Notes: generated by a model from the sequence alone, not told the origin. A stretch of 64,000 nucleotides of DNA from an uncultured Oligoflexia bacterium (GCA_950061135.1 CATLVU010000002.1:3-64002), one strand, 5' to 3'. Shown: positions 1-64,000, counted from the stretch's first letter. A program made the numbers and translations.

Positions 1-64
1 AATAACTCACTGGTAAAATCTGCACAATATTTTAGACTTGCATAAATTGCGTTATTCTAAGTGT

Positions 65-1399
65 ATGAAATATCATATTCTGTTTATTTATTTCTTCTTA
101 CTAAGCTTAGGGGCATACGGGCAGAGCGCACAGAAAATACCTACTTTTATAGACCTTGAAAATATTAATGATATTTCATCTGATGAAAAAAGATTGGTAA
201 AAAAAAGTCTCTATGAGGCGCTACTTTCTGGTAAAAACTTTGATTTGAATATTAATGGTAGTATCCCTGTCGCAGATAAAGAAAAAAAAGATTGGCTTAT
301 TATTAAAGTTAAAGTGAATAAAGAGGAGTTAGGCTATAGTGCAGAGTTAGCATTAGAGAGTTTATTGCAAAAAAAGATATTAAATAGAGTAGGTCAAGAT
401 AAAATTGCTCGTAATAAGTTACAGTTAACATTAAGACAAATGATTTATAAAGTTTTATATGGAGAGAGGTTTGACGTTGAAACAAACTCACTCAAAAATG
501 ATGAGCCAATTGCAGCAATAGCAAATTTAAATAATAATAAAGCTCCAGATATTGATCCTGATGTAGATGATCCCGATGATGTTGTTCCAGACCTTGATGA
601 AGAGAGAGAGCAAGCTTTAGATAAAGACAGTGATGATAAACCGCAAATAGCGGAACAAAAAAAAAAGAAGTCAACATCAAAAAAGCCTGAAATCAAAATT
701 AGAGACTTTGATTCACCAAATATCGACTTATCTCGAGAGCCTGTGGAAAAAGGTGATGAGCCTCAAAGGCTCCCTCCTTGGGTAAAAACTTTTGATATCG
801 AAGCTGGATTAGTATTAGAAGGGATTACTTCTAGAGTTGTCGTAGATGCATCAGAAAAAAATGCTCTTCTTAAGATAGGGGGAGAATATTTATTTTCATC
901 ACCATCTCAAGTTAGTTATTTTAAAGCTAAGGGAAGCTTTGATAAGATTTTCACTGAAGATGAATTTCAAAAACCAATTAATTTTGAATTAGGAATTAGA
1001 AGACATCTTCATCTTTTTTGGCGAAAGGTTTTTCTTTTTGGAGGAGCACACTTTGAAACAGAGAACTTCATTAATGTTAATGAGCAAGGAGCGGGCCAAC
1101 AATTATGGAGTAACCAAATTATGTGGTACGAGTTTGGAATGAATATTTTTTATCAACTATTTAATCGTACTCACGAGATAGAATATTCAGCTAAATCAAT
1201 TCTTGCAGGTGTAACAGATTTAAGTATTAATGGACAAGAAGTCTCAATTACAGGAACAAGGCTTGATATCAACCTCGTTTTTCAGATAAAAAAGAAATAT
1301 CATTTAAAACTAGGGTACAACACTCAGGCATTGCAGTCGCAAACTACTGATTTTGAATACACTCAATCGCAAATACTAGTAGGTTTACTATATAGATAG
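65..1399 (+). CDS. secreted/outer-membrane protein of unknown function (signal peptide, acidic linker, beta-rich C-terminal half)
   Basis: ORF 38..1399. The ATG at 65 opens a classic signal peptide, MKYHILFIYFFLLSLGAYGQ. A low-complexity acidic tract (DIDPDVDDPDDVVPDLDEE) is followed by about 200 aa of alternating-hydrophobicity sequence. First gene of a tightly packed same-strand cluster. Start is uncertain (TTG 38 vs ATG 65). Confidence 0.55.
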   Translation: MKYHILFIYFFLLSLGAYGQSAQKIPTFIDLENINDISSDEKRLVKKSLYEALLSGKNFDLNINGSIPVADKEKKDWLIIKVKVNKEELGYSAELALESLLQKKILNRVGQDKIARNKLQLTLRQMIYKVLYGERFDVETNSLKNDEPIAAIANLNNNKAPDIDPDVDDPDDVVPDLDEEREQALDKDSDDKPQIAEQKKKKSTSKKPEIKIRDFDSPNIDLSREPVEKGDEPQRLPPWVKTFDIEAGLVLEGITSRVVVDASEKNALLKIGGEYLFSSPSQVSYFKAKGSFDKIFTEDEFQKPINFELGIRRHLHLFWRKVFLFGGAHFETENFINVNEQGAGQQLWSNQIMWYEFGMNIFYQLFNRTHEIEYSAKSILAGVTDLSINGQEVSITGTRLDINLVFQIKKKYHLKLGYNTQALQSQTTDFEYTQSQILVGLLYR

Positions 1400-1466
1400 G
1401 CGATATTTGCCTCCTTTAGTTTAGTTTTCAAGACTTATAAAATTAAAAAGGAGGAAGTTTGTAACT

Positions 1467-2030
1467 ATGGCCCAATTACATGAAAAATTCAATTTAGTAG
1501 AGACTCTTATTGGTGATCACAAGAAGGTTGTTATTGATCAAGAAGAGGAGTTTTTCTTTTCATCTGGTAGTTTTAATTCGCAACAATATATCAAGCAATA
1601 TACAGATGATATTGAGTCTAAAGTTTATGGACTACTAGTAAAGTTTTTTAAGAAAAATCATTTTAAATTAAAAATTAATTATCATTTAATGCCAGATAAT
1701 GACCTACACGATAAATTAGTTTTTAGTTTTTATAAAGTTTTTAAATCTTTAAGTAAGGTATATCTATCACAGTTGAGTTCTGAGAAAACATATATCAAAC
1801 TTGGAATTCACGAGAATAGTTTCACTGTTAATATAACTTTTTCACCAAAAAACTCAAAGCAATGGGACACGCAAATAAATAAAATAAATAAAACCAAAAA
1901 GGGTAGTTGGGGATTATTCAAATCTAATATTCCTCGGAAGCTAAACCTGAGAGCGTCTTTCTCATACTATTCTCTGGGTAAGCAGATTATCAAGCAAAAT
2001 ACAAAGGTACGTTTAAATGAAGTTAGATAG
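1467..2030 (+). CDS. hypothetical cytoplasmic protein (no signal peptide)
   Basis: Strong RBS (aaaaaGGAGGaag) just upstream of ATG 1467. 187 aa with no recognisable motif. 14-nt overlap with the next gene. Confidence 0.6.
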   Translation: MAQLHEKFNLVETLIGDHKKVVIDQEEEFFFSSGSFNSQQYIKQYTDDIESKVYGLLVKFFKKNHFKLKINYHLMPDNDLHDKLVFSFYKVFKSLSKVYLSQLSSEKTYIKLGIHENSFTVNITFSPKNSKQWDTQINKINKTKKGSWGLFKSNIPRKLNLRASFSYYSLGKQIIKQNTKVRLNEVR

Positions 2031-3606
2031 ATTATTTATCATTTTTCTTTTTACCGTTACAATGACTGCACAAGCAAATACGGTCTTATCTACTAAGTTT
2101 ATAGAAAAGATTAATAAAACAGAAAACTCAGAGCAGCTTAATAGAGTTGTTAATGAACTTGATAAGTCTTTGTCATCTGAAACCGATAAAACACGTTTAG
2201 AAACGATTACAAGATCATTTGCAAAAGTGAATCTTGCAAAGTTTAAAGTTCAAGCAAAAGATATCTTAAATGAGATGTACACATTCCTAGCAGGACAAAA
2301 CTCAGACGTTTCGACTCAGGCCCAACGTATGATTGAGTCATCTTTTAATATATCTAAATATTCAGATGTATTAGACTTCCAAGGCCAATTGGCATTATTT
2401 GCGAATGCGATTGAACAAGACGAGAAACTTACAAAGGAAATGCTTAGTTATACAAAGAACTTACTAGGAATTCTTGAAAATCATACAAGAAATTATTTGG
2501 CATTGAATAGTTTTAGTAAATTAAAAGAGGTTTTAACGCTTTTTGTTTTGAGATCCAATACACTAAAAATACCAGTCGTTAAAACTGAGCCAACTCAAAC
2601 AAATCAAGATTCAGCTGCGATGCTTGCTGGGTGGGGATTATTTTTAATTACGTTTGGATTATATTTAAAAGCAGGATTTTTGAGAAGAAGAGAGCTTTCA
2701 AGTGAAAGAAAAAAGTGGAGTAAGCTTTGTAATGACAAAGAAGTTGAAAGGCAGTGGAGTGAAAATAAAAGTAGATTGTTAATGCGGGGAATAGGCGAAG
2801 CGTTAGTTGTGACTGATAAGAAAGGAAAAGTCATAGAATCGAATAAGAAGTCACAAGCACTTCTTGGAAGATATGCTAAGAATGGAAGTACTTTTGGAAG
2901 AGTTTTTCCAAAACTATTTATGAAAAATAATAATTTAAAACATTTTGAAGGACTTTATACGCTAAGTTTTGACCCAAAAAACTATTATCATGTACAAACA
3001 ATATTTATTAAAGAGCTAGATCAAAAAATTTATAAGATATTACCTTTGAATAAAAATGCACTTATTACTCTAGGAAAAAGCTATTTAGAGCCACAAGCAG
3101 AGACAGTGAATATTTTAGATCTGGTTGAAGATGAGTTTACAAAAAAATACAGCTTCCAAGAGTTCGAAAAACTAGAGCTTCAAAATATTAAAACTAAAGG
3201 TGACATTTCTATTGAAATTGAACCGGAGCAGGCATCAAAAATGGTTGAGCACTATTTAAACTTATCTCAAGCATTAGTTGATGTATTGAACTGTGATCAA
3301 GTAACAAGAGAAATTAAACGAACTGGTGACAAAATTCAATTGTTGGCATGTTTTGATGGAACAAAAATTCTTCAAGAAGACCTGAGCCAGCAAATAAAAA
3401 TTCAAGGAAAAAACATTACCTTAGCTGATTATTTAACGAGAGTAGAAAAAGATTATCGAGAGCTTCAGGGTGCGGTTACAATTAAAAACCTTAGGAAAGA
3501 AAAAAGACTTCAAACTATTTTGGAAGTTACTTTACTAGTCGCCTATGAGCGTAAAATAGACTCTAGAACTTATGATAGCGAAGAAGGGCAATATATCGAT
3601 GTATAA
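2017..3606 (+). CDS. bitopic membrane protein, paralog A of a degenerate histidine-kinase-ATPase-like ('pseudo-kinase') family
   Basis: N-terminal signal/anchor (LFIIFLFTVTMTAQA), a central TM (GWGLFLITFGLYL) and a cytoplasmic C-terminal half. The last ~60 aa (QQIKIQGKNITLADYLTRVEKDYRELQGAVTIKNLRKEK) align without gaps to ORF 6956..8017. No HExxxP H-box and no GxGxG box seen. Confidence 0.6.
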   Translation: MKLDRLFIIFLFTVTMTAQANTVLSTKFIEKINKTENSEQLNRVVNELDKSLSSETDKTRLETITRSFAKVNLAKFKVQAKDILNEMYTFLAGQNSDVSTQAQRMIESSFNISKYSDVLDFQGQLALFANAIEQDEKLTKEMLSYTKNLLGILENHTRNYLALNSFSKLKEVLTLFVLRSNTLKIPVVKTEPTQTNQDSAAMLAGWGLFLITFGLYLKAGFLRRRELSSERKKWSKLCNDKEVERQWSENKSRLLMRGIGEALVVTDKKGKVIESNKKSQALLGRYAKNGSTFGRVFPKLFMKNNNLKHFEGLYTLSFDPKNYYHVQTIFIKELDQKIYKILPLNKNALITLGKSYLEPQAETVNILDLVEDEFTKKYSFQEFEKLELQNIKTKGDISIEIEPEQASKMVEHYLNLSQALVDVLNCDQVTREIKRTGDKIQLLACFDGTKILQEDLSQQIKIQGKNITLADYLTRVEKDYRELQGAVTIKNLRKEKRLQTILEVTLLVAYERKIDSRTYDSEEGQYIDV

Positions 3607-4213
3607 ACTATTAATAGCGATATTCTTTTTTTCTATTGCCCACAGCTTTGCGGGCTTTAAAAGTAATATATCTTCAAGTTTTGGTTTAGTGAGTGTTAAT
3701 TTAACAGAAAGTGAAAGCACATTAGAGCAAACAGATGAAGATATTCCAGAAGGAGAAGATCAAGCTGTTTCTTCTGTGAGTCTTAGCACTGTAAGTTTAG
3801 ATCTTGTTTATGAAAAACCTCAAACTGAAAAATACTCATATCTTTTTAAGGCGGTCGTTCCTGTGGTGACAACTGAAGGAGCAGGAGTATTCATGGGAGG
3901 AGTTGGATTTAATTGGTACTTTAACGGATTGTCTGCAGCGTATACAGTCAATATTTCGGGTAGTGAAGTTTCTTTGGACCCAGGCCTTAGATACTATGCA
4001 GGAACTATGTTGGGACTAGGGTATCTTGTTTATAATACTGTATCAGCAAAAAAGAGTGATGTATTTTTTGACTTAGGACTTCACGGTGGTCTTGTTTATT
4101 CCTTTGGCAAAAAGTGGGGAATCAAGGCAGAAGCTGGTGTCGCTAGAGGAACCGGTGTTGCCACTTCGAATATTAATGTAAAAACCTTTGCAGGATTGAG
4201 TTATAACCTATGA
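3599..4213 (+). CDS. small outer-membrane beta-barrel-like protein
   Basis: ORF 3572..4213. ATG 3599 starts the signal peptide MYKLLIAIFFFSIAHSFAG and overlaps the upstream stop (ATGTATAA). Gly/aromatic-rich alternating strands continue to the C-terminus (FAGLSYNL). Confidence 0.55.
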   Translation: MYKLLIAIFFFSIAHSFAGFKSNISSSFGLVSVNLTESESTLEQTDEDIPEGEDQAVSSVSLSTVSLDLVYEKPQTEKYSYLFKAVVPVVTTEGAGVFMGGVGFNWYFNGLSAAYTVNISGSEVSLDPGLRYYAGTMLGLGYLVYNTVSAKKSDVFFDLGLHGGLVYSFGKKWGIKAEAGVARGTGVATSNINVKTFAGLSYNL

Positions 4214-4797
4214 AAATTTTAATTTTATTATTAATTTCTAATTACACATTTGCTCAAGAAGTAAAAATCAAGAGCAATGTTAAAGAAGCAATTGTTTCAT
4301 TTGTAAATAGCGCAGGAGAAAAAAAGAGTATAGGAAAAACACCTCTCGACACAACAATGGATGATTTAAAGTCTAATGTGGGAGATAAAGAGAATATTCA
4401 GTTACAAGTCTCCAAGGATGGATTTCAAAGCTTTAATCTTATTTTACCGCTTATTGGGTCATCAGAAATAAATGTTATGGCCACCTTGGAAGTAAATCAA
4501 GATATAAAACTTACTCAAGACGTAGACCTTTTAATCGCAGACTTATTTGATGTTTTAAGAATGATCAGGTTAAAAGATTATGGTTCAGCGTTTGCAAAGC
4601 TTGATTTGTTAGAAAAGAAATTTCCTTACTACAGTATTATTTATGAAATGAAGGGAATGGGACATTATTTATCTAAAGACTTTAAAAAAGCATTAAACTT
4701 CTACAGAAAAGCTTTTGGGTTAAACCCAAAAAATAGAGAAGCTTATAAAATGAAAAATTATTTAGAGAAGAAATTTAATTTACAGGCCAAAAGGTAA
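4210..4797 (+). CDS. periplasmic/lipoprotein-like protein with a PEGA-like N-domain and a TPR-like C-terminus
   Basis: ATGA overlap with the upstream gene. Signal peptide MKILILLLISNYTFAQ. PEGA-like pattern (IGKTPLD...LQVSKDGFQSF). TPR-like YYSIIYEMKGMGHYLSKDFKKALNFYRKAFGLNPKN. Confidence 0.5.
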   Translation: MKILILLLISNYTFAQEVKIKSNVKEAIVSFVNSAGEKKSIGKTPLDTTMDDLKSNVGDKENIQLQVSKDGFQSFNLILPLIGSSEINVMATLEVNQDIKLTQDVDLLIADLFDVLRMIRLKDYGSAFAKLDLLEKKFPYYSIIYEMKGMGHYLSKDFKKALNFYRKAFGLNPKNREAYKMKNYLEKKFNLQAKR

Positions 4798-4801
4798 TTG
4801 A

Positions 4802-6946
4802 ATGAAAAGAATTTTATTATGGACATTATTATTACCAGCGGTAGCGATTGCGACATCTAATAATATTTCGCAATTGCCGTCGATGGATTGGCAAAAACAG
4901 GCATTAGAAGATAGAACGAAGCAAAAAATAGATGACGTTTTAAAAAGTGTTTTGAAACCTAGCCAATACAATGTTGATATTAAAATTGAAACTCGTGGAG
5001 TCGTAGAGCCTGAGTTTGATAAACCATTGTCTGAAAAAAATAAAGAGGATGATTCAAAGTTAGATGTAGGAGAGTATGATTCAGAGACAGGAGAAGAGAG
5101 CTCCGATTCAGCACAAGCAGCAGCAGCTGATGATAAAAGAGAAAGTACTGCGGACGTGAAATTTGTAGATACATATCCTGAAGAGAGCCCTGAAGACTAT
5201 ATTATCTTTAATAAATTTGGTCTTGAAGCACCATTAGTAGATGATTTTAATGACTTTCAACCTGATGGAAAAATTGTTTTATCAATGACTGGAGGTGGAG
5301 GTCAGTCCAATCAAGACAAAGCTCAAATCAATGCAATGAAAGCTCGAGAGAAGCAATATATTGAGCAGATTAGAGATCTTAAAAATGAGAAACGGTCTGC
5401 CGAAAATAAAGTATCACCAATCGAGCAATTATGGATGTATAATAATGCAGTAGACATTTTTAAAAATCTAAAATCAGTTGATATTTTAGTTCGTGTTTCT
5501 AATGAAGTAACAGAAGAAACAAAGCAAGCTGTTGAACGCTATGTAAAAGCAATAAATTTCAATCTTGGAAAAGTTAAGCCAAATATTAAAATTGAGTATG
5601 GCCTTCTTGGTGCGCTCGCAGCTGAAACGCCAACAGATCAATTATTTAAAATTTTAGACTATTTAACAAAGTTCAGTACGTTCTTAGGAATAGTATTCGG
5701 TGTGATTTTATTTGGTCTTATAGGACGATCTCTTATTCAAAAATACTTTGATCTTAACTCTGCTCAATCTCAGAGTGGACAATTCAAAATGGATGGAGGA
5801 GAAGGAGTTGCAGGAGAAGATGGAGATGGTACCGATCATGAAGAAACATCTGGAACTAGAGAGTGGGGATCCTCTGTTGTTCCTGTAAATGGAATAGAAA
5901 GATTTGAGACATTTTTTGAAAAAGATCCACAAAATGCGATGCTATTAATAAAAAAATGGATTAGCGAAGATGATGATAGGGCAAGTAAATCTTTGAGGTC
6001 ACTTGTTCAACAATTCGAAAATGCTCAACTAGCTGAAGTTTTTAAGCATCTATCAGAAGAAGAAAGAGCAAGCTGGAAAAAGCTTCTTGACCGTCCATTG
6101 ACACGGGAAGAATTAGACATAGCTAACGCCTATATTGGAAATCAAATTGTTCAAAGTATTATCGTTGAGAAATATGTAGATGATCCAGAGACCTTTGATT
6201 TATTACTCCGTTTGACACCTAAGCAAGTGGCGATGATTGTAGAGAGAGAAGCTTCTATTTCTGGTGCATTATTAAACTCTTTAAGTGCTAACTTTGTAAG
6301 TCAGGTCCTAGGATTATGCTCAGAACAAGTTCAATCACAAATGGTACGTGATGCTGTTGCTTTAACACCAGATCAAATTAGATCAAAACAAGATGAGATT
6401 AAAGAAGTTCTTAAACAATATGATGAAAGGGTAACAAATAGACCTTTTGTTGAGAAAATTCTATCGCTATTACCTATGGCCATGCCATCAACAGAGAATA
6501 ATTTATTCCAAGCACTTTATGATAATGGAGATCAAGATCTACTCAAGAAAACGGCAAGAAAATATTTTCCAGCGGACTATATTCCAAAACTTCCTACTGA
6601 TTTTCTTAAAGAATTATTGATGGCCTACCCAATGAATAAGAAAGTCGAAATGCTTTATCCGCTTGAAGAAACGATTAAAGAGCAATTGATTGATATATTT
6701 GCTCCAGAAGGTTCTAAAGCTTATGACTTATTAGAGTTAGAATTTGAAAATATTGAAACAAATGATGTACGACAAACTCAGTTACTTAATAATGGCGATA
6801 AAAACTGGAAAGAATTTGTTAATTATGTGAGAGATAAAATAGAAAAAGATACAAATTATCAGGCAGAGATTACCGATTTACTCGATCAGTGGGTTTTAGA
6901 TAAAATGGGTGGACAAACAATGCCAGATTTAAAGGTTGTCGCGTAA
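4802..6946 (+). CDS. bitopic inner-membrane protein: periplasmic domain + TM + cytoplasmic FliG/MgtE_N-like helical repeats
   Basis: 714 aa. N-terminal signal/anchor (LLWTLLLPAVAIA), an acidic periplasmic region and a TM at FSTFLGIVFGVILFGLIG. The cytoplasmic segment LTPKQVAMIVEREASISGALLNSLSANFVSQVLGLCSEQVQSQMVRDAVALTPDQIRSKQDEI follows the FliG C-domain pattern, and a second similar repeat lies downstream. Confidence 0.55.
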   Translation: MKRILLWTLLLPAVAIATSNNISQLPSMDWQKQALEDRTKQKIDDVLKSVLKPSQYNVDIKIETRGVVEPEFDKPLSEKNKEDDSKLDVGEYDSETGEESSDSAQAAAADDKRESTADVKFVDTYPEESPEDYIIFNKFGLEAPLVDDFNDFQPDGKIVLSMTGGGGQSNQDKAQINAMKAREKQYIEQIRDLKNEKRSAENKVSPIEQLWMYNNAVDIFKNLKSVDILVRVSNEVTEETKQAVERYVKAINFNLGKVKPNIKIEYGLLGALAAETPTDQLFKILDYLTKFSTFLGIVFGVILFGLIGRSLIQKYFDLNSAQSQSGQFKMDGGEGVAGEDGDGTDHEETSGTREWGSSVVPVNGIERFETFFEKDPQNAMLLIKKWISEDDDRASKSLRSLVQQFENAQLAEVFKHLSEEERASWKKLLDRPLTREELDIANAYIGNQIVQSIIVEKYVDDPETFDLLLRLTPKQVAMIVEREASISGALLNSLSANFVSQVLGLCSEQVQSQMVRDAVALTPDQIRSKQDEIKEVLKQYDERVTNRPFVEKILSLLPMAMPSTENNLFQALYDNGDQDLLKKTARKYFPADYIPKLPTDFLKELLMAYPMNKKVEMLYPLEETIKEQLIDIFAPEGSKAYDLLELEFENIETNDVRQTQLLNNGDKNWKEFVNYVRDKIEKDTNYQAEITDLLDQWVLDKMGGQTMPDLKVVA

Positions 6947-6955
6947 GGATAATTT

Positions 6956-8017
6956 ATGATTAAAATATTATTAGCTTGTATTATGATTAGTTTTTCTTTT
7001 TATGGCCATACTGTTGAGGTTGGTACTGATTATATTAAATACCTTAATAAGATTAATTCTGTTAAAAGTATTCAACAAGCGAAAGATTTATCAAAAGAAA
7101 TTGAATCTAAATTACAGCTTAAGAAGAACAAAGTACATTTGTCATTATTAGCAAAAAGATTTGATGAAGAGGCTGAAAACCTTAAGGCCAAAGATGCACT
7201 AGCTGAGTATAGAAGAGTGATGACATTATTTTTAACTGCAAACTCTTTGAGAGAGTTTAATCCTATGCCTTCTTATAAAACGATTGAGAAAACCCAGAAT
7301 ATGATGTGGACACTAGGTGTTTTTATTTTGGCTTTTTTTGCTGCACTTTTTTGGAGCTTAAGACAGAGATCGACATTTTTAGCAACACGTTTAATTGATA
7401 AAAAACAAATAATAAAATTAGGAACGAGGATAGAAGAATTAGAGTCATTACTGTCCTCAAGAGAAATGACAACGCCAGTTGAAATACAGCAACCTTTAGA
7501 GAACTCTGATTTTATCCATCCTGTAGAGTTTGTTGAAAATTTCCTTATAGAAAAACTAAATTTTAAGGATCATACAAATTTAAAAATTAATGAAGATGAT
7601 AAAGTTGAAGATTCAAAGTTTGCATATTCTTCTGAACTTGCAGATTCATTTATTACGAAATATTTTGAATTAGTTTATGGAATGCAAAGTATTTTAGAGT
7701 CAGGTGAGATGCAGCTTAACTTTAAAAAAGATGAAGGACTGTTTAGTTATGATTTGTCTTTTTCTAATGTAAAATTGTCTGCAGAGGACTTAGAAAAACA
7801 AATAGAAGTTGCAGGTGAGAAGGTCGTTTTTGCAGACTATTTAAAAGAGATAGAAGTTTACTTTAAAAGAGAGCAAGCAAACTTGAAAATTAAAAACTTA
7901 AAAAAGTCTGGCGTAAATTCTGTTCAAGTCTCATTAGAGTTAATTGAAAATAGTATTATTCAAGAAGATAGCAAAGTAGAAAGTCACTCAGCCAATAATA
8001 CTCATCAGAGCTTATAA
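6956..8017 (+). CDS. bitopic membrane protein, paralog B of the pseudo-kinase family
   Basis: Signal/anchor, central TM (MWTLGVFILAFFAALFWSL) and a C-terminus (KQIEVAGEKVVFADYLKEIEVYFKREQANLKIKNLKKSG) homologous to ORF 2017..3606. Last gene of the cluster. Confidence 0.6.
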   Translation: MIKILLACIMISFSFYGHTVEVGTDYIKYLNKINSVKSIQQAKDLSKEIESKLQLKKNKVHLSLLAKRFDEEAENLKAKDALAEYRRVMTLFLTANSLREFNPMPSYKTIEKTQNMMWTLGVFILAFFAALFWSLRQRSTFLATRLIDKKQIIKLGTRIEELESLLSSREMTTPVEIQQPLENSDFIHPVEFVENFLIEKLNFKDHTNLKINEDDKVEDSKFAYSSELADSFITKYFELVYGMQSILESGEMQLNFKKDEGLFSYDLSFSNVKLSAEDLEKQIEVAGEKVVFADYLKEIEVYFKREQANLKIKNLKKSGVNSVQVSLELIENSIIQEDSKVESHSANNTHQSL

Positions 8018-8818
8018 TTACTCAATACTCGCAGGCTGCCTTTGCAATCTTAATAAAGCTTTTTTCTTAGGGCATTCTATAGATTTTTTATTTCCAGTGC
8101 GGGCATCTTTCACGATAACTTGCTGAATATTTCCCATATTATCTTGTGCAAAAATAAACTGATTCGTTTTCTCATTAAACATAGCACTTAATTTGAGTCT
8201 TTGATTATCAATTTGGTTCCAAATAGGTTTGTTAACAATGATATTTTCTTCAGTTAAAGTGACCAGTTGTTCATGACCGTCTATAGAAAATGAAATAGAG
8301 TCTGGGCCCATATTTACGTTTCTAATTTGACATTGATTACCTTGAGAAAAAGAGCTGAGTTTATGATAAAACTCATTGAGTGGTAATTTTCTCGATAGCA
8401 TTTGAGTATATTTTTTATAATTTGTTTTAACCTCTCTTTCAAATGCTTCAAGTAAAAGATGTGTACCGTTAACATGTGCCAAAGACAAAGTATCAACTTG
8501 CTCACTACTAAGAACCTTTGAGTATTCAATTTCTTTTGCTACTTTTTTAAGATCAGAACTTAGCTTTGCAAGATTTGTAATTGATTTTTGATATGACTTT
8601 TTAAGTTTCTCTCCAAGCTCAACTAATTGTTGATCAGACTTTTTCTTTTGTAATTCTTTTGGGATATAGAAACTTAACCCTTGGTCTAAAACATCGTCTT
8701 CTATAATATTAATTTGCTTGGCATATACATGATATTGTTGCTCTTTATCACTAAGCTCTTTGGCCAGTAAATTTGGTGTTAGATTGAATAATAGGAGTGA
8801 TAACAATAAGTTTTTCAT
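8018..8818 (-). CDS. secreted hypothetical protein
   Basis: 266 aa with signal peptide MKNLLLSLLLFNLTPNLLA. Its stop codon directly abuts the stop of the convergent gene (TAATTA at 8015..8020). Confidence 0.55.
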   Translation of the reverse strand: MKNLLLSLLLFNLTPNLLAKELSDKEQQYHVYAKQINIIEDDVLDQGLSFYIPKELQKKKSDQQLVELGEKLKKSYQKSITNLAKLSSDLKKVAKEIEYSKVLSSEQVDTLSLAHVNGTHLLLEAFEREVKTNYKKYTQMLSRKLPLNEFYHKLSSFSQGNQCQIRNVNMGPDSISFSIDGHEQLVTLTEENIIVNKPIWNQIDNQRLKLSAMFNEKTNQFIFAQDNMGNIQQVIVKDARTGNKKSIECPKKKALLRLQRQPASIE

Positions 8819-8850
8819 AATAACCTCATCGGTTATTATAACAGGATACT

Positions 8851-9528
8851 TTAGCTTAAAGGTCTGTTATTTTTCAGCCTTAGCTCAAGGTCGCTAACTA
8901 GTTGATTTTTAAATGTCATGAAATCATTTGAAAAGTTCGCCTTGTAATCATTAATCTCTAAAACTTCTAGGTTTAAATGAATATCTTTGAATAACCTAGG
9001 TATAAGCTGTCCAGGGTGCTGAATATGGTGTAGCCCACCAGAGTAGGCAATTAACATTCTTCCTTCATTGAGTTCAAAAAGAATATCAGCAATACCGCTT
9101 TTTATAGACATAGGCTTACCGTAAGCATCAAGTCCATTTTTACGCATCATTCTACCTTCAGGTGCAATTGCGATCATGGACCTATTTTCAATAGCTTGCA
9201 AGAACTGCTGCCAGCTCTTATCTCTTTTCCTAGTGATAGAAATCATACCTTTTCCGCCAATGAGCTTCCAAAATAGGCCGACAATTGGCCGATCAAGAGT
9301 TTTATTGGCCCCAGGGATAACCATTTTTCTTGCAAATCTCCATACAAATGAAACAGGAACGGCACTAACAAATATGGGTTCATATAAGGAAGTATGATTT
9401 AGTATGACTATAAGTCTGATCTTTTTGAAGTCCTGAATTTCTGATAGCCATTTTAGATGTAGCCTATAAAAAATATGAGAAAATACTTTGATCATCATCA
9501 TGATCAAAAAGCTTATTAAAATACGCAT
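8851..9528 (-). CDS. lysophospholipid (PlsC-family) acyltransferase
   Basis: Acyltransferase block I-like NHTSLYEP (an HX4E variant of HX4D) and block III PEGRMMR. N-terminal membrane anchor. Confidence 0.7.
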   Translation of the reverse strand: MRILISFLIMMMIKVFSHIFYRLHLKWLSEIQDFKKIRLIVILNHTSLYEPIFVSAVPVSFVWRFARKMVIPGANKTLDRPIVGLFWKLIGGKGMISITRKRDKSWQQFLQAIENRSMIAIAPEGRMMRKNGLDAYGKPMSIKSGIADILFELNEGRMLIAYSGGLHHIQHPGQLIPRLFKDIHLNLEVLEINDYKANFSNDFMTFKNQLVSDLELRLKNNRPLS

Positions 9529-9688
9529 AATGAATATTCCCTTGAAAAAAATAAGAAATCAAGTAGTTAGAAAGTCAGTTTATACTTTGCAGCAGATGAC
9601 CAGCATGCTAGATTGGCACGACATTTAATATGCTTTTACTCGCTCCATACAAAGATATGGGGCTTAATTATAATCCAGGAGAATAAGT

Positions 9689-10285
9689 ATGATCTACGAA
9701 ACAGCGTACGTATTACGTGCCGACACGACAGAAGATGCTATTAACAAAATGGCAGAAACAGTTAAAGCTACAATTGCAGAGTATGCAGGAGAAGTCCTTG
9801 TAAGCGATGCATGGGGAGTTAAAACTTTCGCTCAACCAACTTCAAAGGGTGAAACTCGAGGAAATTATTTTTACGTTATGTATAAAGCAAATACAGAATG
9901 TAACAAAGAACTTGAAAGAAGATTCAGAATTAGTGAAGAAACTTTAAAGTTTATTTTTGTTAAGCTTGGAGTTGAAGCTGACCAAGAAGCAATTGTTAAG
10001 GGATATAAAAACCCTGATCACGCGGTAACTGAAGCTGGTGCTGATGATGATAAAGAAAGAAAGATGTTTTCAAAAAGAAAGTCTTGTTGGTTTTCAGCAA
10101 AGAAAACTTCTCCAGACTGGAAACATGCAAATACATACGCATGGTTAGTTAATGAGTTTGGTAAAATTTCTCCAGCACGAGTGACAGGTCTAAGACCAAA
10201 GTATCAAAGAGCTGCTACAACTGCGATTAAGCGTGGACGTTGCATGGGAATGATCAGTCATATGTCTAGTAGAACATTAAGATAA
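9689..10285 (+). CDS. rpsF/rpsR: fused 30S ribosomal proteins S6 (N-terminal) and S18 (C-terminal) in one 198-aa ORF
   Basis: The N-terminal ~115 aa fit S6 (MIYETAYVLRAD...GNYFYVMYKA...RFRISEETLKFIFVKL). The C-terminal ~75 aa fit S18 (KRKSCWFSAKK...GKISPARVTGLRPKYQRAATTAIKRGR). The reading frame is continuous. RBS aGGAGaataagt lies before the ATG. Confidence 0.85.
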   Translation: MIYETAYVLRADTTEDAINKMAETVKATIAEYAGEVLVSDAWGVKTFAQPTSKGETRGNYFYVMYKANTECNKELERRFRISEETLKFIFVKLGVEADQEAIVKGYKNPDHAVTEAGADDDKERKMFSKRKSCWFSAKKTSPDWKHANTYAWLVNEFGKISPARVTGLRPKYQRAATTAIKRGRCMGMISHMSSRTLR

Positions 10286-10301
10286 TAAGTAGTGTGAATT
10301 A

Positions 10302-11279
10302 ATGGACCAAAACTCAGACTCTCTTTCTTTTTTAGAAAAACTAAGACCGTTAATGATGGGATTAACATCTATTGTTTTATGCTTTAGTTTGTTCTTTGCA
10401 ATGTTTACCCCTTATCCTTTGGGAGTAGCAAGCTTGCAATACGGAAGAAAGAAAGCATTTCTGATAATTTTAGCGTCATGTATTCTATGTTTCTTATTTG
10501 CGAGAGTGTTTTTACAAGATTGGGTTCTTTATATTGTCTATGTTTTAAATGTATTAATTGCTTATGGAATAATTGAAACATTTCATAAGAAGATTAATCC
10601 TGTCAGAGGCATATTCTATATAGGAACAATTATTGTAGGAATGACTTTTATTTCATCAAGTATCTATCTTCAAAGTCAAAATAGTACAGCGACGGAGTTT
10701 ATAACGGCGATACTTGTTGAAAACCAAAGTGAGCTTGATAATATGAAAAAAAATCTTCAAGCTAAAGGAAGCACGGATACATTTCAATTCGAAAATTTAC
10801 TGAGTGAACCTAAATCATTCGCCACCTTACTAGTCAAACAAGTACCTGGATATTTTGTCGGGTCGCTCTTTGTCATAATTTGGTTGAATATGTTTATGTT
10901 GCTCAATAGTTCTCGATTCTTCAACTATCAAAGTGGAAAATGTAATATAAAAAACTTATTAGAGTTTAAGGTTCCAGAGTATTTTATTTGGGCGGTCATC
11001 ACTCTTTTGATAGGACTTGTTTTTGGAGATAAGGTAAACGAATGGATTCCTGTTGTCTCTGTCACAATCCTTAGAGGAGTAGGTGTTTTTTACTTTTTCC
11101 AGGGTTTTGGAATTTATATAGAATTTTTAAATACCATTAATTTAAAAGGTTTTTTTAGAACACTGCTTATCGTTATGACTATCCTAACCGCAGGAGAAAT
11201 TCTTGCGATTATAGGTTTATTCGATATGTTTATCGATTTTAGAAAATTAATTAGAAATAAGTTTAATAGAGGAGAATAA
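10302..11279 (+). CDS. DUF2232 (YybS-like) polytopic membrane protein
   Basis: 325 aa with multiple TMs. It sits immediately upstream of rplI-dnaB, matching the conserved yybS...rplI-dnaC neighbourhood of Firmicutes. Confidence 0.65.
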   Translation: MDQNSDSLSFLEKLRPLMMGLTSIVLCFSLFFAMFTPYPLGVASLQYGRKKAFLIILASCILCFLFARVFLQDWVLYIVYVLNVLIAYGIIETFHKKINPVRGIFYIGTIIVGMTFISSSIYLQSQNSTATEFITAILVENQSELDNMKKNLQAKGSTDTFQFENLLSEPKSFATLLVKQVPGYFVGSLFVIIWLNMFMLLNSSRFFNYQSGKCNIKNLLEFKVPEYFIWAVITLLIGLVFGDKVNEWIPVVSVTILRGVGVFYFFQGFGIYIEFLNTINLKGFFRTLLIVMTILTAGEILAIIGLFDMFIDFRKLIRNKFNRGE

Positions 11280-11280
11280 A

Positions 11281-11844
11281 ATGAAAGTAATATTAACTGA
11301 AAATGTTAAAAGTTTAGGGAGCGTTGGTGAAATCGTAAACGTTTCTCAGGGCTTTGCACGTAACTTTTTAATTCCAAATTCAAAAGCTAAACTTGCCGAT
11401 GAAGGCAATGCGAAGCAAATGGAAGACTACCAAAAAATGTTAGCTAAAAAAGTTGCAGAAGAAAAAGCAGCTGCAGAAGCTACAGCGAAAAAGTTAAATG
11501 GTTTTACATTAAACTTAGTTAAAAAAGTTGGTAGTAACGGAAGACTTTTTGGAACTGTTACAAATACAGAATTAGCTAAAGAGTTAGCAGGTAAAGACAT
11601 TGAGGTAGAAAGAAGAATTTTAACAATTGAAACGCCAATAAAAACAACTGGTGAATTTGACGTTACTGCGAAACTTTTTAAAGGTGTTGAAGCTACATTT
11701 AAAGTTGTCGTTGAAATGAGCGCACAGCAAGCTGAAGAATTGAAAGCTAAAGAAGCTGCTGCAATTGCTAAAAAGAAGCAGAGAAAAGAAGAAGCTGCGA
11801 CTGAAGAAGCAGCGGAAACTACAGAAGAAAAAACAGAAGAATAA
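11281..11844 (+). CDS. rplI: 50S ribosomal protein L9 with a ~38-aa Ala/Glu/Lys-rich C-terminal extension
   Basis: N-terminus MKVILTENVKSLGSVGEIVNVSQGFARNFLIPN matches the L9 consensus. 187 aa, against about 150 aa typical. Confidence 0.92.
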   Translation: MKVILTENVKSLGSVGEIVNVSQGFARNFLIPNSKAKLADEGNAKQMEDYQKMLAKKVAEEKAAAEATAKKLNGFTLNLVKKVGSNGRLFGTVTNTELAKELAGKDIEVERRILTIETPIKTTGEFDVTAKLFKGVEATFKVVVEMSAQQAEELKAKEAAAIAKKKQRKEEAATEEAAETTEEKTEE

Positions 11845-11852
11845 AAAACTCT

Positions 11853-11882
11853 TATGGCCATCTTTGTTCAAGGATGGCCATA
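11853..11882 (+). terminator. 10-bp perfect hairpin between rplI and dnaB (possible attenuator/terminator)
   Basis: TATGGCCATC-tttgttcaag-GATGGCCATA begins 9 nt after the rplI stop. There is no downstream T-run, so intrinsic-terminator status is uncertain. Confidence 0.35.
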
Positions 11883-11919
11883 AATTAAAAAATCAATTAA
11901 CTTTATTCAAGGAGCATAG

Positions 11920-13260
11920 ATGTCTAAAGAGTTACCTCATGATTTATTAGCTGAAAAAGCTTTTGTTGGGTGCTTACTTGTTGATAATGCTTCCTTTGAT
12001 GAAATAACTGATTTGAATTTATCATCTCAAGATTTTTATCATCCTCAATACGCGACTGTATTTCAAGGAATTCACGAACTATTTAGCGAAAGCTTACCAT
12101 TTGATCTTGTAAGTATATGTTCGAAGCTAAACGATATGGGAAAACTTGAAAGTATAGGAGGTCAAGGCTTTATTGTTGACCTTGTTGAAGATACCGCCAG
12201 CTCTGCTAATATTTATCACTATGCTCAAACCATTAAGAATAAATCTGTCTTAAGGTCAATTGTCAGAAATTCAATGCGTATAACCGAACAAGGAACAAAC
12301 TTTGTTGGAGACATTAAAGAGTTCATTGATGAGGTTGAATCAAGTTTTTTTAATCTGGCCAATCAAACTAGAACTAACAAAGTTGTAACTTTAAAGGAGT
12401 CATTAAAGGAAAACTTAAGACGACTAGAAAAAGGCAAAGCTAATGCAGGTGAAGTTTTAGGTCTTAGTTCAGGTTTTGAAAGTCTGGATCAAAGACTACT
12501 TGGTATGCAACCTGGTCAAATGATAATTGTTGCAGCAAGGCCAGGTATGGGAAAGACTGCTCTCGCATTAAATATGGCCTTAAACGCAATGAAGCAATCT
12601 GGTTTGCCGATAATGTTTTATTCTTATGAGATGCTTGCACCAGAATTATCAGGAAGGATCTTGTCGTCTGAAGCAAATATTGACTCTCGAAAAATCAGAA
12701 CAAATGACTACACTGATAGCGATCTTAGAAACTTAGGTCATGCAGTTCAATCTCTATCCCATCTACCTCTTTTTATAAATGATAGTGGTGCCACTACATT
12801 ACTAGATATTAAGTCACAGGCCCGTAAAGTAAAATCAGAACAAGGTCTGGGAATGATAATGATTGATTACCTTCAGTTAATGCAACCTCATGTGAGAAAG
12901 CAATCAAGAGAGCAAGAGATTGCTGAAATTTCAAGAGGGATTAAAGAACTGGCCAAAGAATTAGAATGCCCAATTTTGGCCATGAGTCAGTTGAACCGTT
13001 CAGCAACTTCGAGAACAGATAGACGTCCTCAATTACAAGACTTAAGAGAATCTGGTTCTATTGAGCAAGATGCCGATGTTGTTATCCTATTACATCGTGA
13101 AGATTATTATGATGAAAATACAGCAGAAAAAGGGATTGCAGAAATTATCGTAGCAAAAAACAGAGCGGGAGAGCCTGGCACTGTTAAATTAGCATGGGTT
13201 GCTGCTCAGACTAAATTTGCTCCTCTGCAGTTTGATCCTCAGGAAAATGTCCAACAATAA
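11920..13260 (+). CDS. dnaB: replicative DNA helicase DnaB
   Basis: N-terminus PHDLLAEKAFVGCLL, Walker A ARPGMGKTALALN, IDYLQLM, and the RESGSIEQDADVV motif. Confidence 0.95.
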   Translation: MSKELPHDLLAEKAFVGCLLVDNASFDEITDLNLSSQDFYHPQYATVFQGIHELFSESLPFDLVSICSKLNDMGKLESIGGQGFIVDLVEDTASSANIYHYAQTIKNKSVLRSIVRNSMRITEQGTNFVGDIKEFIDEVESSFFNLANQTRTNKVVTLKESLKENLRRLEKGKANAGEVLGLSSGFESLDQRLLGMQPGQMIIVAARPGMGKTALALNMALNAMKQSGLPIMFYSYEMLAPELSGRILSSEANIDSRKIRTNDYTDSDLRNLGHAVQSLSHLPLFINDSGATTLLDIKSQARKVKSEQGLGMIMIDYLQLMQPHVRKQSREQEIAEISRGIKELAKELECPILAMSQLNRSATSRTDRRPQLQDLRESGSIEQDADVVILLHREDYYDENTAEKGIAEIIVAKNRAGEPGTVKLAWVAAQTKFAPLQFDPQENVQQ

Positions 13261-14434
13261 TATTTATTCTTCTTTTTATTTATATAAAAAGCATAAGCAA
13301 TTATTATGCTCTGACCCTAAATATGCATTTTTATATTTTAAAGATTTCAGGATTAATTTACTCACCGGCAAAAAAGAAGATACATCTATAGAGCACTTAG
13401 TATTGTATCTTGAATCAAAAAACCTTGATGAAAATTTGAAGAGTCCTCATGTAATTCACCTTTTTTTTGAATTAGGTTATTTTTTTACAGGACTAGAGAA
13501 CTTGATTGATGCTAATAAGCCGCTTGCGATTATTATTAAGTATAATAATGCTGTAGAAAAGGACATCGACTTTAATATTCAAGAAAACTTTAATTTCGAA
13601 TCTAACTCTTCAATTAGCTTTAAGGAATATCAAACAAAATTCAATGAGGTTCAAAGAAATTTAAAAGAAGGGCAATGCTACCAACTAAATTTAACCGCAC
13701 CTTTTTATTTTAAATTTGATAAAGAGTTAAAACCAGAAGACTTTATAAATGCTCTTTGGAAAAATACCTTGGCGATTGGAGCTTATTCTCATTATACCTA
13801 TATTGGCACTTATAATAAATTATTTCTAAGTAATTCTCCTGAATGTCTTTTCCAATACGATAAAAGTAAAAGAGAACTGGTTACAATGCCAATTAAAGGG
13901 ACTGTGAATGTTTCTAGTTTTAAAGATCGAGAAGCTGCATGGGAATATCTTATTAAAAGTAAAAAAGATGAGACAGAGCTCAATATTATTACTGATCTTT
14001 TAAGAAATGATATGACAAAAATTCAACTGAACCCTTCACGTGTTCTAAGTCTTAAAAGAAGGCTCGAAGTTCCAGGCCTGATTCATCAATACTCAATGAT
14101 TGCAACAAAGTTATCCGCAAATACAAGTTTAGCGGTAGTGCTTAGAGCATTGTTTCCTGGAGGAAGTATTACCGGTGCTCCTAAAAAAAGAGTTATGGAA
14201 TTAACCAAGAGAATTGAAAATTATCAACGAGGTTTATACACGGGCTCTACTGTTTTACTTTATGAAAAAATGGCCTGTGCAAATATTAATATTCGGACAG
14301 CTCAAGTCGATTTTGAAAATTATGAAATTAAATATGGGGCAGGCGGTGGTATCACGGTACAAAGTACAGTCAAAGAAGAGTACGAGGAATTATTTGCTAA
14401 GCTTGAAAGCTTTCTTAGAGTTTTTACGAAGTAG
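13247..14434 (+). CDS. pabB: chorismate-binding enzyme, aminodeoxychorismate synthase component I-like
   Basis: C-terminal signature PGGSITGAPKKRVMEL...RGLYTGS...GAGGGIT. The ORF track starts at 13199, but ATG 13247 (MSNNN) overlaps the dnaB stop and is the more plausible start. Confidence 0.7.
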   Translation: MSNNNIYSSFYLYKKHKQLLCSDPKYAFLYFKDFRINLLTGKKEDTSIEHLVLYLESKNLDENLKSPHVIHLFFELGYFFTGLENLIDANKPLAIIIKYNNAVEKDIDFNIQENFNFESNSSISFKEYQTKFNEVQRNLKEGQCYQLNLTAPFYFKFDKELKPEDFINALWKNTLAIGAYSHYTYIGTYNKLFLSNSPECLFQYDKSKRELVTMPIKGTVNVSSFKDREAAWEYLIKSKKDETELNIITDLLRNDMTKIQLNPSRVLSLKRRLEVPGLIHQYSMIATKLSANTSLAVVLRALFPGGSITGAPKKRVMELTKRIENYQRGLYTGSTVLLYEKMACANINIRTAQVDFENYEIKYGAGGGITVQSTVKEEYEELFAKLESFLRVFTK

Positions 14435-14534
14435 AATATTAAGAAATAACTTACATTCTAGAAATGTCGCTAAATAGTCACTTTATTAAGTTTATATCAA
14501 TTTATAATAATTTCTTACATCTGTTCTCAAGAAT

Positions 14535-14564
14535 TTGACATTTTTTTAGGCCTCTAGATATGCT
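14535..14564 (+). promoter_or_regulatory. candidate sigma70-type promoter (TTGACA-18 nt-TATGCT)
   Basis: TTGACA at 14535..14540 and TATGCT at 14559..14564, about 60 nt upstream of the small ORF at 14624. Confidence 0.4.
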
Positions 14565-14623
14565 CTATGTCATAGAAACAAATATCGCCAAATGGATGTG
14601 GCATAATACTTCAAGGAGTAAGA

Positions 14624-14800
14624 ATGAAAAATGAAGATCAAAACACTCAGGTAAAGATTGAGTCTTTGGCAAGTCTAGCAGGGCTTCCTTTAGATCTAGT
14701 TAAAAAAGAACTCTTTGAAAATGCTGATTGCGATAATGTAAGCCTCGAAGAGATTAGAGCAGCAATGACCAAGTATATTGATAAGGCAATGATCGACTAG
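14624..14800 (+). CDS. small acidic protein (58 aa), below the ORF-track length cutoff
   Basis: ATG 14624 preceded by aAGGAGtaaga. It translates without stops to MKNEDQNTQVKIESLASLAGLPLDLVKKELFENADCDNVSLEEIRAAMTKYIDKAMID, with TAG at 14798..14800. It lies directly upstream of the stator genes. Confidence 0.5.
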   Translation: MKNEDQNTQVKIESLASLAGLPLDLVKKELFENADCDNVSLEEIRAAMTKYIDKAMID

Positions 14801-14828
14801 TCTTATTTTTCCTACCTAAAATTTATTT

Positions 14829-14856
14829 TAAAGAAGCGAAGCTAACTTACCGAATA
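14829..14856 (+). promoter_or_regulatory. weak sigma28 (FliA)-like promoter candidate upstream of the stator genes
   Basis: TAAA-16 nt-ACCGAATA compared with the consensus TAAA-N15-GCCGATAA. It lies 35 nt upstream of ATG 14891. Confidence 0.25.
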
Positions 14857-14890
14857 TTTGAAAAAGAAGTATTTTTTCAAGGGCTTATTT

Positions 14891-15664
14891 ATGGATATAG
14901 CTACGGTTATTGGTTTAGTTCTCGCGATTGTCTCTATACTAGGATCGATTCTAGCAGGTGGAACACTCGGCGCTTTTATTGATGTTCCCTCTATACTGGT
15001 TGTTGGAGGAGGAGTTACCTCTGCAATTTTTATAAAATGGCCATTAGATCAAGTAAAGATGCTAGTGCCTGTTTATATGAAATCCATTATGAATACGGCA
15101 ACAGATCCTAAAGGTATAATTGAAGAGATACAGTCTTTAGCAGAAACAGCAAGAAGAGAGTCTGTTTTCGCACTCGAAAAAGTTCCTGTAGAAGATGCCT
15201 TTTTGAAAAAAGCGGTGACACTTGCTGCAGATAATAGACCTCCTGAAATTATAACTTCAGTTCTACAATTAGAAATTGATTCGGTATCTGAAAGGCATAA
15301 GCTAGGGATTAATATTATAGAAAATGTTGGTAATGATGGCCCAGCATTCGGAATGATTGGGACACTTATTGGACTTGTTATCATGCTTCAAAACTTATCA
15401 GGTGGTCCTGAAGAGCTAGGTAAGGCGATGGCAGTTGCGATTCTTACTACTTTTTATGGAGCTGTCCTAGCAAACGTTTTTGCGCTCCCAATTGCTAACA
15501 AACTAAAGTTTTATTCTGAAAATGAAATACTTGTTATGAATATTATTGTTGCTGGTGTACTGGGAATTGTTGCTGGTGAGAACCCAAGAGTTATTCGAGA
15601 AAAACTTGATTCATTTTTACCTCCTGCTCAAAGAAATATTGAATCTGAAGATGGAGGAGAATAA
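14891..15664 (+). CDS. motA: flagellar stator protein MotA/PomA (PomA-like)
   Basis: MDIATVIGLVLAIV N-terminus, four TMs, PAFGMIGTLIGLV and AILTTFYGAVLAN. Overall colinear with Vibrio PomA as I remember it. The ORF-track TTG at 14858 would add 11 non-conserved residues. Confidence 0.9.
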   Translation: MDIATVIGLVLAIVSILGSILAGGTLGAFIDVPSILVVGGGVTSAIFIKWPLDQVKMLVPVYMKSIMNTATDPKGIIEEIQSLAETARRESVFALEKVPVEDAFLKKAVTLAADNRPPEIITSVLQLEIDSVSERHKLGINIIENVGNDGPAFGMIGTLIGLVIMLQNLSGGPEELGKAMAVAILTTFYGAVLANVFALPIANKLKFYSENEILVMNIIVAGVLGIVAGENPRVIREKLDSFLPPAQRNIESEDGGE

Positions 15665-16458
15665 TGGCCGATGAAGATGTAGTAAACGAATGTCCTGAAT
15701 GTGAGCCCATACCTGAGTGTAAAAAAGGTGCTCCCGAATGGATGGCGACATTTTCAGATCTCGTTACACTATTATTAACATTCTTTGTTCTTTTATATGC
15801 CATGAGTAAGACCGATGAGAGTAAATTTGAGTCTGTAGCTGGTTCAATCAGAAAAGCCTTTGCAGGGAACGCTCTTAAAATAGGAGAAACCATTCAGCTT
15901 GGTAAGTCTCCAGATGATGCTCCAACTATGATTGAGTCTCAAGAGCCTGTAGAGCCTTTTCCAATTGACTTGTTAACTACAGAAGGTTTTTTAGATAAAC
16001 AAGAGATTAATAGAGAATCAGATGAGGTATTAGCAGAAATGCGAAAAACGATTCAAAGTTATGACCTTGCAGAATCAGTCGATTTTTATCAGATGAAAGA
16101 AGGAATTAAAATTAGAGTTAAGGATAAAATAATCTTTAAACCTAATAGTACCGAAATGGCGAATACAAGTTTTCAAAATGTATTTCAAAGAGTTGTTAAA
16201 CTTTTAAGGGAAAACAAGTGGACTGTTTTTGTTGAAGGGTATGCAGATAAGAATGAAAGAGATGCTTATAATTTAAGTTCTCAAAGAACAATGGTTGTGA
16301 TGAAGGCCATCACTGATAGAGGCGTCAGCGCTGATCGAGTAACGCCAGTTTTCTATGGTTCAAGTCGGGCTGTAGAGAATGACTTTAATAGTAAAGTCGA
16401 ATTAATTTTGAGAAAAAGAGACCTAAGAACACCAGGTAAAAGAGTTCCATCTAGGTAA
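15664..16458 (+). CDS. motB: flagellar stator protein MotB/PomB with an OmpA-like C-terminal domain
   Basis: PEWMATFSDLVTLLLTFFVLL carries the conserved channel Asp. The Cys-rich N-terminus NECPECEPIPEC resembles Vibrio PomB. Its start codon abuts the motA stop (motA ends at 15664, the first base of this gene). Confidence 0.9.
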   Translation: MADEDVVNECPECEPIPECKKGAPEWMATFSDLVTLLLTFFVLLYAMSKTDESKFESVAGSIRKAFAGNALKIGETIQLGKSPDDAPTMIESQEPVEPFPIDLLTTEGFLDKQEINRESDEVLAEMRKTIQSYDLAESVDFYQMKEGIKIRVKDKIIFKPNSTEMANTSFQNVFQRVVKLLRENKWTVFVEGYADKNERDAYNLSSQRTMVVMKAITDRGVSADRVTPVFYGSSRAVENDFNSKVELILRKRDLRTPGKRVPSR

Positions 16459-16459
16459 T

Positions 16460-17317
16460 ATGAAGGTCGGTTTTTGTTTTCTTAGTGATTATGAAAACCT
16501 ACAGATGGCCTGTTGTGACTCATTTGGATCGAGTAAGAGTAAAGCTAAAAAGTATCTTGGAAAAACCTTTAATAAGATAAAGAAAGAAAAAGCGGTAGAC
16601 TTACCTTTAAACCTTGTAAATGACTTATTAATAAACCCAGAATATCAAGGGCCATCAATAAGAATTCTCTACCAAGATGATCTGTGGCTTGCGATTTCTA
16701 AGCCATGTCAAATTCATTCTCACCCCTTAACTTATAACGAAAAGAATAATGTACTTTCTTTTCTCAGGGCCAATGGTTTTCTTAAACCAATTGGAATAAA
16801 TACAACACAATTTGATCGAGGGCTTCTTTATAGGCTAGATTATGAAACAAGTGGTCTTCTCATTTTATGTAATGATGAAAGGGCTTTGGTAAAAATTAGG
16901 TCTAATTTTAATCAAATCGTAAAACAAAAAATATACTTAGCAATAGTGAAGGGGAAGATATCTTCTGAGCTAAAATTAAATCATCATATTAAAGCATTTG
17001 GGCCGAAGGGCTCTAAGATGATAGAAGCTGATGATGGGCAAAGTGCACGTATAGATGTGTCATTAATAGAATATGATAAATCTAAAAATCATTCATTGGT
17101 TAAAGTCTTTTTACACCAAGGAATACGTCATCAAATAAGAGTTCAAATGTCCCTGATCGGTCATCCGATATTGGGAGATAGTTTATATGGAGGAGAGCAT
17201 TCCAATCGTCTGTACTTACATTGTAATGAATATCAATTTTCATTCAATGGTATTGAAAAAAACTTTCAAGATGATAAAGAGGAGGAACTTTTAAATTTCC
17301 TTCGTTCTAACACTTAA
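16460..17317 (+). CDS. RluA-family pseudouridine synthase
   Basis: Catalytic motif YRLDYETSGLLILC (HRLDxxTSG-type) plus the C-terminal GIRHQIRVQM motif. Confidence 0.85.
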   Translation: MKVGFCFLSDYENLQMACCDSFGSSKSKAKKYLGKTFNKIKKEKAVDLPLNLVNDLLINPEYQGPSIRILYQDDLWLAISKPCQIHSHPLTYNEKNNVLSFLRANGFLKPIGINTTQFDRGLLYRLDYETSGLLILCNDERALVKIRSNFNQIVKQKIYLAIVKGKISSELKLNHHIKAFGPKGSKMIEADDGQSARIDVSLIEYDKSKNHSLVKVFLHQGIRHQIRVQMSLIGHPILGDSLYGGEHSNRLYLHCNEYQFSFNGIEKNFQDDKEEELLNFLRSNT

Positions 17318-17764
17318 TTTTAAAATATCAAAAAGAGTTTCTCTATCTTTTGTTTGGGCCATCTGGTTTATTGCAGGGCCATCAGTAATTGCATCAATGG
17401 TTAATTTGGGATGGATGAGTTTTACAGAAACCTTTTTTAAATACCCCAATGTTTCAGGATTTGTTTTGTGACCTAAGTAACTTAAAGAGTTTGCGAGCTC
17501 TTTATAAAGTAGCACTCTTGAATATTTATCTGCTAGTTCACTTTTGATTTCTATAGATAAGCTCTGAGTAGATGGGCAATGAAAACTCCAGTCTTTTTGA
17601 CTATTTTTCTTAAATCTTTCAACCGTTACTCTACAAGTACTAGGTTTCATTTTTCCAAAATGATTTTCCCAGAACTCTTTGGTTTTTGGGTTCGTAATAT
17701 AGAGACCGAAAAAGACGATTCCTATTATAAGTACTGGATATTTCATAGCTCTTTGCCAAAACAT
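17291..17764 (-). CDS. membrane-anchored hypothetical protein
   Basis: 157 aa with N-terminal anchor MKYPVLIIGIVFFGLYI. Its 3' end overlaps the convergent rluA-family gene by 27 nt. Confidence 0.5.
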   Translation of the reverse strand: MFWQRAMKYPVLIIGIVFFGLYITNPKTKEFWENHFGKMKPSTCRVTVERFKKNSQKDWSFHCPSTQSLSIEIKSELADKYSRVLLYKELANSLSYLGHKTNPETLGYLKKVSVKLIHPKLTIDAITDGPAINQMAQTKDRETLFDILKLSVRTKEI

Positions 17765-17853
17765 ACTACTATTATGCCTAACACATTCTAAAAAAGCTAA
17801 AGAAAAGGTGTAAGATATCCGATGAATATACTCAAGAACATCAAAGAGGTAGT

Positions 17854-18759
17854 ATGCATAAGCACTTGTTATTAGATGATGAAAAATTTTGGTTATTCTT
17901 TGAAAAAGTTAACAAACTATCAATTGAAATCAGTTTTACCAATTTAGCACAAGATTTAGGACTTCAAAAAAAGCAGCTAAGAATATACATCGAAGCCCTT
18001 AAAAGTTTAGGGCCCAGCGTACAAACTTTTCTTCGATTAGATGAAGAGTATCTTAAGCCTATTGAATGGACAGAAAAAATAAACATCGAAATGACTGTGC
18101 CAGAATGGATAAAATTTCAAGCTCATTTTCCTTATCTTGCACAAGCTGAAGGCAAAAAATTTCATAAAGATATATTCAAAAAGTTAGCTCAATTAGAAAT
18201 TAAATTTGAGCAATATGATTTATTTAAAATGATTTCAGAAGACACTTTTTATCAAAAACTAATTGATGATCAAACCGTATTAACAATACAGACGAATTCA
18301 GAAAGTTTAGATCTTTTACCACGTAAAGTTTTATTCTTAGATGGATCGATGACCTTGATAGGAGAAAGAGTAAAAGAAAAAACTCTTACTTATTTTCCAA
18401 TGAGTAAGATAAATGATTTTGAAGTTTCAAAATTATCAACGGATAAAACATACTCAGACAGAGAGGTTGAAGATTTCGTTTCTTCTTTGAGGCTTATTTC
18501 TGAATCCTGTATTAGGTTGGTACTTAAAGTGTATGATTTAGATAAATTTAATATGCAGGCTGAACAAAACTATTTTGAAAAACCTTGTATCTTTTCAAAT
18601 TTAAAAGGGGAGAGTATTTGGGCGGCCACTGTTGAACCCAATGACTCTCTTTATGACTGGGTTTATAATCTTGGTGCAAGTGTTGAAATTTTAGATCCTG
18701 TAGAGTTTAAAAAAGAGTTCTTAGAGTATTGTGAAAGTAAGTTAAAAAAGATAGCTTAA
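17854..18759 (+). CDS. HTH-WYL-WCX (YafY/BrxR/CapW-type) transcriptional regulator
   Basis: N-terminal HTH (ISFTNLAQDLGLQKKQLRIYIEALKSLG), a central WYL-like segment (LLPRKVLFLDGSMTLIGERVKEKTLTYFPMSKI) and a C-terminal WCX-like LGASVEILDPVEFKKEF. Confidence 0.6.
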   Translation: MHKHLLLDDEKFWLFFEKVNKLSIEISFTNLAQDLGLQKKQLRIYIEALKSLGPSVQTFLRLDEEYLKPIEWTEKINIEMTVPEWIKFQAHFPYLAQAEGKKFHKDIFKKLAQLEIKFEQYDLFKMISEDTFYQKLIDDQTVLTIQTNSESLDLLPRKVLFLDGSMTLIGERVKEKTLTYFPMSKINDFEVSKLSTDKTYSDREVEDFVSSLRLISESCIRLVLKVYDLDKFNMQAEQNYFEKPCIFSNLKGESIWAATVEPNDSLYDWVYNLGASVEILDPVEFKKEFLEYCESKLKKIA

Positions 18760-18763
18760 TCAA

Positions 18764-19378
18764 ATGTTGATTAATTTAATACTTGCTTTAAGTTTGATCG
18801 GATATTTCTCAATAAGTTGGCTTGTTCCATGGGAAGAGCTAACAACAAACTCAACAATATCAATTTCATATTTATTTGATATTTTCATTGTTTTATTAGC
18901 AGCATTTAGTTTTAGAAAAATCCCTAATTTAAAATTAAACTTACTCAGACACCTAGCTCAATTTATATTTGCTATCTTCTTAGCAGGTATTTTTGCTTAC
19001 CTACCGGTACATTTACAATGGCAGACACCATTTAAATATCTAGATAAATTATTCATTCAGTTGATAATTCTAGCACCACTTATTGAAGAATTTGTTTTTC
19101 GTTTTTCTTTATATGAATTACAAGAGAAGTCTAAGCTGCCAACCGTTATAAAATACTTAATTAACGCAATAGCATTTTCTATTTCACATGCACCTGCACT
19201 TTGGATTCTGCCTGAAGTATTCCATCAATTTATTATTTATCAATTAGGATATACGTTTGTATTGGGGCTTTATTGCTATCACATAAAGTTTCGTTATAAG
19301 AGTGACTCAGCTGTTATTATTATTCATTTATTGTTTAATCTTGTATTCTATGGTTTTGTGAAACTTTCTTTACTATAG
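18764..19378 (+). CDS. CPBP-family (CAAX/Abi) intramembrane glutamic endopeptidase
   Basis: Polytopic. Motif 1 is EEFVFRFSLYE, and the later motifs are SISHAP and IIHLLFN. Confidence 0.8.
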   Translation: MLINLILALSLIGYFSISWLVPWEELTTNSTISISYLFDIFIVLLAAFSFRKIPNLKLNLLRHLAQFIFAIFLAGIFAYLPVHLQWQTPFKYLDKLFIQLIILAPLIEEFVFRFSLYELQEKSKLPTVIKYLINAIAFSISHAPALWILPEVFHQFIIYQLGYTFVLGLYCYHIKFRYKSDSAVIIIHLLFNLVFYGFVKLSLL

Positions 19379-19437
19379 TCGTCATTTTTGCTAAAACTCA
19401 CCAAATCATAAGGACCATTTAACAAGGTAAGCTTATT

Positions 19438-20853
19438 GTGCAAGACATAAATTATGATGAAATTCAGACGCTTGAGTCTGGCAATGTAAAAGTAGGAGAT
19501 CTCGAATTTCCTAAGCGAAAAGTGTGGGTTAAAACCTACGGGTGTCAGATGAATTATCATGATACCGAAAGAATGCTCTCTTATTTAGATAAATTAAATT
19601 TCTCAAAAACAGAAACGCAAGAGGACGCTGATCTTTTTATTTTTAATACTTGTGCAATTAGAGATTTAGCAAATCAAAAATTTTATTCCCATCTAGGCTC
19701 GGCTAAGCACCATAAAAAAACAGGCCGTGAAATTAAAATTGCAGCTGCTGGTTGTATCGCTCAAACAGAGAGTAAAGAATTGTTAAAAAAATATCCTCAA
19801 CTTGATTTCGCTTTTGGAACAGATGTTGTTGATAATATCGGTGAAATGGTTTATCGCGCTTATGCAGGCGATAAAAAGTTTTCTGTCACTAGTTGGGATC
19901 GTTCTCAGGATTACTCAATTGAAACGAAGATTACGCATGGTAGTCCTCAGGCTTTTGTAAATATAATTAAAGGATGTGATAAATTTTGTTCATATTGTAT
20001 TGTGCCCTTTACACGAGGTCGTGAGAAATCCCGTTCTATTGCAGAAGTTGTTAACGATGTTGCCAGACTTGTAACTTATAATGGAATTCAAGAAATTACA
20101 TTATTAGGCCAAAATGTTAACTCATTTGGAAAGAAAAATGGAGAGTCTTTAGCTGAGCTTATTATGGAGCTTGAGAAAATTGATGGACTTAAAATTATTC
20201 GTTATACCACTTCTCACCCTTACGATATTTCAGATGAATTGATTGCAGTTCACGGGAAAAGCAAAAAACTAGCAAATCATCTTCATCTTCCAGTTCAATC
20301 AGGCTCTAATACAGTTTTACAAAGAATGCTCAGAGAGTATTCGATAGAGCATTATTTAGAGCGACTTGAGAGTCTAAGAAAAGCAAACCCTGAGATCGTT
20401 ATATCAACAGATATCATTGCTGGTTTTCCTAATGAGACAGAGGCAGAACATCAGAAAACATTAGAGCTTTTAGATAAAGCGCAATATGACTTTATTTATT
20501 CTTATAATTTCTCCTCTAGAAAGGGAACAAAAGCCGCACGAATAGATGATATGCTTACAAATGATATTCGTGGTAGACGACTTCGTGAAATACAAGCCCA
20601 TCAATTGAAAATACAAGAACAAGTCCGCCAAGAAATGGTTGGCAAAACATATCGAGTTTTGGTTGAAGGCAGTGGCCTGATGAAAGGTGTACAAAAGTGG
20701 AAAGGGCGAACAAGCTGTTTTAGAATTGTACATTTTGAAGGCGAAGGCGATAAGAATTATCAATGGCATTGGGTGGACTTAGAAATTACTAGCGCTACGG
20801 CCTTGTCTTGTCAGGGAAAAATTATTCAAGATCATGGAAAAAACTGCCTATAA
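19438..20853 (+). CDS. miaB: tRNA-2-methylthio-N6-dimethylallyladenosine synthase MiaB (radical SAM methylthiotransferase)
   Basis: UPF0004 N-domain (VWVKTYGCQMN), radical-SAM CDKFCSYCIVPFTRGRE and a TRAM-like C-terminus. GTG start. Confidence 0.9.
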   Translation: MQDINYDEIQTLESGNVKVGDLEFPKRKVWVKTYGCQMNYHDTERMLSYLDKLNFSKTETQEDADLFIFNTCAIRDLANQKFYSHLGSAKHHKKTGREIKIAAAGCIAQTESKELLKKYPQLDFAFGTDVVDNIGEMVYRAYAGDKKFSVTSWDRSQDYSIETKITHGSPQAFVNIIKGCDKFCSYCIVPFTRGREKSRSIAEVVNDVARLVTYNGIQEITLLGQNVNSFGKKNGESLAELIMELEKIDGLKIIRYTTSHPYDISDELIAVHGKSKKLANHLHLPVQSGSNTVLQRMLREYSIEHYLERLESLRKANPEIVISTDIIAGFPNETEAEHQKTLELLDKAQYDFIYSYNFSSRKGTKAARIDDMLTNDIRGRRLREIQAHQLKIQEQVRQEMVGKTYRVLVEGSGLMKGVQKWKGRTSCFRIVHFEGEGDKNYQWHWVDLEITSATALSCQGKIIQDHGKNCL

Positions 20854-21247
20854 ACCTATTTTAATTATTTGTGGAGCTATAAGCCTTATATTAGGGCTTA
20901 TCGGTGCAGTTCTTCCTGTTTTACCGACAACACCTTTTATTATTTTAGCAGCATATTGCTTTTCGAAAGGCTCAAAAAGACTGCATATTTGGCTCACTAG
21001 TTTACCCTATTGTGGACGTGTTATACTTGATTGGGAGAAGAATAAAGTGATTAGGCCACATATAAAACTTTATGCGGTAAGTTTATTAATTACTTCAATT
21101 ACAGCAACATGTATTTGGGTAAAGGTGAGTATTTATATAAAAATTTCTATTGTTTTGATTGGAATTTTGGCCTGTGTTTTTATTTTAACTCGAAACTCAG
21201 AGGTTAATAATGAAAATAGCAATAATAATTTTAACAATTCTATTTAG
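20834..21247 (+). CDS. DUF454 (YbaN-like) inner-membrane protein
   Basis: LPVLPTTPFIILAAYCFSKGSKRLHIWL is the characteristic YbaN N-terminal motif. Confidence 0.75.
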   Translation: MEKTAYKPILIICGAISLILGLIGAVLPVLPTTPFIILAAYCFSKGSKRLHIWLTSLPYCGRVILDWEKNKVIRPHIKLYAVSLLITSITATCIWVKVSIYIKISIVLIGILACVFILTRNSEVNNENSNNNFNNSI

Positions 21248-21842
21248 TTCAACTTCATACTCTTATGTTGATTTGAATCTTAGTTATACCTATAGTTTAA
21301 AAAGAATTGAGGGCGTTGAAACAGTAGATAATGATGACCCTGGAGAGGCGGTTTCCACTTCTAATGGAGCTTCAATTACTTGGGCGTGGTATATTTGGCA
21401 ATACACCGCTTTAGAATTAAACTATGGAGAGACAACTGAGCGTTTGAAAGACTCACGTGAAAGTACAACAAGTGACGAGTCAGTAACAATTAAAAACCTA
21501 GACAGTACTCTTATTACTAAAGTGTCAGGAGTCGGTATAAGACAATCCTTTGCCGGAAGAAAATCAAGTATTATTCCTTCTCTTTCTCTTGGTTATGCAA
21601 AGTACACAACTTCTGGAAAAACAGTTTATACTTTGGATATTGAGTCCGAAGGTGAGCAGGAAATAACTTTAGAGCGGGAGCAAAAAAGTTTTAATTCTTA
21701 CTATGCAGCTTTTTCTTTGAAGTTCCGAATTACACAGTTAATGGGATTAACACTTGCTGCCAAAACAGTATTGCAAGACTTGGATGCTGATAAACCTAGC
21801 GATAATGTAACTTATTCTGCTGGTCTTTCTTGGGTATTCTAG
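21210..21842 (+). CDS. outer-membrane beta-barrel protein
   Basis: Signal peptide MKIAIIILTILFSSTSYS, alternating beta-strand pattern, and a C-terminal aromatic residue (AGLSWVF). Confidence 0.6.
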   Translation: MKIAIIILTILFSSTSYSYVDLNLSYTYSLKRIEGVETVDNDDPGEAVSTSNGASITWAWYIWQYTALELNYGETTERLKDSRESTTSDESVTIKNLDSTLITKVSGVGIRQSFAGRKSSIIPSLSLGYAKYTTSGKTVYTLDIESEGEQEITLEREQKSFNSYYAAFSLKFRITQLMGLTLAAKTVLQDLDADKPSDNVTYSAGLSWVF

Positions 21843-23107
21843 TTTAAAAAAACTTGCTGATAAACTCCATTCATATCTACACCATAAAAGTTTTCTAATT
21901 CAATAAAAAGCTCTTTAGTCGTTAGGGTGGAATACATTTTTGTGTTAATTAAATGTAATAAAAAAGGTCTCAGTCCACCCTGGTCAGAGAAGTGATAATG
22001 AAAATAGGCAAATAAGTTTCTTCCTGCTGAGTATGAACTCTGTTCTGTGCCGGTATAAAACTCTGGGTTGGAAATAAGAGTTAAGTTTTGAGGTAGCTCA
22101 TACACATAGTTATTATATTTATCAAGCCAAGTTGTGATTGCTTCATCAATCCAGCCTGAACGCCCATCTGCAGAGAGGACTCCTCTTCCAAAATATGAAT
22201 GAATAAGCTCATGTCTCAGAGATCTGAGTTTGGTTCTTGTCGCACCTGCATATTCCATCGATCTTAATGGAGATGATCCGCTTATTGCATGAACGATTAA
22301 CAAATCATGAGGAAATGCACCTAAAGAGCTTTCGAGATACTTAATTTCTGTAAGAGTCGTTTGTAAAAATGGTTTTATGTCTACTTTGTTAAAAAGACTA
22401 TCTTCAGTATAAATTGTGATTGGTATTTCTCTACCGTCTATAGATTTATAAGAAGTATTTATGTGGTGAACTTTTGATGTTGGCAGTATCTGTAAAAAAA
22501 ACGCAGAGCTATTATAAAATTTCGGATAAGAGAGAACAAAATTGTTTTTTAATTTTGTTGTAATCTTAGCATTAGCAATAACTTGATGCCTGTTTTTTAA
22601 TGCTTGCATATCTAAGTATACATTCGCTTTGTATTGATCAAACTCAAAATTTGTTGGTAAGTATTTTTCAAGAAAATTCATATTTTCATAGTCTTTAAGA
22701 TAAAACGCGAACTCAACTTTCTTGCTTTTTTGAAATTTAAGGTCATCTTCCTTTGTTAATTCAGTCTCAATCTCAATTTGGTATTGTCCTGGTTGAAAGT
22801 ACTCTTTTAAAAAGTATCCATAGGTATCTGAATTTGGGAAATAGAATTTTTCAAACTCCAGAGCTTTGCCATTGGATGAGACTTTTATCGGCTTTTTTAC
22901 AGAGAGAAAAACAGGGTGGCCATCGTCTGTTATTTTAAAATTAATTATAGTGTTAATATGAATAGATTTTTTTTTCGGTAAGAATTTTAAAAAATAATCA
23001 GCTTGGGTGATATCGATATAGGCTTTATTTTTTATACTTGTTAAGGGAGTCATCTGTGCATAACTGCAAAGAGAGCTAAATATGAGAAAACTTATAATAT
23101 ACTTCAT
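21839..23107 (-). CDS. secreted M1-like (gluzincin) metallopeptidase
   Basis: Exact HEXXH-X18-E spacing: HELIHSYFGRGVLSADGRSGWIDE. The signal peptide MKYIISFLIFSSLCSYAQ starts at the ATG at 23107; the ORF track begins 6 codons earlier. Confidence 0.7.
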   Translation of the reverse strand: MKYIISFLIFSSLCSYAQMTPLTSIKNKAYIDITQADYFLKFLPKKKSIHINTIINFKITDDGHPVFLSVKKPIKVSSNGKALEFEKFYFPNSDTYGYFLKEYFQPGQYQIEIETELTKEDDLKFQKSKKVEFAFYLKDYENMNFLEKYLPTNFEFDQYKANVYLDMQALKNRHQVIANAKITTKLKNNFVLSYPKFYNSSAFFLQILPTSKVHHINTSYKSIDGREIPITIYTEDSLFNKVDIKPFLQTTLTEIKYLESSLGAFPHDLLIVHAISGSSPLRSMEYAGATRTKLRSLRHELIHSYFGRGVLSADGRSGWIDEAITTWLDKYNNYVYELPQNLTLISNPEFYTGTEQSSYSAGRNLFAYFHYHFSDQGGLRPFLLHLINTKMYSTLTTKELFIELENFYGVDMNGVYQQVFLN

Positions 23108-23177
23108 AGGATAAAGTATTAGCACGAATAATGCGTTGCGTTTGTTCTCTATAGTGTTTTTGTAAAAAATAGCAGGT

Positions 23178-24050
23178 TTAGTAGAGAAAATAAGCCCCAG
23201 CCAAAAATAGGCTTAAGGCCAGCCACAGATGCATATTAGGCCATTTTCGCTGTTGTATATGCTCTGCGGTAGCGCTAAAGAGGCTGCCAGTGATAGCAAT
23301 CGCTGAGATACTGGCCAAATGACCAGTTTGAACTGCTTTTAAGTATAGCCCTAAAGCAATAAATGTCCCAAGAGCACTGGCGAAAATTGCTTTTAAGTTT
23401 TCTTTAAGATCTAGCTCGGAAGTGAATTTAATTAGGTTTATTTTGAACCAAATTCTAATAAAGACGAATGCTAGAACACCGCCAATGCATCGATAAAAAT
23501 TTCCTTCCATAGCAGTTAGTCTAGGGTCTAAATCAAATGCATAGCGGGTAATAATTATGCCGATGGCATCAAATAAAATCCCACCTATTGCAGCGAGAAG
23601 ACCAAGAACTTCCCATCTTTTGTTGGCCTGAAAATACTCATGTCCAATTGTTAATAGACAAGCAATAAACAAAAGGATGGCAATCATTTGATTTGTGCTG
23701 ATTTCTTGCCCAAAAAGAATATAGCTTAAAATTCCAATAAAAAATGGTTGAAAGCCAAACACCATTAAGGTTCTTCCTGCTCCAAAATGTTTGAAGGCAT
23801 GAAGTAAAAATACATCTCCAATCCCAAGTCCAATAAAGCCAGAAAGCATAAGTCCAAAAAATTGATAACTATTGAAAAAATCAAATTTAAAATTAAAAAG
23901 AAAAAATACCCCAAAGAATACGAAGGCAACAATTGCTTTATAGCAATTCATCCATAAAGCGTTAAACCGTCTAGAAAACTGAGTGAATATCAATGAGGCA
24001 ATAGCAAATGTGATATTGGCCCCTAGCGCCAATAAGTAGACTTCTTCCAC
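23178..24050 (-). CDS. EamA/DMT-family transporter
   Basis: 290 aa with about 10 TMs and the two-repeat EamA topology. Confidence 0.75.
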   Translation of the reverse strand: MEEVYLLALGANITFAIASLIFTQFSRRFNALWMNCYKAIVAFVFFGVFFLFNFKFDFFNSYQFFGLMLSGFIGLGIGDVFLLHAFKHFGAGRTLMVFGFQPFFIGILSYILFGQEISTNQMIAILLFIACLLTIGHEYFQANKRWEVLGLLAAIGGILFDAIGIIITRYAFDLDPRLTAMEGNFYRCIGGVLAFVFIRIWFKINLIKFTSELDLKENLKAIFASALGTFIALGLYLKAVQTGHLASISAIAITGSLFSATAEHIQQRKWPNMHLWLALSLFLAGAYFLY

Positions 24051-24122
24051 TGTAATCCTTTGTTTTTGTATAACAATTATGGTTTAGTTCGTATATATGA
24101 TTTTAAATAGGAGAGGTCTATT

Positions 24123-24542
24123 ATGAAAAAAATGATGATTGCAGTTGGTTTGATGTTTATGAGTTTTAGTACTATGGCGGGTTCCGCTGCAGAATTAACA
24201 ATGTTTTTATCTAATAAATATATTGAAGTCCAAGCAATATATTTTAATGGCCGCGAACTTCCAGTAGAAGAATGTAATAAAGACGATGTTACTTTTATGC
24301 ATGCTAACGGAACATATACTTATACAGCGAATACTCCTTGTTCAGATATTGATGACGAAGATGAAACTGGAAGATGGAGAGTTTATAATCAGTCTGGAAA
24401 AATCTTTATGGAAACAGTATCCCCTGATGAAGTAAGCGTTTTAACAGTACAAAGTTACACTTCTAAGCAGGTTGTAGTCCAAGAAACATTTGAAGAGGAC
24501 GGAATGGAGTTTGAGTTTAAAATGATTTTAAAAATCAAATAA
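24123..24542 (+). CDS. small secreted hypothetical protein
   Basis: Signal peptide MKKMMIAVGLMFMSFSTMAGS. GGAG RBS (ataGGAGAGGtctatt). Confidence 0.55.
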   Translation: MKKMMIAVGLMFMSFSTMAGSAAELTMFLSNKYIEVQAIYFNGRELPVEECNKDDVTFMHANGTYTYTANTPCSDIDDEDETGRWRVYNQSGKIFMETVSPDEVSVLTVQSYTSKQVVVQETFEEDGMEFEFKMILKIK

Positions 24543-24546
24543 ACTA

Positions 24547-25566
24547 GTGCTAAGATTATTTTTTATTTTATCATTATTTACCAGCTGTGCACAAACATCC
24601 TATCTTTATCATCAAGGGATTGGGCAGCTGGCCCTTGAATGGAATGGTCGAGACATTGATGATGTTTTAAAAGATCAGTCAGTTTCGAGTGAAATAAAGA
24701 ACAAAATAATTCGTGTTCAAAAAGCTAAGAAATATTTTTTTGAGTATTTCAATTTAAAACCAACAGGTATTTATGACGAAATTACTTTCTTAAAAGATAA
24801 AGCAGTCACTTATCTTGTTACCGCTTCTCCTAAAAAAGAAGTAAAAGCAGTACGTTTTTCTTTTCCTTTTGTCGGTGCTTTTCCCTATATTGGCTTTTTT
24901 GATAAATCTCGAGCAGCGCAGTTTGCTAAAGAGAAAAACAATGAAGGCTATAGTACATATATACGGCCAGTTTATGCTTATTCTACTTTAGATAAATGGA
25001 TATTTTACGATAATATCCTGACTTCTTTTTTTGAATTAAATGATCAGGCGCTTGATCAATTAGTTTTTCATGAGCTTTTTCATACTGTGCTATTTGTGAA
25101 AAATGAAGTGGGCCTTAATGAGAATCTTGCTAATTTTTTTGCTGACGAACTTTATGTAAAATATGCAAATATTAGCGAAGAACAATTAATTAATAAAAAA
25201 AGACAAAAAGAAAAAATGCTGAGACTTAATAACTATATTGTAACTTTAGTTAAAGACTTATCGAAGCTTTATAAAAGTGATGATCGAGCAGGAGATATAA
25301 TCTTATCTAAGTTCCTCGAAAATACTTTTCGGCCACAAATTAAAGATTATTGTAAAAAGAATGGGATAAAGTCATGTTGGCCGCTTCGTGGTAAATGGAA
25401 TAATGCAAGATTTGCAGGATTCAATACTTATAGTGAGAAAAGAGATCATATCGCAAGGATATTTAAAAATAAAAACTTATCTTTAAAAGACTTTTTTGAT
25501 TATATTAAATCTAAAGAAAAGACTTTTAACGGTAGGACAAGCTTCATTGATCATTTGGAGAAATAA
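24547..25566 (+). CDS. putative aminopeptidase (DUF2265-type, HExxH)
   Basis: Lipoprotein-like N-terminus (LFTSCAQ) and an HELFHTV motif in a context resembling the predicted-aminopeptidase family. GTG start. Confidence 0.6.
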   Translation: MLRLFFILSLFTSCAQTSYLYHQGIGQLALEWNGRDIDDVLKDQSVSSEIKNKIIRVQKAKKYFFEYFNLKPTGIYDEITFLKDKAVTYLVTASPKKEVKAVRFSFPFVGAFPYIGFFDKSRAAQFAKEKNNEGYSTYIRPVYAYSTLDKWIFYDNILTSFFELNDQALDQLVFHELFHTVLFVKNEVGLNENLANFFADELYVKYANISEEQLINKKRQKEKMLRLNNYIVTLVKDLSKLYKSDDRAGDIILSKFLENTFRPQIKDYCKKNGIKSCWPLRGKWNNARFAGFNTYSEKRDHIARIFKNKNLSLKDFFDYIKSKEKTFNGRTSFIDHLEK

Positions 25567-25568
25567 AA

Positions 25569-26519
25569 ATGGCACATATCTTTTATATAAATGACTTAGA
25601 AAGATTGAATATAAAAAAAGATTCAACTTTAATGATGGCCATGACTTTGGCCCCTCATGAAGAATGTTATATTATGTTTGAAAATGATCTATATATTTCA
25701 AATGATAAAAATCATAGCTATAAGCTTCACTCATTTAAGGGAAAGTTTAAAGAAGATGGTTATTATCTTGAAAACTTCGAATTAACAGAATCAATTGACT
25801 ACAATTTTTCAGAACACGATACGATCTATATGAGGATTGATCCTCCTTTTGATAGTCGATATCAGCGCTATCTTTGGATGTTAGACTTTCTTCAAAGACA
25901 GCTAAATGTCGAAGTCAAAAATAACCCTCTTGGAATAATGAAATACAATGAAAAATTAACGGCATTTCTTGATGGTGAACATTCGGTTGAAAGCTATGTG
26001 GGAAGCTCGTTAGATTCATTCAAAAAGTTTGTATCTGAGCAAAAGAATAAGTCTGTTTCAAACCTAATTTTAAAACCTCTTGATTTATACAGTGGAATAG
26101 GGGTTCAAAAAATTAATATTGAGGCGGAAGATTTAGAGTCTCTTTTTGAAAATAAAGTCAAAGAGTTTCACGGTGCGATTGTTTGTCAGCCTTTCGTTGA
26201 AAAAGTTTCAGAAGGAGAGATTAGGGCCATTTTTTATCAAAACAAAGAAATTGGAAGCATAATAAAAAGACCAAAAGAAGGTGAGTTTTTGGCCAATATT
26301 GCCCAAGGTGCTAGTTTTGAAAAGATAGAACTAGATCATGCGATACATGAAAAATGTTTAAAGATTTGTGAGATGATGGCCATGGATGGAGTTGATTTAT
26401 TGGCGTTTGATATTTTAGATAATAAGATTAACGAAATAAATATTACTTGTCCTGGTTTATTAGTGGAGGTTTCCCATGCTTGTAAAAAGAATCTTTGTTA
26501 CGATATTTTTAATCTTTAG
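25569..26519 (+). CDS. gshB: glutathione synthetase-like ATP-grasp enzyme
   Basis: Prokaryotic GSH-synthase N-domain pattern (KDSTLMMAM...MRIDPPFDSRY) followed by an ATP-grasp half (ILKPLDLYSGIGV...EGEIRAIF). Confidence 0.65.
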   Translation: MAHIFYINDLERLNIKKDSTLMMAMTLAPHEECYIMFENDLYISNDKNHSYKLHSFKGKFKEDGYYLENFELTESIDYNFSEHDTIYMRIDPPFDSRYQRYLWMLDFLQRQLNVEVKNNPLGIMKYNEKLTAFLDGEHSVESYVGSSLDSFKKFVSEQKNKSVSNLILKPLDLYSGIGVQKINIEAEDLESLFENKVKEFHGAIVCQPFVEKVSEGEIRAIFYQNKEIGSIIKRPKEGEFLANIAQGASFEKIELDHAIHEKCLKICEMMAMDGVDLLAFDILDNKINEINITCPGLLVEVSHACKKNLCYDIFNL

Positions 26520-26943
26520 TACGAATTGTTCTTTTGCTAATGATGAAGATGCTATTTTAGGAATGTGGCTCACAGAGAGTAAAAAAGCGGTAGTTGAAAT
26601 CACTAAAAAAGAAAATAAATTTGAAGGGAAAATAATCTGGCTTTTTAGAATTGCTACAGGCTTGAAAACCGATATTTTTGATGAAAAAAATCCAGAAGAA
26701 AAGCTGCAAAAAAGAAGCTTACAGGGGCTTAAAAACTTAGATGGATTTTCTTTTGATGATAATGAATGGACCGGTGGTACTATCTATGATCCAAACTCTG
26801 GAAAAACTTATTCAGCTAAAATGAGCCTTAAAGATAATAAGACGTTAAAACTTAGAGGTTATGTTGGAATTCCGCTATTTGGTAAAACAAGTACTTGGAC
26901 TAGAGTTGAGTCATTAGAAGAGTTACCATCTAAACCAAAATAA
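26476..26943 (+). CDS. DUF2147 periplasmic protein
   Basis: GGAGG RBS and a signal peptide. Family pattern GMWLTESKKAVVEI...GGTIYDPNSGKTYSAKMSL...LKLRGYVGIPLFGKT. Confidence 0.75.
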   Translation: MLVKRIFVTIFLIFSTNCSFANDEDAILGMWLTESKKAVVEITKKENKFEGKIIWLFRIATGLKTDIFDEKNPEEKLQKRSLQGLKNLDGFSFDDNEWTGGTIYDPNSGKTYSAKMSLKDNKTLKLRGYVGIPLFGKTSTWTRVESLEELPSKPK

Positions 26944-27738
26944 TTATTTAAAATCTTGAGTATAGTCAGTTACAACTTGTAATGTCATATTCCAGCAACT
27001 CGCTGTTCGAACAATTTTCTCTGCAGGACAATAAGTATCGTTGGCCTGGCATGTACTATCAGATTTAACATCTTCCACTTCTACTGTAGTACCGAATTGG
27101 CTTTGATTTCTTAAGTGTCCAAGGTCAACTACGTTTGAACAACTATCTACATTGATAGGATCAATAAAACGTGATTGATAACGAGGCCCTAAGTAGAACC
27201 CAGACTGACATTTAGTCGAATCACTAGGATCAACTGTATCACAAAGAATATCTCTTAAGTGAATTCTAAAACGTAGTTTTGTATAAACATATGGGTCTGC
27301 TGCAAGACCTGTCTCGCGGCCGTAACAATATTCATCACCTTTAGTTGGATAAGGCTGAGACTTTACTTTTACTCTAACTCTTAGTTTGTTATCTGATTTA
27401 AAAAGAATACTTGCTTCTCTTAATGTTGGCATCGTTTGTTGTGCTAGTGGGTCAGAGTATTCACCAGGAACCCATGGTTGATGTCCAGCTACTAGCATAT
27501 CGAAATGATGAATCGGATATCCACTTCCTTCGCCATCACTGGTACTACCGGAACAAGATCCATAAGAGCCACCACTGCCTCCACTTCCAGAGCCACTGCT
27601 ACCAGTTCCGGATCCGCTACCTGACCCTCCTCCACTTGAAGAGGAGCTAGAGCTGCTGCTAGAGTCCTTCTCGGGTAAGCAAGCGCTCAGACTTATTAAA
27701 AGTCCAATAATAAAGATATTTTTTAATAGTGATTTCAT
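26944..27738 (-). CDS. lipoprotein with a long Ser/Gly linker and a Cys-rich globular domain
   Basis: Lipobox LSAC, a ~48-aa Ser/Gly tract, then about 190 aa containing 9 Cys. Its stop abuts the convergent DUF2147 stop (TAATTA). Confidence 0.6.
   Translation of the reverse strand: MKSLLKNIFIIGLLISLSACLPEKDSSSSSSSSSSGGGSGSGSGTGSSGSGSGGSGGSYGSCSGSTSDGEGSGYPIHHFDMLVAGHQPWVPGEYSDPLAQQTMPTLREASILFKSDNKLRVRVKVKSQPYPTKGDEYCYGRETGLAADPYVYTKLRFRIHLRDILCDTVDPSDSTKCQSGFYLGPRYQSRFIDPINVDSCSNVVDLGHLRNQSQFGTTVEVEDVKSDSTCQANDTYCPAEKIVRTASCWNMTLQVVTDYTQDFK
27520..27663 (-). repeat. low-complexity Ser/Gly-coding tract (imperfect, not an exact tandem repeat)
   Basis: Encodes SSSSSSSSSSGGGSGSGSGTGSSGSGSGGSGGSYGSCSGSTSDGEGSG. 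It is the locally most GC-rich stretch in this part of the window. Confidence 0.6.
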
Positions 27739-27885
27739 TTTAATCCTTCCTATTAATTCTTATAACTTATCGGCAATTAAGAAATTTTATTTAAGTTTTA
27801 GGGTAAAAAAATGAAAAAAAGAGCAAAATAGTCGGCAAAAACTGCAGATTTGCCAAAAGTGTAGTCATTTAATAGACTTTAATAG

Positions 27886-28650
27886 ATGAAGAATAGAAGC
27901 TTTCACGATATTATTACTGCCTTAGTTCCAAGAATTTATGATTTCTCATTTTCAATCTGTGCAGATACTACTAAAGCAGAGTTATTAGTGATCGATGGCC
28001 ACACAGCAGTTATGGTATCAAATCAAGTTCAAGTTGAACAAATTCAAGAACTTGTAGATGATGAGACAATCAAAACAACAAAAATAAAGAAGCTGCTATA
28101 TAAAAGTATTGTTCAAGAAATAATAAAAATTAGTACTCATTTTACTCCAGTTGCAACAAACTCCGCTTTTGATAAATTATCCAGCTTGGAAAAAGCTTAT
28201 ATTTTTCTAAAGTATAAAGAGCAATATTGTTTTGAAGAACTGCTGGAGACTTTGGATATGTCACGTGTTCAGCTTATAGAGCTTTCTTATCAAATAAACT
28301 ACAAGCTCGACTTACATGTTTTTGAAAGAAAAGAAGAAAAACAAATTATAGCAACAAAAAGCAGTTATGGTGATTCTTCTCAGCTAGTATTATTGAATGA
28401 TTCTTGCAGTAAGGATAATAAAGTTTTACTTGAAAAAGAGAATAAGGAAATTGAGCTTATCGAGCTTAAGCTGAAGAGAGAAAAACTGCTAAAAAGTCTT
28501 ATTCCTCAAGGAAGACTGAATGAAAGTTTAAAGGATCGAATTACTAGTGAATTAGAAAGTATCACTAGAAGTTTTATTCCTGAAAATAAACTTTACCGTA
28601 TTCAAAAAAGAGTTGTGAAGTTTATGACAACACCAGTGATTGAAATCTAA
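27886..28650 (+). CDS. divergent ECF-sigma-like protein with a coiled-coil C-terminal extension
   Basis: Region-2-like FHDIITALVPRIYDFSFSICADTTKAELLVIDGHTAV and region-4 HTH-like LSSLEKAYIFLKYKEQYCFEELLETLDMSRVQLIELSYQINYKL. Weak, pattern-level only. Confidence 0.4.
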   Translation: MKNRSFHDIITALVPRIYDFSFSICADTTKAELLVIDGHTAVMVSNQVQVEQIQELVDDETIKTTKIKKLLYKSIVQEIIKISTHFTPVATNSAFDKLSSLEKAYIFLKYKEQYCFEELLETLDMSRVQLIELSYQINYKLDLHVFERKEEKQIIATKSSYGDSSQLVLLNDSCSKDNKVLLEKENKEIELIELKLKREKLLKSLIPQGRLNESLKDRITSELESITRSFIPENKLYRIQKRVVKFMTTPVIEI

Positions 28651-28652
28651 AG

Positions 28653-29393
28653 CTAATAAGTTCGAAGAGAAAATAAAATATTAAATTCTCCATTTTTTGT
28701 TAATAGCACTTTTGGAGGATTTGGTAGTCCATTAATTCTTTGCAAAAGGGCGACAAAAAACTCTTGAAAGTCTTTATTTTGCGACCATTTTACAGAATGA
28801 ATTTTAAGAATGTTTCCGTCTGAATCAAATGTTAGTTTTCCCAGTACATGCTCTGTATCTTTACTTGGAAATCTTTTGCCAAGGTTATTTTTTTGAAAGT
28901 TTTGTAATTCTAAAAGATATGAGTTTACGTACTTAGTTGCAACTCTTCTTTGAAATCCATAAATAATTTGTTCTATTTTGTTGAGCTCATCTTCTTTAAC
29001 TCCTTCGGGGACCTCAAACTCAAGATTGATATCTGAAAGATCAGATAATGATTTGTGCGATCTGGCCCTGGAAGCAGTAATTTTTTTTCGCAAGGATGAT
29101 ATTTCTTTGAATGGTATTTTTCTTTTGGAGTCGGCTGTTGGCTGAACTTTTGAAATGGAGGTGTTTTTTATACTTAAGTCTTTAAAACTCAAGTTTTCGG
29201 CCTTAGACTCTTTTGGTTTTAAGTAGACTAAGTTTTTCTTTTTAGCTTTTTGTTCTCCAACGATACGGTTTATTTTAAATCTATGATCATTAGAGGCTGT
29301 CTCGGTCTTATCGAGATTTGATATTAAAGCAATGGCGATGGTATGTATCACTAGGCTTGCAAAAATAAATGGATAAAGCTTGAGCGTTCTCAT
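28653..29393 (-). CDS. TonB-family energy-transducer-like protein
   Basis: The N-terminal TM carries the TonB SxxxH signature (ASLVIHTIAI). A Lys-rich linker follows, then a C-terminal TonB_C-like GKLTFDSDGNILKIHSVKWSQNKDFQEFFVALLQRI. Confidence 0.55.
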   Translation of the reverse strand: MRTLKLYPFIFASLVIHTIAIALISNLDKTETASNDHRFKINRIVGEQKAKKKNLVYLKPKESKAENLSFKDLSIKNTSISKVQPTADSKRKIPFKEISSLRKKITASRARSHKSLSDLSDINLEFEVPEGVKEDELNKIEQIIYGFQRRVATKYVNSYLLELQNFQKNNLGKRFPSKDTEHVLGKLTFDSDGNILKIHSVKWSQNKDFQEFFVALLQRINGLPNPPKVLLTKNGEFNILFSLRTY

Positions 29394-29586
29394 CTAGCAA
29401 AGTATACCAAGTTTTAAGCAAAATTTCTTTATTTATGAAGAAAGAACAGTCTCCTAAGTACCTGAATACTGGTGGGATAATTTTCCTATCTTGACGTATC
29501 TACTACATAATTGAGAAAATAAGCACGTCTGTTATATAAATGAAATTTAATGGGCCATCAAGTAATCAATAAATGTTAAGGAAGAC

Positions 29587-30963
29587 ATGAAAAGATTAAT
29601 AAGTAACAAAACACTCTATTTTTTTATTACCATTGCTGCTGTTGTTGGAGCAGGTACCAGCTACCAGATTTATAGCAATACAATGAACCAGGCAAGACAG
29701 GCCCAAGCGCTTGATGGACTTAATACTTGCTCTAAAAGAGTATATCAATCATTTACAGCTTTGATGATCAGAGATTTAGGTTCTCCTTTTTTAAGCTCAG
29801 AGTTTAAAAATACTACAGATGCTTGTTTTAACCAGGTAGGGAAAATATTAAGTACGGCTTCTATCTCAAAAATTACAGGGAAAATTCTAAATAATATAAC
29901 TTCTGATGTTCATTGGTTTTATAAGAAAATCAATAAAATTATAGAGTTAAATGAACAATCATATATTGAAATTTCACAATCAAATGTTGCTACAAAGTTT
30001 GAAGATGTAGAGTCTTTAATTGAAAAGTTTAAAACGGAACTTGCCGCAGATGTTACTGTGGTTGCCAATCAGCAAAACCTATTATTGGTGGCTTTTGGAT
30101 GTTCTCAATTATTGTTAGTTTTTTCTTTGATAAGTCTATGGGTAATGTCTCGCTTGAGAGAAAAAGAGTTGAGTCTTTTAAATGAAAGATGTAAGCAAAG
30201 CAATTTTTCAGCAAATGCTGATTTCGTTAACATCATTATGCCAAAACTAGTTCCAGATCATTCTTATATTGCTAATTCAATTAGACAATTTACATCAATG
30301 CAGGAAAATAAAATTAACAACTATGAAACAGCTTTGTTAAAGTTGAATACTGAGTCTCCAACGAGAATAGAGCTAAATCTTGATGAGTTAATAAATGAAG
30401 AAAGGGAAAATAAAGAACAAGTTAAATTAGAAGAGAAGCCTATTGCTAATTTTCATAAAGTTGTAACAAGATCTTTAACTAAAATTCAAAGTAAGGCTTT
30501 TGAGAAGGGAATTATTATTGACTCTAATCTTGCGGAAGATTTTAATGTTTATGCCCAAGAGGAGGCTTTAGAGTCTCTTGTTTATCATAGTTTAATGCTA
30601 GCAATTGGAAAGTCAGCTTCAGAAGGAAACAAAATAGTTCTACGTAGTAAGCCTTTAGGCGGTATTGCTTATTATAAAATTCAAATGTCACATAGTCATT
30701 TTTCTAATGATGAGATTAACTTTTTAAATGGTAGGGAAGTAGAGTCTGAAGAAATTGATAGTAACTTATTATCACTAAAGGAATTACTAAAACAAACCTT
30801 TGCAAATGTAGCGATTAGAAATAAACAAAACCAAGAAGGCAGCTCTGGAGAAATTGAGTTTATTTTTGAGCGTCACAAAGAAGCTATAAGAAATTTAAAA
30901 TCAACAACAAGTATGAAAGGTAATAAAGAAGAAATTAGAAGGTTCTTAAGTTCAAATAACTAG
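29587..30963 (+). CDS. membrane protein, distant paralog C of the pseudo-kinase family
   Basis: Same plan as 2017..3606 and 6956..8017: N-terminal anchor, ~150-aa periplasmic region, TM (LLLVAFGCSQLLLVFSLISLWV), and an HATPase-like C-terminus (EALESLVYHSLMLAIGKS...NVAIRNKQNQEGSSGEIEFIFE). It lacks an H-box. Confidence 0.5.
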   Translation: MKRLISNKTLYFFITIAAVVGAGTSYQIYSNTMNQARQAQALDGLNTCSKRVYQSFTALMIRDLGSPFLSSEFKNTTDACFNQVGKILSTASISKITGKILNNITSDVHWFYKKINKIIELNEQSYIEISQSNVATKFEDVESLIEKFKTELAADVTVVANQQNLLLVAFGCSQLLLVFSLISLWVMSRLREKELSLLNERCKQSNFSANADFVNIIMPKLVPDHSYIANSIRQFTSMQENKINNYETALLKLNTESPTRIELNLDELINEERENKEQVKLEEKPIANFHKVVTRSLTKIQSKAFEKGIIIDSNLAEDFNVYAQEEALESLVYHSLMLAIGKSASEGNKIVLRSKPLGGIAYYKIQMSHSHFSNDEINFLNGREVESEEIDSNLLSLKELLKQTFANVAIRNKQNQEGSSGEIEFIFERHKEAIRNLKSTTSMKGNKEEIRRFLSSNN

Positions 30964-31400
30964 CTGAGGATTTTGACTTTATCCTTTAAGTCGTTAACGA
31001 TTACTTCTAAGATTTTTTTCTGAAATTCTGAAGCACTACAGGGCTTTCTAATAATATGTTTGACCATTAACTCCTTACTCTTTTGAACTGTTTCTACTGT
31101 CAAGTTTTTGCTTGTTAAAACTAAGTTCGAACGGATTTGAGTAACAGTACTTTTTTCAAATTTCCGATGTAAAGATATAAACTCATAGCATGAAAGTTTT
31201 GGAATTTCTAAGTCTGCTACAATGATGTCATAGTTTTGTTTTTCAGACTTCATTTTACCAACCACTCCATCAGCGGCCTCTGATATCGTTGTAAAAACCT
31301 TAAGTTTTTCTAGGCTTTCCTTAAATTGGTTCCTTACAAAGTGGTCACTGTCGATAAGTAGAATATTAATTTTTTTGTTTGGCTTTACGACTAGTTTCAT
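30960..31400 (-). CDS. stand-alone response-regulator receiver domain protein
   Basis: The ATG at 31400 has the RBS AAGGTGG. Receiver pattern ILLIDSD...YDIIVADLEIPKLSCYEFI...LVLTSK...IIRKP. Its stop shares a CTAG with the convergent gene. Confidence 0.7.
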   Translation of the reverse strand: MKLVVKPNKKINILLIDSDHFVRNQFKESLEKLKVFTTISEAADGVVGKMKSEKQNYDIIVADLEIPKLSCYEFISLHRKFEKSTVTQIRSNLVLTSKNLTVETVQKSKELMVKHIIRKPCSASEFQKKILEVIVNDLKDKVKILS

Positions 31401-31452
31401 TGCCCACCTTTTTAAAAATCTAAAATAAGTATACATCTTTACTGTATTATTG

Positions 31453-31467
31453 TTAAGCAGTGCTTAA
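31453..31467. promoter_or_regulatory. perfect 15-bp palindrome TTAAGCAgTGCTTAA in a divergent promoter region (candidate operator)
   Basis: Read directly from the sequence. It lies between the receiver gene start (31400) and the MATE gene start (31571). Confidence 0.3.
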
Positions 31468-31570
31468 TTGATATTTTGTCTTTTTTAATATTTTTCGTAA
31501 TTTAAGTTATTTACGGCTTCGTGTGAGATGTGTATTCAATTCGTGAGTAAGCAAATATAATCGAATACTT

Positions 31571-32923
31571 ATGAACGAAAAAGACTTAACAACATCTCCT
31601 ATTTTGAAGACATTGTTTGAAATGGCATTTCCTATGAGTTGGGGGATTTTATCTGTTATTGGTTTTAATATTGTAGATACATATTTTATAGGTCAGCTTG
31701 GAAAGGTTCAGCTGGCAGCAATTGGACTTACTTTTCCTGTAATTATGTTTTTTTTTAGTCTGGCTTTAGGTATTGGGGTTGCAATATCATCTGTCGTTTC
31801 AAGGTATATTGGGGAGAAAAATGAATCTAAGATTAAAGAAATCACTACCGACGCATTGATATTTTCTTTTATTTTGGTGGCGATTTGTTCAGTCTTTGGT
31901 TTTAAATATATTGATCCACTTTTCACTCTTTTAGGAGCGACAAAAGAGACGCTTTTGTATGTTAGAGAATATATGCAAATTTGGTACGCTGGGATGGTAT
32001 TTTTAACTGTTCCCATGGCGGGTAATGGAGCGATTAGGGCCAAAGGACAGATGAAGGTTGCCTCTGCTATTATGATAACCTCTGCTATTTTTAATATTAT
32101 CCTAGATCCTATTTTGATTTTTGGTATCGGACCTATTCCTGCTCTAGGAGTGCAAGGAGCAGCATTGGCTTCTGTTTGTGCAAGAGCAATGACATTTTTA
32201 GCTTCTTTTTATTTTTTACATTTTAAATTTGGAATGCTTCAAATAAAGGCTTTTAGTTTTTCTCGGTTTATATCTTCTATGAAAGAGATACTAAAAATTG
32301 CGATACCAACTTGGGGGAGTAATTTTTTAACTCCAGTTTCAATGGCGTTAGTTACGGCCCTTATTGCAAGAATTGGTGAAAACAGTATGGCGGCTTTTGC
32401 GATCGTTAACAGAGTAGAGTCATTCGCTTTAATTTTTATTTTAGCAATATCAAGTTCAATAGGCCCTATGGTAGGGCAAAATTTTGGAGCACAAAAAATA
32501 GGAAGGATTAAAAGAGCAATATCGAGTAGCTTTTTATTGGCCTTTGTTTGGGGGACAATTGTCTCATTTCTTTTTTTACTACGACCTGATTTTATAGTTG
32601 GGATCTTTAATGACGATCCAAAAGTGATCAACCAAGGAGTTTGGTATTTTAAAATTGTTCCAATTACTTTTGGCTTTTTTGGAATGCGCTTAATTGTTAG
32701 TTCTGCTCTAAATGCAATGGGAAAAGCATATATCTCAACGTTATTAACCGGTGTTAACCTTATTATTCTTTATATACCTTTTGTTTTTCTTGGAATTTAT
32801 TTCGCAGACTTAAAAGGTGTTTTTTATGCACAAGCAGTTAGTAATCTTGTGATCGGTATTATAAGCTATTTTTTAATAAAAAAAATCTTACTCACAGGCG
32901 GACATCAGGTTGATCAAAACTAA
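31571..32923 (+). CDS. MATE-family efflux transporter
   Basis: 450 aa with 12 TMs. N-terminal ILKTLFEMAFPMSWGILSVIGFNIVDTYFIGQLG is typical of NorM-type MATE proteins. Confidence 0.85.
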   Translation: MNEKDLTTSPILKTLFEMAFPMSWGILSVIGFNIVDTYFIGQLGKVQLAAIGLTFPVIMFFFSLALGIGVAISSVVSRYIGEKNESKIKEITTDALIFSFILVAICSVFGFKYIDPLFTLLGATKETLLYVREYMQIWYAGMVFLTVPMAGNGAIRAKGQMKVASAIMITSAIFNIILDPILIFGIGPIPALGVQGAALASVCARAMTFLASFYFLHFKFGMLQIKAFSFSRFISSMKEILKIAIPTWGSNFLTPVSMALVTALIARIGENSMAAFAIVNRVESFALIFILAISSSIGPMVGQNFGAQKIGRIKRAISSSFLLAFVWGTIVSFLFLLRPDFIVGIFNDDPKVINQGVWYFKIVPITFGFFGMRLIVSSALNAMGKAYISTLLTGVNLIILYIPFVFLGIYFADLKGVFYAQAVSNLVIGIISYFLIKKILLTGGHQVDQN

Positions 32924-34958
32924 AAATAGAAGTGATTACCTTTTTCTTTTTATTCTAAAACTATTTAAAGGATATTTTCTTTATTTAGTTATTTTTTTCT
33001 TATTAAGATTAGGGTTTTTATTATTTTTTGGACGAGAGTACCTTTCTCTGGATTATCAACTAGACTTATTAAAGGCTTTTTATGTAGGAATTAAATATGA
33101 TACTGTCGTTTGGTCATATCTTTCTCTGCCATTTTTTATTTTGTCTATTGTTGTTTCAAGCTTTAAATCAGTTAAATTTTTTAATCTATTTCAGTGGTTT
33201 TGCAAGCAATACTTTAAATTGGTAATTTTACTTTGTTTATTGATTGTCATCGTTGATTATAGTTTTTTTTCATTTTTTCAAGATCATATTAATATCCTTA
33301 TTTATGGGTTTTTTGAAGATGATACTAACGCTTTAATTGAATCGATTTTTAAAAATTACAAAGCACCATTAATTATTACTTCGGGCGTAATTATTTTTGC
33401 TTCTTTATTAATTCATTTTTTTATGAATAGTATTTTTAAAAAAGCAAAAGCTTCGCCTTCATGGATTCATGGTGGCTTTTTAAAGTTCATCTTTTTGATC
33501 TTTTTTGTTTTTGTTCTCTATGGTGGCGGTTTAAGAGGTGGTTATGGAGATTTAGTTTTAGCTCCTCAATACTCTGATTTCTCAAAAGTAGAATTTATTA
33601 ATCAAATGGCCTATAACGGTGTGATTGCACTAGAAAAAACGGTCAAACTCAGAAATGAGACTGAACATAAAGATTATTCTTTATTAGAGAAATACGGGTA
33701 TAAAGGACAAGAGCATAAGGCATTTGGCGACTATTTAGGGATGGAAGTTATAACCAAAAACAAAGATGAGCTAATTAGCCTGTTAAAAAGAACTACTAGC
33801 GAAAATCCTGTATTGGAAAAATCACCACCTCATGTTGTAGTTCTTGTTATGGAAAGTTTTGGTGCTAATTGGATAAAATATAATAATGAAAAATTTGATT
33901 TTTTAGGTGAACTGAAAAAGCACATTGATCAAGACATTTATTTTCCAAATGTGATCTCATCTGGGGCAGGAACGATTGGTTCTATGCTCGTCTTAGGTAC
34001 AAATATTCCTCACCGAGCTGGAATAAGATTTATTTCAGAGAGCAAACATTTAAATAAGAATCTAGCCTCTTCAAGCAATAAGCCTTATGAGAAAAATGGT
34101 TACAAGACACATTTTATTTATGGAGGGAAGCTTGGATGGCGTTCAATAGGACGGTATTTTAAAACTCAAGGTTTTCATAATATTGTCGGTGAAAACGAAA
34201 TCATTAATACGTTGGGGCTCCAGAAAAACTATGGTACAGAGTGGGGATTATTTGATGAGCATTTACTTAACTATATATATAAAATATTAAGCGAGTCTAA
34301 TACGCCTCAATTTATTTTGGCACTTTCAACTAGTAATCATCCTCCCTTTGAAATACCTAAAAGTCATCCATCTCCAGACTTACAAATACCAAGTAAGTTA
34401 CAACAAAAAATAACTAGAGAAGAAGACCTTTTTTTGAAAAGGTTTAAAGCTTTCGAATACTCAAATCAAAAGCTTGCACAATTTCTTTCTCAAATAAAGT
34501 CTGGTGATTTAAAAGATAAAACTGTCGTTTCTTTTACTGGAGACCATAACTTTTGGGGATTTATGAATTATGACCTTGAAGAGGCCTATTCAAAATATCT
34601 CGTACCTTTTTATATCTACGCTCCTGAATCATTATTACCAACAGAGATTAACCAAAATAAAATTGGTGCACATGAAGATATTATGACTACGCTTTATAAT
34701 TTGACGCTCTCTAAGACTGAATATCTCACATGGGGGGACAATTTACTCGCCCTAGGAAAATCTAATGCTTTAGGGCCTGGCATTTATGCTAATCATGATG
34801 GTGTTTATTATAAAAAGAAGTTTTATAACTGGAAAGATGGAGTATTACTGAATCAAGAATATGGGACGAAAGATCAAGCACAAAAATGGGAAAAAGATTT
34901 TAAGGCAATTTTTAGTACTGCCGATTTTTATTTAGATTCGTTTGATTCAGCTAAATAA
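32910..34958 (+). CDS. LTA-synthase-family sulfatase-type transferase (phosphoglycerol/phosphoethanolamine transferase-like)
   Basis: Five or more N-terminal TMs plus an extracytoplasmic sulfatase domain (VVLVMESFGANW...TSNHPPF...FTGDHN). The TTG start is uncertain. Confidence 0.75.
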   Translation: MIKTKNRSDYLFLFILKLFKGYFLYLVIFFLLRLGFLLFFGREYLSLDYQLDLLKAFYVGIKYDTVVWSYLSLPFFILSIVVSSFKSVKFFNLFQWFCKQYFKLVILLCLLIVIVDYSFFSFFQDHINILIYGFFEDDTNALIESIFKNYKAPLIITSGVIIFASLLIHFFMNSIFKKAKASPSWIHGGFLKFIFLIFFVFVLYGGGLRGGYGDLVLAPQYSDFSKVEFINQMAYNGVIALEKTVKLRNETEHKDYSLLEKYGYKGQEHKAFGDYLGMEVITKNKDELISLLKRTTSENPVLEKSPPHVVVLVMESFGANWIKYNNEKFDFLGELKKHIDQDIYFPNVISSGAGTIGSMLVLGTNIPHRAGIRFISESKHLNKNLASSSNKPYEKNGYKTHFIYGGKLGWRSIGRYFKTQGFHNIVGENEIINTLGLQKNYGTEWGLFDEHLLNYIYKILSESNTPQFILALSTSNHPPFEIPKSHPSPDLQIPSKLQQKITREEDLFLKRFKAFEYSNQKLAQFLSQIKSGDLKDKTVVSFTGDHNFWGFMNYDLEEAYSKYLVPFYIYAPESLLPTEINQNKIGAHEDIMTTLYNLTLSKTEYLTWGDNLLALGKSNALGPGIYANHDGVYYKKKFYNWKDGVLLNQEYGTKDQAQKWEKDFKAIFSTADFYLDSFDSAK

Positions 34959-35921
34959 TTTTTTATGCCTAAGATACATATCGGCGAGTACAATAATCGC
35001 CATGCTCTCAACAACTGGAAGAACTCTAGGTAAAATACATGGATCATGTCTTCCCTCGAGTGCCTTTTGACCTACCGTAGATGGGGCCTTAAACACTAGA
35101 TCAAAATATATATCTTCCCCATTTGAGATTCCCCCTTCAATGCCTGAGAAGTTTTTGCTGTCATTTGAGATTTCTGTTCCAAGTTTTGTGATAAAGTCTT
35201 CACCTAGTCCAAAGCTTATTCCCATACACGAGCCAATACTTAACATTCCATGAGATAAAACAGCTTTTAATTTATCAAAAACTGGTTCTCCTAATCCCAC
35301 AGGACAGCCTTTGATAATAGTTCTAACTTTTCCCCCGCAAGATTCACCTTTCTCTTTAAGATTGAGAAGATAATTTTCAACTTCATCATCAAAAGTTGAG
35401 TCGATAAGGCCTAATTGGCTTGATGGATTAAAGTTTGAAAAATGATATTCTCCAAGAGCGCTGATATAGCTATCTACTTGTATTTGAGAGATTATTAATG
35501 ATGCAAAGTATCCAGCGATAACCCTTGAGACTGTTTCTCTTCCACTTGCTCTTCCACCACCACGATGATCTCGATGTCCATATTTTAATTCAGTAGTTTT
35601 ATCAGCATGGCCTGGGCGATATTCACTTTTTAATTTTTCATAATCTTTTGATTTTTGATTGGTATTACGAACAAGAACAGTAATAGGAGTGCCTAAGGTT
35701 TTATTTTCAAAAATACCAGAAATGATTTCGCATTGATCTTGCTCATTTCTTGGTGTCGACACTTTTAAGCGTCCAGGTCGTCTTCTATCTACAAACTTTT
35801 GAAGGTCATTTAGATTAAACTCAATATTGGATGGCATTCCATCAATAACAACACCAAGACCTGCGCCATGAGACTCACCAAATGTTGTTACTTTGAATAA
35901 TGTTCCAAAGGTATTGCTCAT
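34947..35921 (-). CDS. aroC: chorismate synthase
   Basis: FGTLFKVTTFGESHG, RPGHAD and GGGRASGRET signatures. At 324 aa it is on the short side. Confidence 0.9.
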   Translation of the reverse strand: MSNTFGTLFKVTTFGESHGAGLGVVIDGMPSNIEFNLNDLQKFVDRRRPGRLKVSTPRNEQDQCEIISGIFENKTLGTPITVLVRNTNQKSKDYEKLKSEYRPGHADKTTELKYGHRDHRGGGRASGRETVSRVIAGYFASLIISQIQVDSYISALGEYHFSNFNPSSQLGLIDSTFDDEVENYLLNLKEKGESCGGKVRTIIKGCPVGLGEPVFDKLKAVLSHGMLSIGSCMGISFGLGEDFITKLGTEISNDSKNFSGIEGGISNGEDIYFDLVFKAPSTVGQKALEGRHDPCILPRVLPVVESMAIIVLADMYLRHKKLFS

Positions 35922-36907
35922 TGAATACCTCGTATAAAATATAGATCTTTATCTAGTGTGAACTTAATTGTCCCTCTTTGCTTGGATGGAGAGTAAGCAC
36001 GTAGTTTTTTATTATCGATTTCAAGAAGATTTGAATAATAATGTCCCTTAAACTTTGACTCAAGTACTTTTGCTTTATACTCACCATCTTGCGAGATATG
36101 AATTTGATCAGGTCTAATCAAGAAAACTATTTCATCACTAATATCTTCTAGCTGTTCATCATCAAGAGAGTAAGGTCGGTTAAATATTTCAATTTTATTA
36201 CTAGAGCACATTATTGGATTACTCATTGCTAAAACTTTTGCCGTGAAAATATTGGGAGGACTAAAATATAGATCGTTTATATTTCCATAGGCGACCATTT
36301 CTCCATGATTAAGAATCAAAGTCTCTTGTGCATACTCAAGAACAAATGCAATATCATGAGTCACCCATATTGAAGCAATATCTTTGTCCTTTAAATATTC
36401 ATTTATAAGGCTCATGATTTCATCACGAAGAGTGAAGTCTATATTAGAAAAGGGTTCATCAAAAAGAGCAATCGTAGGATTTTCGTTGAAAAACTTAACA
36501 AGACATAAGCGCTGTTTTTGTCCTGTTGATAGTGTGTTTACATTTTGATGAATTTCATTTGTAAGTTCAAAATAGGAGAGGTTACTTCGAATTAAGTTTT
36601 CACTCTCTTCAGGAGCTATATCATCCTTTATACTCTCTGTGAGGTATTGAAATACTGAAATATTAATATCATTCTCAAGCTCGGTATTGAGCTTAACTAT
36701 TTTTTGAGACGAATCACAGTTTATAATTCCTGAGTCTGAATCAAACTCTTGGGCCAGAAGGTTTAGCAAAGTTGTTTTTCCTGATCCAGATGGGCCTACA
36801 ATAAAAAGTTTTTCATTAGCTTTAAGATTAAAAGATATATCGCTTACGCCTTTAACTGAGCGCTGATCGTATCTTTTTGTCAATTTGCTCACATTTAAGA
36901 TGGTCAT
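35918..36907 (-). CDS. ABC transporter ATP-binding protein (PotA/FbpC-like with a TOBE-like C-terminus); no permease in the window
   Basis: Walker A GPSGSGKTT, signature LSTGQKQRL and Walker B LFDEPFSNID. Overlaps aroC by 4 nt and the MFS gene by 56 nt. Confidence 0.85.
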   Translation of the reverse strand: MTILNVSKLTKRYDQRSVKGVSDISFNLKANEKLFIVGPSGSGKTTLLNLLAQEFDSDSGIINCDSSQKIVKLNTELENDINISVFQYLTESIKDDIAPEESENLIRSNLSYFELTNEIHQNVNTLSTGQKQRLCLVKFFNENPTIALFDEPFSNIDFTLRDEIMSLINEYLKDKDIASIWVTHDIAFVLEYAQETLILNHGEMVAYGNINDLYFSPPNIFTAKVLAMSNPIMCSSNKIEIFNRPYSLDDEQLEDISDEIVFLIRPDQIHISQDGEYKAKVLESKFKGHYYSNLLEIDNKKLRAYSPSKQRGTIKFTLDKDLYFIRGIQ

Positions 36908-38102
36908 TCCTGTTCCGTGTCATAAAATAAAAAACAATTATCGCAATTAATGATAATGCAATGGATAGATATCCTACTCTTTCAAAATGAACAAGGGCCC
37001 CATTGGATTTTTCTTCAATCATAAGACCTGCAATTAATGTGGCCAGGGCAGCAGTAAGGGATCTGACAGCATTGAACACTCCCATAAATGCGCCTCTTTC
37101 AGTTTCAGATGGGACATTTGTAACTTGAGTCATCGCAGGGATGAAGCGACCAGAAATTGTGACCATAAACAAGCTTGAAACAAATAGAAAAAAAGCTAAA
37201 GATGTAGTGCCCAGAGTTGTGTAATAATGAATGGGAATTAGTGAAATAATTGATAGAACAGTAAAGGTTTTAAAAGTTCCAAATCGATCACAAACTTTAC
37301 CAATAAGCTTACTGCTGATAACCGTAAAAAAACCACCAACTAGATAGAGATACTTTAATTCAGATTCTAAAATTCCAATATTTTTAACAGCATATGGACT
37401 TAAAAATGGAATGAGCATAAAACCCGATAGAGCTAACAAAATGACAAGCGAGTAAGAGCTTAAATATTTCTTGCAAAAAGCGATATTAAAAATTGAAAGA
37501 ATACTATTGGTGATTGATTGTTTTTCAGTTTTAGCTTTTACATTTGGTAAATAGATTATGGTTAAGATGAAAACCAAAATAGAAAAAAGGACAATAAACA
37601 CAAAACTTGAACGCCAGCCAAAGTAATCTGATAATAAGAGGCCTAATGGAACGCCAACAACACTTGTAATTGAAAAAGCCGACATTATTGTTCCCATTGC
37701 ATTACCTCGTCGCTTAAAGGGGATTATGTCAGCTACGAGAGCAAAAACAAGAACATTTAGTACTCCGCCAAATGCCCCTGAAAAAATTCTTGCGATTAAT
37801 AATATCGAGTAATTTGAAGCAATCGCACAGATTGCAGTACTTATGACAAATAAAACACTAGAGATGAGAATTAAGTTTTTTCTATCAAAGCGATCAGCGA
37901 TAGTTCCAAAAACAAAACCGGTTAAAGCAGCACTAAAGTTATAAGAAGACACTAGTCCAGCAAATTGAGCGGGACTGATATTAAACTCCCTCATTATAGT
38001 AGGGCCTAACGGCATCAAAATTACAAAGTCGAGTATATGAAAAATTTGAACGCAAGTTAAAAGCCAAACAATAAGATTTTCTTGCTTTTTATTTAAGTCC
38101 AA
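36852..38102 (-). CDS. MFS transporter
   Basis: 416 aa with 12 TMs and an MFS loop motif (GTIADRFDRKNLI). Confidence 0.8.
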   Translation of the reverse strand: MDLNKKQENLIVWLLTCVQIFHILDFVILMPLGPTIMREFNISPAQFAGLVSSYNFSAALTGFVFGTIADRFDRKNLILISSVLFVISTAICAIASNYSILLIARIFSGAFGGVLNVLVFALVADIIPFKRRGNAMGTIMSAFSITSVVGVPLGLLLSDYFGWRSSFVFIVLFSILVFILTIIYLPNVKAKTEKQSITNSILSIFNIAFCKKYLSSYSLVILLALSGFMLIPFLSPYAVKNIGILESELKYLYLVGGFFTVISSKLIGKVCDRFGTFKTFTVLSIISLIPIHYYTTLGTTSLAFFLFVSSLFMVTISGRFIPAMTQVTNVPSETERGAFMGVFNAVRSLTAALATLIAGLMIEEKSNGALVHFERVGYLSIALSLIAIIVFYFMTRNRNDHLKCEQIDKKIRSALS

Positions 38103-39588
38103 CTATACCTTCTGTTTTTGAGCTTTGATCTAACGTTTCAAGACTTGATATCATTGAAACCGTGTGATCAACCATACTAACTGCTGCCGGATGATGATTG
38201 CCTGAATTTTTCACTCCTCCAAAAGGTAGCCGTGAGCTAGCACCAACAGTAGAGCGATTTAAATTAATGATTCCAGCATCAATATCTCGCAAGCATTTCT
38301 TATAAATCGCGGACTCTTCTGTGAAAATAGAAGCAGCTAATCCATAATCAGAAATATTAGCAATATCGATGGCCTCTTCAATATTTTCATAAGGTGTAAA
38401 ACAACAGTTAGGGCCAAAGATCTCTGTCTGAGTGAATGGATTAGACTTCTCTACTACCGCTAAGCGATGGATTGATGGAGCACAATAGTGGCCTTCCTTT
38501 TCCCATTGCATCTTATCATTATAATAAACAAGTTCGGCGCCATTATTTTTTCCCATCTCTAAGGCTTCATTATATTTCTGTTTAGCTATGCTATCGATGA
38601 GTGGGCCCATAAAAGGCTCTGGCGATTTTGCTAACGGATGATCTACAATAATTCTTTCAGTTAATGCTTTAAATCTATCTATAAATTCATTCTCAATGCT
38701 TTTGTGAATAGCAATCATGGAAGTTGAGGTACAACGTTGTCCAGATGATAGAAAACAAGATCTTAAAACTTCAGCTAAAGCATGCTCAATATTTGTATCT
38801 TTATGTAAAATAGTTGTGTTTTTTCCACCAAGTTCAAGGGCAACAAGTTTAGTTATATCGGTACCGACTGATTCTAAAATTCTTTTTCCAATTTCATAAG
38901 AGCCGGTAAAAAAGATTCCTTTGATTGCTTGGTGCTTTAGAATACTTTGAGTTGTATGTGCTGTACCATTAATGAAGTTGACAACACCTTTTGGAAAACC
39001 AGCTTCATGAAAACACTCCATCAAAATTTGAGAGGAATGAATAGTTTTTTCACTGGGTTTAAAAATAATCGAATTACCAGTTAAAAGAGATGCCAATATT
39101 TGCCCGTTAGCAAGGTGGCACGGAAAGTTAAATGGGCCTATAACTAAACTTGGGCCGATTGGTTTAAAAATTGTGTGTCCATCAATATTTGGCAATACTT
39201 GGGATATAGTTTGAGTTTCAATACGTTTGAGTGAATCCGTTATTGTAACATTTACTTTGGCAGCAATTGCTCCTGCTTCGGTGTAAGTTTCCCATAGAGG
39301 TTTACCTGTTTCCATGGCAATACTATAAGCGATATCATCTTTGCGCTTAGCCGCACATTCTCCAAACTTTTTTAACATATCGATACGATCTTCTAGGGAT
39401 ATTTTACGCCATAATTGAAAACCGTTTATTGAAGAATCGATAACCTTTTCTATATGTCCATAATCAATATCTGCACTCCATAATTGGTTATTAATATCAC
39501 CAGGACAAGTTTTTACAATAACTTCATCATTTGCCTGTGGAGGGTGGAATTCTCCATCAAAATAGCTTCCACGTAACGTGATTTCCAT
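38089..39588 (-). CDS. NAD(P)-dependent aldehyde dehydrogenase (AstD/semialdehyde dehydrogenase-like)
   Basis: ALDH signatures LELGGKN and FLSSGQRCTS (catalytic Cys). 499 aa. Confidence 0.85.
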   Translation of the reverse strand: MEITLRGSYFDGEFHPPQANDEVIVKTCPGDINNQLWSADIDYGHIEKVIDSSINGFQLWRKISLEDRIDMLKKFGECAAKRKDDIAYSIAMETGKPLWETYTEAGAIAAKVNVTITDSLKRIETQTISQVLPNIDGHTIFKPIGPSLVIGPFNFPCHLANGQILASLLTGNSIIFKPSEKTIHSSQILMECFHEAGFPKGVVNFINGTAHTTQSILKHQAIKGIFFTGSYEIGKRILESVGTDITKLVALELGGKNTTILHKDTNIEHALAEVLRSCFLSSGQRCTSTSMIAIHKSIENEFIDRFKALTERIIVDHPLAKSPEPFMGPLIDSIAKQKYNEALEMGKNNGAELVYYNDKMQWEKEGHYCAPSIHRLAVVEKSNPFTQTEIFGPNCCFTPYENIEEAIDIANISDYGLAASIFTEESAIYKKCLRDIDAGIINLNRSTVGASSRLPFGGVKNSGNHHPAAVSMVDHTVSMISSLETLDQSSKTEGIVGLK

Positions 39589-39673
39589 AATCTCTCCTCA
39601 TTTTTGTATCTATTTATTTGGAACTATACTACACTTTGAAATATGTTCTCGCATCAAAAACTAAGGAGAAATA

Positions 39674-40465
39674 ATGGATAAATTACAAAAGTATTTTGAT
39701 AGGTTATGGGCAAATTATATTTCAATGACTCCTCAGGCGTTAGCAATAAAAGAATTATTTGAAAATAATGGTGAAACAATAGTAAATGACCATATTGCTT
39801 TGAGAACTTTTAATCACCCAAAAGTTAATATTATTAAATTGGCCACATATTTTACAAAATATGGATATGTGAAAAAAGGTGAATATAAATTTGAAGAAAA
39901 AAAGCTTTTCGCAATTCATTTGGAGCATCAAAACCCACTAATGCCAAAAGTTTTTATCAGTGAATTATTATTAGAAGAGTTTTCAACTGAGTTCCAAAAA
40001 ACATGCTCAGAAATTATTGATGGAATTGATGAAGCGTTAATTGAATCTGAAGACTTTTTAATGTCAGGACGAACTTGGGATATCTCTTATTCTAATTATG
40101 AAAAGCTACTCAAAGAAAGTGAGTATGGGGCTTGGATGAGTGCCATCGGCTATAGGCCAAACCATTTTACCATTTCAGTAAATCATTTAAAAAACTTATC
40201 AGACCTAACAGAATTAAATAAGTTTTTAAAAGAAAACGGGTTTAGTTTAAATGAGAGTGGAGGAGAGATCAAAGGTTCTAAAGAAGTGTGCCTTGAACAA
40301 TCATCGACATTAGCAGATAAAATTCAAGTTAAGTTTAGTGATAAAACAACTGAGATCCCTTCATGTTATTTTGAATTTGCCAAAAGATATGAAGATGAAA
40401 CAGGTAAGTTGTATCAAGGCTTTGTGGCAAAGTCTGCAGATAAAATTTTTGAGTCTACAAATTAA
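39674..40465 (+). CDS. DUF1338 family protein (HglS/YdcJ-like 2-oxoadipate dioxygenase/decarboxylase)
   Basis: Family-typical VNDHIALRTF, a mid-protein His region (GYRPNHFTISVN) and the C-terminal YFEFAKRY. Confidence 0.7.
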   Translation: MDKLQKYFDRLWANYISMTPQALAIKELFENNGETIVNDHIALRTFNHPKVNIIKLATYFTKYGYVKKGEYKFEEKKLFAIHLEHQNPLMPKVFISELLLEEFSTEFQKTCSEIIDGIDEALIESEDFLMSGRTWDISYSNYEKLLKESEYGAWMSAIGYRPNHFTISVNHLKNLSDLTELNKFLKENGFSLNESGGEIKGSKEVCLEQSSTLADKIQVKFSDKTTEIPSCYFEFAKRYEDETGKLYQGFVAKSADKIFESTN

Positions 40466-40479
40466 CTGATAATAATCAT
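40466..40479. promoter_or_regulatory. FNR/FixK-type box candidate CTGATaataATCAT
   Basis: Perfect TGAT-N4-ATCA core, 73-86 nt upstream of ATG 40552. Confidence 0.45.
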
Positions 40480-40551
40480 ATAAAATCCTAAAGCTTGTTA
40501 AAGTATTAAACTCTGAAATGATAGTATCCTTAAGAGCATAAGGAGAACGTT

Positions 40552-40920
40552 ATGGATATAGTCTTGATTAAAGGTTTTGGGGTTTTATATGTGCTAGCCG
40601 GCCTTGGAATTTTATTAAACTTTAGCACTTGGTATGAAAAATTATTGCTTTTAAAAAATAATCCCGTGCTGATAAAGATTTTTAGCTTATTGGCTTTCTC
40701 TGTTGGTCTATTAATAATATTTGTTTTTAAATTCAATGAAAACTTCATTCATATATTGATGATAATAATTGCTTTATTGGCGATATTAAAAGGTGTTGTT
40801 TTATTATTATTACCGAATATGGTTTTTGATTTGGCTGAAAGGATATATCGAAATAATGCTCTTTTTAAGCTGACAGGAGTTTTGTGCGTAGGGATGGGAA
40901 CTCTTTTTATTTTAGGCTAA
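40552..40920 (+). CDS. small polytopic membrane protein (4 TM) of unknown function
   Basis: RBS aAGGAGaacgtt before the ATG; 122 aa, hydrophobic. Preferred over the antisense ORF 40530..40748. Confidence 0.6.
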   Translation: MDIVLIKGFGVLYVLAGLGILLNFSTWYEKLLLLKNNPVLIKIFSLLAFSVGLLIIFVFKFNENFIHILMIIIALLAILKGVVLLLLPNMVFDLAERIYRNNALFKLTGVLCVGMGTLFILG

Positions 40921-40925
40921 TAACT

Positions 40926-41804
40926 TTAATATAAACCTTGCTTGTATATGAGAAGAGAAACAGGTGAGCGATCAACAATGTATTCAGCAGTACTGCCTAG
41001 GAAAAATTTAATAACTCCTCTTCGGTTGTGGTTGCCCAGTACGATGAGGTCATTACGATGGTCTTTACAGAACTCTAGAATACTTTCTCCTGAGGCCATA
41101 TCATTTGCTTCTAAGATATAGCATTCAGTTTTATGTTGATAATACTGTTTAATTGCTTCTAATTTCTTTTGTGAAACTTTTCTTGCTTTAGATTGAACAT
41201 CATCAATACTAATAATATCTTCTAAAGCTTCATCTTTTAAATCATTTGCAACAGTTTGATTATTCACTATATGTAGAATATGAGTCATGACATTATGACT
41301 ATTTTGTAATTCAGATAGTTTTTTTAATGGTAAGCTCTCTAGATCTAGACTCTCGCAAGCAAATAATATATTTGTAGGAAGCTTTTCTTGTTCATCATGC
41401 AAACATAAAATATTAATAGGTGAATGTGTAATTAGCTTGTGAGTTGTACTTCCTAGAAAAACATCTTTCAATAAGTTATGGCCCTTCAAACCGACAGCAA
41501 GGAGTTCAGCTTTATGTTTAGAAATGGCCATTTGTATACATTCCATAACTTCGCCATACCAAACTTCAATTAGCGGTGGTTGCTCATTTTCATTAAAATC
41601 TAAAAGGTAATTTTCTACAATATGGTTTTTGGCATTTTCCGTTATTTCAAGCCTCTCAGCTAATAATTCTGTATGATATCCAGCTTCAGGCTTTATATGT
41701 ATAATTATGGGGTCGTAATTATACTTCCTTGCCCATTGAAGTCCGAGTTTTACGGTTGTTTTTGAATATGGTCCTAAATCTGTACATATTAGCATTGTTT
41801 TCAT
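40926..41804 (-). CDS. tandem universal stress protein (two UspA domains)
   Basis: Two USP repeats, each ending in a G-x2-G...GS(T) pattern: LAVGLKGHNLLKDVFLGSTTHKLI and LIVLGNHNRRGVIKFFLGSTAEYIV. Confidence 0.85.
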   Translation of the reverse strand: MKTMLICTDLGPYSKTTVKLGLQWARKYNYDPIIIHIKPEAGYHTELLAERLEITENAKNHIVENYLLDFNENEQPPLIEVWYGEVMECIQMAISKHKAELLAVGLKGHNLLKDVFLGSTTHKLITHSPINILCLHDEQEKLPTNILFACESLDLESLPLKKLSELQNSHNVMTHILHIVNNQTVANDLKDEALEDIISIDDVQSKARKVSQKKLEAIKQYYQHKTECYILEANDMASGESILEFCKDHRNDLIVLGNHNRRGVIKFFLGSTAEYIVDRSPVSLLIYKQGLY

Positions 41805-41838
41805 AGATTTATTATATCTCTAGGTGAGATTAATAAAT

Positions 41839-41852
41839 ATGACCTTTATCAA
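41839..41852. promoter_or_regulatory. FNR/FixK-type box candidate ATGACctttATCAA
   Basis: 8/10 match to TTGAT-N4-ATCAA, in the divergent region between the tandem USP gene (start 41804) and the PAS kinase gene (start 41900). Confidence 0.35.
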
Positions 41853-41899
41853 TAAAATCATTTTTGATAAGAGTATAAAAACACTTAAGAGGTTAATAA

Positions 41900-43138
41900 T
41901 TGGAAGCAACAGAATTTCAGGCACTTTTTGAACATTCTTCAATGGGAATTATTATTTCTAATCAAGAAGGGATTATTGAGAAATGTAATCCATTTGCATG
42001 TAAGTTATTTGGATATCAGGATTCTCAGCTGGAAGGGAAAGCTATAGAAATTCTTGTACCTAAAGTATTACGGGAAAGGCATATTCGCTATAGAGAGAAC
42101 TATAATAAAAAGCCGACGAGTCGTGCAATGGGTGGGACATTAACTGTTCAAGGCTTTAAAAAAGATGATTCAAAGTTTCCTGTAGAGATTAGTCTTACTT
42201 TTTATAAAGACAAAGATAAAAATACTAAGATTGTAAGTTTTGTCAGTGATATTACTGAGAGAAAAAAGGCAGAAGATGCACTGGCTAAGCTTACAGGCGA
42301 ATTGGAAGACAAAGTTAATAATCGAACAAAAGAGCTCTCTGATGCTCTTGTCGAGTTAAACAATTCTCATCAGATAATAGAAAAAGAAGTAGAAAAACGT
42401 AAACAGGTAGAAAAAGATATTCGTGAAAGTTTGGAAAGAGAAAAAGAACTAAGCGAATTAAAATCTCGTTTTGTTTCAATGGCATCACATGAATTTAGAA
42501 CACCATTGGCGGGGATTCTTTCATCAGCTTCGTTATTAGATAAGTATAATGAAATAGGTGATAGTGAAAAACATAAAAAACATATTGTGAAAATTAAGAA
42601 ATCAGTAAAACATCTGACTAATATATTAAATGAGTTTTTATCAATGGATAAGCTTGATCAGGGGAAACTTGCTATAAATATTTCAGAGTTTTCAATTTTA
42701 GAATTAGTTAAAGATTTGAATGAAAGTATGGAAGAAATTTTTAAAAAAGGTCAAACTTTAATTGTGACGAATAATTCAAATGATTTTTTGGTAAAGCTGG
42801 ATAGAGAAATACTACATAATAGTTTAGTGAATTTATTATCAAATGCAGTAAAATATTCAGCAGAGAATGCTAATATTTACTTAATTATTCACGAAAACAA
42901 GGATAATTTTTCAATAAGTATAAAAGACGAAGGGATTGGTATTCCTAAGGAAGACCAAAAACATTTATTTGAAAGATTTTTTAGGGCCCATAATGTAACA
43001 ACAATAAAAGGAACAGGGCTTGGTTTAAATATAGTAAAAAGTTATTTAAAACTTTTAGATGGTGTTATCAGCTTTGAAAGCGAAGAGGGAGTAGGGACTG
43101 TATTTACAATCCAGCTACAGAAGGAATTAAAAGAATGA
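41900..43138 (+). CDS. PAS-domain sensor histidine kinase (FixL-like PAS, soluble)
   Basis: The PAS segment GKAIEILVPKVLRERHIRYRENY...VQGFKKDDSKFPVEISL...SDITERK is colinear with the FixL heme-PAS. H-box SHEFRTPL, N-box LLSNAVKYS, and G-boxes DEGIGIP / GTGLGLNIV. TTG start with an AAGAGG RBS. Confidence 0.85.
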   Translation: MEATEFQALFEHSSMGIIISNQEGIIEKCNPFACKLFGYQDSQLEGKAIEILVPKVLRERHIRYRENYNKKPTSRAMGGTLTVQGFKKDDSKFPVEISLTFYKDKDKNTKIVSFVSDITERKKAEDALAKLTGELEDKVNNRTKELSDALVELNNSHQIIEKEVEKRKQVEKDIRESLEREKELSELKSRFVSMASHEFRTPLAGILSSASLLDKYNEIGDSEKHKKHIVKIKKSVKHLTNILNEFLSMDKLDQGKLAINISEFSILELVKDLNESMEEIFKKGQTLIVTNNSNDFLVKLDREILHNSLVNLLSNAVKYSAENANIYLIIHENKDNFSISIKDEGIGIPKEDQKHLFERFFRAHNVTTIKGTGLGLNIVKSYLKLLDGVISFESEEGVGTVFTIQLQKELKE

Positions 43139-44187
43139 AAAAGATTTTGTTAATTGAAGATGATGAGATAATGAGAGAAAATACTGCTGAAATTTTAGAG
43201 CTAGCACAGTTTGATGTTACCACAGCTGCTGATGGTAAGATTGGAAGTAAGCTAGCAAAAGAAATAATTCCAGATTTAATTGTCAGTGATATCATGATGC
43301 CAGGACTTGATGGTTATGGGGTATTACATATTCTTTCTAAAGATCCAAAGACAGCAAATATTCCTTTTATTTTTCTTACTGCAAAAGCTGAAAAAAGCGA
43401 ATGGAGAAAAGGAATGGAACTTGGAGCTGACGATTATATAACAAAGCCATTTGATGATACAGAACTGTTAAATGCAATTGAAATTAGATTAAAAAAATCA
43501 GCAGCTCGCAAGAAAGAGTTCGAGCGAAGTGAAGTGGGACTGGATTCATTTTTCAAAGAAGTTAAAAGTATAAAAGAGCTTAAAGATCTTTCTTTGAATA
43601 GACCCAAAGCAGTTTATAAGAAAAAAGAAATTATTTACCATGATGGAGATAAACCTCATTATGTTTATTTTATAAATTCGGGAAAAGTAAAAATTTATAA
43701 AACCCATGACGATGGAAAAGAGTATATAACTCAGGTGCTGAAGTCTGGGGACTTTTTTGGGCATACAGCGATGTTCGAGGGGAGTAATTATAATGATTCA
43801 GCCCTCGTTTTAGAAAATAGTGAGATTATTAAAATCCCTAAAGAGGATTTTATGGCACTTATTTTTCAAAATAGAGATGTTGCGGGACAATTTATAAAAA
43901 TGCTATCAAACCAAGTTGAAGAGCAAGAAGAGCAGCTTATAAAATTGGCCTATGATACCGTTAGAAAAAGAACGGCAGATGCTCTCTTAAATCTTAAAAA
44001 GCAATACAAAGCCGATTCTCCAGATGGTGCTATCGCAGTTACACGAGAAAATTTGGCCAGTATGGTTGGAACAGCTACAGAAACCGTTATCAGATGCCTT
44101 GGAGAGTTCAAAGAAGACGGTTTTATCGAAGTTAGTGGTCGCTCTATTAAAGTTCTTGATGAAGAAGGATTAAATTCAGTTCAATAA
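43135..44187 (+). CDS. response regulator: receiver domain fused to a Crp/Fnr-type cNMP-binding + HTH module
   Basis: Receiver (ILLIEDD...DLIVSDIMMPGLDG...LTAK...ITKP), then a cNMP-binding-like barrel (YFINSGKVKIYK) and a Crp-type HTH with recognition helix TETVIRCL. ATGA overlap with the kinase gene. Confidence 0.85.
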   Translation: MKKILLIEDDEIMRENTAEILELAQFDVTTAADGKIGSKLAKEIIPDLIVSDIMMPGLDGYGVLHILSKDPKTANIPFIFLTAKAEKSEWRKGMELGADDYITKPFDDTELLNAIEIRLKKSAARKKEFERSEVGLDSFFKEVKSIKELKDLSLNRPKAVYKKKEIIYHDGDKPHYVYFINSGKVKIYKTHDDGKEYITQVLKSGDFFGHTAMFEGSNYNDSALVLENSEIIKIPKEDFMALIFQNRDVAGQFIKMLSNQVEEQEEQLIKLAYDTVRKRTADALLNLKKQYKADSPDGAIAVTRENLASMVGTATETVIRCLGEFKEDGFIEVSGRSIKVLDEEGLNSVQ

Positions 44188-44196
44188 GGACAAAAA

Positions 44197-44210
44197 CTGA
44201 TTATTATCAT
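44197..44210. promoter_or_regulatory. FNR/FixK-type box candidate CTGATtattATCAT
   Basis: Perfect TGAT-N4-ATCA core, 58-71 nt upstream of ATG 44268. Confidence 0.45.
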
Positions 44211-44267
44211 ATTTATCAATAGGTCTATATCATAATGAAATTATGAAAGATATTTTAGAATATCTTC

Positions 44268-44684
44268 ATGAAGGTTCTTGTTCTTACAAATTTAATTCAC
44301 GATATAACAAAAATTAGTTCTTTTATAGTTCAAAGTCTTTTGGGTGATAAAAATGAAGTTATTGTAATGATAACTTTTGATCTACCTCGAGGAGTAACTG
44401 ACGACGATTTATTAGAAACCCATGATCGTATAAAAAATAAGGCTGAAGATTTTGTAAAAAAATTAAGTGATCAAGTGGGGCCATCGATAAAAATTTCCCC
44501 AGTAATTAAAATGGGTAGACTCGATTATGTTTTGAGAAACTTTCTCAAAAATAATGATTGTAATCTTATTATTATGGGAGGACAGAACATCGAGTTGGCC
44601 AATAAAATAGTTCCAATTATCAAAAAAAATAAAATCGAAGTTATCGATATAGAAAAAATGGAAGCTCTAAGAGTTTCGTCATAA
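44268..44684 (+). CDS. USP-like protein with a degenerate nucleotide-binding motif
   Basis: USP-fold pattern (MKVLVLTN...LIIMGGQNIELANKIV), but it lacks the canonical G-x2-G-x9-G(S/T). Confidence 0.55.
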   Translation: MKVLVLTNLIHDITKISSFIVQSLLGDKNEVIVMITFDLPRGVTDDDLLETHDRIKNKAEDFVKKLSDQVGPSIKISPVIKMGRLDYVLRNFLKNNDCNLIIMGGQNIELANKIVPIIKKNKIEVIDIEKMEALRVSS

Positions 44685-44702
44685 TAAATGAAGGAGTAAA
44701 TT

Positions 44703-45170
44703 ATGAAAATGCTTGGAAGAAGAAATTATTCACCATCTTTATTGGGAAAAAGACCATTTTGGGGAATTAGTGATGAAATGAATAATTTTTTAGAAAATTT
44801 TTTTGAGTCTCATTATGATCTGTCACAAACAAAAGAAGTATGGAAGCCTAAATTAGAAGTAAAAGAAAAAAAAGATGAATATATTGTCAAAGCAGAGGTT
44901 CCTGGATTGGAAGAGGATCATATAGAGCTTAATGTTCGTGATAATAGATTAGAGCTAGTTGGAGAGAAAAAAGAAGAGCGGATAGAGGATAAAGATGGTT
45001 CTCACTACTCTGAGATGACTTATGGACATTTTTACAGAGCAATTCCTTTTGATAAAGAAATTGATGCTGAAAAAATAAAGGCAACAATGAAAAATGGGGT
45101 ATTAACAATTTTAGTTGCTAAAAAAATAGATGCAGATATTAATTCGAGAAGAATCAAAATTAATAACTAA
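44703..45170 (+). CDS. Hsp20/alpha-crystallin small heat-shock protein
   Basis: Alpha-crystallin core: WKPKLEVKEKKDEYIVKAEVPGLEEDHIELNV...GHFYRAIPF...ATMKNGVLTILV. Confidence 0.9.
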   Translation: MKMLGRRNYSPSLLGKRPFWGISDEMNNFLENFFESHYDLSQTKEVWKPKLEVKEKKDEYIVKAEVPGLEEDHIELNVRDNRLELVGEKKEERIEDKDGSHYSEMTYGHFYRAIPFDKEIDAEKIKATMKNGVLTILVAKKIDADINSRRIKINN

Positions 45171-45190
45171 TATCATGAAAAGGGGTGCCT

Positions 45191-45628
45191 ATGAAATTAA
45201 ATATAATATTAACAATGTTCTTCATGGGCATTCTTTTTTATAGTTGTTCACATATCAACACTGAATCAAGAGGTTATTATGTAGAATTAAATTCGTTTCG
45301 ACATGGTATTATCCCACTAGAAATGGAAATTAGTGTGCAAGAGTATCCTCAAAAAACTTATAAGGAATCTTCAATTCAAAGAGGAAAAAAGATTTACCAA
45401 GCATCATGTACTCAATGTCATGGGAATAATGGTGAAGGAAATGGGGAGTATGCGATTAAAAAGAATTTGAAACCAAAAAGTTTAAAAAAACTGGCCAAAG
45501 AAGTTCCCAATTTTAGCTTTTTTATGCTTGTATCACAGGCAAAAAGTAATATGCCAGGCTGGGAAAAGAAATTTACCGAAGAGGAAATACATGATCTTGA
45601 AGGCTATATAAAATCTTTTAATAAATAA
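45191..45628 (+). CDS. monoheme c-type cytochrome lipoprotein
   Basis: Lipobox-like FYSCS, heme motif CTQCHG and a distal Met region (NMPGW). ATG 45191 has the RBS AAAGGGG; the ORF track starts at GTG 45185. Confidence 0.8.
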   Translation: MKLNIILTMFFMGILFYSCSHINTESRGYYVELNSFRHGIIPLEMEISVQEYPQKTYKESSIQRGKKIYQASCTQCHGNNGEGNGEYAIKKNLKPKSLKKLAKEVPNFSFFMLVSQAKSNMPGWEKKFTEEEIHDLEGYIKSFNK

Positions 45629-45630
45629 AT

Positions 45631-46335
45631 ATGAAAAAAACTATTAAATTCCAATCTTATAACTTACATAAAGGGCGAGATATCTTTGCTTCGCAATATT
45701 CAATGCTCCAACTAAAAGAGGCCTTGAAGATAGAAAAAGTGGACATCGGATGTTTTCAAGAGGTTTTAGGAGAAAATTTGTATGAACCAGATGTTGAGCA
45801 TCAAATAGAGCTAATTGCAGATGAGGTTTGGAAAGAATACTCATTTGCCAAGAATTCAGTAGTGTCAAAGCATGAGCATGGAAATGCTATACTTTCAAAA
45901 TACCCAATTAAGGATGAAAAAATTATAGATTTAACTTTGAATATTTTTGAAAAGCGTTCAGCAATAATTACAAAGATTGATTATAAAGGCTTTAGTATTT
46001 ATTGCATTAATACTCATTTAAATTTGAGAGAAAAAGATAGAATAAAACAAGCACAAATATTACTGAAAAGTATAAAAAATTTTATTCCAGATAATGCCCC
46101 AGTTATTATTGGAGGTGATTTTAATGATTGGACTGGTAAAATTGCCTGTTTGTTTAAAGATAATGGTTTTCGAATAAGTAAGGAACTTAAAACTTTTCCT
46201 TCTTTCTTTCCTTTTTTATCTCTTGATAGAATAATGATAAAGAATTGTAGTTTTATAAATGAAAAAAGAGGGGATGTGAAAGAACATAAAAATTTCTCTG
46301 ATCATTTACCACTCCTTTGTGAAATAGAATTATGA
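45631..46335 (+). CDS. endonuclease/exonuclease/phosphatase (EEP) family protein, YbhP-like
   Basis: EEP motifs CFQEV, GGDFNDW and SDHLPL. It sits upstream of, and overlaps, a PLD/Cls gene, as in E. coli ybhP-clsB. Confidence 0.8.
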   Translation: MKKTIKFQSYNLHKGRDIFASQYSMLQLKEALKIEKVDIGCFQEVLGENLYEPDVEHQIELIADEVWKEYSFAKNSVVSKHEHGNAILSKYPIKDEKIIDLTLNIFEKRSAIITKIDYKGFSIYCINTHLNLREKDRIKQAQILLKSIKNFIPDNAPVIIGGDFNDWTGKIACLFKDNGFRISKELKTFPSFFPFLSLDRIMIKNCSFINEKRGDVKEHKNFSDHLPLLCEIEL

Positions 46336-47429
46336 ACACTTCTAGATATAAATTCTTATTAGATGGGAAACAATACCAAGAAGAGTATCTTCATTTAATT
46401 CGAGAAGCAAAAAACTCTATTTATATTCATACTTATATTTTTAAAAACGATAGTTTTGGTGGTCAAGTTATTGATGAGTTAAAAAAACAAGCATCAAAAG
46501 GAGTTAAGATCTATGTTTTAATTGATTATATTGGTTCTTTTGACTTTGATCTTAAAAAATTAAAATTTCAGAATATTGATGTGAGGTTCTTTAATACCTT
46601 TAAAGTGTTTAATATTTTGAAAAGCGGTAGACGGTTACATCAAAAAATTTTAGTTGTTGATAAATCAAAAGCAATAATTGGAGGAATTAATATTATTGAC
46701 TCTTTTATTGAAAATGAAGAACCAAGGTTAGACTTTGCTATTAGCCTTGTTGATAAAAAAATAGTCTCTCAAGTTTATCAATACTGTTCTGATTTATATG
46801 AAAAAAAGAAGATCAAGCAAATTGTAAACAAGAAGAAAGTAAAAGTTTTAATTAATGACTGGTATAAGAAAAAGTCTTTTATTTTTGATTCTACTTTTGG
46901 CCAGATAAAAAGAAGCAAAAAAGAAATTATTTTGATCCATGGTTACTTTCTTCCATCGGTAAAAGTTTTTAGGTTAATAAGAAAAAAAGCTAAACAAAAT
47001 CTTGATATTAAAATATTACTTCCTCGAAAGTCTGACTGGAGAATATGGGTTTGGGCCACATCTCACCTTTATTCCAAATTAATCACGAGCGGCGTTAAAG
47101 TATATGAATGGCCATACTCTCATCTACACGGGAAATTAGCTATTTTTGATTGTCAAAAAATTAATACTGGTTCTTATAATATGAACTACATGAGCGATTA
47201 TGGAAATATTGAATTGAATTTGAGTATAGATGATGAAGAATTTGTAAAAAATATATGTGAAAGAGAATTAAAAGACATTTTTAAAAAATCAAGTTTAATT
47301 AAGCTAGAAAACCTTAATAAAAGAAATTTTTTAGTATTATTAAGAAATTTTCTCAGTTTTTACTTATTGATAATAACATCAAAAATTTCAGTTAATCTTA
47401 TATGGTTTGGTCGGCAACTTCGTCTTTAA
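46332..47429 (+). CDS. phospholipase-D-family cardiolipin synthase-like protein (ClsB-like)
   Basis: Two HKD motifs (HQKILVVDKSKAIIGGIN and HGKLAIFDCQKINTGSYN) and a C-terminal hydrophobic segment. Confidence 0.8.
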   Translation: MNTSRYKFLLDGKQYQEEYLHLIREAKNSIYIHTYIFKNDSFGGQVIDELKKQASKGVKIYVLIDYIGSFDFDLKKLKFQNIDVRFFNTFKVFNILKSGRRLHQKILVVDKSKAIIGGINIIDSFIENEEPRLDFAISLVDKKIVSQVYQYCSDLYEKKKIKQIVNKKKVKVLINDWYKKKSFIFDSTFGQIKRSKKEIILIHGYFLPSVKVFRLIRKKAKQNLDIKILLPRKSDWRIWVWATSHLYSKLITSGVKVYEWPYSHLHGKLAIFDCQKINTGSYNMNYMSDYGNIELNLSIDDEEFVKNICERELKDIFKKSSLIKLENLNKRNFLVLLRNFLSFYLLIITSKISVNLIWFGRQLRL

Positions 47430-47927
47430 TTATTTTTTTCTAAAACGAATCATTTCATCGGCTAAGATTGTTTGCGCGATTAAGGCCGTATAGGTGGCAT
47501 ATAAGCCTGTTCCTGAAAGCATTAGTATGATACCTAAAATCTTTCCAATGACGGTTACAGGAATAATATCTCCATATCCAACAGTAGTTGCTGTTGAGTA
47601 TGCCCACCAAACGGCATCTAAGTACGAAGTAATTTTGTTATTTGCTTCTTGCTCTAGCAGGTAGAATATATAAGAGAATATCAAAATAAAACTATTGCCA
47701 AAAAAAGTTATAATAAAAAAAGCTTGGCTGGTGATAAGCTCAATGATTATTTTATTAAATTTGATCCCATGATGAATTATTTTCATCTTTACATTATGCA
47801 ATAAAAAAATGCTGATAACAATCATATAAAATTCTGAGTAATATCTCCGACAGATCTTGGCAGAACTGAGAATTTGATATTGTTCATTACTTTTAAAAAG
47901 GAGTTTATATGAAAAAGTATGTAGCAT
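47430..47927 (-). CDS. minimal 2-TM potassium channel (KcsA-like pore only)
   Basis: Selectivity filter TTVGYGD flanked by two TMs. The true start may be an internal Met (e.g. MKIIHHG at about 47786), because the annotated 5' end overlaps the divergent gene at 47909. Confidence 0.75.
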   Translation of the reverse strand: MLHTFSYKLLFKSNEQYQILSSAKICRRYYSEFYMIVISIFLLHNVKMKIIHHGIKFNKIIIELITSQAFFIITFFGNSFILIFSYIFYLLEQEANNKITSYLDAVWWAYSTATTVGYGDIIPVTVIGKILGIILMLSGTGLYATYTALIAQTILADEMIRFRKK

Positions 47928-48625
47928 TAATTTCTCTGATTTTTACACAATTATTATTTGCAGCCCCTGTAATTGTAAATGCACCAATTCAAAAATTATT
48001 TATTCCATCAGGATATGATAATAACGATAATGTGGAAGTTATTGTAACAGGTTTTTTTACAAACCCATGTTACGCTCGACATAAATTTACAGTAGATGTT
48101 GTCGATGATGTTATTGATATCAAGATAACAGCATTAAGCACGCTAAGAGTGGATGAGGCATGCATGGATATGATGATTCCATTTAAAGAAGTTGTCACGA
48201 TTGGTAACTTACAAGCTGGTGATTACACAATTTTTGTAAATAAAAATACCGCTAATGAAATTAAAGATAAAATGAAAGTTAATTTAGCAAGCTCACAAAG
48301 TGTTGATGATCATATCTATGCCATGGTTGATTATATTGACCTAGGGTTTGTTGGTGGTGAAAATGGAGAGTTAAACCTTGTAGGATGGTTACCAAGTGAT
48401 TGTTTAGAATTCGATAGAGTTGAAATGATTGATAATGGTAAAGATGTTTTGTCAGTTCTTCCTATAATGAAAAGAGTAAGTGATTTTTGTCCGATGAAGC
48501 TTACTCCGCTTAATATTCCTGTTAAGTTTGACACGACAAGATTTAAGTCAAAGCAGGTTCTTGTCTTTACTAGAACAATTGATGGCAAATCTGTAAATGC
48601 TTTAATTAGTACAGAGAATAAATAA
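47909..48625 (+). CDS. secreted hypothetical protein
   Basis: RBS aaAGGAGtttat and signal peptide MKKYVALISLIFTQLLFA. 238 aa with 6 Cys. Confidence 0.6.
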   Translation: MKKYVALISLIFTQLLFAAPVIVNAPIQKLFIPSGYDNNDNVEVIVTGFFTNPCYARHKFTVDVVDDVIDIKITALSTLRVDEACMDMMIPFKEVVTIGNLQAGDYTIFVNKNTANEIKDKMKVNLASSQSVDDHIYAMVDYIDLGFVGGENGELNLVGWLPSDCLEFDRVEMIDNGKDVLSVLPIMKRVSDFCPMKLTPLNIPVKFDTTRFKSKQVLVFTRTIDGKSVNALISTENK

Positions 48626-48627
48626 AG

Positions 48628-49293
48628 ATGAAGGCAGTATTATTTTTTTCTACTATTTTATTTAGTTTTACTTGCTGGGGGAGTTTTTTCCCCAGCACTA
48701 TTGATAATAAGCAACAATTAAAATCTACACAAAAACGTAATCTTGTTTTAGATACACCAGAGTTTATTCTAGATTTTGAAAGAAAAATGTCGCCTTTAGT
48801 TAACGCTCAAGGTGGAATTTTGGAAATATTTGTTAGCTCAGAGCAGTCAATGAATGCTAAAGCGACAAGAGAGCAATTTGATGGGAAAGAGTTATGGTTA
48901 ATAGAAATTTATCAAGGTTTACTTGCTTCAGAAAATTTAACTGAAGATGAAATATTATTAGTTTTATGTCACGAGCTAGGACATCATTTAGCAGGCCCTC
49001 CAACTGCCCAAAGAGGAGGCTGGGCTTCTTGTGAAGGTCAAGCAGATTATTGGGCAACTGCAAACTGCTTCAGACAAGTGGTGAGGTCAGATGTTTCTGT
49101 AGAAAAGACATCACTTAATTTAACAACTCACTATTCACAACTATCTTTTAAATCTCCGCCTTCATTAAATCGAAGATCCACAACTGAAGTCCAGCGCATA
49201 AATTATGGGTATCCAGCTCCTCAATGTCGATTAGATACCTTGTTGGCGGGACATTATGGAGATAAAAGACCTAATTGTTGGTTTGTTGAGTAA
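48628..49293 (+). CDS. secreted putative zinc metalloprotease (HExxH)
   Basis: Signal peptide plus CHELGHHLAG. The family is not recognised. Confidence 0.5.
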   Translation: MKAVLFFSTILFSFTCWGSFFPSTIDNKQQLKSTQKRNLVLDTPEFILDFERKMSPLVNAQGGILEIFVSSEQSMNAKATREQFDGKELWLIEIYQGLLASENLTEDEILLVLCHELGHHLAGPPTAQRGGWASCEGQADYWATANCFRQVVRSDVSVEKTSLNLTTHYSQLSFKSPPSLNRRSTTEVQRINYGYPAPQCRLDTLLAGHYGDKRPNCWFVE

Positions 49294-49296
49294 TGC

Positions 49297-49917
49297 TTAA
49301 CTATAGTAGTCTTCATCTAATGAAAGTAGTTGTTCATGATTTATGATAGAAAAATCTCTTCCTTCTTTTTTTATTAAGTTTTGCTTTTCTAATTGAGTCA
49401 TTACTCTAGCAACTGTTTCAAAAGTCGTGCCTGCATATTCTGCTATTTCTTTTCTTGTCCAAACATAGTTGGGGTGTTTAAGTTTCAAATAGACTAAGGA
49501 TTCAGAAATTCTTTTATGAGCTGTTTTGTCAAAAAGGCCAGCAAGCCTAAGTTCTGCCTGACCTAAATCTTGGGAAATATTTCTAATTACTTCTCTTATT
49601 AAGTCGGGGTTTACTTCGCAAATTCTTTTGCATTCTTCTTTTGATATAACTGCAAGTACTACAGGTGTTAGTGCTATTGATGAAGCATGGTATGGTTCTT
49701 CAGCAAAGTATGAACGATGACCTAATATATCATCTTTTCCAAATACTCTAAAAAACGTTTCTTTTCCAGATTCTGATATATGAAAAAGTCCAACTAGCCC
49801 TGAAACAATAAAATATAAGTTTTTTGGTTCATCACCTTCATGATAAATAATTTGATTTCTTTTAAACTCTATTTCAGACTTTTTCTCAATATAAGGTTCA
49901 ACTGATTTATAAAACAT
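49297..49917 (-). CDS. Crp/Fnr-family regulator, FixK-like (no N-terminal Cys cluster)
   Basis: cNMP-binding barrel (LYFIVSGLVGLF) and an HTH with an FNR/FixK-type recognition helix, TFETVARVM. It lacks the N-terminal Cys cluster (FNR-type Fe-S ligands). Confidence 0.85.
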   Translation of the reverse strand: MFYKSVEPYIEKKSEIEFKRNQIIYHEGDEPKNLYFIVSGLVGLFHISESGKETFFRVFGKDDILGHRSYFAEEPYHASSIALTPVVLAVISKEECKRICEVNPDLIREVIRNISQDLGQAELRLAGLFDKTAHKRISESLVYLKLKHPNYVWTRKEIAEYAGTTFETVARVMTQLEKQNLIKKEGRDFSIINHEQLLSLDEDYYS

Positions 49918-49938
49918 ATTTAATTTATCCTAATAAGT

Positions 49939-49952
49939 TTGATCTTAGTCAA
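49939..49952. promoter_or_regulatory. FNR/FixK-type box candidate TTGATcttaGTCAA
   Basis: 9/10 match to TTGAT-N4-ATCAA, in the divergent region between the Crp/Fnr gene (start 49917) and the MBL gene (ATG 50011). Confidence 0.5.
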
Positions 49953-50010
49953 GGTTATTGTTTTTTTATTTTGGTAATCTGTATTTATAAATATGAACAA
50001 GGAGTTATAT

Positions 50011-50871
50011 ATGAAACACAAATTAGAAACATTTTTTGATGAAAACACATATACCTTAACATATGTGCTTTATAGTGAAAAAACAAAAGATGCAATTATT
50101 ATTGATCCAGTTCTGGATTATGACCCAGCAGCCTCAAGAGTATCAGATGAATCTATTACAAAAGTAATTAATTTTATCAAAAAGAATGATTTGAACGTTC
50201 ATTATGTTTTAGAAACACATGCTCATGCTGACCATTTAACAGGAGCTGCTGAACTAAAAAAGAGACTTGAAGGAGTTAAGATTGCAATTGGTAAAAATAT
50301 CACAAAGGTTCAAGAATTGTTTAGTGGTGTTTTTAATCTAAAAGATCTTAATATTAATGGAATACAATTTGATGTTCTTTTGAATGAAGAAGATGTTCTT
50401 AAAGCAGGTGATATTGAAATATCCACAATTTTTACTCCCGGACATACTCCGGCATGTTCATCATATCTTATTGATGACATGCTTTTTACAGGTGATGCTT
50501 TATTTATGCCAGATTATGGAACTGGTCGTTGTGATTTTCCTGCTGGCAGTGCAAAAGATTTATACCATTCTATTCATGAAAAATTATATCAACTTCCAGA
50601 TACAACAAGAGTTTTGACAGGTCATGATTATCAACCCAATGGGAGACAATTAGAGTACGAATCTACTATTGGCGAAAATAAAAAAAATAATATTCAGCTT
50701 AAGGAGTCAACAACTGAAGAAGAATTTATTAAATTTAGAACGACAAGAGATGCAACTTTGTCAGCTCCTCGATTATTATTGCCAAGTATTCAAGTAAATA
50801 TTGATGCAGGGAAATTACCAACAGCGGAAGAAAACGGAACTCAGTATTTAAAAATACCAGTAAGAAAATAA
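50011..50871 (+). CDS. MBL-fold metallohydrolase (glyoxalase II / persulfide-dioxygenase-like)
   Basis: ETHAHADHLTG metal motif, TPGHTPAC, and a later D/H (GHDY). ATG 50011 has the RBS AAGGAG at 6-nt spacing; the ORF track starts at 49993. Confidence 0.8.
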   Translation: MKHKLETFFDENTYTLTYVLYSEKTKDAIIIDPVLDYDPAASRVSDESITKVINFIKKNDLNVHYVLETHAHADHLTGAAELKKRLEGVKIAIGKNITKVQELFSGVFNLKDLNINGIQFDVLLNEEDVLKAGDIEISTIFTPGHTPACSSYLIDDMLFTGDALFMPDYGTGRCDFPAGSAKDLYHSIHEKLYQLPDTTRVLTGHDYQPNGRQLEYESTIGENKKNNIQLKESTTEEEFIKFRTTRDATLSAPRLLLPSIQVNIDAGKLPTAEENGTQYLKIPVRK

Positions 50872-50879
50872 GGATTTAT

Positions 50880-51398
50880 ATGAATTGCTTAAATCTTTTA
50901 GATATCGACTCTGAAATAAAATTTCCTGAGTTTAAACATTTGATTCGAGTGGATAATATTTATGTGGGAGCAGCAATTACGTCGGCTAGACAGATAGAAA
51001 TTCTAAAATCATTAGGAGTGACAGTAGTAGTTAATCTTCAAAATATAAAAAAAACGCCATTTAATGACGAAGAAGAATTTAATAAGTATGGCCTGGGCTA
51101 TAAGTATTTTCCGATTAAAGATTTAAGCAAAATTGACTTTAACTTCCTTCAAAAATTTGGAGAATTAATAAACTATAAAACTCAAAAATTTTTTTTATAT
51201 AGTTTAACCGGAGATAGGGCGGCTGCATTATTAGCATTGAATTCTTGTCTAGTATGTGGTCATCCTAAAACAAGAGCTATGGAGTTTGGTATTAAACTAG
51301 GAGTTAGACATCAAGAAACAATAAATATTATGGAAAAACTTTTTTTTAATGAAAGTAAAGTCGACCTAGAAAAAACTGATAAAAGTCATGTTGTTTAA
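50880..51398 (+). CDS. dual-specificity-phosphatase/DUF442-like fold with Ser in place of the catalytic Cys (putative pseudo-phosphatase)
   Basis: DSP-like layout (IYVGAA...LKSLGVTVVVNL...YKYFPIKD) with the P-loop position reading FFLYSLTGDRAAA, where HCxxGxxR(S/A) would be expected. Confidence 0.45.
   Translation: MNCLNLLDIDSEIKFPEFKHLIRVDNIYVGAAITSARQIEILKSLGVTVVVNLQNIKKTPFNDEEEFNKYGLGYKYFPIKDLSKIDFNFLQKFGELINYKTQKFFLYSLTGDRAAALLALNSCLVCGHPKTRAMEFGIKLGVRHQETINIMEKLFFNESKVDLEKTDKSHVV
51376..51389. promoter_or_regulatory. weaker FNR/FixK-type box candidate CTGATaaaaGTCAT
   Basis: 7/10 match to the consensus. It lies in the last 25 nt of the preceding ORF, 75-88 nt upstream of ATG 51464, the same spacing as the boxes at 40466 and 58555. 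Confidence 0.3.
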
Positions 51399-51463
51399 TG
51401 TTATGGGGTCATATTAATTAGAGACAATTTAGCCGAATATATTAACAAACGAGGAGGTTAAAT

Positions 51464-51574
51464 ATGTGTCCATTATGTGCTCTTGCTATTGGTACAGCTA
51501 CGTCATCACCAATTATTGGTTTTTGTTTCTTTAAGTTTTTTAGAAGGAAAAAATCTCAAAATAAAAAAGCTTAG
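51464..51574 (+). CDS. 36-aa membrane micro-protein with an N-terminal CPxC motif (not in the ORF track)
   Basis: Strong RBS (cGAGGAGGttaaat) before ATG 51464. Translates to MCPLCALAIGTATSSPIIGFCFFKFFRRKKSQNKKA with TAG at 51572..51574. It lies 11 nt upstream of the P-type ATPase gene. Confidence 0.5.
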   Translation: MCPLCALAIGTATSSPIIGFCFFKFFRRKKSQNKKA

Positions 51575-51585
51575 AAGGTTTAACT

Positions 51586-53694
51586 ATGAGTTCTGTTCAG
51601 TTAAAAGTTGAGGGCATTCATTGTATAAGATGTGTTCAGAAAATTAATAATTGTTTAAATAAAGAAAAAGAGATTATTGATTCGAATGTGAATTTAGATT
51701 ATGGATTAATAGACTTAGAACTAAATAATGATGAACCTATTATTACTCAAAATATTGCAAAAAAAATAGAAGGACTTGGGTTTAAAACTTCAATTTTAAC
51801 ATCGGATGAAACAAGTAAAAATACAGAACTTAAGCTTAAAGCAAGAAGTAGTCTGTTGAGATTAGCTATTATAGGTGCTTTAACAGGAAATATCATGTTG
51901 CTTTCATTTTCTGATTATTTTGCATCAGAAGAAAATGAAATAATAAACTACATGAGATTAATTAGTGCTGCTTTGTTTATACCAGTACTGTTTTATGGTG
52001 CTTTTCCGATATATAAAAATAGCTGGATATCTTTGATTAATAAAAAGGTTTCAATAGATCTTCCTATAGCCTTGGCAATAATAGTATCAGCATTTTTCAG
52101 CTATTATAATTTTTTAGTGTCAGGTGAAAATGTTTATTTTGATTCTCTTTCTATGTTTATCTTTTTTATACTAGGTTCAAGATTTTTGGTTTTCAAAATT
52201 CAACAAAGATATTTGTCTCCTATCTTGCAAGCCGACATTATTAGACAAACAGAGATTTTGAAGAAAGTGAAAGGCAATTGGGTATTAACTAAACTTGAAA
52301 ATATTCAATCAGATGACAGGTTATTAATTAAGAAAAATGAATATATACCAATTGATGGGGTTTTACTTTCAAAAGAAACTATTATTAATTCTTCAACTTT
52401 ATCAGGAGAATCAACGCCATACCTATTAAAAGAATACGATAAAGTATACGCAGGTCATAAAAATTTGGGTGGCGATATTGAAGTCATGTCAAGTTGCGAT
52501 TATAAAGAGACAAGGCTTGCATCGCTATTGAAAAAAATAAATAAATCTTTAAGCAATGACACAGAGAAAACGACTCTTGTTGATAAAGGCGCACAGTGGT
52601 TAGTTGTAGGTGTTTTTGTCCTCGCAATTTTATTTGTTTTCTTTAATTACCATCTTGATTCTCAGGAGTTGATTGCAAGACTACTTGCTTTATTTGTAGT
52701 GGCATGCCCGTGTGCAATCGCAATTATAACTCCTTTGGCACAAAGACTCTCTATTAAATATGGAATAAAAAAAGATATCTTATTTAAAAATCCAACTGTG
52801 GTAGAAAAACTTAATGATTGCGAATCGTTTATTTTTGATAAGACAGGTACATTAACATTAAGCTCTGAACATTTTGCTAAGTGGTCTCCAAGAATGCCCT
52901 TGATAGAAGAGGCAAGTATAATTCTTGCAATGGAAAAAAGAAGTGATCATAGTTTAAGTGCTCCTATTATACGTTCTCTACCTAAAGGGCTTAAAGAGGT
53001 CATAATAAATAAATTCAATGAAGTATCAGGGAAAGGTATTGAGTGCGAGTATAATGGACACTTTTATGAAATTAAAAAATCAGAAAAATCCAATGGTAGT
53101 GGTTTCTTTAAAGATGGATTAGAAGTTTTAAATGTAGAAGTAGATAAGGAATTACGTGAAGATGCAAAGAATATTATTCAAAAACTGAAAAATTCTAATC
53201 GGAAAATTTATCTTATGTCAGGAGATTCAGAAAAGAATTCGAATGAAATAGCAATTGAGCTTAATATACCAAAAGAGCAAGTTTTTAGTGACTGTACGCC
53301 TCAAAGCAAAGCTTTGATAACTAAAAGAATAAAAGAGATGGGATTTGAAAAAGTCGCTTTTATTGGTGATGGGATCAATGATAGTCTCGCTATGTTAGAA
53401 TCGGATATTGCAATTTCTGTTAATTCTTGTACTGAAACAAGTTTTCAAAGTTCTGATATTCATTTTTTAAAAAATGATATGAACTTGCTTCTAGAAGCTA
53501 TCCAAATATCAAACAGCGTAGATGAAATTATTTATTTCAATCTGTTTTTAAGCTTGGTATATAATGTCGCATTTGCAACATTAGCGTTAATGGGAATGAT
53601 AGGTCCATTGGTTGCTGTTGTCTTAATGCCATCAAGTACATTATTTATGCTTGTGATTACCCTAATCTTTTTTAATAGGAAATTTGAATCATGA
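51586..53694 (+). CDS. ccoI: heavy-metal (copper) translocating P1B-type ATPase, CcoI/FixI-like
   Basis: N-terminal HMA-like GIHCIRC, TM CPC motif (VACPCAI), DKTGTLT and GDGINDS. It sits directly upstream of ccoS-ccoNO. Confidence 0.88.
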   Translation: MSSVQLKVEGIHCIRCVQKINNCLNKEKEIIDSNVNLDYGLIDLELNNDEPIITQNIAKKIEGLGFKTSILTSDETSKNTELKLKARSSLLRLAIIGALTGNIMLLSFSDYFASEENEIINYMRLISAALFIPVLFYGAFPIYKNSWISLINKKVSIDLPIALAIIVSAFFSYYNFLVSGENVYFDSLSMFIFFILGSRFLVFKIQQRYLSPILQADIIRQTEILKKVKGNWVLTKLENIQSDDRLLIKKNEYIPIDGVLLSKETIINSSTLSGESTPYLLKEYDKVYAGHKNLGGDIEVMSSCDYKETRLASLLKKINKSLSNDTEKTTLVDKGAQWLVVGVFVLAILFVFFNYHLDSQELIARLLALFVVACPCAIAIITPLAQRLSIKYGIKKDILFKNPTVVEKLNDCESFIFDKTGTLTLSSEHFAKWSPRMPLIEEASIILAMEKRSDHSLSAPIIRSLPKGLKEVIINKFNEVSGKGIECEYNGHFYEIKKSEKSNGSGFFKDGLEVLNVEVDKELREDAKNIIQKLKNSNRKIYLMSGDSEKNSNEIAIELNIPKEQVFSDCTPQSKALITKRIKEMGFEKVAFIGDGINDSLAMLESDIAISVNSCTETSFQSSDIHFLKNDMNLLLEAIQISNSVDEIIYFNLFLSLVYNVAFATLALMGMIGPLVAVVLMPSSTLFMLVITLIFFNRKFES

Positions 53695-53867
53695 GCATTT
53701 TAATTATGACAATTCCTGTTTCATTTACTTTAGTCTTACTATTTTTATTACTTTTTTTTAAGTCTAATAGAGAGGGAGACTTTGATGACCTAGAATCGCC
53801 AGCACATAATATTTTTTTAGATGATATACAAAATGAAGGAGAAAAAAGTGAGTCTACAGATGGATGA
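53691..53867 (+). CDS. ccoS: cbb3 oxidase maturation protein CcoS/FixS (58 aa, not in the ORF track)
   Basis: ATGA overlap with the ccoI stop. One TM followed by the CcoS signature GDFDDLESPAHNIFLDD. Confidence 0.8.
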   Translation: MSILIMTIPVSFTLVLLFLLLFFKSNREGDFDDLESPAHNIFLDDIQNEGEKSESTDG

Positions 53868-55995
53868 ATTAAAAACTCAGCACTATGATGATAAAACGGT
53901 GGTCCATTTTTTATGGGCAACATTGTTTTGGGGTGTAATTGCTTTTGTTGTAGGGCTATTAGCAGCTTTGCAATTAAGTTATTGGGGATTTAATCTCAAT
54001 TTAGAATGGTTAACTTTTGGTCGAGTTCGGCCTTTACATACTAATGCTGCTATCTTCGCTTTTGCTGGGAATGCAATATTCGCAGGGATTTATCATTCAA
54101 CACAAAGGCTATGTAGAGTTCGGATGTTTTCTGATGCCTTATCTAAAATCCATTTCTGGGGTTGGCAATTAATTATTGTTTCTGCAGCGATAACACTTCC
54201 ATTAGGTTTTTCTCAATCAAAAGAGTATGCTGAGCTTGAATGGCCTATTGATATTGCTATTACTCTTGTGTGGGTTGTTTTTGCGATTAACTTTTTTATG
54301 ACGCTTAAAAATAGAAAAGAAAAACATATGTATGTTGCTTTATGGTTTTATATTGCAACAATAATAACAGTTGCTGTGTTACATATTTTTAACTCAATAG
54401 AAATACCTGTTGGCTATTTGAATAGTTATCCAGTCTATGCAGGGATACAAGATGCTCTTGTTCAATGGTGGTATGGGCATAATGCTGTAGCTTTTTTCTT
54501 AACAACACCTTTTCTGGGATTAATGTACTATTATATTCCAAAAGCTGCTAATAGACCTGTTTATTCTTATAAATTATCGATTATTCATTTTTGGGCTTTA
54601 ATTTTTATTTATATCTGGGCAGGGCCACATCATCTTTTAAACACTGCTTTACCTGATTGGGCCCAAACTCTAGGTGTTGTATTTAGTGTTATGTTATGGG
54701 CACCAAGTTGGGGGGGAATGATTAATGGTATTTTAACGTTAAGGGGCGCCTGGGATCTTCTAAGAACAGATCCTATCATTAAATTTTTAATAACAGCGGT
54801 GACATTTTATGGGATGTCTACCTTTGAAGGTCCCTTATTATCAATAAAAGCTGTCAGTTCCTTAGGTCACTATACAGATTGGATTGTTGCTCATGTCCAC
54901 GGTGGAACACTAGGTTGGAATGGATTTTTAGTTTTCGGAATGATTTATTATCTGGTACCAAAACTTTATCAAACTGATTTATATTCGAAAAAATTAGCAA
55001 CACTTCATTTCTGGATAGGTCTTGCTGGTATACTTATTTATTATCTTTCGATGTGGGCAGCAGGGATAACACAAGGTTTAATGTGGAGGGCCATTAATGA
55101 AGCTGGACAATTAGTTTATCCTGACTTTGTAGAAACAGTAACAGCGATAGTCCCTTTATATTGGGTTAGGGCCCTCGGCGGAACATTATACATCATTGGA
55201 ACAATTATAATGCTGTATAACTTACGACAAACCGTTAAAGCCTCAAAAGGCTTACGAGAAGAAAAAGTTACTGCACCTTTAACAGAGAGAAAGAAAAATG
55301 ACCATGAAGATAAAGGTCATCGTAAACTAGAAGGAATGATGGTTACTTTTAGTATCTTATCGTTTATCGCTATTGCTGTAGGATCTGCGATTGAAATTAT
55401 TCCAATATTGACAGTGAATGATTACGCAAAATATGAAAAAGTAATTGAACCTTTTTCGCCGCTAGAAATAGCTGGTAGAGATATTTATATTCGAGAGGGT
55501 TGTTATACCTGTCATTCACAAATGATTCGAAAATTAGATTTTGATGTACTTCGTTTTGGAAAAGCATCAACGATTGAAGAGTCAATGTATGATAGACCTT
55601 TTCAGTGGGGTTCAAAAAGAACAGGCCCTGATTTAGCAAGAGTTGGTAAGAAGTATCCTCATTTATGGCATTATAAACATATGGAAAATCCACGTAGTAC
55701 TGTTGCAGGTTCTATCATGCCAAATTATCCGTGGTTGTTAGATAAAAAAACAGACTTCTACTCACTAAGAAGAAAAATCTACGTTTTAAAAAGTTTAGGA
55801 GTTCCCTATGCTGACGAAGTCGTTAAAAATGCTGATAAAGTTGCTGAAGAACAAGCAAAGATTATAGCTGATGAATTACGAGCTCAAGGAGTTAACGATG
55901 ACAAACTTGAACAAAAAGAAGTAGTGGCATTGATAGCTTACTTACAAGAGTTAGGACAGAAGCCATTAATTAGAAATATTAACTTAGAAAAATAA
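53848..55995 (+). CDS. ccoNO: fused cbb3-type cytochrome c oxidase subunits I and II (CcoN-CcoO)
   Basis: CcoN His ligands (GPHHL, VAHVHGGTLGWNG) followed in the same frame by CcoO (HRKLEG..., heme motif CYTCHSQMIR). GTG 53848 has GGAG at 6-nt spacing; ATG 53860 is the alternative start. Confidence 0.92.
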   Translation: MSLQMDELKTQHYDDKTVVHFLWATLFWGVIAFVVGLLAALQLSYWGFNLNLEWLTFGRVRPLHTNAAIFAFAGNAIFAGIYHSTQRLCRVRMFSDALSKIHFWGWQLIIVSAAITLPLGFSQSKEYAELEWPIDIAITLVWVVFAINFFMTLKNRKEKHMYVALWFYIATIITVAVLHIFNSIEIPVGYLNSYPVYAGIQDALVQWWYGHNAVAFFLTTPFLGLMYYYIPKAANRPVYSYKLSIIHFWALIFIYIWAGPHHLLNTALPDWAQTLGVVFSVMLWAPSWGGMINGILTLRGAWDLLRTDPIIKFLITAVTFYGMSTFEGPLLSIKAVSSLGHYTDWIVAHVHGGTLGWNGFLVFGMIYYLVPKLYQTDLYSKKLATLHFWIGLAGILIYYLSMWAAGITQGLMWRAINEAGQLVYPDFVETVTAIVPLYWVRALGGTLYIIGTIIMLYNLRQTVKASKGLREEKVTAPLTERKKNDHEDKGHRKLEGMMVTFSILSFIAIAVGSAIEIIPILTVNDYAKYEKVIEPFSPLEIAGRDIYIREGCYTCHSQMIRKLDFDVLRFGKASTIEESMYDRPFQWGSKRTGPDLARVGKKYPHLWHYKHMENPRSTVAGSIMPNYPWLLDKKTDFYSLRRKIYVLKSLGVPYADEVVKNADKVAEEQAKIIADELRAQGVNDDKLEQKEVVALIAYLQELGQKPLIRNINLEK

Positions 55996-56004
55996 GAGGT
56001 TCAT

Positions 56005-56184
56005 ATGAAAAAAGAAGCACTTTCAGCATTTACAAACCCTGATATGATTTTAATCGGATTTTTATTGTTTTTCTTTTGTTTTTTAGGAGTTTTATTATGG
56101 ACTGTAATTGTTGCTGATAAAAACTACTTTAGCAAAGTGAAAATGATACCACTGACGGACAATGATAAGGGGGCCAAAAAATGA
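56005..56184 (+). CDS. ccoQ: CcoQ/FixQ-like small membrane subunit (59 aa, not in the ORF track)
   Basis: ATG 56005 is preceded by aAGAGGttcat. Single TM (MILIGFLLFFFCFLGVLLW). ATGA overlap with ccoP. Position between ccoNO and ccoP. Confidence 0.7.
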   Translation: MKKEALSAFTNPDMILIGFLLFFFCFLGVLLWTVIVADKNYFSKVKMIPLTDNDKGAKK

Positions 56185-56753
56185 GTTCTCAAGATGATGA
56201 TAAATTAATTGAAGGGCATGACTATGATGGAATTCAAGAATTAAATAATCCTTTACCAAAATGGTGGATGATAACTTTCTTCTTAACAATAATATTTGCA
56301 ATTTTTTATTATGCCTATTATGAAATTCTTTCAGGTCCTAGTTCGGATCAAGAGTTAGCTACTAAAATGCAAAAAGTAGAAGCCGCGCAAGAGGCCGCAA
56401 AGCCTTCTTTGGATAAAATTGTAGCTAGTATCAACAGAGAAGAGTTAAGATCAGATGCCCAAATGATGAAGAAAGCAAAAAAAATATTTAAACGAAAATG
56501 CGCTGCTTGCCATGGTAGGGAAGGGCAAGGAATGATAGGCCCTAATTTGACTGATAAGTATTGGATGCATTCAAAAGGTGATTTCAAAGGCGTTTTAGAA
56601 GCTATTAGAGAAGGTTTCCCTGAAAAAGGTATGCAGGCTTGGAAAGAAATAATTGATGAAAATCAACAGCTATATTTAACAGAGTTTGTACTTGGTTTTC
56701 AAGGAACTAATCCTGCCAATCCCAAAGAACCACAAGGAGAACTGATTGAGTGA
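56181..56753 (+). CDS. ccoP: cbb3-type oxidase subunit CcoP, short monoheme form
   Basis: FixP N-terminal motif GHDYDGIQELNNPLPKWW, a TM, and a single CAACHG heme site. 190 aa, against about 290 aa for diheme CcoP. Confidence 0.85.
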   Translation: MSSQDDDKLIEGHDYDGIQELNNPLPKWWMITFFLTIIFAIFYYAYYEILSGPSSDQELATKMQKVEAAQEAAKPSLDKIVASINREELRSDAQMMKKAKKIFKRKCAACHGREGQGMIGPNLTDKYWMHSKGDFKGVLEAIREGFPEKGMQAWKEIIDENQQLYLTEFVLGFQGTNPANPKEPQGELIE

Positions 56754-58155
56754 TTGGAATGAATATGCCGTTATTCCAGATAGGCCCCCTAGTCTAGATA
56801 AAAAAGGTTTTAGGCGTGCTATTATACCTGCTCCAGTAAAAGGCAATTGGAGAAAGTTTAGAGATTATTTTTATTATATTTTAATATGTATTTTTTTATT
56901 AACTCCATGGTTGAATTATAATGGCAAGCAATTGCTAAAGCTCGATTTAAGTACTCGCCAATTTACAGTATTAGGTCAAACTTTTTTTGCCTATAATGCT
57001 CCGTCAATATTTATTTTTTTTATAACATTTGTTTTCAGTATTGCTTATATTACTTATAAATATGGAAGAATATGGTGTGGAATGGCCTGCCCTCAAACTG
57101 TTTTCATTGATAAGATTTTCAGAAAAATCGATAAATTCGTTGAAGGTAATTATTTACAGAGAAGAAAAAATGATCAGGCCCCATTATCTTTTAATAAAGT
57201 ACTAAAAAGAATAATGCGATGGACTCTTTATATTGTATTCTCATCTTTTATCGCTCACACATTTACTGCTTATTTTGCAGGCGCAAAAGAATTACTTTAT
57301 ATTACAATGGAAAGTCCTGCCCATAACTGGAGCTTGTTTTTATGGGTACAGTTTTTAACCGCCATTTTTACATTTAATTTCGGTTGGTTTAGAGAGCAGT
57401 TTTGTCTAATCGCTTGTCCTTATGGGCGGTTTCAGTCCGTCCTTATGGGAAAAAAAACATCTACTGTCGTTTATGACTTTAAGCGTGGAGAGCCTCGCAA
57501 AAGTAAAGGGGTTAAAACCACAGAAGTTGGTGGAGATTGTATTAATTGTCTTCGTTGTATAAATGTGTGTCCTACAGGTATTGATATCCGTAATGGAAAC
57601 CAAATGGAGTGCATTGGTTGTACATCCTGTATTGATGCTTGTGACGAGATAATGCAGAAAGTAAAAAAGCCTAAAGGATTAATTCGATTTTCTTCAGAAG
57701 AAGAAATCGAGTCTCAAAATTTTAAAAGAATATCATTTTTACCTATTGCATTCCTTTTGATCATTTTTACTCTAATCCTAAGCGGTATTAGTTACTTTAC
57801 TCTGAACCGACCAATTGCTCATATAAAAGTGTTAAGGGCAATTGATACTCCCTATAGAGTGGTACAAGAAAATGGACGAGATTATATCTTGAATCATTTT
57901 AAAGCTCATATTACAGCGCAATCGAGTAGTGATATTATAATTGAAAAAATAGAGCTTGCAGGTAATTATGAAATTATAGCACCTTACTTACCACTCAAAA
58001 TTAAATCTTCAAAAGATAAGTGGGTTCACTTCTTTATAAAAACTGAAAAAAGAAGCATTCAAGAAAATAAGAAAAAACTAAATATAAATTTTAATGTGGT
58101 GATGAAGCAGAATTATTTAATTTATCCAAAAGAAGTGATTTTTCTTTCGCCCTAA
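56746..58155 (+). CDS. ccoG: CcoG/FixG 4Fe-4S ferredoxin-type cbb3 assembly protein
   Basis: TMs plus two Cys clusters (CINCLRCINVCP and CIGCTSCIDACD) and a C-terminal FixG_C-like domain. TTG start. Confidence 0.88.
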   Translation: MSDWNEYAVIPDRPPSLDKKGFRRAIIPAPVKGNWRKFRDYFYYILICIFLLTPWLNYNGKQLLKLDLSTRQFTVLGQTFFAYNAPSIFIFFITFVFSIAYITYKYGRIWCGMACPQTVFIDKIFRKIDKFVEGNYLQRRKNDQAPLSFNKVLKRIMRWTLYIVFSSFIAHTFTAYFAGAKELLYITMESPAHNWSLFLWVQFLTAIFTFNFGWFREQFCLIACPYGRFQSVLMGKKTSTVVYDFKRGEPRKSKGVKTTEVGGDCINCLRCINVCPTGIDIRNGNQMECIGCTSCIDACDEIMQKVKKPKGLIRFSSEEEIESQNFKRISFLPIAFLLIIFTLILSGISYFTLNRPIAHIKVLRAIDTPYRVVQENGRDYILNHFKAHITAQSSSDIIIEKIELAGNYEIIAPYLPLKIKSSKDKWVHFFIKTEKRSIQENKKKLNINFNVVMKQNYLIYPKEVIFLSP

Positions 58156-58165
58156 AGGAGATTTT

Positions 58166-58552
58166 ATGAAATTTGTAATCAATTTATTAGTTTTAACATT
58201 TACCCTCAGTACTTATGCTTTTAACGCTGAAGAAACATTTAAAAAACAATGCACCGCTTGTCATACGATTGGGGAGGGTGACAAGATAGGCCCTGATCTT
58301 GCTGGATTGTCAAAAAGAAGAGAGGTTGAATGGATTGTAAAGTTTGTGAATTATCCCTCAGGGATGATTGAGGGAGATGAAGAAGAAGAAGGATATGAAA
58401 AAGCGGATCCGATAGCTAAAAAACTCTATGATATGTATAAACCTCAAATGATGACAGAGTTTGAGTTAGATAAGTCTCAAGTAGAAGCTATCTTAAAGTA
58501 TATAGATGGACAAAAAAAGCAGCCTAAGGGGAAAATAACCCAATTTAAATAA
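58166..58552 (+). CDS. periplasmic monoheme cytochrome c
   Basis: Signal peptide and CTACHT. 128 aa. It occupies the position after ccoG. Confidence 0.8.
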   Translation: MKFVINLLVLTFTLSTYAFNAEETFKKQCTACHTIGEGDKIGPDLAGLSKRREVEWIVKFVNYPSGMIEGDEEEEGYEKADPIAKKLYDMYKPQMMTEFELDKSQVEAILKYIDGQKKQPKGKITQFK

Positions 58553-58554
58553 TT

Positions 58555-58568
58555 ATGATAAAAATCAT
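58555..58568. promoter_or_regulatory. FNR/FixK-type box candidate ATGATaaaaATCAT
   Basis: Perfect 14-bp palindrome with a TGAT-N4-ATCA core, 74-87 nt upstream of ATG 58642. It could alternatively act as a weak hairpin after the cytochrome c gene. Confidence 0.45.
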
Positions 58569-58641
58569 ATTTTTGCTATGAAATCATCAGTTCTTTAAAT
58601 CAATACTTTTCTTATAATTTACTTAGCAAAAGGAGTTTATT

Positions 58642-59082
58642 ATGAAAAAAGTATTGATTTGTGTTGATATGACGAAAGATTCTTTGCGTCTGTCTAAAAA
58701 AACGTTAAAGGAAATTGATGGGTTAGGTTTTGACCAAATACATCTGGTTCATGCATTTAAAGAAAATGTTTATGACTTTGACTTTTATTTTACTACTTAT
58801 CCGATAAAAGAAGATTTTGAAAAGATTAACCAGTCAGTTCTTGAAAATTTAGACAACCTGATCACTGCAAGTGAGATTACTAGTAAAGATAAAGTTATTA
58901 CAAATTGTATCATCTCTGATTCTCCTAAAGAGTCCATCGATAGTTATATAAAAGAGAATAATATTGATGTAGTTTATGTTAGTACAAGAGGTAAGTATGG
59001 AATGAATAATTTTTTTGCCAGCTCATTTGCTGAGTACCTATTGAGACATACCAGCGCAGAATTAAGAGTAACGAGATCGTAA
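58642..59082 (+). CDS. universal stress protein
   Basis: MKKVLICVD...VVYVSTRGKYGMNNFFASSFAEYLL USP pattern. RBS aAAGGAGtttatt. Confidence 0.8.
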   Translation: MKKVLICVDMTKDSLRLSKKTLKEIDGLGFDQIHLVHAFKENVYDFDFYFTTYPIKEDFEKINQSVLENLDNLITASEITSKDKVITNCIISDSPKESIDSYIKENNIDVVYVSTRGKYGMNNFFASSFAEYLLRHTSAELRVTRS

Positions 59083-60179
59083 TGCTTAAGAAACTCTCAT
59101 TTAGTATTATCCTTTTGTCATTGTTTTCTTTTACAAGTCTAGATAGTAAAATGAAGAAGCTATTCTATTCATACTTGGATCTTCTTAAAGTTGTAAACGG
59201 AACGTATGAAAATGAAAGAACACATTATGAAATGCAAAAAAAACTTCTTAGTATTGAAAGTGTACTGAAAAACTCAAGGCATGATAAATACCTAGATAAC
59301 TCTGCTTTTGCACCAATCATGTATATAACAGAACTTTCAGTGAATGATCTTAAAGGGATAACTAAACAAGAGTATTTTTCGCTTGCATCGAGAAGAAGTA
59401 AATTGCTAATTCAGCAGTGTAACTCTTGTCATGCTCAATTAGATCAACTTCCAGATGACAAAATAGACCTCTATCAAGGCGCATTTTCTAGGTATCAGTT
59501 AACTGAAGAGCAAAAGGTACAAGGATTATATCTTTTAAGAGATTACAAAAAGATATCTAAAATATTAGTTGAGAAAATAAAGGACTCTATAGTTAATTTA
59601 GATAATAAAACTTCAATAAAAAAGACATTAGAGTTACTCGAACTATATTTGGTAAGTATTGATAATGTAGAAGAATTGAAAACACATCTTAATACCTTTC
59701 TTACTAAAAGCCTTGAAGGGGAATATAGAAAGCATTTGCATATATGGATGAATGATCTTGAAACTGTAAAAAATAAAAATACTACTTGGTTATTAGAAAG
59801 AGTGCTTTCCAAGGAAGTAGATGAGTATTTTTTATTACCTGTAAAGCGAATTGCAGTAACATTTTTTAAAGCTAAGTCACTTTTATTAAAAGAACTCAAA
59901 AAAGTGAACACTGATGATCAAAATTCATATTATTTATACTGGCTTGGGGTAATCGAATCTCAAAATGATTTTCTTAAGCTGTATGGGACGGGAGAATATT
60001 ACTTTCGAGAATGCATTCAAAAGTATCCTCATACTAGCTTTGCTAAAAAATGTTATAAAGGTTTTGAAAATATTATAACTCAAGGTTTTACAGGATCTTC
60101 AGGTACGCATATTCCTGTCCCCGTGAAAAAAGAAATGAGAGAACTAGAAAGACAAATCAAATCAAAGGAGAAAGTATGA
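59082..60179 (+). CDS. periplasmic hypothetical protein with a single CxxCH motif
   Basis: TAATG overlap with the USP gene. Signal peptide LSFSIILLSLFSFTS. CNSCHAQ at about residue 113. Helical, TPR-like composition. Confidence 0.55.
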   Translation: MLKKLSFSIILLSLFSFTSLDSKMKKLFYSYLDLLKVVNGTYENERTHYEMQKKLLSIESVLKNSRHDKYLDNSAFAPIMYITELSVNDLKGITKQEYFSLASRRSKLLIQQCNSCHAQLDQLPDDKIDLYQGAFSRYQLTEEQKVQGLYLLRDYKKISKILVEKIKDSIVNLDNKTSIKKTLELLELYLVSIDNVEELKTHLNTFLTKSLEGEYRKHLHIWMNDLETVKNKNTTWLLERVLSKEVDEYFLLPVKRIAVTFFKAKSLLLKELKKVNTDDQNSYYLYWLGVIESQNDFLKLYGTGEYYFRECIQKYPHTSFAKKCYKGFENIITQGFTGSSGTHIPVPVKKEMRELERQIKSKEKV

Positions 60180-60628
60180 AAGCAATTGAATTTATGACAA
60201 AAGATGTATTTACTTGCAAGTTAGAAGATAACGTAGAGGACGCTGCTAAATCAATGATTGAAAGAGGAATTAGTGTTATCCCGATTATTGATGAGAGCAA
60301 TCACTTAACAGGGATTGTTACTGAGTCAGACTTCATAGGTAAGGAAGTCTCAATCCCTCATGCATTGGCCTCGATCAAACAACTATTTGGGCAAATGTTT
60401 TACTTTGGTGATGTTGAGACTATCTATCTTCAAGCCAAAGGGCGTAAATTAAAAGAAATTATGACCAGGAAGGTAACAACAATTACACCAGGGGAGTCAT
60501 TGAGTGATGTCGTTAAGTTGATGATTTCTAAAAACTTAAAAAGGCTACCTGTTGTAGAGGATGGAAATCTGGTAGGAATTGTTACTAGACGTGATATAAT
60601 TAAAGCATTTTCATTAATTGCTAAATAA
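60176..60628 (+). CDS. CBS-domain pair protein
   Basis: Two CBS repeats (MTKDVFTC...SVIPIIDESNHLTGIVTESD and MTRKVTTI...RLPVVEDGNLVGIVTRRD). ATGA overlap upstream. Confidence 0.88.
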   Translation: MKAIEFMTKDVFTCKLEDNVEDAAKSMIERGISVIPIIDESNHLTGIVTESDFIGKEVSIPHALASIKQLFGQMFYFGDVETIYLQAKGRKLKEIMTRKVTTITPGESLSDVVKLMISKNLKRLPVVEDGNLVGIVTRRDIIKAFSLIAK

Positions 60629-60655
60629 CTATTTAATAAATGAACTTGTATAAAA

Positions 60656-60699
60656 CTTAGACATTCTGATTGTATTTAATTCAATTAGAATGTCTTAAG
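60656..60699 (+). terminator. hairpin after the CBS gene (12-bp stem with one bulge, 19-nt loop)
   Basis: CTTAGACATTCT...AGAATGTCT(T)AAG, 28 nt after the stop. Weak T-tract (TCTTATATT). Confidence 0.4.
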
Positions 60700-60709
60700 T
60701 CTTATATTG

Positions 60710-62065
60710 ATGAATAATAAACTTATTATGATTAGTGTTATAAGTTTGTTATTTAAAATTTTATTATTATTTGCTTTTTTAAGCACATATGCTGATGCTT
60801 CGTCTAATTATGTATCTATTGATATCGAAAAGCTTGATTATAAAAAACCTGATAGCAATAGAGGAGAAGCCGGTAATCTTATTTTTCCACAAGTTCGTTT
60901 ATCATGGGATGAAATGAAAATATCATTAGATAATAATTCTTCATTTCTTGATGCTAATATTAAAGTTAATCCGCGATATATAAAGTTCAAGACAAGTGGT
61001 CTTGGATTTACTTTTCCCCTAGAAAGTGAGTCAGGGTTTTTCAAAGTAAACGGAGCAACTCTTGAAAACTCTTCATTTATTTTGAACCAGGACTTTTTTA
61101 ATTTTAGTGGAGAAAAATTTTCGGTCACGAATGGAACCTCTAAACTTATCCTAGATAAATTTAATGTCTATTGTAATGGTGAAGATGATATGACATCAGG
61201 TAAAGGTTTAATTAAGGGTTGTCTTACAGATTTAATTTTGAATGGCTTAAATGAAGGCGATTTAGCGGGGGCAACAATCGATTATTATGATTCAACGGCG
61301 AACGGAGAGAATATATTCTTAAGTAGTCGTTTGAAAAGTTTTGAGCTGAAAAGCTCTAAGTTTAAACTAGATTTGAACCAAGCACACCTTGAGGTCTTAA
61401 ACTATAATATTGATATAGGTACTGCAGACATTAGTTGTGAAAAAGAAAGTAAACTTTATGAGTTAGATGTTGATCGTTTAAAAAATGCCTGTGTTGATAA
61501 GACTGAAATCCATGCTCCACATATTAAAATTAAAGACAAAGAAACAGGCTCAGGCTTTGACATTAGTTTAGAACAACTTAAAACAGAAAAAAACTCTATT
61601 GAAGCAGTATTACCTTCTGTCGAAATAAATGGCGAGGAAGGTAAAACAACAAAGCTTAGTTCTATTAAAATTGATTGCTTTAAAAAAGAAAACTATGAAT
61701 TTTACGACTTACATAAAATAATATCTGGTTGTGTCGAAAATGGGCAAATAGATATTGATGGAATATCAACCGTTGGTGCTAAAACAGAACAGCAATTTGC
61801 AAAGAAATTGAATGTTACGTTTGAAAATAATTTAGTCATTTTGGATATGAAGATAAAATTACCGCTGATCCCACAGTTTAAATTTAATGTTGAAGCCTAT
61901 GTGAGGCATGATCAGGATAATAAAACACTAACCTTTGATATTATTAGATATAAAACAATTAAAATTTTAAGCTGGCGCTATGCTCTTAGAAAAGCTTTGG
62001 AGTTTTATGTTAAAGGAAATGATAAAATGTATATGGATGATAAAAAAATAGTTATTCAACTTTAA
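60710..62065 (+). CDS. secreted hypothetical protein (beta-rich, Cys pairs)
   Basis: Signal/anchor MNNKLIMISVISLLFKILLLFAFLSTYADA. 451 aa with no recognisable motif. Confidence 0.55.
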   Translation: MNNKLIMISVISLLFKILLLFAFLSTYADASSNYVSIDIEKLDYKKPDSNRGEAGNLIFPQVRLSWDEMKISLDNNSSFLDANIKVNPRYIKFKTSGLGFTFPLESESGFFKVNGATLENSSFILNQDFFNFSGEKFSVTNGTSKLILDKFNVYCNGEDDMTSGKGLIKGCLTDLILNGLNEGDLAGATIDYYDSTANGENIFLSSRLKSFELKSSKFKLDLNQAHLEVLNYNIDIGTADISCEKESKLYELDVDRLKNACVDKTEIHAPHIKIKDKETGSGFDISLEQLKTEKNSIEAVLPSVEINGEEGKTTKLSSIKIDCFKKENYEFYDLHKIISGCVENGQIDIDGISTVGAKTEQQFAKKLNVTFENNLVILDMKIKLPLIPQFKFNVEAYVRHDQDNKTLTFDIIRYKTIKILSWRYALRKALEFYVKGNDKMYMDDKKIVIQL

Positions 62066-62080
62066 AAACAGGAGAAAAAA

Positions 62081-62380
62081 ATGAAAAAAATGATGGTTTT
62101 AGTTTTGTTATTAGCAAGCTCTTACTCTTTCGCAAGTATTAGATGTACTGGTAATAATATTGATATAAAAGTAAACCCTTTAGCTAAGTCTCTTCAAATC
62201 TCAGGTAAATATGAGGGAACGATAAACTCTTTAAGAGGTTCAGGAATAGAGTACTTTGGAACAGCAAGCTCTGGAAACTTTAGAAGCTTAACGCTTTTTG
62301 TAGATGGAGTTGATAGCGAATTGACTGTAATTGGTTCAAATGGCCGTGCCTCTGGTATCATTTCTGTTGATTGTAATTAG
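62081..62380 (+). CDS. small secreted hypothetical protein
   Basis: RBS cAGGAGaaaaaa and signal peptide MKKMMVLVLLLASSYSFA. Cys near each end of the mature protein. Confidence 0.6.
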   Translation: MKKMMVLVLLLASSYSFASIRCTGNNIDIKVNPLAKSLQISGKYEGTINSLRGSGIEYFGTASSGNFRSLTLFVDGVDSELTVIGSNGRASGIISVDCN

Positions 62381-62390
62381 TGTGGCAAAT

Positions 62391-62437
62391 AGTAGAAACA
62401 CTTAGATTCATAAATCTTTAACATTCTACTTTTCTTT
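62391..62437 (+). terminator. candidate intrinsic terminator (AGTAGAA...TTCTACT stem with a nested AGATT/AATCT hairpin, then TTTTCTTT)
   Basis: Read directly from the sequence. It begins 11 nt after the stop at 62380. Confidence 0.4.
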
Positions 62438-62479
62438 GATAACTTTTGCCGTTAAAAACTACTTAATTTGTGTGAAAGT

Positions 62480-63253
62480 ATGAGTGATAGGTATTTAAAC
62501 ATTTTAAAAGACGGCCTAGAAAAAAGACAAAGTAAGAATCCTCGTTATTCTCTAAGGTCTTATGCTAAAGACTTAGGAATAAATAGTTCTACTTTGAGCC
62601 AAGTTTTAAGAAATAAACGTAAGCTCCCAGAAAAGTATGTTGAGCAGATAATAGATAAACTCCGACTAGATAGCCCAACTAAAGAGGCTTTTTTACAAAG
62701 CTATGATTTATCAAATAGTTTTTTGGACAAAATAGATTTAGGTATTATTGATCGGAAGATTCAATTAGAAGACACTCAGTATGCTTTGATTGCAGAGTGG
62801 GAATACTTTACTATCTTGCAGATGTTTGATCTCACTAATTTCAAATTTGAGACAGCTAATATAGCAAAAAGACTGAATATTACAGAGCAAAGAGTAAGTG
62901 AAGTTTTAAGTGGTTTAAGTGATGCAGGTTTAATAGAAAAAAATAGTGATCACTCATATGCTAAGAAGTACGATCACGTTAAGACTCGTGATGAAATTGC
63001 ATCAAAGGCTCTCACTGAATCCCATCATCAAACTTTGGAAATGGCAAAGGAAAAACTTGAGCTGAAACTTAGTGAACGTGATTACTCCTCGTTAGTATTT
63101 GCTATGGACAAAAGTAAAATAGAGCTGGCAAAGAGAATTATTCGAGAGTTTCGTTTAAAGATGACTGAGTTGTGTAAGGATGGTAATAAAACTGAGGTTT
63201 ATCAACTCGCAATTCAATTGTTTCCAATGACAGAGGTAGACAAGAATGAATAA
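62480..63253 (+). CDS. TIGR02147/DUF4423-like HTH protein
   Basis: N-terminus NPRYSLRSYAKDLGINSSTLSQVLRNKRKL is the family-typical HTH opening. ATG 62480 (MSDRY) is preferred over the upstream TTG in the ORF track. Confidence 0.65.
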   Translation: MSDRYLNILKDGLEKRQSKNPRYSLRSYAKDLGINSSTLSQVLRNKRKLPEKYVEQIIDKLRLDSPTKEAFLQSYDLSNSFLDKIDLGIIDRKIQLEDTQYALIAEWEYFTILQMFDLTNFKFETANIAKRLNITEQRVSEVLSGLSDAGLIEKNSDHSYAKKYDHVKTRDEIASKALTESHHQTLEMAKEKLELKLSERDYSSLVFAMDKSKIELAKRIIREFRLKMTELCKDGNKTEVYQLAIQLFPMTEVDKNE

Positions 63254-64000
63254 TATACAAATAATTCTTTTGGCACTTTTATTTTCATTCAATGTTTTTT
63301 CAGGAGGAGAAAAAGGTAATGGAGGAGGCGCATGGGTGTGCCTTAATAACTCTGGCGATAAAATTAGGTGGATCAAGCTTCTTGACACTTTCGAAGCTGA
63401 AAATGAATTTGGATATAAATTAATTTCAGCGGGGCTAACGGCCAAAGAATATAAACTAAGCGTCTTTCGAAAGCTTAAACGATATAATGGAGACCTCTTT
63501 AATAAGTTGAGTTCTTTGTTAAATGAAATTGAGAGTAATACTTTTTTTACCCTCTCTGAATTAGACATTGTTAAAGATCATTTTTATAGAGTCAGGCCTT
63601 CTCGGAGTCTATGTAGAAGTGGTCATGTGAAGTATGCTCAAGTCGCAAATATGACACCTGATGAAAGGTTACTTATATCATCAGAGCTTTATTATCATTT
63701 AAGTGCAAGAGATAAGGCGGCATTATATATACATGAATTAGTATACTTCTACCTTCGGGTCGAGTTTGGCGATACTCACTCAAAGAGAGCAAGAGAGATT
63801 GTTGGCGCACTATTCTCAGAGCTAAGCGATGATGAGTTAAAGAAAATATTAAACAGAACCTTTATTAATATAGATAAGCAGAGTTTTGTATTAATTCAGA
63901 AAAATGATTTTTGGATGGGAAGATCATTGTTTGAAAATGTCGAAAATACGAGTGAGAGAAGATACTTTTATTCACTTAAAGAAGATTATGAGATTATGGT
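63246..64000 (+). CDS. secreted protein, 5'-partial view (runs off the window); the tail may open an FGE/SUMF1-like domain
   Basis: ATG 63246 overlaps the upstream stop (ATGAATAA). Signal peptide MNNIQIILLALLFSFNVFS. I translated the frame by hand to position 63998 without a stop. The last residues, FVLIQKNDFWMGRS, resemble the start of formylglycine-generating-enzyme-type domains. It is absent from the ORF track because it has no stop. Confidence 0.55.
   Translation, partial: MNNIQIILLALLFSFNVFSGGEKGNGGGAWVCLNNSGDKIRWIKLLDTFEAENEFGYKLISAGLTAKEYKLSVFRKLKRYNGDLFNKLSSLLNEIESNTFFTLSELDIVKDHFYRVRPSRSLCRSGHVKYAQVANMTPDERLLISSELYYHLSARDKAALYIHELVYFYLRVEFGDTHSKRAREIVGALFSELSDDELKKILNRTFINIDKQSFVLIQKNDFWMGRSLFENVENTSERRYFYSLKEDYEIM

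What the first reader, a model, noticed from the sequence alone, without database searches (positions are those of the whole stretch)
38..8017. Seven translationally coupled envelope genes with no recognisable family: candidate uncharacterised trans-envelope machine
Seen in the sequence: seven same-strand ORFs are packed with overlaps or tiny gaps. The junctions are a 67-nt gap with a GGAGG RBS, a 14-nt overlap, the ATGTATAA overlap, an ATGA overlap, a 4-nt gap and a 9-nt gap. Their predicted locations cover every envelope layer. Two are signal-peptide beta-rich proteins (65..1399, 3599..4213). One is a PEGA+TPR-like periplasmic protein (4210..4797). Three are bitopic inner-membrane proteins with large cytoplasmic domains (2017..3606, 4802..6946, 6956..8017). 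One is a cytoplasmic protein (1467..2030). I recognise no catalytic motif, ATPase or motor gene inside the cluster. The layout (OM barrels + TPR adaptor + IM proteins with cytoplasmic scaffolding domains) resembles the organisation of gliding (Glt/Agl), Tol-Pal-like or flagellar-accessory complexes. The individual sequences do not match any family I know. The nearest proton/sodium motor is the PomAB-like pair 7 kb downstream.
Basis: partly seen in the sequence, partly recalled or inferred. Interest (0 to 1): 0.72.

Follow-up and report, generated by a model that had tools for sequence, protein, structure and literature searches.

The report
Flagellum-less MotAB/FliG-like envelope machine
The seven genes are the tail end of a larger conserved locus in predatory Bacteriovoracia that pairs its own MotA/MotB ion motor with a fused FliF/FliG-like rotor protein, outer-membrane proteins and giant surface lipoproteins, but has no flagellar genes, so it looks like an undescribed non-flagellar use of the flagellar rotor-stator pair.

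Summary
Seven tightly packed same-strand genes lie at 65-8017, and no Pfam or NCBIfam model reaches its cut-off. Two parts of the interpretation need changing.

(1) One gene is recognisable. g6 (4802-6946) has a signal peptide, a periplasmic domain, one TM helix and a cytoplasmic domain like full-length FliG. A 56-sequence profile hits FliG at E=1.3e-6. The top 12 Foldseek hits are all FliG. The two main torque-helix charges are conserved. The periplasmic part aligns weakly with FliF RBM3.

(2) The cluster is cut off by the window edge and does have a motor. On the window's own contig the operon starts about 12 kb upstream with three giant fn3/Ig-like lipoproteins. A divergent MotA*/MotB* pair faces it. 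This stator clade sits beside the cluster in 15 distinct loci and six gene arrangements. The PomAB-like pair 7 kb downstream is an ordinary flagellar stator, not the cognate one.

g1-g6 synteny is conserved across Bacteriovoracia; g7 is specific to this species. The g6 family has 439 clusters at 50% identity.

Best reading (inferred, untested): a MotAB-powered FliF/FliG-like ring couples through periplasmic and outer-membrane proteins to giant surface lipoproteins. I found no description of it in the literature.

The parts
1..5 (+). Last bases and stop codon of gU2. gU2 is a 1691-aa lipoprotein with HYDIN/ASH-type Ig-like domains whose gene runs off the left edge of the window. Upstream on the same contig lie gU1 (1762-aa lipoprotein, fn3 plus a weak FGE-sulfatase-like match) and p643 (643-aa fn3 lipoprotein). 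Beyond them, divergently transcribed, lie MotA* (261 aa), MotB* (237 aa) and p181.
   Evidence: The window is identical to L032 from position 15072. Gene maps. Pfam and NCBIfam. Lipoboxes.
65..1399 (+). g1, 444 aa. It has a signal peptide, an N-terminal alpha/beta domain, an acidic then Lys-rich linker, and a beta-rich C-terminal third. It is a presumed outer-membrane protein.
   Evidence: ORF. Alignment of 11 orthologues. No Pfam, NCBIfam or PDB-sequence hit. Orthologues found in 28 loci. The outer-membrane location is inferred.
1398..1412 (+). Small GC hairpin followed by a T-rich tail in the 67-nt gap after g1. It may be a partial terminator or attenuator between g1 and g2-g7.
   Evidence: This is a consensus match only; the number of such sites in the region is not above shuffles.
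1467..2030 (+). g2, 187 aa, with no hydrophobic segment, so presumed cytoplasmic. It evolves fast (14-24% identity among positional orthologues).
   Evidence: It is unrelated to g3 by profile-profile comparison.
2017..3606 (+). g3, 529 aa. It has an N-terminal signal or anchor, a helical periplasmic domain, a TM segment (199-217), a PAS-like domain (about 255-340) and a C-terminal alpha/beta domain of unknown fold that is shared with g7.
   Evidence: PAS: profile hit to ThkA PAS (3a0r, E=0.003) and PAS_8 in two orthologues. The C-domain profile has no PDB hit.
3599..4213 (+). g4, 204 aa. It has a signal peptide and is a Gly/aromatic-rich beta protein, presumed to be a small outer-membrane barrel. 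It is well conserved (mean column identity 51%).
4210..4797 (+). g5, 195 aa. It has a signal peptide, a beta-rich N-terminal domain (PEGA-like by motif only) and a C-terminal TPR-like helical domain. It lies directly upstream of g6 in every locus examined.
4802..6946 (+). g6, 714 aa, the FliF-like/FliG-like fusion. It has a signal peptide (1-18), a periplasmic domain (25-290), a TM segment (294-312), a disordered acidic/Gly linker and a cytoplasmic FliG-like domain (about 364-701).
   Evidence: Profile vs PDB. AF2 models. Foldseek. Family size. Hydropathy.
4874..5671 (+). g6 periplasmic domain. Its order is alpha-beta, then a disordered acidic insert, then the most conserved periplasmic motif F-x-K-F/L-G-L-E-A-P-L-I-D-D-F-N-D-F, then a long helix, then alpha-beta-alpha-beta. 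The first alpha-beta aligns with the start of FliF RBM3.
   Evidence: Weak FliF hits: E=0.12, 0.31 and 1.1. Foldseek is not significant.
5891..6904 (+). g6 cytoplasmic FliG-like region, three armadillo-like helical domains equivalent to FliG N, M and C.
   Evidence: The top 12 Foldseek hits are all FliG, with 209-339 alignment columns (309-339 for the seven full-length FliG structures, 209-222 for the five partial structures) and probability 0.99-1.0. FliG MC profile hit: E=1.3e-6.
6701..6748 (+). Torque-helix-like motif of g6 (residues 634-649, A-P-E-G-S-K-A-Y-D-L-L-E-L-E-F-E). K639 aligns with FliG R281 and E647 with FliG D289 (E. coli numbering).
   Evidence: HMMER alignments. Conservation over 164 family members: G637 91%, K639 76%, acidic residue at 642 97%, E647 91% plus 7% D.
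6956..8017 (+). g7, 353 aa. It has an N-terminal signal or anchor, a helical periplasmic domain, a TM segment (117-135) and a cytoplasmic domain paralogous to the g3 C-terminal domain. It lacks the PAS domain. A gene at this position is present only in the window's species.
   Evidence: BLASTP g3 vs g7 E=9e-11. Absence of a gene at this position elsewhere. Hydropathy. A protein that looks g7-like by eye is encoded at another position in L025.

Best explanation
The seven genes are the distal part of a roughly 23-kb locus. Its layout is <-p181 <-MotB* <-MotA* | p643 -> gU1 -> gU2 -> g1 -> g2 -> g3 -> g4 -> g5 -> g6 -> g7. I propose that it encodes a flagellum-independent trans-envelope machine built around the flagellar rotor-stator pair.

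Shown by computation:
- g6 has FliF topology (periplasmic domain between an N-terminal signal and a TM helix), fused to a complete FliG-like cytoplasmic domain.
- That domain keeps the basic and acidic residues spaced eight apart on the torque helix.
- A separate clade of flagellar-type stators, MotA*/MotB*, is physically linked to the cluster in every locus where this can be assessed. MotB* has the plug, the conserved channel Asp in SYADMMTLI, and an OmpA-like peptidoglycan anchor.
- The remaining products are predicted periplasmic, outer-membrane or lipoprotein species.

Inferred:
- g6 assembles into an inner-membrane ring, as FliF and FliG do.
- Peptidoglycan-anchored MotA*5B*2 units use the ion gradient to push on the FliG-like domains, turning or cyclically displacing the ring.
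- The conserved periplasmic motif of g6 hands this motion to g5 (beta domain plus TPR) and the outer-membrane proteins g4 and g1.
- These in turn act on the three giant fn3/Ig-like lipoproteins at the cell surface. The output would be movement or tensioning of adhesins, as in gliding, surface scouting or prey contact.
- g3, g7 and g2 would be cytoplasmic-side regulators or scaffolds with a PAS input, taking the place of the missing FliM/FliN switch.
For: g6 is FliG-like:
- The 26-sequence profile hits T. maritima FliG MC at E=7e-4. The 56-sequence profile hits it at E=1.3e-6 and Salmonella FliG at E=2e-3.
- The AF2 model has pLDDT 80-93 over residues 364-701.
- The 12 best Foldseek PDB hits are all FliG. 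They include full-length 3hjl, 8umx_B and 8wiw_3 with 309-339 aligned columns.
- Pfam MgtE_N is precomputed for three family members.
- Torque-helix residues are aligned and conserved. Their role in MotA contact (R90/D288-D289 and E98/R281) is stated in PMC12505986.

FliF-likeness:
- Topology.
- Three of the four non-FliG PDB hits are FliF, all at the RBM3 start.

Dedicated stator:
- The MotA* proteins are 42-73% identical to each other (92-98% within the two closely related pairs L013/L015 and L020/L021). They are only 25-33% identical to the window's PomA-like protein and to Vibrio PomA.
- The window contig's own MotA* scores 192-256 bits against MotA* members, 90 bits against Vibrio PomA and 76 bits against the window's PomA-like protein.
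- MotA*/MotB* lie beside the cluster in 15 distinct loci and six arrangements.
- Every long locus without a visible MotA* has gU2 running off the fetched flank. That is the layout of the window's own contig, where MotA* lies beyond the giants.

Other evidence:
- Giants are linked upstream, downstream or convergently.
- None of the fetched loci contains an export-gate, rod, hook, FliM or FliN gene (Pfam columns).
- The family is large: 439 clusters at 50% identity, 259 of them with E<=1e-30.
Against: - No experiment, structure of a complex or expression data exists.
- Identity to FliG is only 12-19%. No Pfam FliG or YscJ_FliF model is hit.
- The FliM-binding EHPQR motif is not kept in the window protein.
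- The periplasmic domain has no significant structural match: best Foldseek E=0.29, FliF ring E=0.57. Ring formation is therefore inferred.
- The acidic partner residue of MotA (E98/E96) is not clearly conserved in MotA*.
- g1, g2, g4 and the g3/g7 C-domain have no assignable fold.
- Genomic linkage shows functional association, not mechanism.
- In B. bacteriovorus, three motAB pairs all serve one flagellum (Morehouse 2011, as cited in PMC3526173). An extra stator is therefore not in itself non-flagellar.
Confidence: 0.55

Rival explanations
1. Flagellar accessory. g6, MotA*/B* and the envelope proteins form part of, or modulate, the organism's single polar sheathed flagellum. Examples would be an extra stator set with its own docking ring, a stator reservoir or brake, or sheath- and basal-disc-type periplasmic scaffolds.
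For: MotA*/B* are flagellar-type: they have MotB_plug and OmpA domains, and the best NCBIfam hits are PomA, MotP and MotD. FliG and FliF homology is by definition flagellar. Bdellovibrio uses three motAB pairs on one flagellum (cited in PMC3526173). Elaborate periplasmic scaffolds with TPR proteins and ARM-like ring proteins exist in other motors (PMC13023049).
Against: No flagellar structural, export or switch gene is present in any of about 30 loci. There is no hit to FlgP/O/T, PflA/B, FlgY or FliL models. A second FliF/FliG-like ring cannot sit concentrically in place of the MS/C ring. The constant partners are giant surface lipoproteins, which are unknown in flagellar motors.
Confidence: 0.15
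2. A Ton/Tol-like energy transducer that is not a rotating ring. MotA*/B* energise g6 as a monomer or dimer, in the way ExbBD acts on TonB or TolQR on TolA. Through g5, g4 and g1 this drives an outer-membrane process such as export, surface exposure or tethering of the giant lipoproteins, or envelope integrity.
For: The architecture is the same as Ton/Tol: an inner-membrane 5:2 motor, a bitopic inner-membrane protein reaching into the periplasm, a TPR or periplasmic adaptor, and outer-membrane proteins. The three giants are lipoproteins that must reach the surface. Ring-building ability of the g6 periplasmic domain is unproven.
Against: TonB and TolA couple to their motors through the TM helix, not through a FliG-type cytoplasmic domain. 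What is conserved in g6 is the torque-helix region. The stator is of the flagellar (plug plus OmpA) type rather than the Exb/Tol type. FliG-type ARM domains polymerise head-to-tail in all known cases (established knowledge).
Confidence: 0.2
3. A sensory or regulatory membrane complex. The PAS protein g3, its paralogue g7 and the neighbouring hybrid histidine kinase and response regulators form a signalling module. The FliG-like domain is only a protein-interaction scaffold, as the MgtE N domain is.
For: g3 has a PAS domain. A HAMP-HATPase kinase lies next to p181 on the window's contig, and its homologue plus two response regulators lie next to g6 in L025. FliG-like ARM domains occur in non-rotor proteins such as MgtE and FlgY (PMC13023049).
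Against: g2, g3 and g7 are the least conserved parts and are missing or reduced in L030. MotA*/B*, g1, g4, g5 and g6 are constant. Similarity covers all three FliG domains including the C-terminal torque domain, which MgtE and FlgY lack.
Confidence: 0.07
4. Unrelated hypothetical envelope genes that merely happen to be adjacent, so there is no system.
For: Most products have no family assignment. Promoter and terminator scans are uninformative.
Against: There are overlapping start and stop codons. The gene set is conserved through six different rearrangements and down to 24-27% identity of g6.
Confidence: 0.03

Closest known systems
Flagellar motor core: FliF (MS ring), FliG (rotor) and MotA/MotB or PomA/PomB (stator)
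   Same: g6 has FliF topology and a full three-domain FliG-like cytoplasmic part. Basic and acidic torque-helix residues sit at the R281 and D289 positions. The locus has its own flagellar-type MotA/MotB with plug, channel Asp and OmpA-like anchor. Engineered FliF-FliG fusions still form rings (PMC11481574, abstract seen), so a natural fusion is mechanically plausible.
   Different: There is no type III export gate, rod, hook, filament, FliM/FliN or L/P-ring gene in any locus. The periplasmic part is about 260 aa and is not recognisably RBM1 or RBM2. Identity to FliG is 12-19% and no Pfam FliG model is hit. EHPQR is not conserved. The partners are outer-membrane beta proteins, a TPR protein and giant lipoproteins. 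The stator clade is separate from the PomAB-type pair of the same genome.
Bacteroidota gliding/T9SS motor (GldLM stator, GldK/GldN ring, GldJ, giant adhesin SprB)
   Same: The concept is the same: an ion-driven inner-membrane motor coupled across the periplasm to outer-membrane-associated proteins and very large repeat-rich surface proteins (PMC8986121, abstract seen). The giants here carry an FGE-sulfatase-like domain: PF03781 in the L028 orthologue and E=0.08 in gU1. From my own knowledge, this is the fold of the lipoproteins GldJ and GldK.
   Different: The motor is MotAB-type, not GldLM. A FliG-like rotor is present, which T9SS lacks. No T9SS or Gld NCBIfam model is hit. No T9SS C-terminal sorting domains were detected.
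Myxococcus/Bdellovibrio Agl-Glt gliding complex
   Different: Agl motors are TolQR-type ('GIT' clade, PMC12505986). Here the stator is flagellar-type. No Glt or Agl family hit was found. Agl-Glt has no FliG-like protein.
E-ring proteins FlgY/FlbB/MotE (periplasmic ARM-like, MgtE_N/FliG-like head domain)
   Same: They contain an ARM-like MgtE_N/FliG-type helical repeat and form rings near the MS ring (PMC13023049).
   Different: Those have a single periplasmic ARM-like domain. The g6 ARM-like region is cytoplasmic (it follows the TM helix) and spans all three FliG domains including the torque domain.

Membership tests
FliG (flagellar rotor/switch protein) | Three armadillo-like helical domains (N, M, C) with the FliG fold | tested here: met
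   AF2 model residues 364-701 have pLDDT 80-93. Foldseek ranks 1-12 are all FliG. Full-length FliG structures align over 309-339 columns with probability 1.0.
FliG (flagellar rotor/switch protein) | Significant sequence-profile similarity to FliG | tested here: met
   hmmsearch vs PDB gives 3ajc at E=1.3e-6 and 8umx_B at E=2e-3. However, no Pfam FliG_N/M/C hit appears at E<1, only MgtE_N at E=0.029.
FliG (flagellar rotor/switch protein) | Charged torque-helix residues that contact MotA (E. coli R281, D288/D289) | tested here: met
   K639 aligns with R281 and E647 with D289. K is 76% conserved and E/D 98% conserved in 164 homologues. The D288 position is hydrophobic, so the match is partial.
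FliG (flagellar rotor/switch protein) | EHPQR motif of the middle domain (FliM docking) and a FliM/FliN partner | tested here: not met
   The aligned segment is E-R-E-A-S in the window protein and D-P-x-x-G in the family consensus. No FliM or FliN gene is present in any locus.
FliG (flagellar rotor/switch protein) | Separate soluble protein encoded among flagellar genes | tested here: not met
   It is fused behind a TM helix. The neighbours are non-flagellar.
FliF/SctJ ring-building-motif (RBM) proteins | Topology: N-terminal signal or TM, periplasmic domain, TM, cytoplasmic tail that meets FliG | tested here: met
   Hydropathy and the AxA-type signal peptide. Here the cytoplasmic tail is the FliG-like domain itself.
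FliF/SctJ ring-building-motif (RBM) proteins | RBM alpha-beta-beta-alpha-beta fold and similarity to FliF RBM3 | tested here: inconclusive
   Three FliF sequences are hit at the RBM3 start, but with E=0.12-1.1. The domain model has pLDDT 77. The best Foldseek E is 0.29, FliF ring 7bk0_B gives 0.57 and 6sd1 RBM3 gives 0.74.
FliF/SctJ ring-building-motif (RBM) proteins | Ring oligomerisation | not testable with these tools
   Multimer prediction and experiments are not available here.
Flagellar-type MotA/MotB stator (for MotA*/MotB* on the same contig, outside the window) | MotA_ExbB channel domain, MotB plug, conserved TM Asp, OmpA-like peptidoglycan-binding domain | tested here: met
   Pfam PF01618, PF13677 and PF00691. 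SYADMMTLI in MotB*, and PPAFGMMGT and PIGD prolines in MotA*.
Flagellar-type MotA/MotB stator (for MotA*/MotB* on the same contig, outside the window) | Reaches an NCBIfam equivalog cut-off (PomA, MotA, MotP) | tested here: not met
   The best hit is PomA at 137.5 bits against a cut-off of 341. The window's own PomA-like protein scores 242.6.
Agl-Glt gliding machinery | TolQR-type AglRQS motor and GltA-K homologues | tested here: not met
   No Pfam or NCBIfam hit to any such family was found. The stator is flagellar-type.
Type IX secretion / Gld gliding | GldK/L/M/N (PorK/L/M/N) core | tested here: not met
   No NCBIfam or Pfam hit was found. Only a weak FGE-sulfatase-like match appears in gU1 (E=0.08), with PF03781 in one orthologue.
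Tol-Pal / TonB systems | TolQRA-TolB-Pal or ExbBD-TonB components | tested here: not met
   No hits were found. MotB* matches Pal only through the shared OmpA-like domain at 20.7 bits.
Zorya anti-phage system | ZorA (large MotA-like protein with a long tail), ZorB and ZorC/D/E effectors | tested here: not met
   PADLOC hits only ZorB models, at 26-49 bits, through general MotB homology. There is no ZorA hit for MotA* and no hit for any other protein.

The most novel reading that the evidence does not exclude
Bacteriovoracia carry a second, flagellum-independent rotary motor. A dedicated MotA*5B*2 stator clade turns a ring of FliF-FliG fusion proteins that has no export gate, rod or filament. 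The torque passes through a PEGA/TPR protein and outer-membrane barrels to giant Ig/fn3 lipoproteins on the surface, for gliding or prey contact. This would be the first natural use of the FliG-MotA interface outside a flagellum. It would be either an exaptation or a relative of a pre-flagellar rotor.
Probability: 0.35. Interest if true: 0.92.

Novelty: new variant of a known kind. Interest (0 to 1): 0.8.

Why it matters
To my knowledge, FliG and its torque-generating contact with MotA are known only from flagella. I searched the held literature five times and found no natural non-flagellar FliF/FliG-MotAB system. Other 5:2 ion motors (Exb, Tol, Agl, GldL, Zor) use quite different output proteins. 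This locus keeps the rotor-stator pair, discards the whole export and axial apparatus, and ties the pair to outer-membrane proteins and giant surface lipoproteins. That has three consequences.

- It gives a concrete, genetically tractable candidate for unexplained surface behaviours of marine predatory bacteria. Halobacteriovorax isolates carry the cluster, for example strain GB3 (L029).
- It offers a minimal rotor for studying torque generation without the export apparatus.
- It makes one question about flagellar evolution directly testable: can the rotor-stator module function, or did it originate, independently of the type III secretion core?

It also shows that a stator paralogue in these genomes should not be assumed to drive the flagellum.

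Tried and rejected
- Pfam, NCBIfam and PADLOC on all seven proteins gave nothing above cut-off.
- The search for homologous proteins with g3 alone, and then with the g3 alignment, returned only the query. No MSA-based structure of g3 was therefore possible.
- Profiles of g1, g4 and the g3/g7 C-domain against PDB sequences gave no meaningful hit. By eye the g3/g7 C-domain resembles a degenerate histidine-kinase ATPase domain, but no tool result supports this.
- The idea that g2 is related to g3 was rejected by hhalign (probability 0.1).
- The idea that the PomAB-like pair at 14891-16458 is the cluster's motor was rejected. It is closer to Vibrio PomA (37% identity, 180 bits) than to any cluster-linked MotA* (28-33%). 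The true MotA* was found upstream on the same contig.
- A domain-only AF2 model of the g6 periplasmic part was made to test RBM similarity. Foldseek was not significant.
- Promoter and terminator scans were no better than shuffles.
- Cluster look-ups of distant g6 homologues returned no names or taxa.
It was solved through the listing of cluster members followed by the look-up of encoding contigs.
- Five literature searches found no description of this system.

Full report
**Observation.** The window has about 32% GC. Seven + strand ORFs lie at 65-1399 (g1), 1467-2030 (g2), 2017-3606 (g3), 3599-4213 (g4), 4210-4797 (g5), 4802-6946 (g6) and 6956-8017 (g7). Hydropathy supports signal-peptide-like N-termini on g1, g4 and g5. 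It supports an N-terminal hydrophobic segment plus one internal TM on g3, g6 and g7, and none on g2. Pfam and NCBIfam give nothing above cut-off. The only hints are a TPR in g5 and MgtE_N (E=0.029) in g6.

**The cluster is truncated by the window edge.** Exact look-ups place the window on a 285,860-bp ENA metagenome scaffold. The window is identical to locus L032 from position 15072. Upstream on the same strand, with a 4-nt overlap and 14- and 59-nt gaps, lie three lipoprotein genes. They are p643 (fn3 repeats), gU1 (1762 aa; fn3 plus a weak FGE-sulfatase-like match, E=0.08) and gU2 (1691 aa; HYDIN/ASH-type Ig-like, choice-of-anchor-D-like). Window bases 1-5 are the end of gU2. Across a 228-bp gap, transcribed divergently from p643, lie MotA* (261 aa), MotB* (237 aa) and a 181-aa single-TM protein. 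A HAMP-HATPase kinase follows.

**g6 is a FliF-like/FliG-like fusion.**
- The first homology search found 35 homologues at E<=0.001, all of unknown function. The few that carry names come from Halobacteriovorax, Halobacteriovoraceae or Bacteriovoracaceae.
- A 26-sequence profile against all PDB sequences hit T. maritima FliG (E=7e-4) and then FliF (E=0.1).
- With 56 sequences the FliG hit improved to E=1.3e-6. Salmonella FliG appeared at E=2e-3. Three different FliF sequences were hit at the start of RBM3 (E=0.12, 0.31, 1.1).
- The AF2 model has pLDDT 80-93 across residues 364-701. Its 12 best Foldseek PDB matches are all FliG. Full-length FliG structures align over 309-339 columns at probability 1.0.
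- HMMER aligns invariant K639 with FliG R281 and invariant E647 with D289. These are the residues that pair with MotA E98 and R90 (PMC12505986).
- In 164 family members the motif G-S/T-K-A-R-D/E-M/L-L-D/E-L-E-F-E is the most conserved stretch of the cytoplasmic domain.
- The FliM-docking EHPQR motif is not kept.
- A model of the periplasmic domain alone (pLDDT 77) shows, in order, alpha-beta, a disordered insert, a conserved hairpin motif, a long helix and alpha-beta-alpha-beta. Foldseek finds nothing significant (best E=0.29; FliF ring E=0.57). FliF-likeness therefore rests on topology and weak but consistent profile hits.
- A full scan of 1.84 billion representatives finds 439 clusters at E<=1e-3 and 259 at E<=1e-30. 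Most are 600-800 aa.

**A dedicated stator.**
- More distant g6 homologues have MotA/MotB immediately adjacent. L027 reads g4-g5-g6-MotA-MotB-g1. L028 reads MotA-MotB-g5-g6. L025 has MotA-MotB-g1... and g5-g6 a few kb apart.
- In closer relatives the pair is divergent from g1 or 1.4 kb downstream.
- These MotA* proteins form one clade. They are 42-73% identical to each other (92-98% within two closely related pairs). They are only 25-33% identical to the window's MotA at 14891-15664, which is itself 37% identical (180 bits) to Vibrio PomA. The pair 7 kb downstream is therefore an ordinary PomAB-type flagellar stator and not the cognate motor.
- The MotA* of the window's own contig belongs to the MotA* clade. 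It scores 192-256 bits against clade members and 76 bits against the window's PomA-like protein.
- MotB* has the plug, the channel Asp (SYADMMTLI) and an OmpA-like domain.
- MotA* falls far below every NCBIfam equivalog cut-off (137 bits vs 341).
- PADLOC excludes a Zorya-type system.

**Synteny.**
- HMM and phmmer scans of 35 loci show g5-g6 adjacent everywhere. These loci are GTDB genomes, JGI metagenomes and exact-look-up contigs, and a few are redundant. g4 is usually directly upstream. g1 is present wherever the flank allows. g2 and g3 evolve fast (14-24% identity) and are missing between g1 and g4 in L030. g7 is confined to the window's species.
- MotA*/MotB* are found beside the cluster in 15 distinct loci and six arrangements.
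- The eight long loci without a visible MotA* all have gU2 running off the fetched flank. That is the layout of the window's own contig.
- The giants are linked upstream, downstream or convergently in most lineages.
- No locus contains a flagellar export, rod, hook, switch or ring gene.
- GC of all loci is 32-42% and all named sources are Bacteriovoracia-type Bdellovibrionota.

**Other proteins.**
- g3 has a PAS domain: ThkA PAS at E=0.003 and PAS_8 in two orthologues.
- The g3 C-terminal domain is shared with g7 (BLASTP E=9e-11). By eye it is also shared with proteins in L025 and L030. It has no PDB-sequence match.
- g5 has a TPR and an N-terminal beta domain with a PEGA-like motif, seen by eye only.
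- g1 and g4 have no detectable relatives outside the family.

**Mechanism.** The following are shown:
- the composition and conservation of the locus;
- FliG-type fold and torque-helix charges in g6;
- a private, apparently functional flagellar-type stator;
- predicted locations of the products in every envelope layer.

The following are inferred:
- g6 forms an inner-membrane ring;
- MotA*B* units anchored to peptidoglycan apply torque to it;
- the conserved periplasmic motif of g6 couples to g5, g4 and g1;
- the load is the set of giant surface lipoproteins;
- g2, g3 and g7, and possibly the neighbouring kinase, regulate the cytoplasmic face.

I put 0.55 on this being a distinct MotA*-driven, FliF/FliG-like machine that is separate from the flagellum. 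The specific output (adhesin movement, gliding or prey contact) is much less certain. The rivals are a flagellar accessory (0.15), a Ton/Tol-like non-rotary transducer (0.20), a signalling complex (0.07) and chance adjacency (0.03).

**Comparison and novelty.** The closest known system is the flagellar FliF-FliG-MotAB core. This locus works like it at the rotor-stator interface. It fails membership on the EHPQR/FliM feature, the genomic context, the Pfam and NCBIfam thresholds and the absence of all export and axial parts. Conceptually it resembles the GldLM/T9SS-SprB and Agl-Glt gliding machines but shares none of their defining proteins. Five literature searches found only engineered FliF-FliG fusions and no natural non-flagellar example. 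The published Bacteriovorax marinus SJ genome analysis recognised only one motAB pair (PMC3526173). I classify the locus as a new variant of a known kind (ion-driven rotor-stator envelope machines). There is a realistic chance (about 0.35) that it is a genuinely new, flagellum-independent rotary system.

Noticed in passing
window 14891-16458 (+): A PomA/PomB-like flagellar stator pair. MotA is 37% identical (E=9e-51) to Vibrio alginolyticus PomA and keeps the R88/K89/E96 equivalents. The likely true start is the ATG at 14891, not the TTG at 14858. It lies among housekeeping genes (dnaB, a chorismate-binding enzyme, a pseudouridine synthase) and is not the stator linked to the cluster.
   Followed up: yes
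window 9689-10285 (+): A single 198-aa ORF carries both a Ribosomal_S6 domain (3-92) and a Ribosomal_S18 domain (139-188). It is an apparent natural S6-S18 fusion, followed by a DUF2232 membrane protein and rplI. The same fused gene is called on the public contigs.
   Followed up: partly
window 53821-55995 (+): A 724-aa ORF combines COX1 (CcoN-like) and FixO (CcoO) domains. It is a fused cbb3-type oxidase subunit N-O.
   Followed up: no
window 43135-44187 (+), next to the PAS-HisKA-HATPase kinase at 41900-43138: A response-regulator receiver fused to a cNMP-binding domain and a Crp-type HTH. This is an unusual three-part regulator paired with a PAS kinase.
   Followed up: no
window 1398-1412 (+): A terminator-like hairpin (AGGCGATATTTGCCT plus a T-rich tail) lies directly after the g1 stop, in the only sizeable intergenic gap of the cluster. 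It could set a higher g1:g2-g7 expression ratio.
   Followed up: no
L031 (ENA ERZ23832080 k127_2003995), compared with L032: A second assembly of the same species has frameshifts in three genes of the locus. MotA* is split into 31 + 194 aa, p643 into 347 + 296 aa, and g2 is cut to 83 aa. All three are intact on the window's contig. This is either assembly error or decay of the system in that population.
   Followed up: partly
L032 1-495 (+) and L025 5479-9279: A HAMP-HATPase_c histidine kinase (870 aa) flanks p181-MotB*-MotA* on the window's contig. Its homologue (E=4.5e-35; HAMP-Hpt-HATPase) plus two single-domain response regulators sit next to g6 in a distant relative. This may be a dedicated two-component control.
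   Followed up: partly
window 8018-8818 (-): A convergent 266-aa secreted coiled-coil-like protein whose stop codon abuts the g7 stop. It gives a weak IMD/BAR-like Pfam hit (E=3e-4). No homologue was detected in the relatives that were scanned (L010-L024).
   Followed up: no
L030 12095-12944 (+) and 15099-16166 (-): In the closest relative (g6 47% identical), g2 and g3 are missing between g1 and g4. Instead, two small genes follow g6: a 149-aa gene that is g2-like by its N-terminus and a 145-aa gene resembling the g3 C-domain, both judged by eye. A 355-aa multi-TM protein precedes MotA*.
   Followed up: partly

What the first reader, a model, noticed from the sequence alone, without database searches (positions are those of the whole stretch)
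4802..6946. Single polypeptide joining a periplasmic ring-building-motif-like region, one TM and FliG/MgtE_N-like cytoplasmic repeats
The 714-aa protein has an N-terminal anchor and a ~290-aa periplasmic part. That part contains a segment (SVDILVRVSNEVTEETKQAVERYVKAINFNLGKVKPNIKIEYG) whose pattern resembles the alpha-beta-beta-alpha-beta ring-building motifs of FliF/SctJ. A TM (FSTFLGIVFGVILFGLIG) follows, then a Gly/Asp/Glu-rich linker and about 380 cytoplasmic residues. In the cytoplasmic part, LTPKQVAMIVEREASISGALLNSLSANFVSQVLGLCSEQVQSQMVRDAVALTPDQIRSKQDEI is colinear with the FliG C-domain pattern (E. coli: LDDRSIQRLLQEVDSESLLIALKGAEPPLREKFLRNMSQRAADILRDDL..., quoted from memory). A second similar repeat follows (LLMAYPMNKKVEMLYPLEETIKEQLIDIF). 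In flagella, FliF (the membrane ring) and FliG (the stator-facing rotor) are separate proteins. A natural covalent FliF-like/FliG-like hybrid inside a non-flagellar envelope operon would suggest a novel stator-coupled or Mg-transporter-like scaffold.
Basis: inference. Interest (0 to 1): 0.62.

Follow-up and report, generated by a model that had tools for sequence, protein, structure and literature searches.

The report
Natural FliF-FliG fusion, non-flagellar rotor
One membrane protein of a marine predatory bacterium joins the ring-forming rear half of the flagellar protein FliF to a whole FliG-like torque-receiving protein. It always travels with its own MotA/MotB ion motor and outer-membrane partners but with no other flagellar genes, which points to an undescribed second motor-like machine.

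Summary
Family profiles hit only flagellar proteins in the PDB: FliG at E 3e-9 and an engineered FliF-FliG fusion at 2e-7. FliF itself is marginal at 0.01-0.016.

hhalign lines up residues 17-397 with FliF from RBM3 through TM2 to the FliG-binding tail (P 1.4e-6). It lines up residues ~390-690 with FliG (P 1.6e-4). The 12 best Foldseek hits to the AlphaFold model are all FliG.

The protein lacks FliF RBM1/RBM2 and the FliM-binding EHPQR motif. It keeps the FliF tail Trp and two torque-helix charges (K639~R281, E647~D289).

Separate canonical fliF and fliG lie elsewhere in the genome. The gene ends a conserved operon with outer-membrane barrels and a TPR protein; in relatives, giant Fn3/Ig proteins sit upstream.

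The gene family co-occurs with a dedicated MotAB clade (14/14 versus 1/22 genomes in the family, p 4e-9). That MotAB lies on the same contig within 20 kb in at least 22 of 27 genomes. The window's own MotAB is the housekeeping stator, not the partner.

Best reading: the rotor subunit of a non-flagellar, MotAB-coupled envelope machine. Its output is unknown. I found no published description.

The parts
38..1399 (+). g1: 453-aa secreted protein with an acidic linker and a beta-rich C-terminal half (outer-membrane-barrel-like). First gene of the six-gene module. The contig starts just before it.
   Evidence: ORF. An ortholog sits at the same position in nearly all related loci. No Pfam hit.
1467..2030 (+). 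g2: 187-aa protein with no recognisable family. Its position is conserved but its sequence diverges fast.
   Evidence: a ~180-240 aa ORF at this position in 15 or more loci.
2017..3606 (+). g3: 529-aa bitopic membrane protein with no recognisable family. Its C-terminal part is paralogous to g7.
   Evidence: BLASTP E 9e-11 to g7; conserved position. Profile against PDB found nothing.
3572..4213 (+). g4: 213-aa small outer-membrane beta-barrel-like protein. It is a paralog of 'x214', which sits next to MotAB in the short cassette type.
   Evidence: One member hits Pfam OMP_b-brl at 7e-4. No PDB sequence hit.
4210..4797 (+). g5: 195-aa secreted protein with a small N-terminal domain and a C-terminal TPR. 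It is the most conserved neighbour and lies directly upstream of the fusion gene in both cassette types.
   Evidence: Pfam TPR hits, sub-threshold. Profile against PDB hits TPR proteins. 34-61% identity across loci. Adjacency shown.
4802..6946 (+). g6: the 714-aa FliF(RBM3-TM-tail)-FliG(N-M-C)-like fusion protein, which is the finding itself.
4802..4855 (+). Residues 1-18: N-terminal signal peptide or anchor.
   Evidence: Read from the sequence. Helix 2-18 in the model.
4883..4993 (+). Residues 28-64: first half of the RBM3-like domain (helix 28-47, strand 56-64). Aligns with the start of FliF RBM3.
   Evidence: HMMER alignment to Vibrio FliF 268-313. hhalign to E. coli FliF from residue 222. 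pLDDT ~90.
5189..5287 (+). Residues 130-162: the most conserved periplasmic motif (PEDYIIFNKFGLEAPLVDDFNDFQPDGKIVLSM). It lies in the insert that occupies the place of the FliF beta-collar. Short strands are predicted.
   Evidence: F136, G140, A143, P144, L145, N150, D151, P154, G156, K157, I158 and M162 are invariant in A1. K138 and P144 are >=90% conserved in 142 sequences. Strands 135-137 and 140-142 in the model. A collar role is inference only.
5417..5602 (+). Residues 206-267: helix plus the second half of the RBM3-like domain (strand 223-233, helix 238-249, strand 261-267).
   Evidence: hhalign to FliF RBM3 strand 2, helix 2 and strand 3. pLDDT 83-93. Foldseek's best hit is the Salmonella FliF ring, but at E 0.22.
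5672..5737 (+). Residues 291-312: the single transmembrane helix, counterpart of FliF TM2.
   Evidence: Hydropathy scan. Aligned with FliF TM2.
5765..5884 (+). Residues 322-361: disordered Gly/Asp/Glu-rich cytoplasmic linker.
   Evidence: pLDDT below 50. Composition.
5885..5971 (+). Residues 362-390: FliF C-terminal FliG-binding-tail-like pair of helices (GIERFxxFxxxDPxxAxLLIKKWI).
   Evidence: Aligned to the last ~30 residues of FliF. Across 142 homologs: W386 in 138, F368 in 132, R/K367 in 138.
5972..6181 (+). Residues 391-460: reduced FliG_N-like helical domain. The weak MgtE_N hit lies here.
   Evidence: Pfam MgtE_N E 0.029 at residues 400-429. hhalign to E. coli FliG ~40-104. Full-length Foldseek alignments to FliG.
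6182..6436 (+). Residues 461-545: FliG_M-like domain. The EHPQR motif is absent.
   Evidence: HMMER to T. maritima FliG MC. hhalign maps EHPQ to R482-E-A-S and R160 to D515, and neither position is conserved.
6437..6913 (+). Residues 546-704: FliG_C-like domain, with an invariant Pro (P590) at the place of the MFXF hinge.
   Evidence: pLDDT 86-93. Foldseek to the T. maritima FliG C domain 1qc7: TM 0.73, rmsd 2.6 A over 92 columns. P590 is present in 142 of 142 homologs.
6701..6751 (+). Residues 634-650: torque-helix-like charged helix (APEGSKAYDLLELEFEN). K639 aligns with E. coli FliG R281 and E647 with D289.
   Evidence: hhalign mapping. Across 142 homologs: K/R639 in 106, D/E642 in 137, E/D647 in 140.
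6956..8017 (+). g7: 353-aa lineage-specific paralog of g3. It is not part of the conserved module in relatives.
   Evidence: Absent downstream in L004 and other loci.
14858..16458 (+). MotA/MotB (PomAB-like) pair in the window. This is the housekeeping stator, not the cognate partner of the fusion protein.
   Evidence: Pfam hits. Orthologs in 37 of 41 genomes of the family whether or not the fusion gene is present. Only 31-34% identical to the cassette MotA clade.

Best explanation
Gene 4802-6946 encodes one inner-membrane protein that is the C-terminal half of a FliF-like MS-ring protein fused to a FliG-like protein.

The FliF-like half has three parts: a periplasmic RBM3-like ring-building domain split by an insert, a counterpart of TM2, and the FliG-binding tail. 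The FliG-like half has a reduced N domain, an M domain and a C domain.

The protein is the rotor-like subunit of a non-flagellar envelope complex. It works with a dedicated MotA/MotB stator clade, a secreted TPR protein (g5) and small outer-membrane barrels (g4 and its paralog x214, plus g1). In this 'long' cassette type it also works with g2, g3 and giant Fn3/Ig-like exported proteins.

Shown here:
- Homology to FliF and FliG.
- Loss of RBM1/RBM2 and of the FliM-binding motif.
- Conserved FliF-tail and torque-helix residues.
- Strict co-occurrence and co-location with its own MotAB.
- Separation from the canonical fliF/fliG genes.

Inferred:
- The subunits form a ring through the RBM3-like domain.
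- MotA pushes on the conserved charged helix (K639/E647) using ion-motive force.
- The resulting rotation or force passes through the periplasmic part and g5 to the outer-membrane barrels and the surface proteins.

The output of the machine is unknown.
For: Homology:
- Family profiles hit only flagellar FliG and FliF in the PDB. FliG 3ajc scores E 6.9e-5, 1.3e-8 and 2.9e-9 with profiles of 25, 37 and 142 sequences.
- The Vibrio FliF-FliG fusion 8z4d scores 4.5e-5 and 2.4e-7, with colinear pieces.
- Vibrio and Salmonella FliF score 0.0027 to 0.016.
- hhalign against 17 FliF sequences: P 1.4e-6, prob 90.5, residues 17-397 against E. coli FliF 222-552. Against 12 FliG sequences: P 1.6e-4 over full-length FliG.

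Structure:
- The 12 best Foldseek hits of the full model are all FliG, with ~320 aligned columns.
- The FliG_C domain alone gives TM 0.73.

Conserved residues:
- FliF-tail motif: W386 in 138 of 142 homologs.
- Torque-helix charges: K/R639 in 106 of 142 and E/D647 in 140 of 142.
- The cassette MotA keeps the Arg at E. coli R90.
- Its MotB has the plug and an OmpA-like domain.

Context:
- A six-gene synteny is conserved in 15 or more loci.
- g5-fusion-(x214)-MotA-MotB cassettes occur in many genomes.
- MotAB is divergent from, or inside, the operon in L011, L012, L013, L020 and L023.
- Whole super-loci are seen in G058 and G101.

Co-occurrence:
- In the host family, 14 of 14 genomes with the fusion have the MotA clade, against 1 of 22 without it (Fisher p 4e-9).
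- MotA lies on the same contig within 20 kb in at least 22 of 27 genomes.

Independence from the flagellum:
- Canonical fliF (570 aa) and fliG (348 aa) are separate and adjacent on contig C18.

Expression:
- 100%-identical metatranscriptome contigs cover six pieces of the gene in four runs.
Against: - No ring, rotation, localisation or phenotype has been shown. Everything beyond homology rests on gene order and co-occurrence.
- The FliF-side evidence is weaker than the FliG side. HMMER gives E of 0.003-0.016, and Foldseek on the periplasmic model puts the FliF ring first but at E 0.22.
- No Pfam FliF or FliG model reaches threshold.
- Only two of the five classical torque-helix charges are kept, and the counterpart of MotA E98 is ambiguous.
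- The insert that replaces the beta-collar is largely disordered in the model.
- In this assembly the cognate MotAB of the long cassette is not present, because the contig starts at g1. The link in this genome is therefore inferred from relatives.
- The host is flagellated, so a role that modulates the flagellum cannot be excluded.
Confidence: 0.62

Rival explanations
1. Force transducer without full rotation. The fusion protein is a static or only locally moving docking ring that recruits MotAB units. Ion-motive force is passed to the outer-membrane barrels and TPR protein in a Tol-Pal or TonB-like way (energised envelope tethering, secretion or surface-protein handling) rather than by turning a rotor.
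For: The partners are outer-membrane barrels and a TPR protein, as in the Tol-Pal/CpoB and TonB systems. There are no axial (rod-like) genes in the operon. The collar region is replaced by a disordered acidic insert. Only part of the torque-helix charge set is kept.
Against: The stator is MotAB-type, with the MotB plug and a peptidoglycan-binding domain, not ExbBD/TolQR-type. The whole FliG N-M-C architecture and the RBM3-like ring module are kept under selection in 142 or more clusters. That is what a rotor needs and more than a docking site would need.
Confidence: 0.2
2. Flagellar accessory. The protein and its MotAB belong to the normal flagellum or a second flagellar system, for example as an extra rotor or stator scaffold, a stator reservoir or a brake.
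For: The host has a complete canonical fliF/fliG and several stators. One relative carries a PilZ-domain gene between motB and g5, reminiscent of YcgR-type brakes. Earlier scan notes report that many carriers are swimmers (unchecked).
Against: No flagellar gene lies in or next to any of about 35 loci examined. The protein lacks RBM1/RBM2, so it cannot house an export gate, and it lacks EHPQR, so it should not bind FliM. Its distribution is patchy (27 of 201 genomes of the phylum) while canonical FliF is found in 38 of 61. The housekeeping stator is present regardless of the fusion gene.
Confidence: 0.08
3. MgtE_N-type regulatory domain. The cytoplasmic part is a Mg2+-sensing or similar regulatory module on a membrane scaffold, unrelated to torque.
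For: Sub-threshold Pfam MgtE_N hits appear in the query (E 0.029) and in 15 of 25 close homologs (best 3.7e-6).
Against: MgtE_N and FliG are related folds. PDB profile searches and Foldseek return FliG and no MgtE. There are no CBS domains and no MgtE membrane domain. The match covers all three FliG domains plus the FliF tail. There is a strong link to MotAB.
Confidence: 0.03
4. Decaying remnant of a duplicated fliF-fliG pair with no present function.
For: Very low identity to FliF and FliG (11-18%), and loss of RBM1/RBM2 and EHPQR.
Against: Intact full-length ORFs occur in hundreds of 50%-identity clusters, with invariant motifs. Synteny is conserved. Paralogous long and short cassettes are kept in the same genomes. 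Transcript fragments are detected.
Confidence: 0.02

Closest known systems
Flagellar rotor core: FliF (MS-ring) plus FliG, driven by the MotA5B2/PomA5B2 stator
   Same: The RBM3-like domain, TM2, the Trp-containing C-terminal tail and a three-domain FliG-like region appear in the same order as FliF followed by FliG, two genes that are adjacent in flagellar operons. There is a charged helix at the place of the torque helix, with R281-like and D289-like residues. The system is linked to a MotAB pair whose MotB has the plug and a peptidoglycan-binding domain.
   Different: It is one polypeptide. It has no TM1, RBM1 or RBM2, so there is no seat for the type III export gate. The beta-collar is replaced by an acidic, partly disordered insert carrying a new conserved motif. 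It has no EHPQR motif and no FliM/FliN, rod, hook or filament genes in the locus. It is only 11-18% identical and falls below every Pfam FliF/FliG threshold. Its partners are outer-membrane barrels, a TPR protein and giant Fn3/Ig proteins.
Engineered FliF-FliG fusions (Salmonella deletion-fusions; Vibrio FliFG, PDB 8Z4D/8Z4G)
   Same: FliF is covalently joined to FliG. The Vibrio fusion is one of the best PDB sequence hits, with colinear matches. Per the literature quoted and the abstracts, such fusions still form rings, and the Salmonella fusions still rotate.
   Different: Those are laboratory constructs of full-length FliF within a complete flagellum. This is a natural, N-terminally reduced protein outside any flagellar locus.
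Chlamydiaceae natural FliF-FliG fusion (Bergeron 2016, PMC4768692)
   Same: A natural single polypeptide with a FliF-like periplasmic part, a TM and a FliG-like cytoplasmic part, found in a non-flagellar setting.
   Different: The chlamydial protein is about 330 aa. It keeps an RBM2-like domain and lacks the RBM3/SpoIIIAG-like domain. It carries only a FliG_M-like region and is discussed in relation to the injectisome. Here RBM3 is the part kept, all three FliG domains are present, and a MotAB stator is linked.
Other ion-driven envelope motors with MotAB relatives (Agl-Glt gliding in Myxococcus/Bdellovibrio, GldLM/PorLM of T9SS, Tol-Pal, TonB-ExbBD)
   Same: Each is an inner-membrane ion motor coupled through periplasmic and TPR-like parts to outer-membrane barrels and large surface proteins. 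The comparison to those systems rests on established knowledge; the genomic layout of this system is.
   Different: Those systems use ExbB/TolQ/AglR- or GldL-type stators and have no FliG- or FliF-like partner. Here the stator is MotAB-type and the partner is FliF/FliG-derived.

Membership tests
FliG (flagellar motor switch protein) | Three helical ARM-like domains (N, M, C) in this order | tested here: met
   Foldseek gives full-length alignments (315-339 columns) to six FliG structures, prob 1.0, E 3.5e-4 to 1.3e-3. FliG_C alone gives TM 0.73. hhalign covers E. coli FliG 1-323. The N domain is reduced to about four helices.
FliG (flagellar motor switch protein) | Reaches the curated Pfam thresholds for FliG_N, FliG_M or FliG_C | tested here: not met
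   No FliG family is listed for the query or for 25 homologs. A PF01706 scan of the genome finds three other genes but not this one.
FliG (flagellar motor switch protein) | EHPQR motif of FliG_M that binds FliM | tested here: not met
   EHPQ aligns with R482-E-A-S and R160 with D515. These columns are not conserved in the family.
FliG (flagellar motor switch protein) | Charged torque-helix residues facing MotA (E. coli K264, R281, D288, D289, R297) | tested here: inconclusive
   R281 aligns with K639 (K/R in 106 of 142 homologs) and D289 with E647 (E/D in 140 of 142). The counterparts of K264, D288 and R297 are not conserved. Extra conserved charges are R641, D/E642 and E649.
FliG (flagellar motor switch protein) | Separate soluble protein encoded in a flagellar operon that assembles with FliM/FliN | tested here: not met
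   It is fused to a membrane anchor, and no flagellar gene lies in about 35 related loci. The canonical fliG is elsewhere.
FliF (MS-ring protein) | Two TM helices flanking RBM1, RBM2 and RBM3 | tested here: not met
   The alignment to FliF starts at E. coli residue 222, which is RBM3. Only a signal-peptide-like N-terminus and one TM are present. There is no Pfam YscJ_FliF hit.
FliF (MS-ring protein) | RBM3 (alpha-beta, insert, beta-alpha-beta) ring-building domain | tested here: inconclusive
   Order of elements in the model: H28-47, E56-64, insert, E223-233, H238-249, E261-267, at pLDDT 83-93. hhalign P 1.4e-6. HMMER E 0.003-0.016 to Vibrio and Salmonella FliF. Foldseek's best hit is the FliF ring 7bk0, but at E 0.22 over 52 columns.
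FliF (MS-ring protein) | Beta-collar inserted in RBM3 | tested here: not met
   The insert (residues 65-205) is acidic and mostly low-confidence, with a long helix at 171-201 and only short strands around the conserved motif at 130-162. No alignment to collar strands was obtained.
FliF (MS-ring protein) | C-terminal cytoplasmic FliG-binding tail with a conserved Trp | tested here: met
   Residues 362-390 align with the last ~30 residues of FliF: DP..A.L.I(K/R).WI against E. coli DPRVVALVIRQWI. W386 is present in 138 of 142 homologs.
FliF (MS-ring protein) | Self-assembly into a ~33-34-mer ring | not testable with these tools
   No multimer prediction or experiment was available.
MgtE N-terminal domain proteins (Mg2+ transporter MgtE) | MgtE_N above threshold, followed by CBS pair and MgtE membrane domain | tested here: not met
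   MgtE_N scores only 15.3 bits against a cut-off of 25.9. There are no CBS or MgtE hits and no MgtE among the PDB or Foldseek hits.
Orphan FliF(RBM3)-FliG / MotAB / OM-barrel / TPR cassette (class seen repeatedly in this scan, unpublished as far as I could find) | Fusion protein encoded next to a TPR protein, a small outer-membrane barrel and its own MotA/MotB, away from flagellar genes | tested here: met
   g4-g5-g6 are in the window. g5-fusion-(x214)-MotA-MotB occurs in relatives. The long-type super-locus has a divergent motAB. In this assembly the MotAB of the long cassette is off-contig. A second, short cassette (the 3' end of a fusion gene, then x214, MotA, MotB) starts contig C78.

The most novel reading that the evidence does not exclude
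Halobacteriovorax-type predators, and other Bdellovibrionota, carry an unrecognised class of ion-driven rotary envelope machine, often in two paralogous copies. Its rotor is a homo-oligomeric ring of a FliF(RBM3)-FliG fusion with no type III export gate, rod or filament. Its own MotAB stators turn the ring, and the torque passes through a TPR protein and small outer-membrane barrels to giant Fn3/Ig-like surface proteins. The purpose could be surface movement, adhesion or handling of prey contact.
Probability: 0.3. Interest if true: 0.92.

Novelty: new variant of a known kind. Interest (0 to 1): 0.74.

Why it matters
The flagellar torque generator (MotAB acting on FliG mounted on a FliF ring) is known only as part of the flagellum. 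A conserved, expressed gene set would show that evolution has reused the rotor-stator core for another task. This set keeps exactly that core, discards the export apparatus, switch and axial parts, and wires the core to outer-membrane barrels and giant surface proteins.

That bears on two open questions. The first is how the flagellar motor arose and what a 'minimal rotor' is. The second is what powers surface-associated behaviours in predatory bacteria.

It is directly testable, because Halobacteriovorax strains are culturable and the fusion makes a single-gene handle for tagging, deletion and cryo-ET. Practically, it also warns annotators: these proteins are all labelled 'hypothetical', and the linked MotAB would be miscounted as flagellar stators.

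Tried and rejected
- Single-sequence Pfam and NCBIfam scans gave nothing above threshold. phmmer against the PDB gave only a designed helical repeat.
- The search for related loci with the diverse alignment A2 failed because no stretch was conserved enough. A1 worked but reached only close relatives.
- A word-index search with the 142-sequence profile added no more distant or named relatives.
- A separate AlphaFold model of residues 1-325 was searched with Foldseek. FliF ring chains and EscJ were among the top hits, but none was significant (best E 0.22). I do not count the fold match as proof of RBM3.
- A profile of the periplasmic part alone against the PDB was not significant.
- Profiles of g3 and g4 against the PDB gave nothing useful. 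The 'pseudo-histidine-kinase' idea for g3/g7 therefore got no support here beyond their paralogy.
- I rejected the window's MotAB (14858-16458) as the partner.
- I rejected the Mg-transporter-like reading.
- I first took the contig-C78 MotAB to be the partner of the window protein. This was revised: C78 starts inside the 3' end of a second, short-type fusion gene, so its MotAB most likely belongs to that paralogous cassette.
- Six literature searches found engineered fusions and the chlamydial fusion, but no description of this cassette.


Full report
**1. Observation**

The ORF at 4802-6946 (+) is open for 714 codons. A hydropathy scan finds one internal TM at about residues 291-312. The N-terminus (residues 1-18) looks like a signal peptide. 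Residues 65-130 are strongly acidic, and residues 322-362 are Gly/Asp/Glu-rich.

Single-sequence scans find no family. Pfam lists only sub-threshold hits, including MgtE_N at E 0.029, and NCBIfam lists nothing useful.

Whether it means FliF/FliG needed profiles and structure.

**2. The family**

A word-index search found 25 close homologs of 680-765 aa. All are 'hypothetical' and come from Halobacteriovorax, Bacteriovoracaceae or Bdellovibrionales (alignment A1).

An exhaustive phmmer search over 1.84 billion representatives found 328 clusters at E<=1e-3 and 165 at E<=1e-30. Most share residues ~200-714. Named members of ten distant clusters are again 'hypothetical protein' from Bdellovibrionales, Bdellovibrionia or Bacteriovoracaceae.

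In an even sample of the phylum, 27 of 201 genomes carry the gene, some in two or three copies. More divergent relatives escape that search. Two examples are the 621- and 628-aa proteins next to MotAB in L081 and L080. The true spread is therefore wider.

**3. FliG-like cytoplasmic part**

Profile searches against 177,635 PDB sequences gave the following:

| Profile | Sequences | Top result |
|---|---|---|
| A1 | 25 | One hit only: T. maritima FliG middle+C domains, E 6.9e-5 |
| A2 | 37 | Same FliG, E 1.3e-8 |
| A7 | 142 | Same FliG, E 2.9e-9; Salmonella FliG 8umx, E 5.5e-6 |

The AlphaFold model built on A1 has an all-helical cytoplasmic region at pLDDT 80-93. Its 12 best Foldseek matches in the PDB are all FliG. 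Six of them are full-length alignments of 315-339 columns at prob 1.0, with a best E of 3.5e-4. The isolated T. maritima FliG C domain superposes at TM 0.73 and 2.6 A.

hhalign of A2 against 12 FliG sequences (E. coli plus Bdellovibrionota) aligns the whole of FliG, with P 1.6e-4.

The MgtE_N hits (15 of 25 members, best 3.7e-6, all under threshold) are what the known FliG/MgtE_N kinship predicts.

**4. FliF-like part**

The A2 profile hits three FliF-containing entries:
- The engineered Vibrio FliF-FliG fusion 8z4d, E 4.5e-5.
- Vibrio FliF 8z5s, E 0.0027.
- Salmonella FliF, weakly.

The pieces are colinear. The N-terminal helix-strand (profile positions 40-85; residues ~28-64) matches the first helix and strand of RBM3 (Vibrio FliF 268-313). 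Profile positions 201-335 (residues ~260-390) match the end of RBM3, TM2 and the tail (Vibrio FliF 445-578).

With A7 the values are 2.4e-7 for the fusion, 0.01 for Vibrio FliF and 0.016 for Salmonella FliF. Eight of the ten hits under E 1 are FliF or FliG.

hhalign against canonical FliF sequences taken from 16 genomes of the phylum, with and without E. coli FliF, gives P 1.7e-5 and then P 1.4e-6 (prob 90.5). Residues 17-397 align with E. coli FliF 222-552, that is from RBM3 to the C-terminus.

The tail match is visible by eye: GIERFETFFEKDPQNAMLLIKKWI against E. coli SQRIREMSDNDPRVVALVIRQWI. The Trp is kept in 138 of 142 homologs.

The model shows the RBM order. It runs helix 28-47, strand 56-64, a ~140-residue insert, then strand 223-233, helix 238-249 and strand 261-267, all at pLDDT 83-93.

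A separate model of residues 1-325 puts Salmonella FliF ring chains at ranks 1, 6, 7, 8 and 22, and EscJ at ranks 11 and 21. The best E is 0.22. The fold evidence is therefore consistent with RBM3 but not significant on its own.

The insert sits where FliF has its beta-collar. It holds the most conserved periplasmic motif of the family (residues 130-162) but is not demonstrably a collar.

**5. What is missing or changed**

- There is no counterpart of FliF TM1, RBM1 or RBM2. There is therefore no seat for a type III export gate.
- The FliG_M EHPQR motif that binds FliM is not conserved.
- Of the five classical torque-helix charges, R281 is kept as K639 (K/R in 106 of 142). D289 is kept as E647 (E/D in 140 of 142). 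The counterparts of K264, D288 and R297 are not kept.
- Further conserved charges (R641, D/E642, E649) line the same helix.
- An invariant Pro (P590, 142 of 142) sits at the place of the MFXF hinge.

**6. It is not the flagellar FliF/FliG**

The same genome has a normal 570-aa fliF followed by a 348-aa fliG on contig C18.

**7. Context in the window and in relatives**

The gene is the last of six tightly packed genes (38-6946). Orthologs of 450-620, 180-240, 300-610, ~210 and ~200 aa precede the fusion gene in 15 or more related loci.
- g5 is a secreted TPR protein.
- g4 is a small barrel-like outer-membrane protein.
- g3 and the lineage-specific g7 are paralogs of unknown family.

In complete relatives (G058, G101) the operon is longer. 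Three Fn3/Ig-like proteins of ~650, ~1720 and ~1650 aa precede g1, and a motA-motB pair is transcribed divergently just upstream. The window's contig starts at g1, so those parts fall outside it.

A second, 'short' cassette type is common. Its order is g5, fusion (580-685 aa), x214 (a g4 paralog), MotA, MotB, often beside a giant Ig-like gene. One relative has a PilZ-domain gene between motB and g5.

**8. Link to a dedicated stator**

MotA plus MotB (with plug and OmpA-like domain) abut the module in L011, L012, L013, L020 and L023.

I searched the same 201 genomes with the cassette-type MotA. In the host family, all 14 genomes with the fusion gene have a strong ortholog (E<=1e-69). Only 1 of 22 genomes without the fusion does; the rest have only 1e-23 to 1e-32 paralogs. 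Fisher's test gives p 4e-9.

In at least 22 of the 27 positive genomes, a MotA of this clade lies on the same contig within 20 kb. It is often within 1 kb, and 33-65 bp downstream in G154 and G050.

The cassette MotA keeps the Arg at E. coli R90, which pairs with FliG D288/D289 (statement in PMC12505986). The E98 counterpart is ambiguous.

The window's own MotAB (14858-16458) is different. Orthologs occur in 37 of 41 genomes of the family regardless of the fusion gene. It is only 31-34% identical to the cassette clade.

**9. This genome has two cassettes**

Contig C78 carries x214-MotA-MotB. Its MotA is 74-76% identical to the short-cassette MotA of G101 and G095.

The first 156 nt of C78 encode the C-terminal 52 residues of a short-type fusion protein, ending in QAA* (42% identity over 40 aa to L071, E 7e-10). 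No other copy is assembled. The assembly is 88.6% complete, in 178 contigs.

**10. Expression**

Four marine metatranscriptome runs contain 151-207-nt contigs identical to six places within the gene. The depth is low and DNA carry-over cannot be excluded, so this is weak support for transcription.

**11. Mechanism**

Shown: the homology, the domain losses, the conserved interface residues, and the linkage to MotAB, the TPR protein and the outer-membrane barrels.

Inferred:
- The RBM3-like domain builds a ring in the inner membrane.
- The fused tail and FliG_N-like domain hold a FliG-like ring under it.
- MotAB, anchored to peptidoglycan, pushes on the K639/E647 helix.

A non-rotating, Tol/TonB-like force-transduction mode is the main rival. 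A flagellar accessory role, an MgtE-like sensor and a decaying remnant are less likely, for the reasons given under the rivals.

**12. Comparison with the literature**

- Engineered FliF-FliG fusions still form rings, and the Salmonella ones still rotate (the text quoted; the abstracts).
- A natural fusion is described only for Chlamydiaceae. It is about 330 aa, keeps RBM2 but not RBM3, has FliG_M only, and is discussed with the injectisome (PMC4768692).
- A 2025 survey notes rotor proteins without filament genes and asks whether rotor parts have other functions (PMC12199754).
- A 2025 MotAB phylogeny lists non-flagellar relatives but no FliG-like partner (PMC12505986).
- My searches found no description of this cassette.

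Earlier notes of this scan describe the same kind of cassette in other genomes and phyla. I reached the reading before opening them. They sent me to the chlamydial paper and agree on the link to giant surface proteins. Their claims about other phyla were not tested here.

**13. Verdict**

The protein is a new variant of a known kind: flagellar rotor parts, naturally fused and reduced. The machine it belongs to may be a new kind. That remains unproven.

Noticed in passing
G000 contig C78 (L064:1-2411): Contig C78 begins inside the 3' end of a second, short-type FliF-FliG-like gene (the last 52 codons). An outer-membrane-barrel gene (x214), MotA and MotB follow. The genome therefore probably holds two paralogous cassettes, both cut by assembly gaps.
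   Followed up: yes
G000 contigs C91 and C88 (L002:1420-1833, L003:1396-1824): Two stand-alone 137- and 142-aa proteins match Pfam FliG_C above threshold (E 9e-14 and 1e-10). They lie in non-flagellar surroundings. These are orphan FliG_C-only proteins of unknown role.
   Followed up: partly
L023:8186-9250: In one uncultured Bacteriovoracaceae relative, a 354-aa protein with a C-terminal PilZ domain sits between motB and the TPR gene of the cassette. This hints at c-di-GMP control, like the YcgR brake of flagella.
   Followed up: partly
L082:4549-16671 and L084:4266-16281 (relatives G058, G101); L004:1-5014: Three Fn3/Ig-like (HYDIN/VesB-like) proteins of ~650, ~1720 and ~1650 aa open the long operon upstream of g1 in relatives. 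Giant Ig-like genes also flank many short cassettes. The window's contig breaks exactly here.
   Followed up: partly
window 2017-3606 and 6956-8017: g3 and g7 are paralogous bitopic membrane proteins (C-terminal 134 aa at 23% identity, E 9e-11) with no detectable family. g7 is absent from the module in other genera.
   Followed up: partly
window 9689-10285: A single 198-aa ORF appears to join ribosomal protein S6 to an S18-like C-terminal part (…KRKSCWFSAKK…). It lies just upstream of a membrane protein gene and rplI.
   Followed up: no
L080:8796-10682 and L081:10236-12101: Proteins of 628 and 621 aa next to MotAB (and next to g5 in L081) match the family HMM only weakly (E 2e-9 and 1.6e-13 in a small database). 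More divergent subfamilies of the fusion protein exist, and the 27 of 201 count is a lower bound.
   Followed up: partly
window 8851-9528 (-): A 225-aa acyltransferase (PlsC-type, Pfam E 3e-8) and a 266-aa secreted protein converge on the end of the module. They are not conserved next to it in relatives.
   Followed up: no
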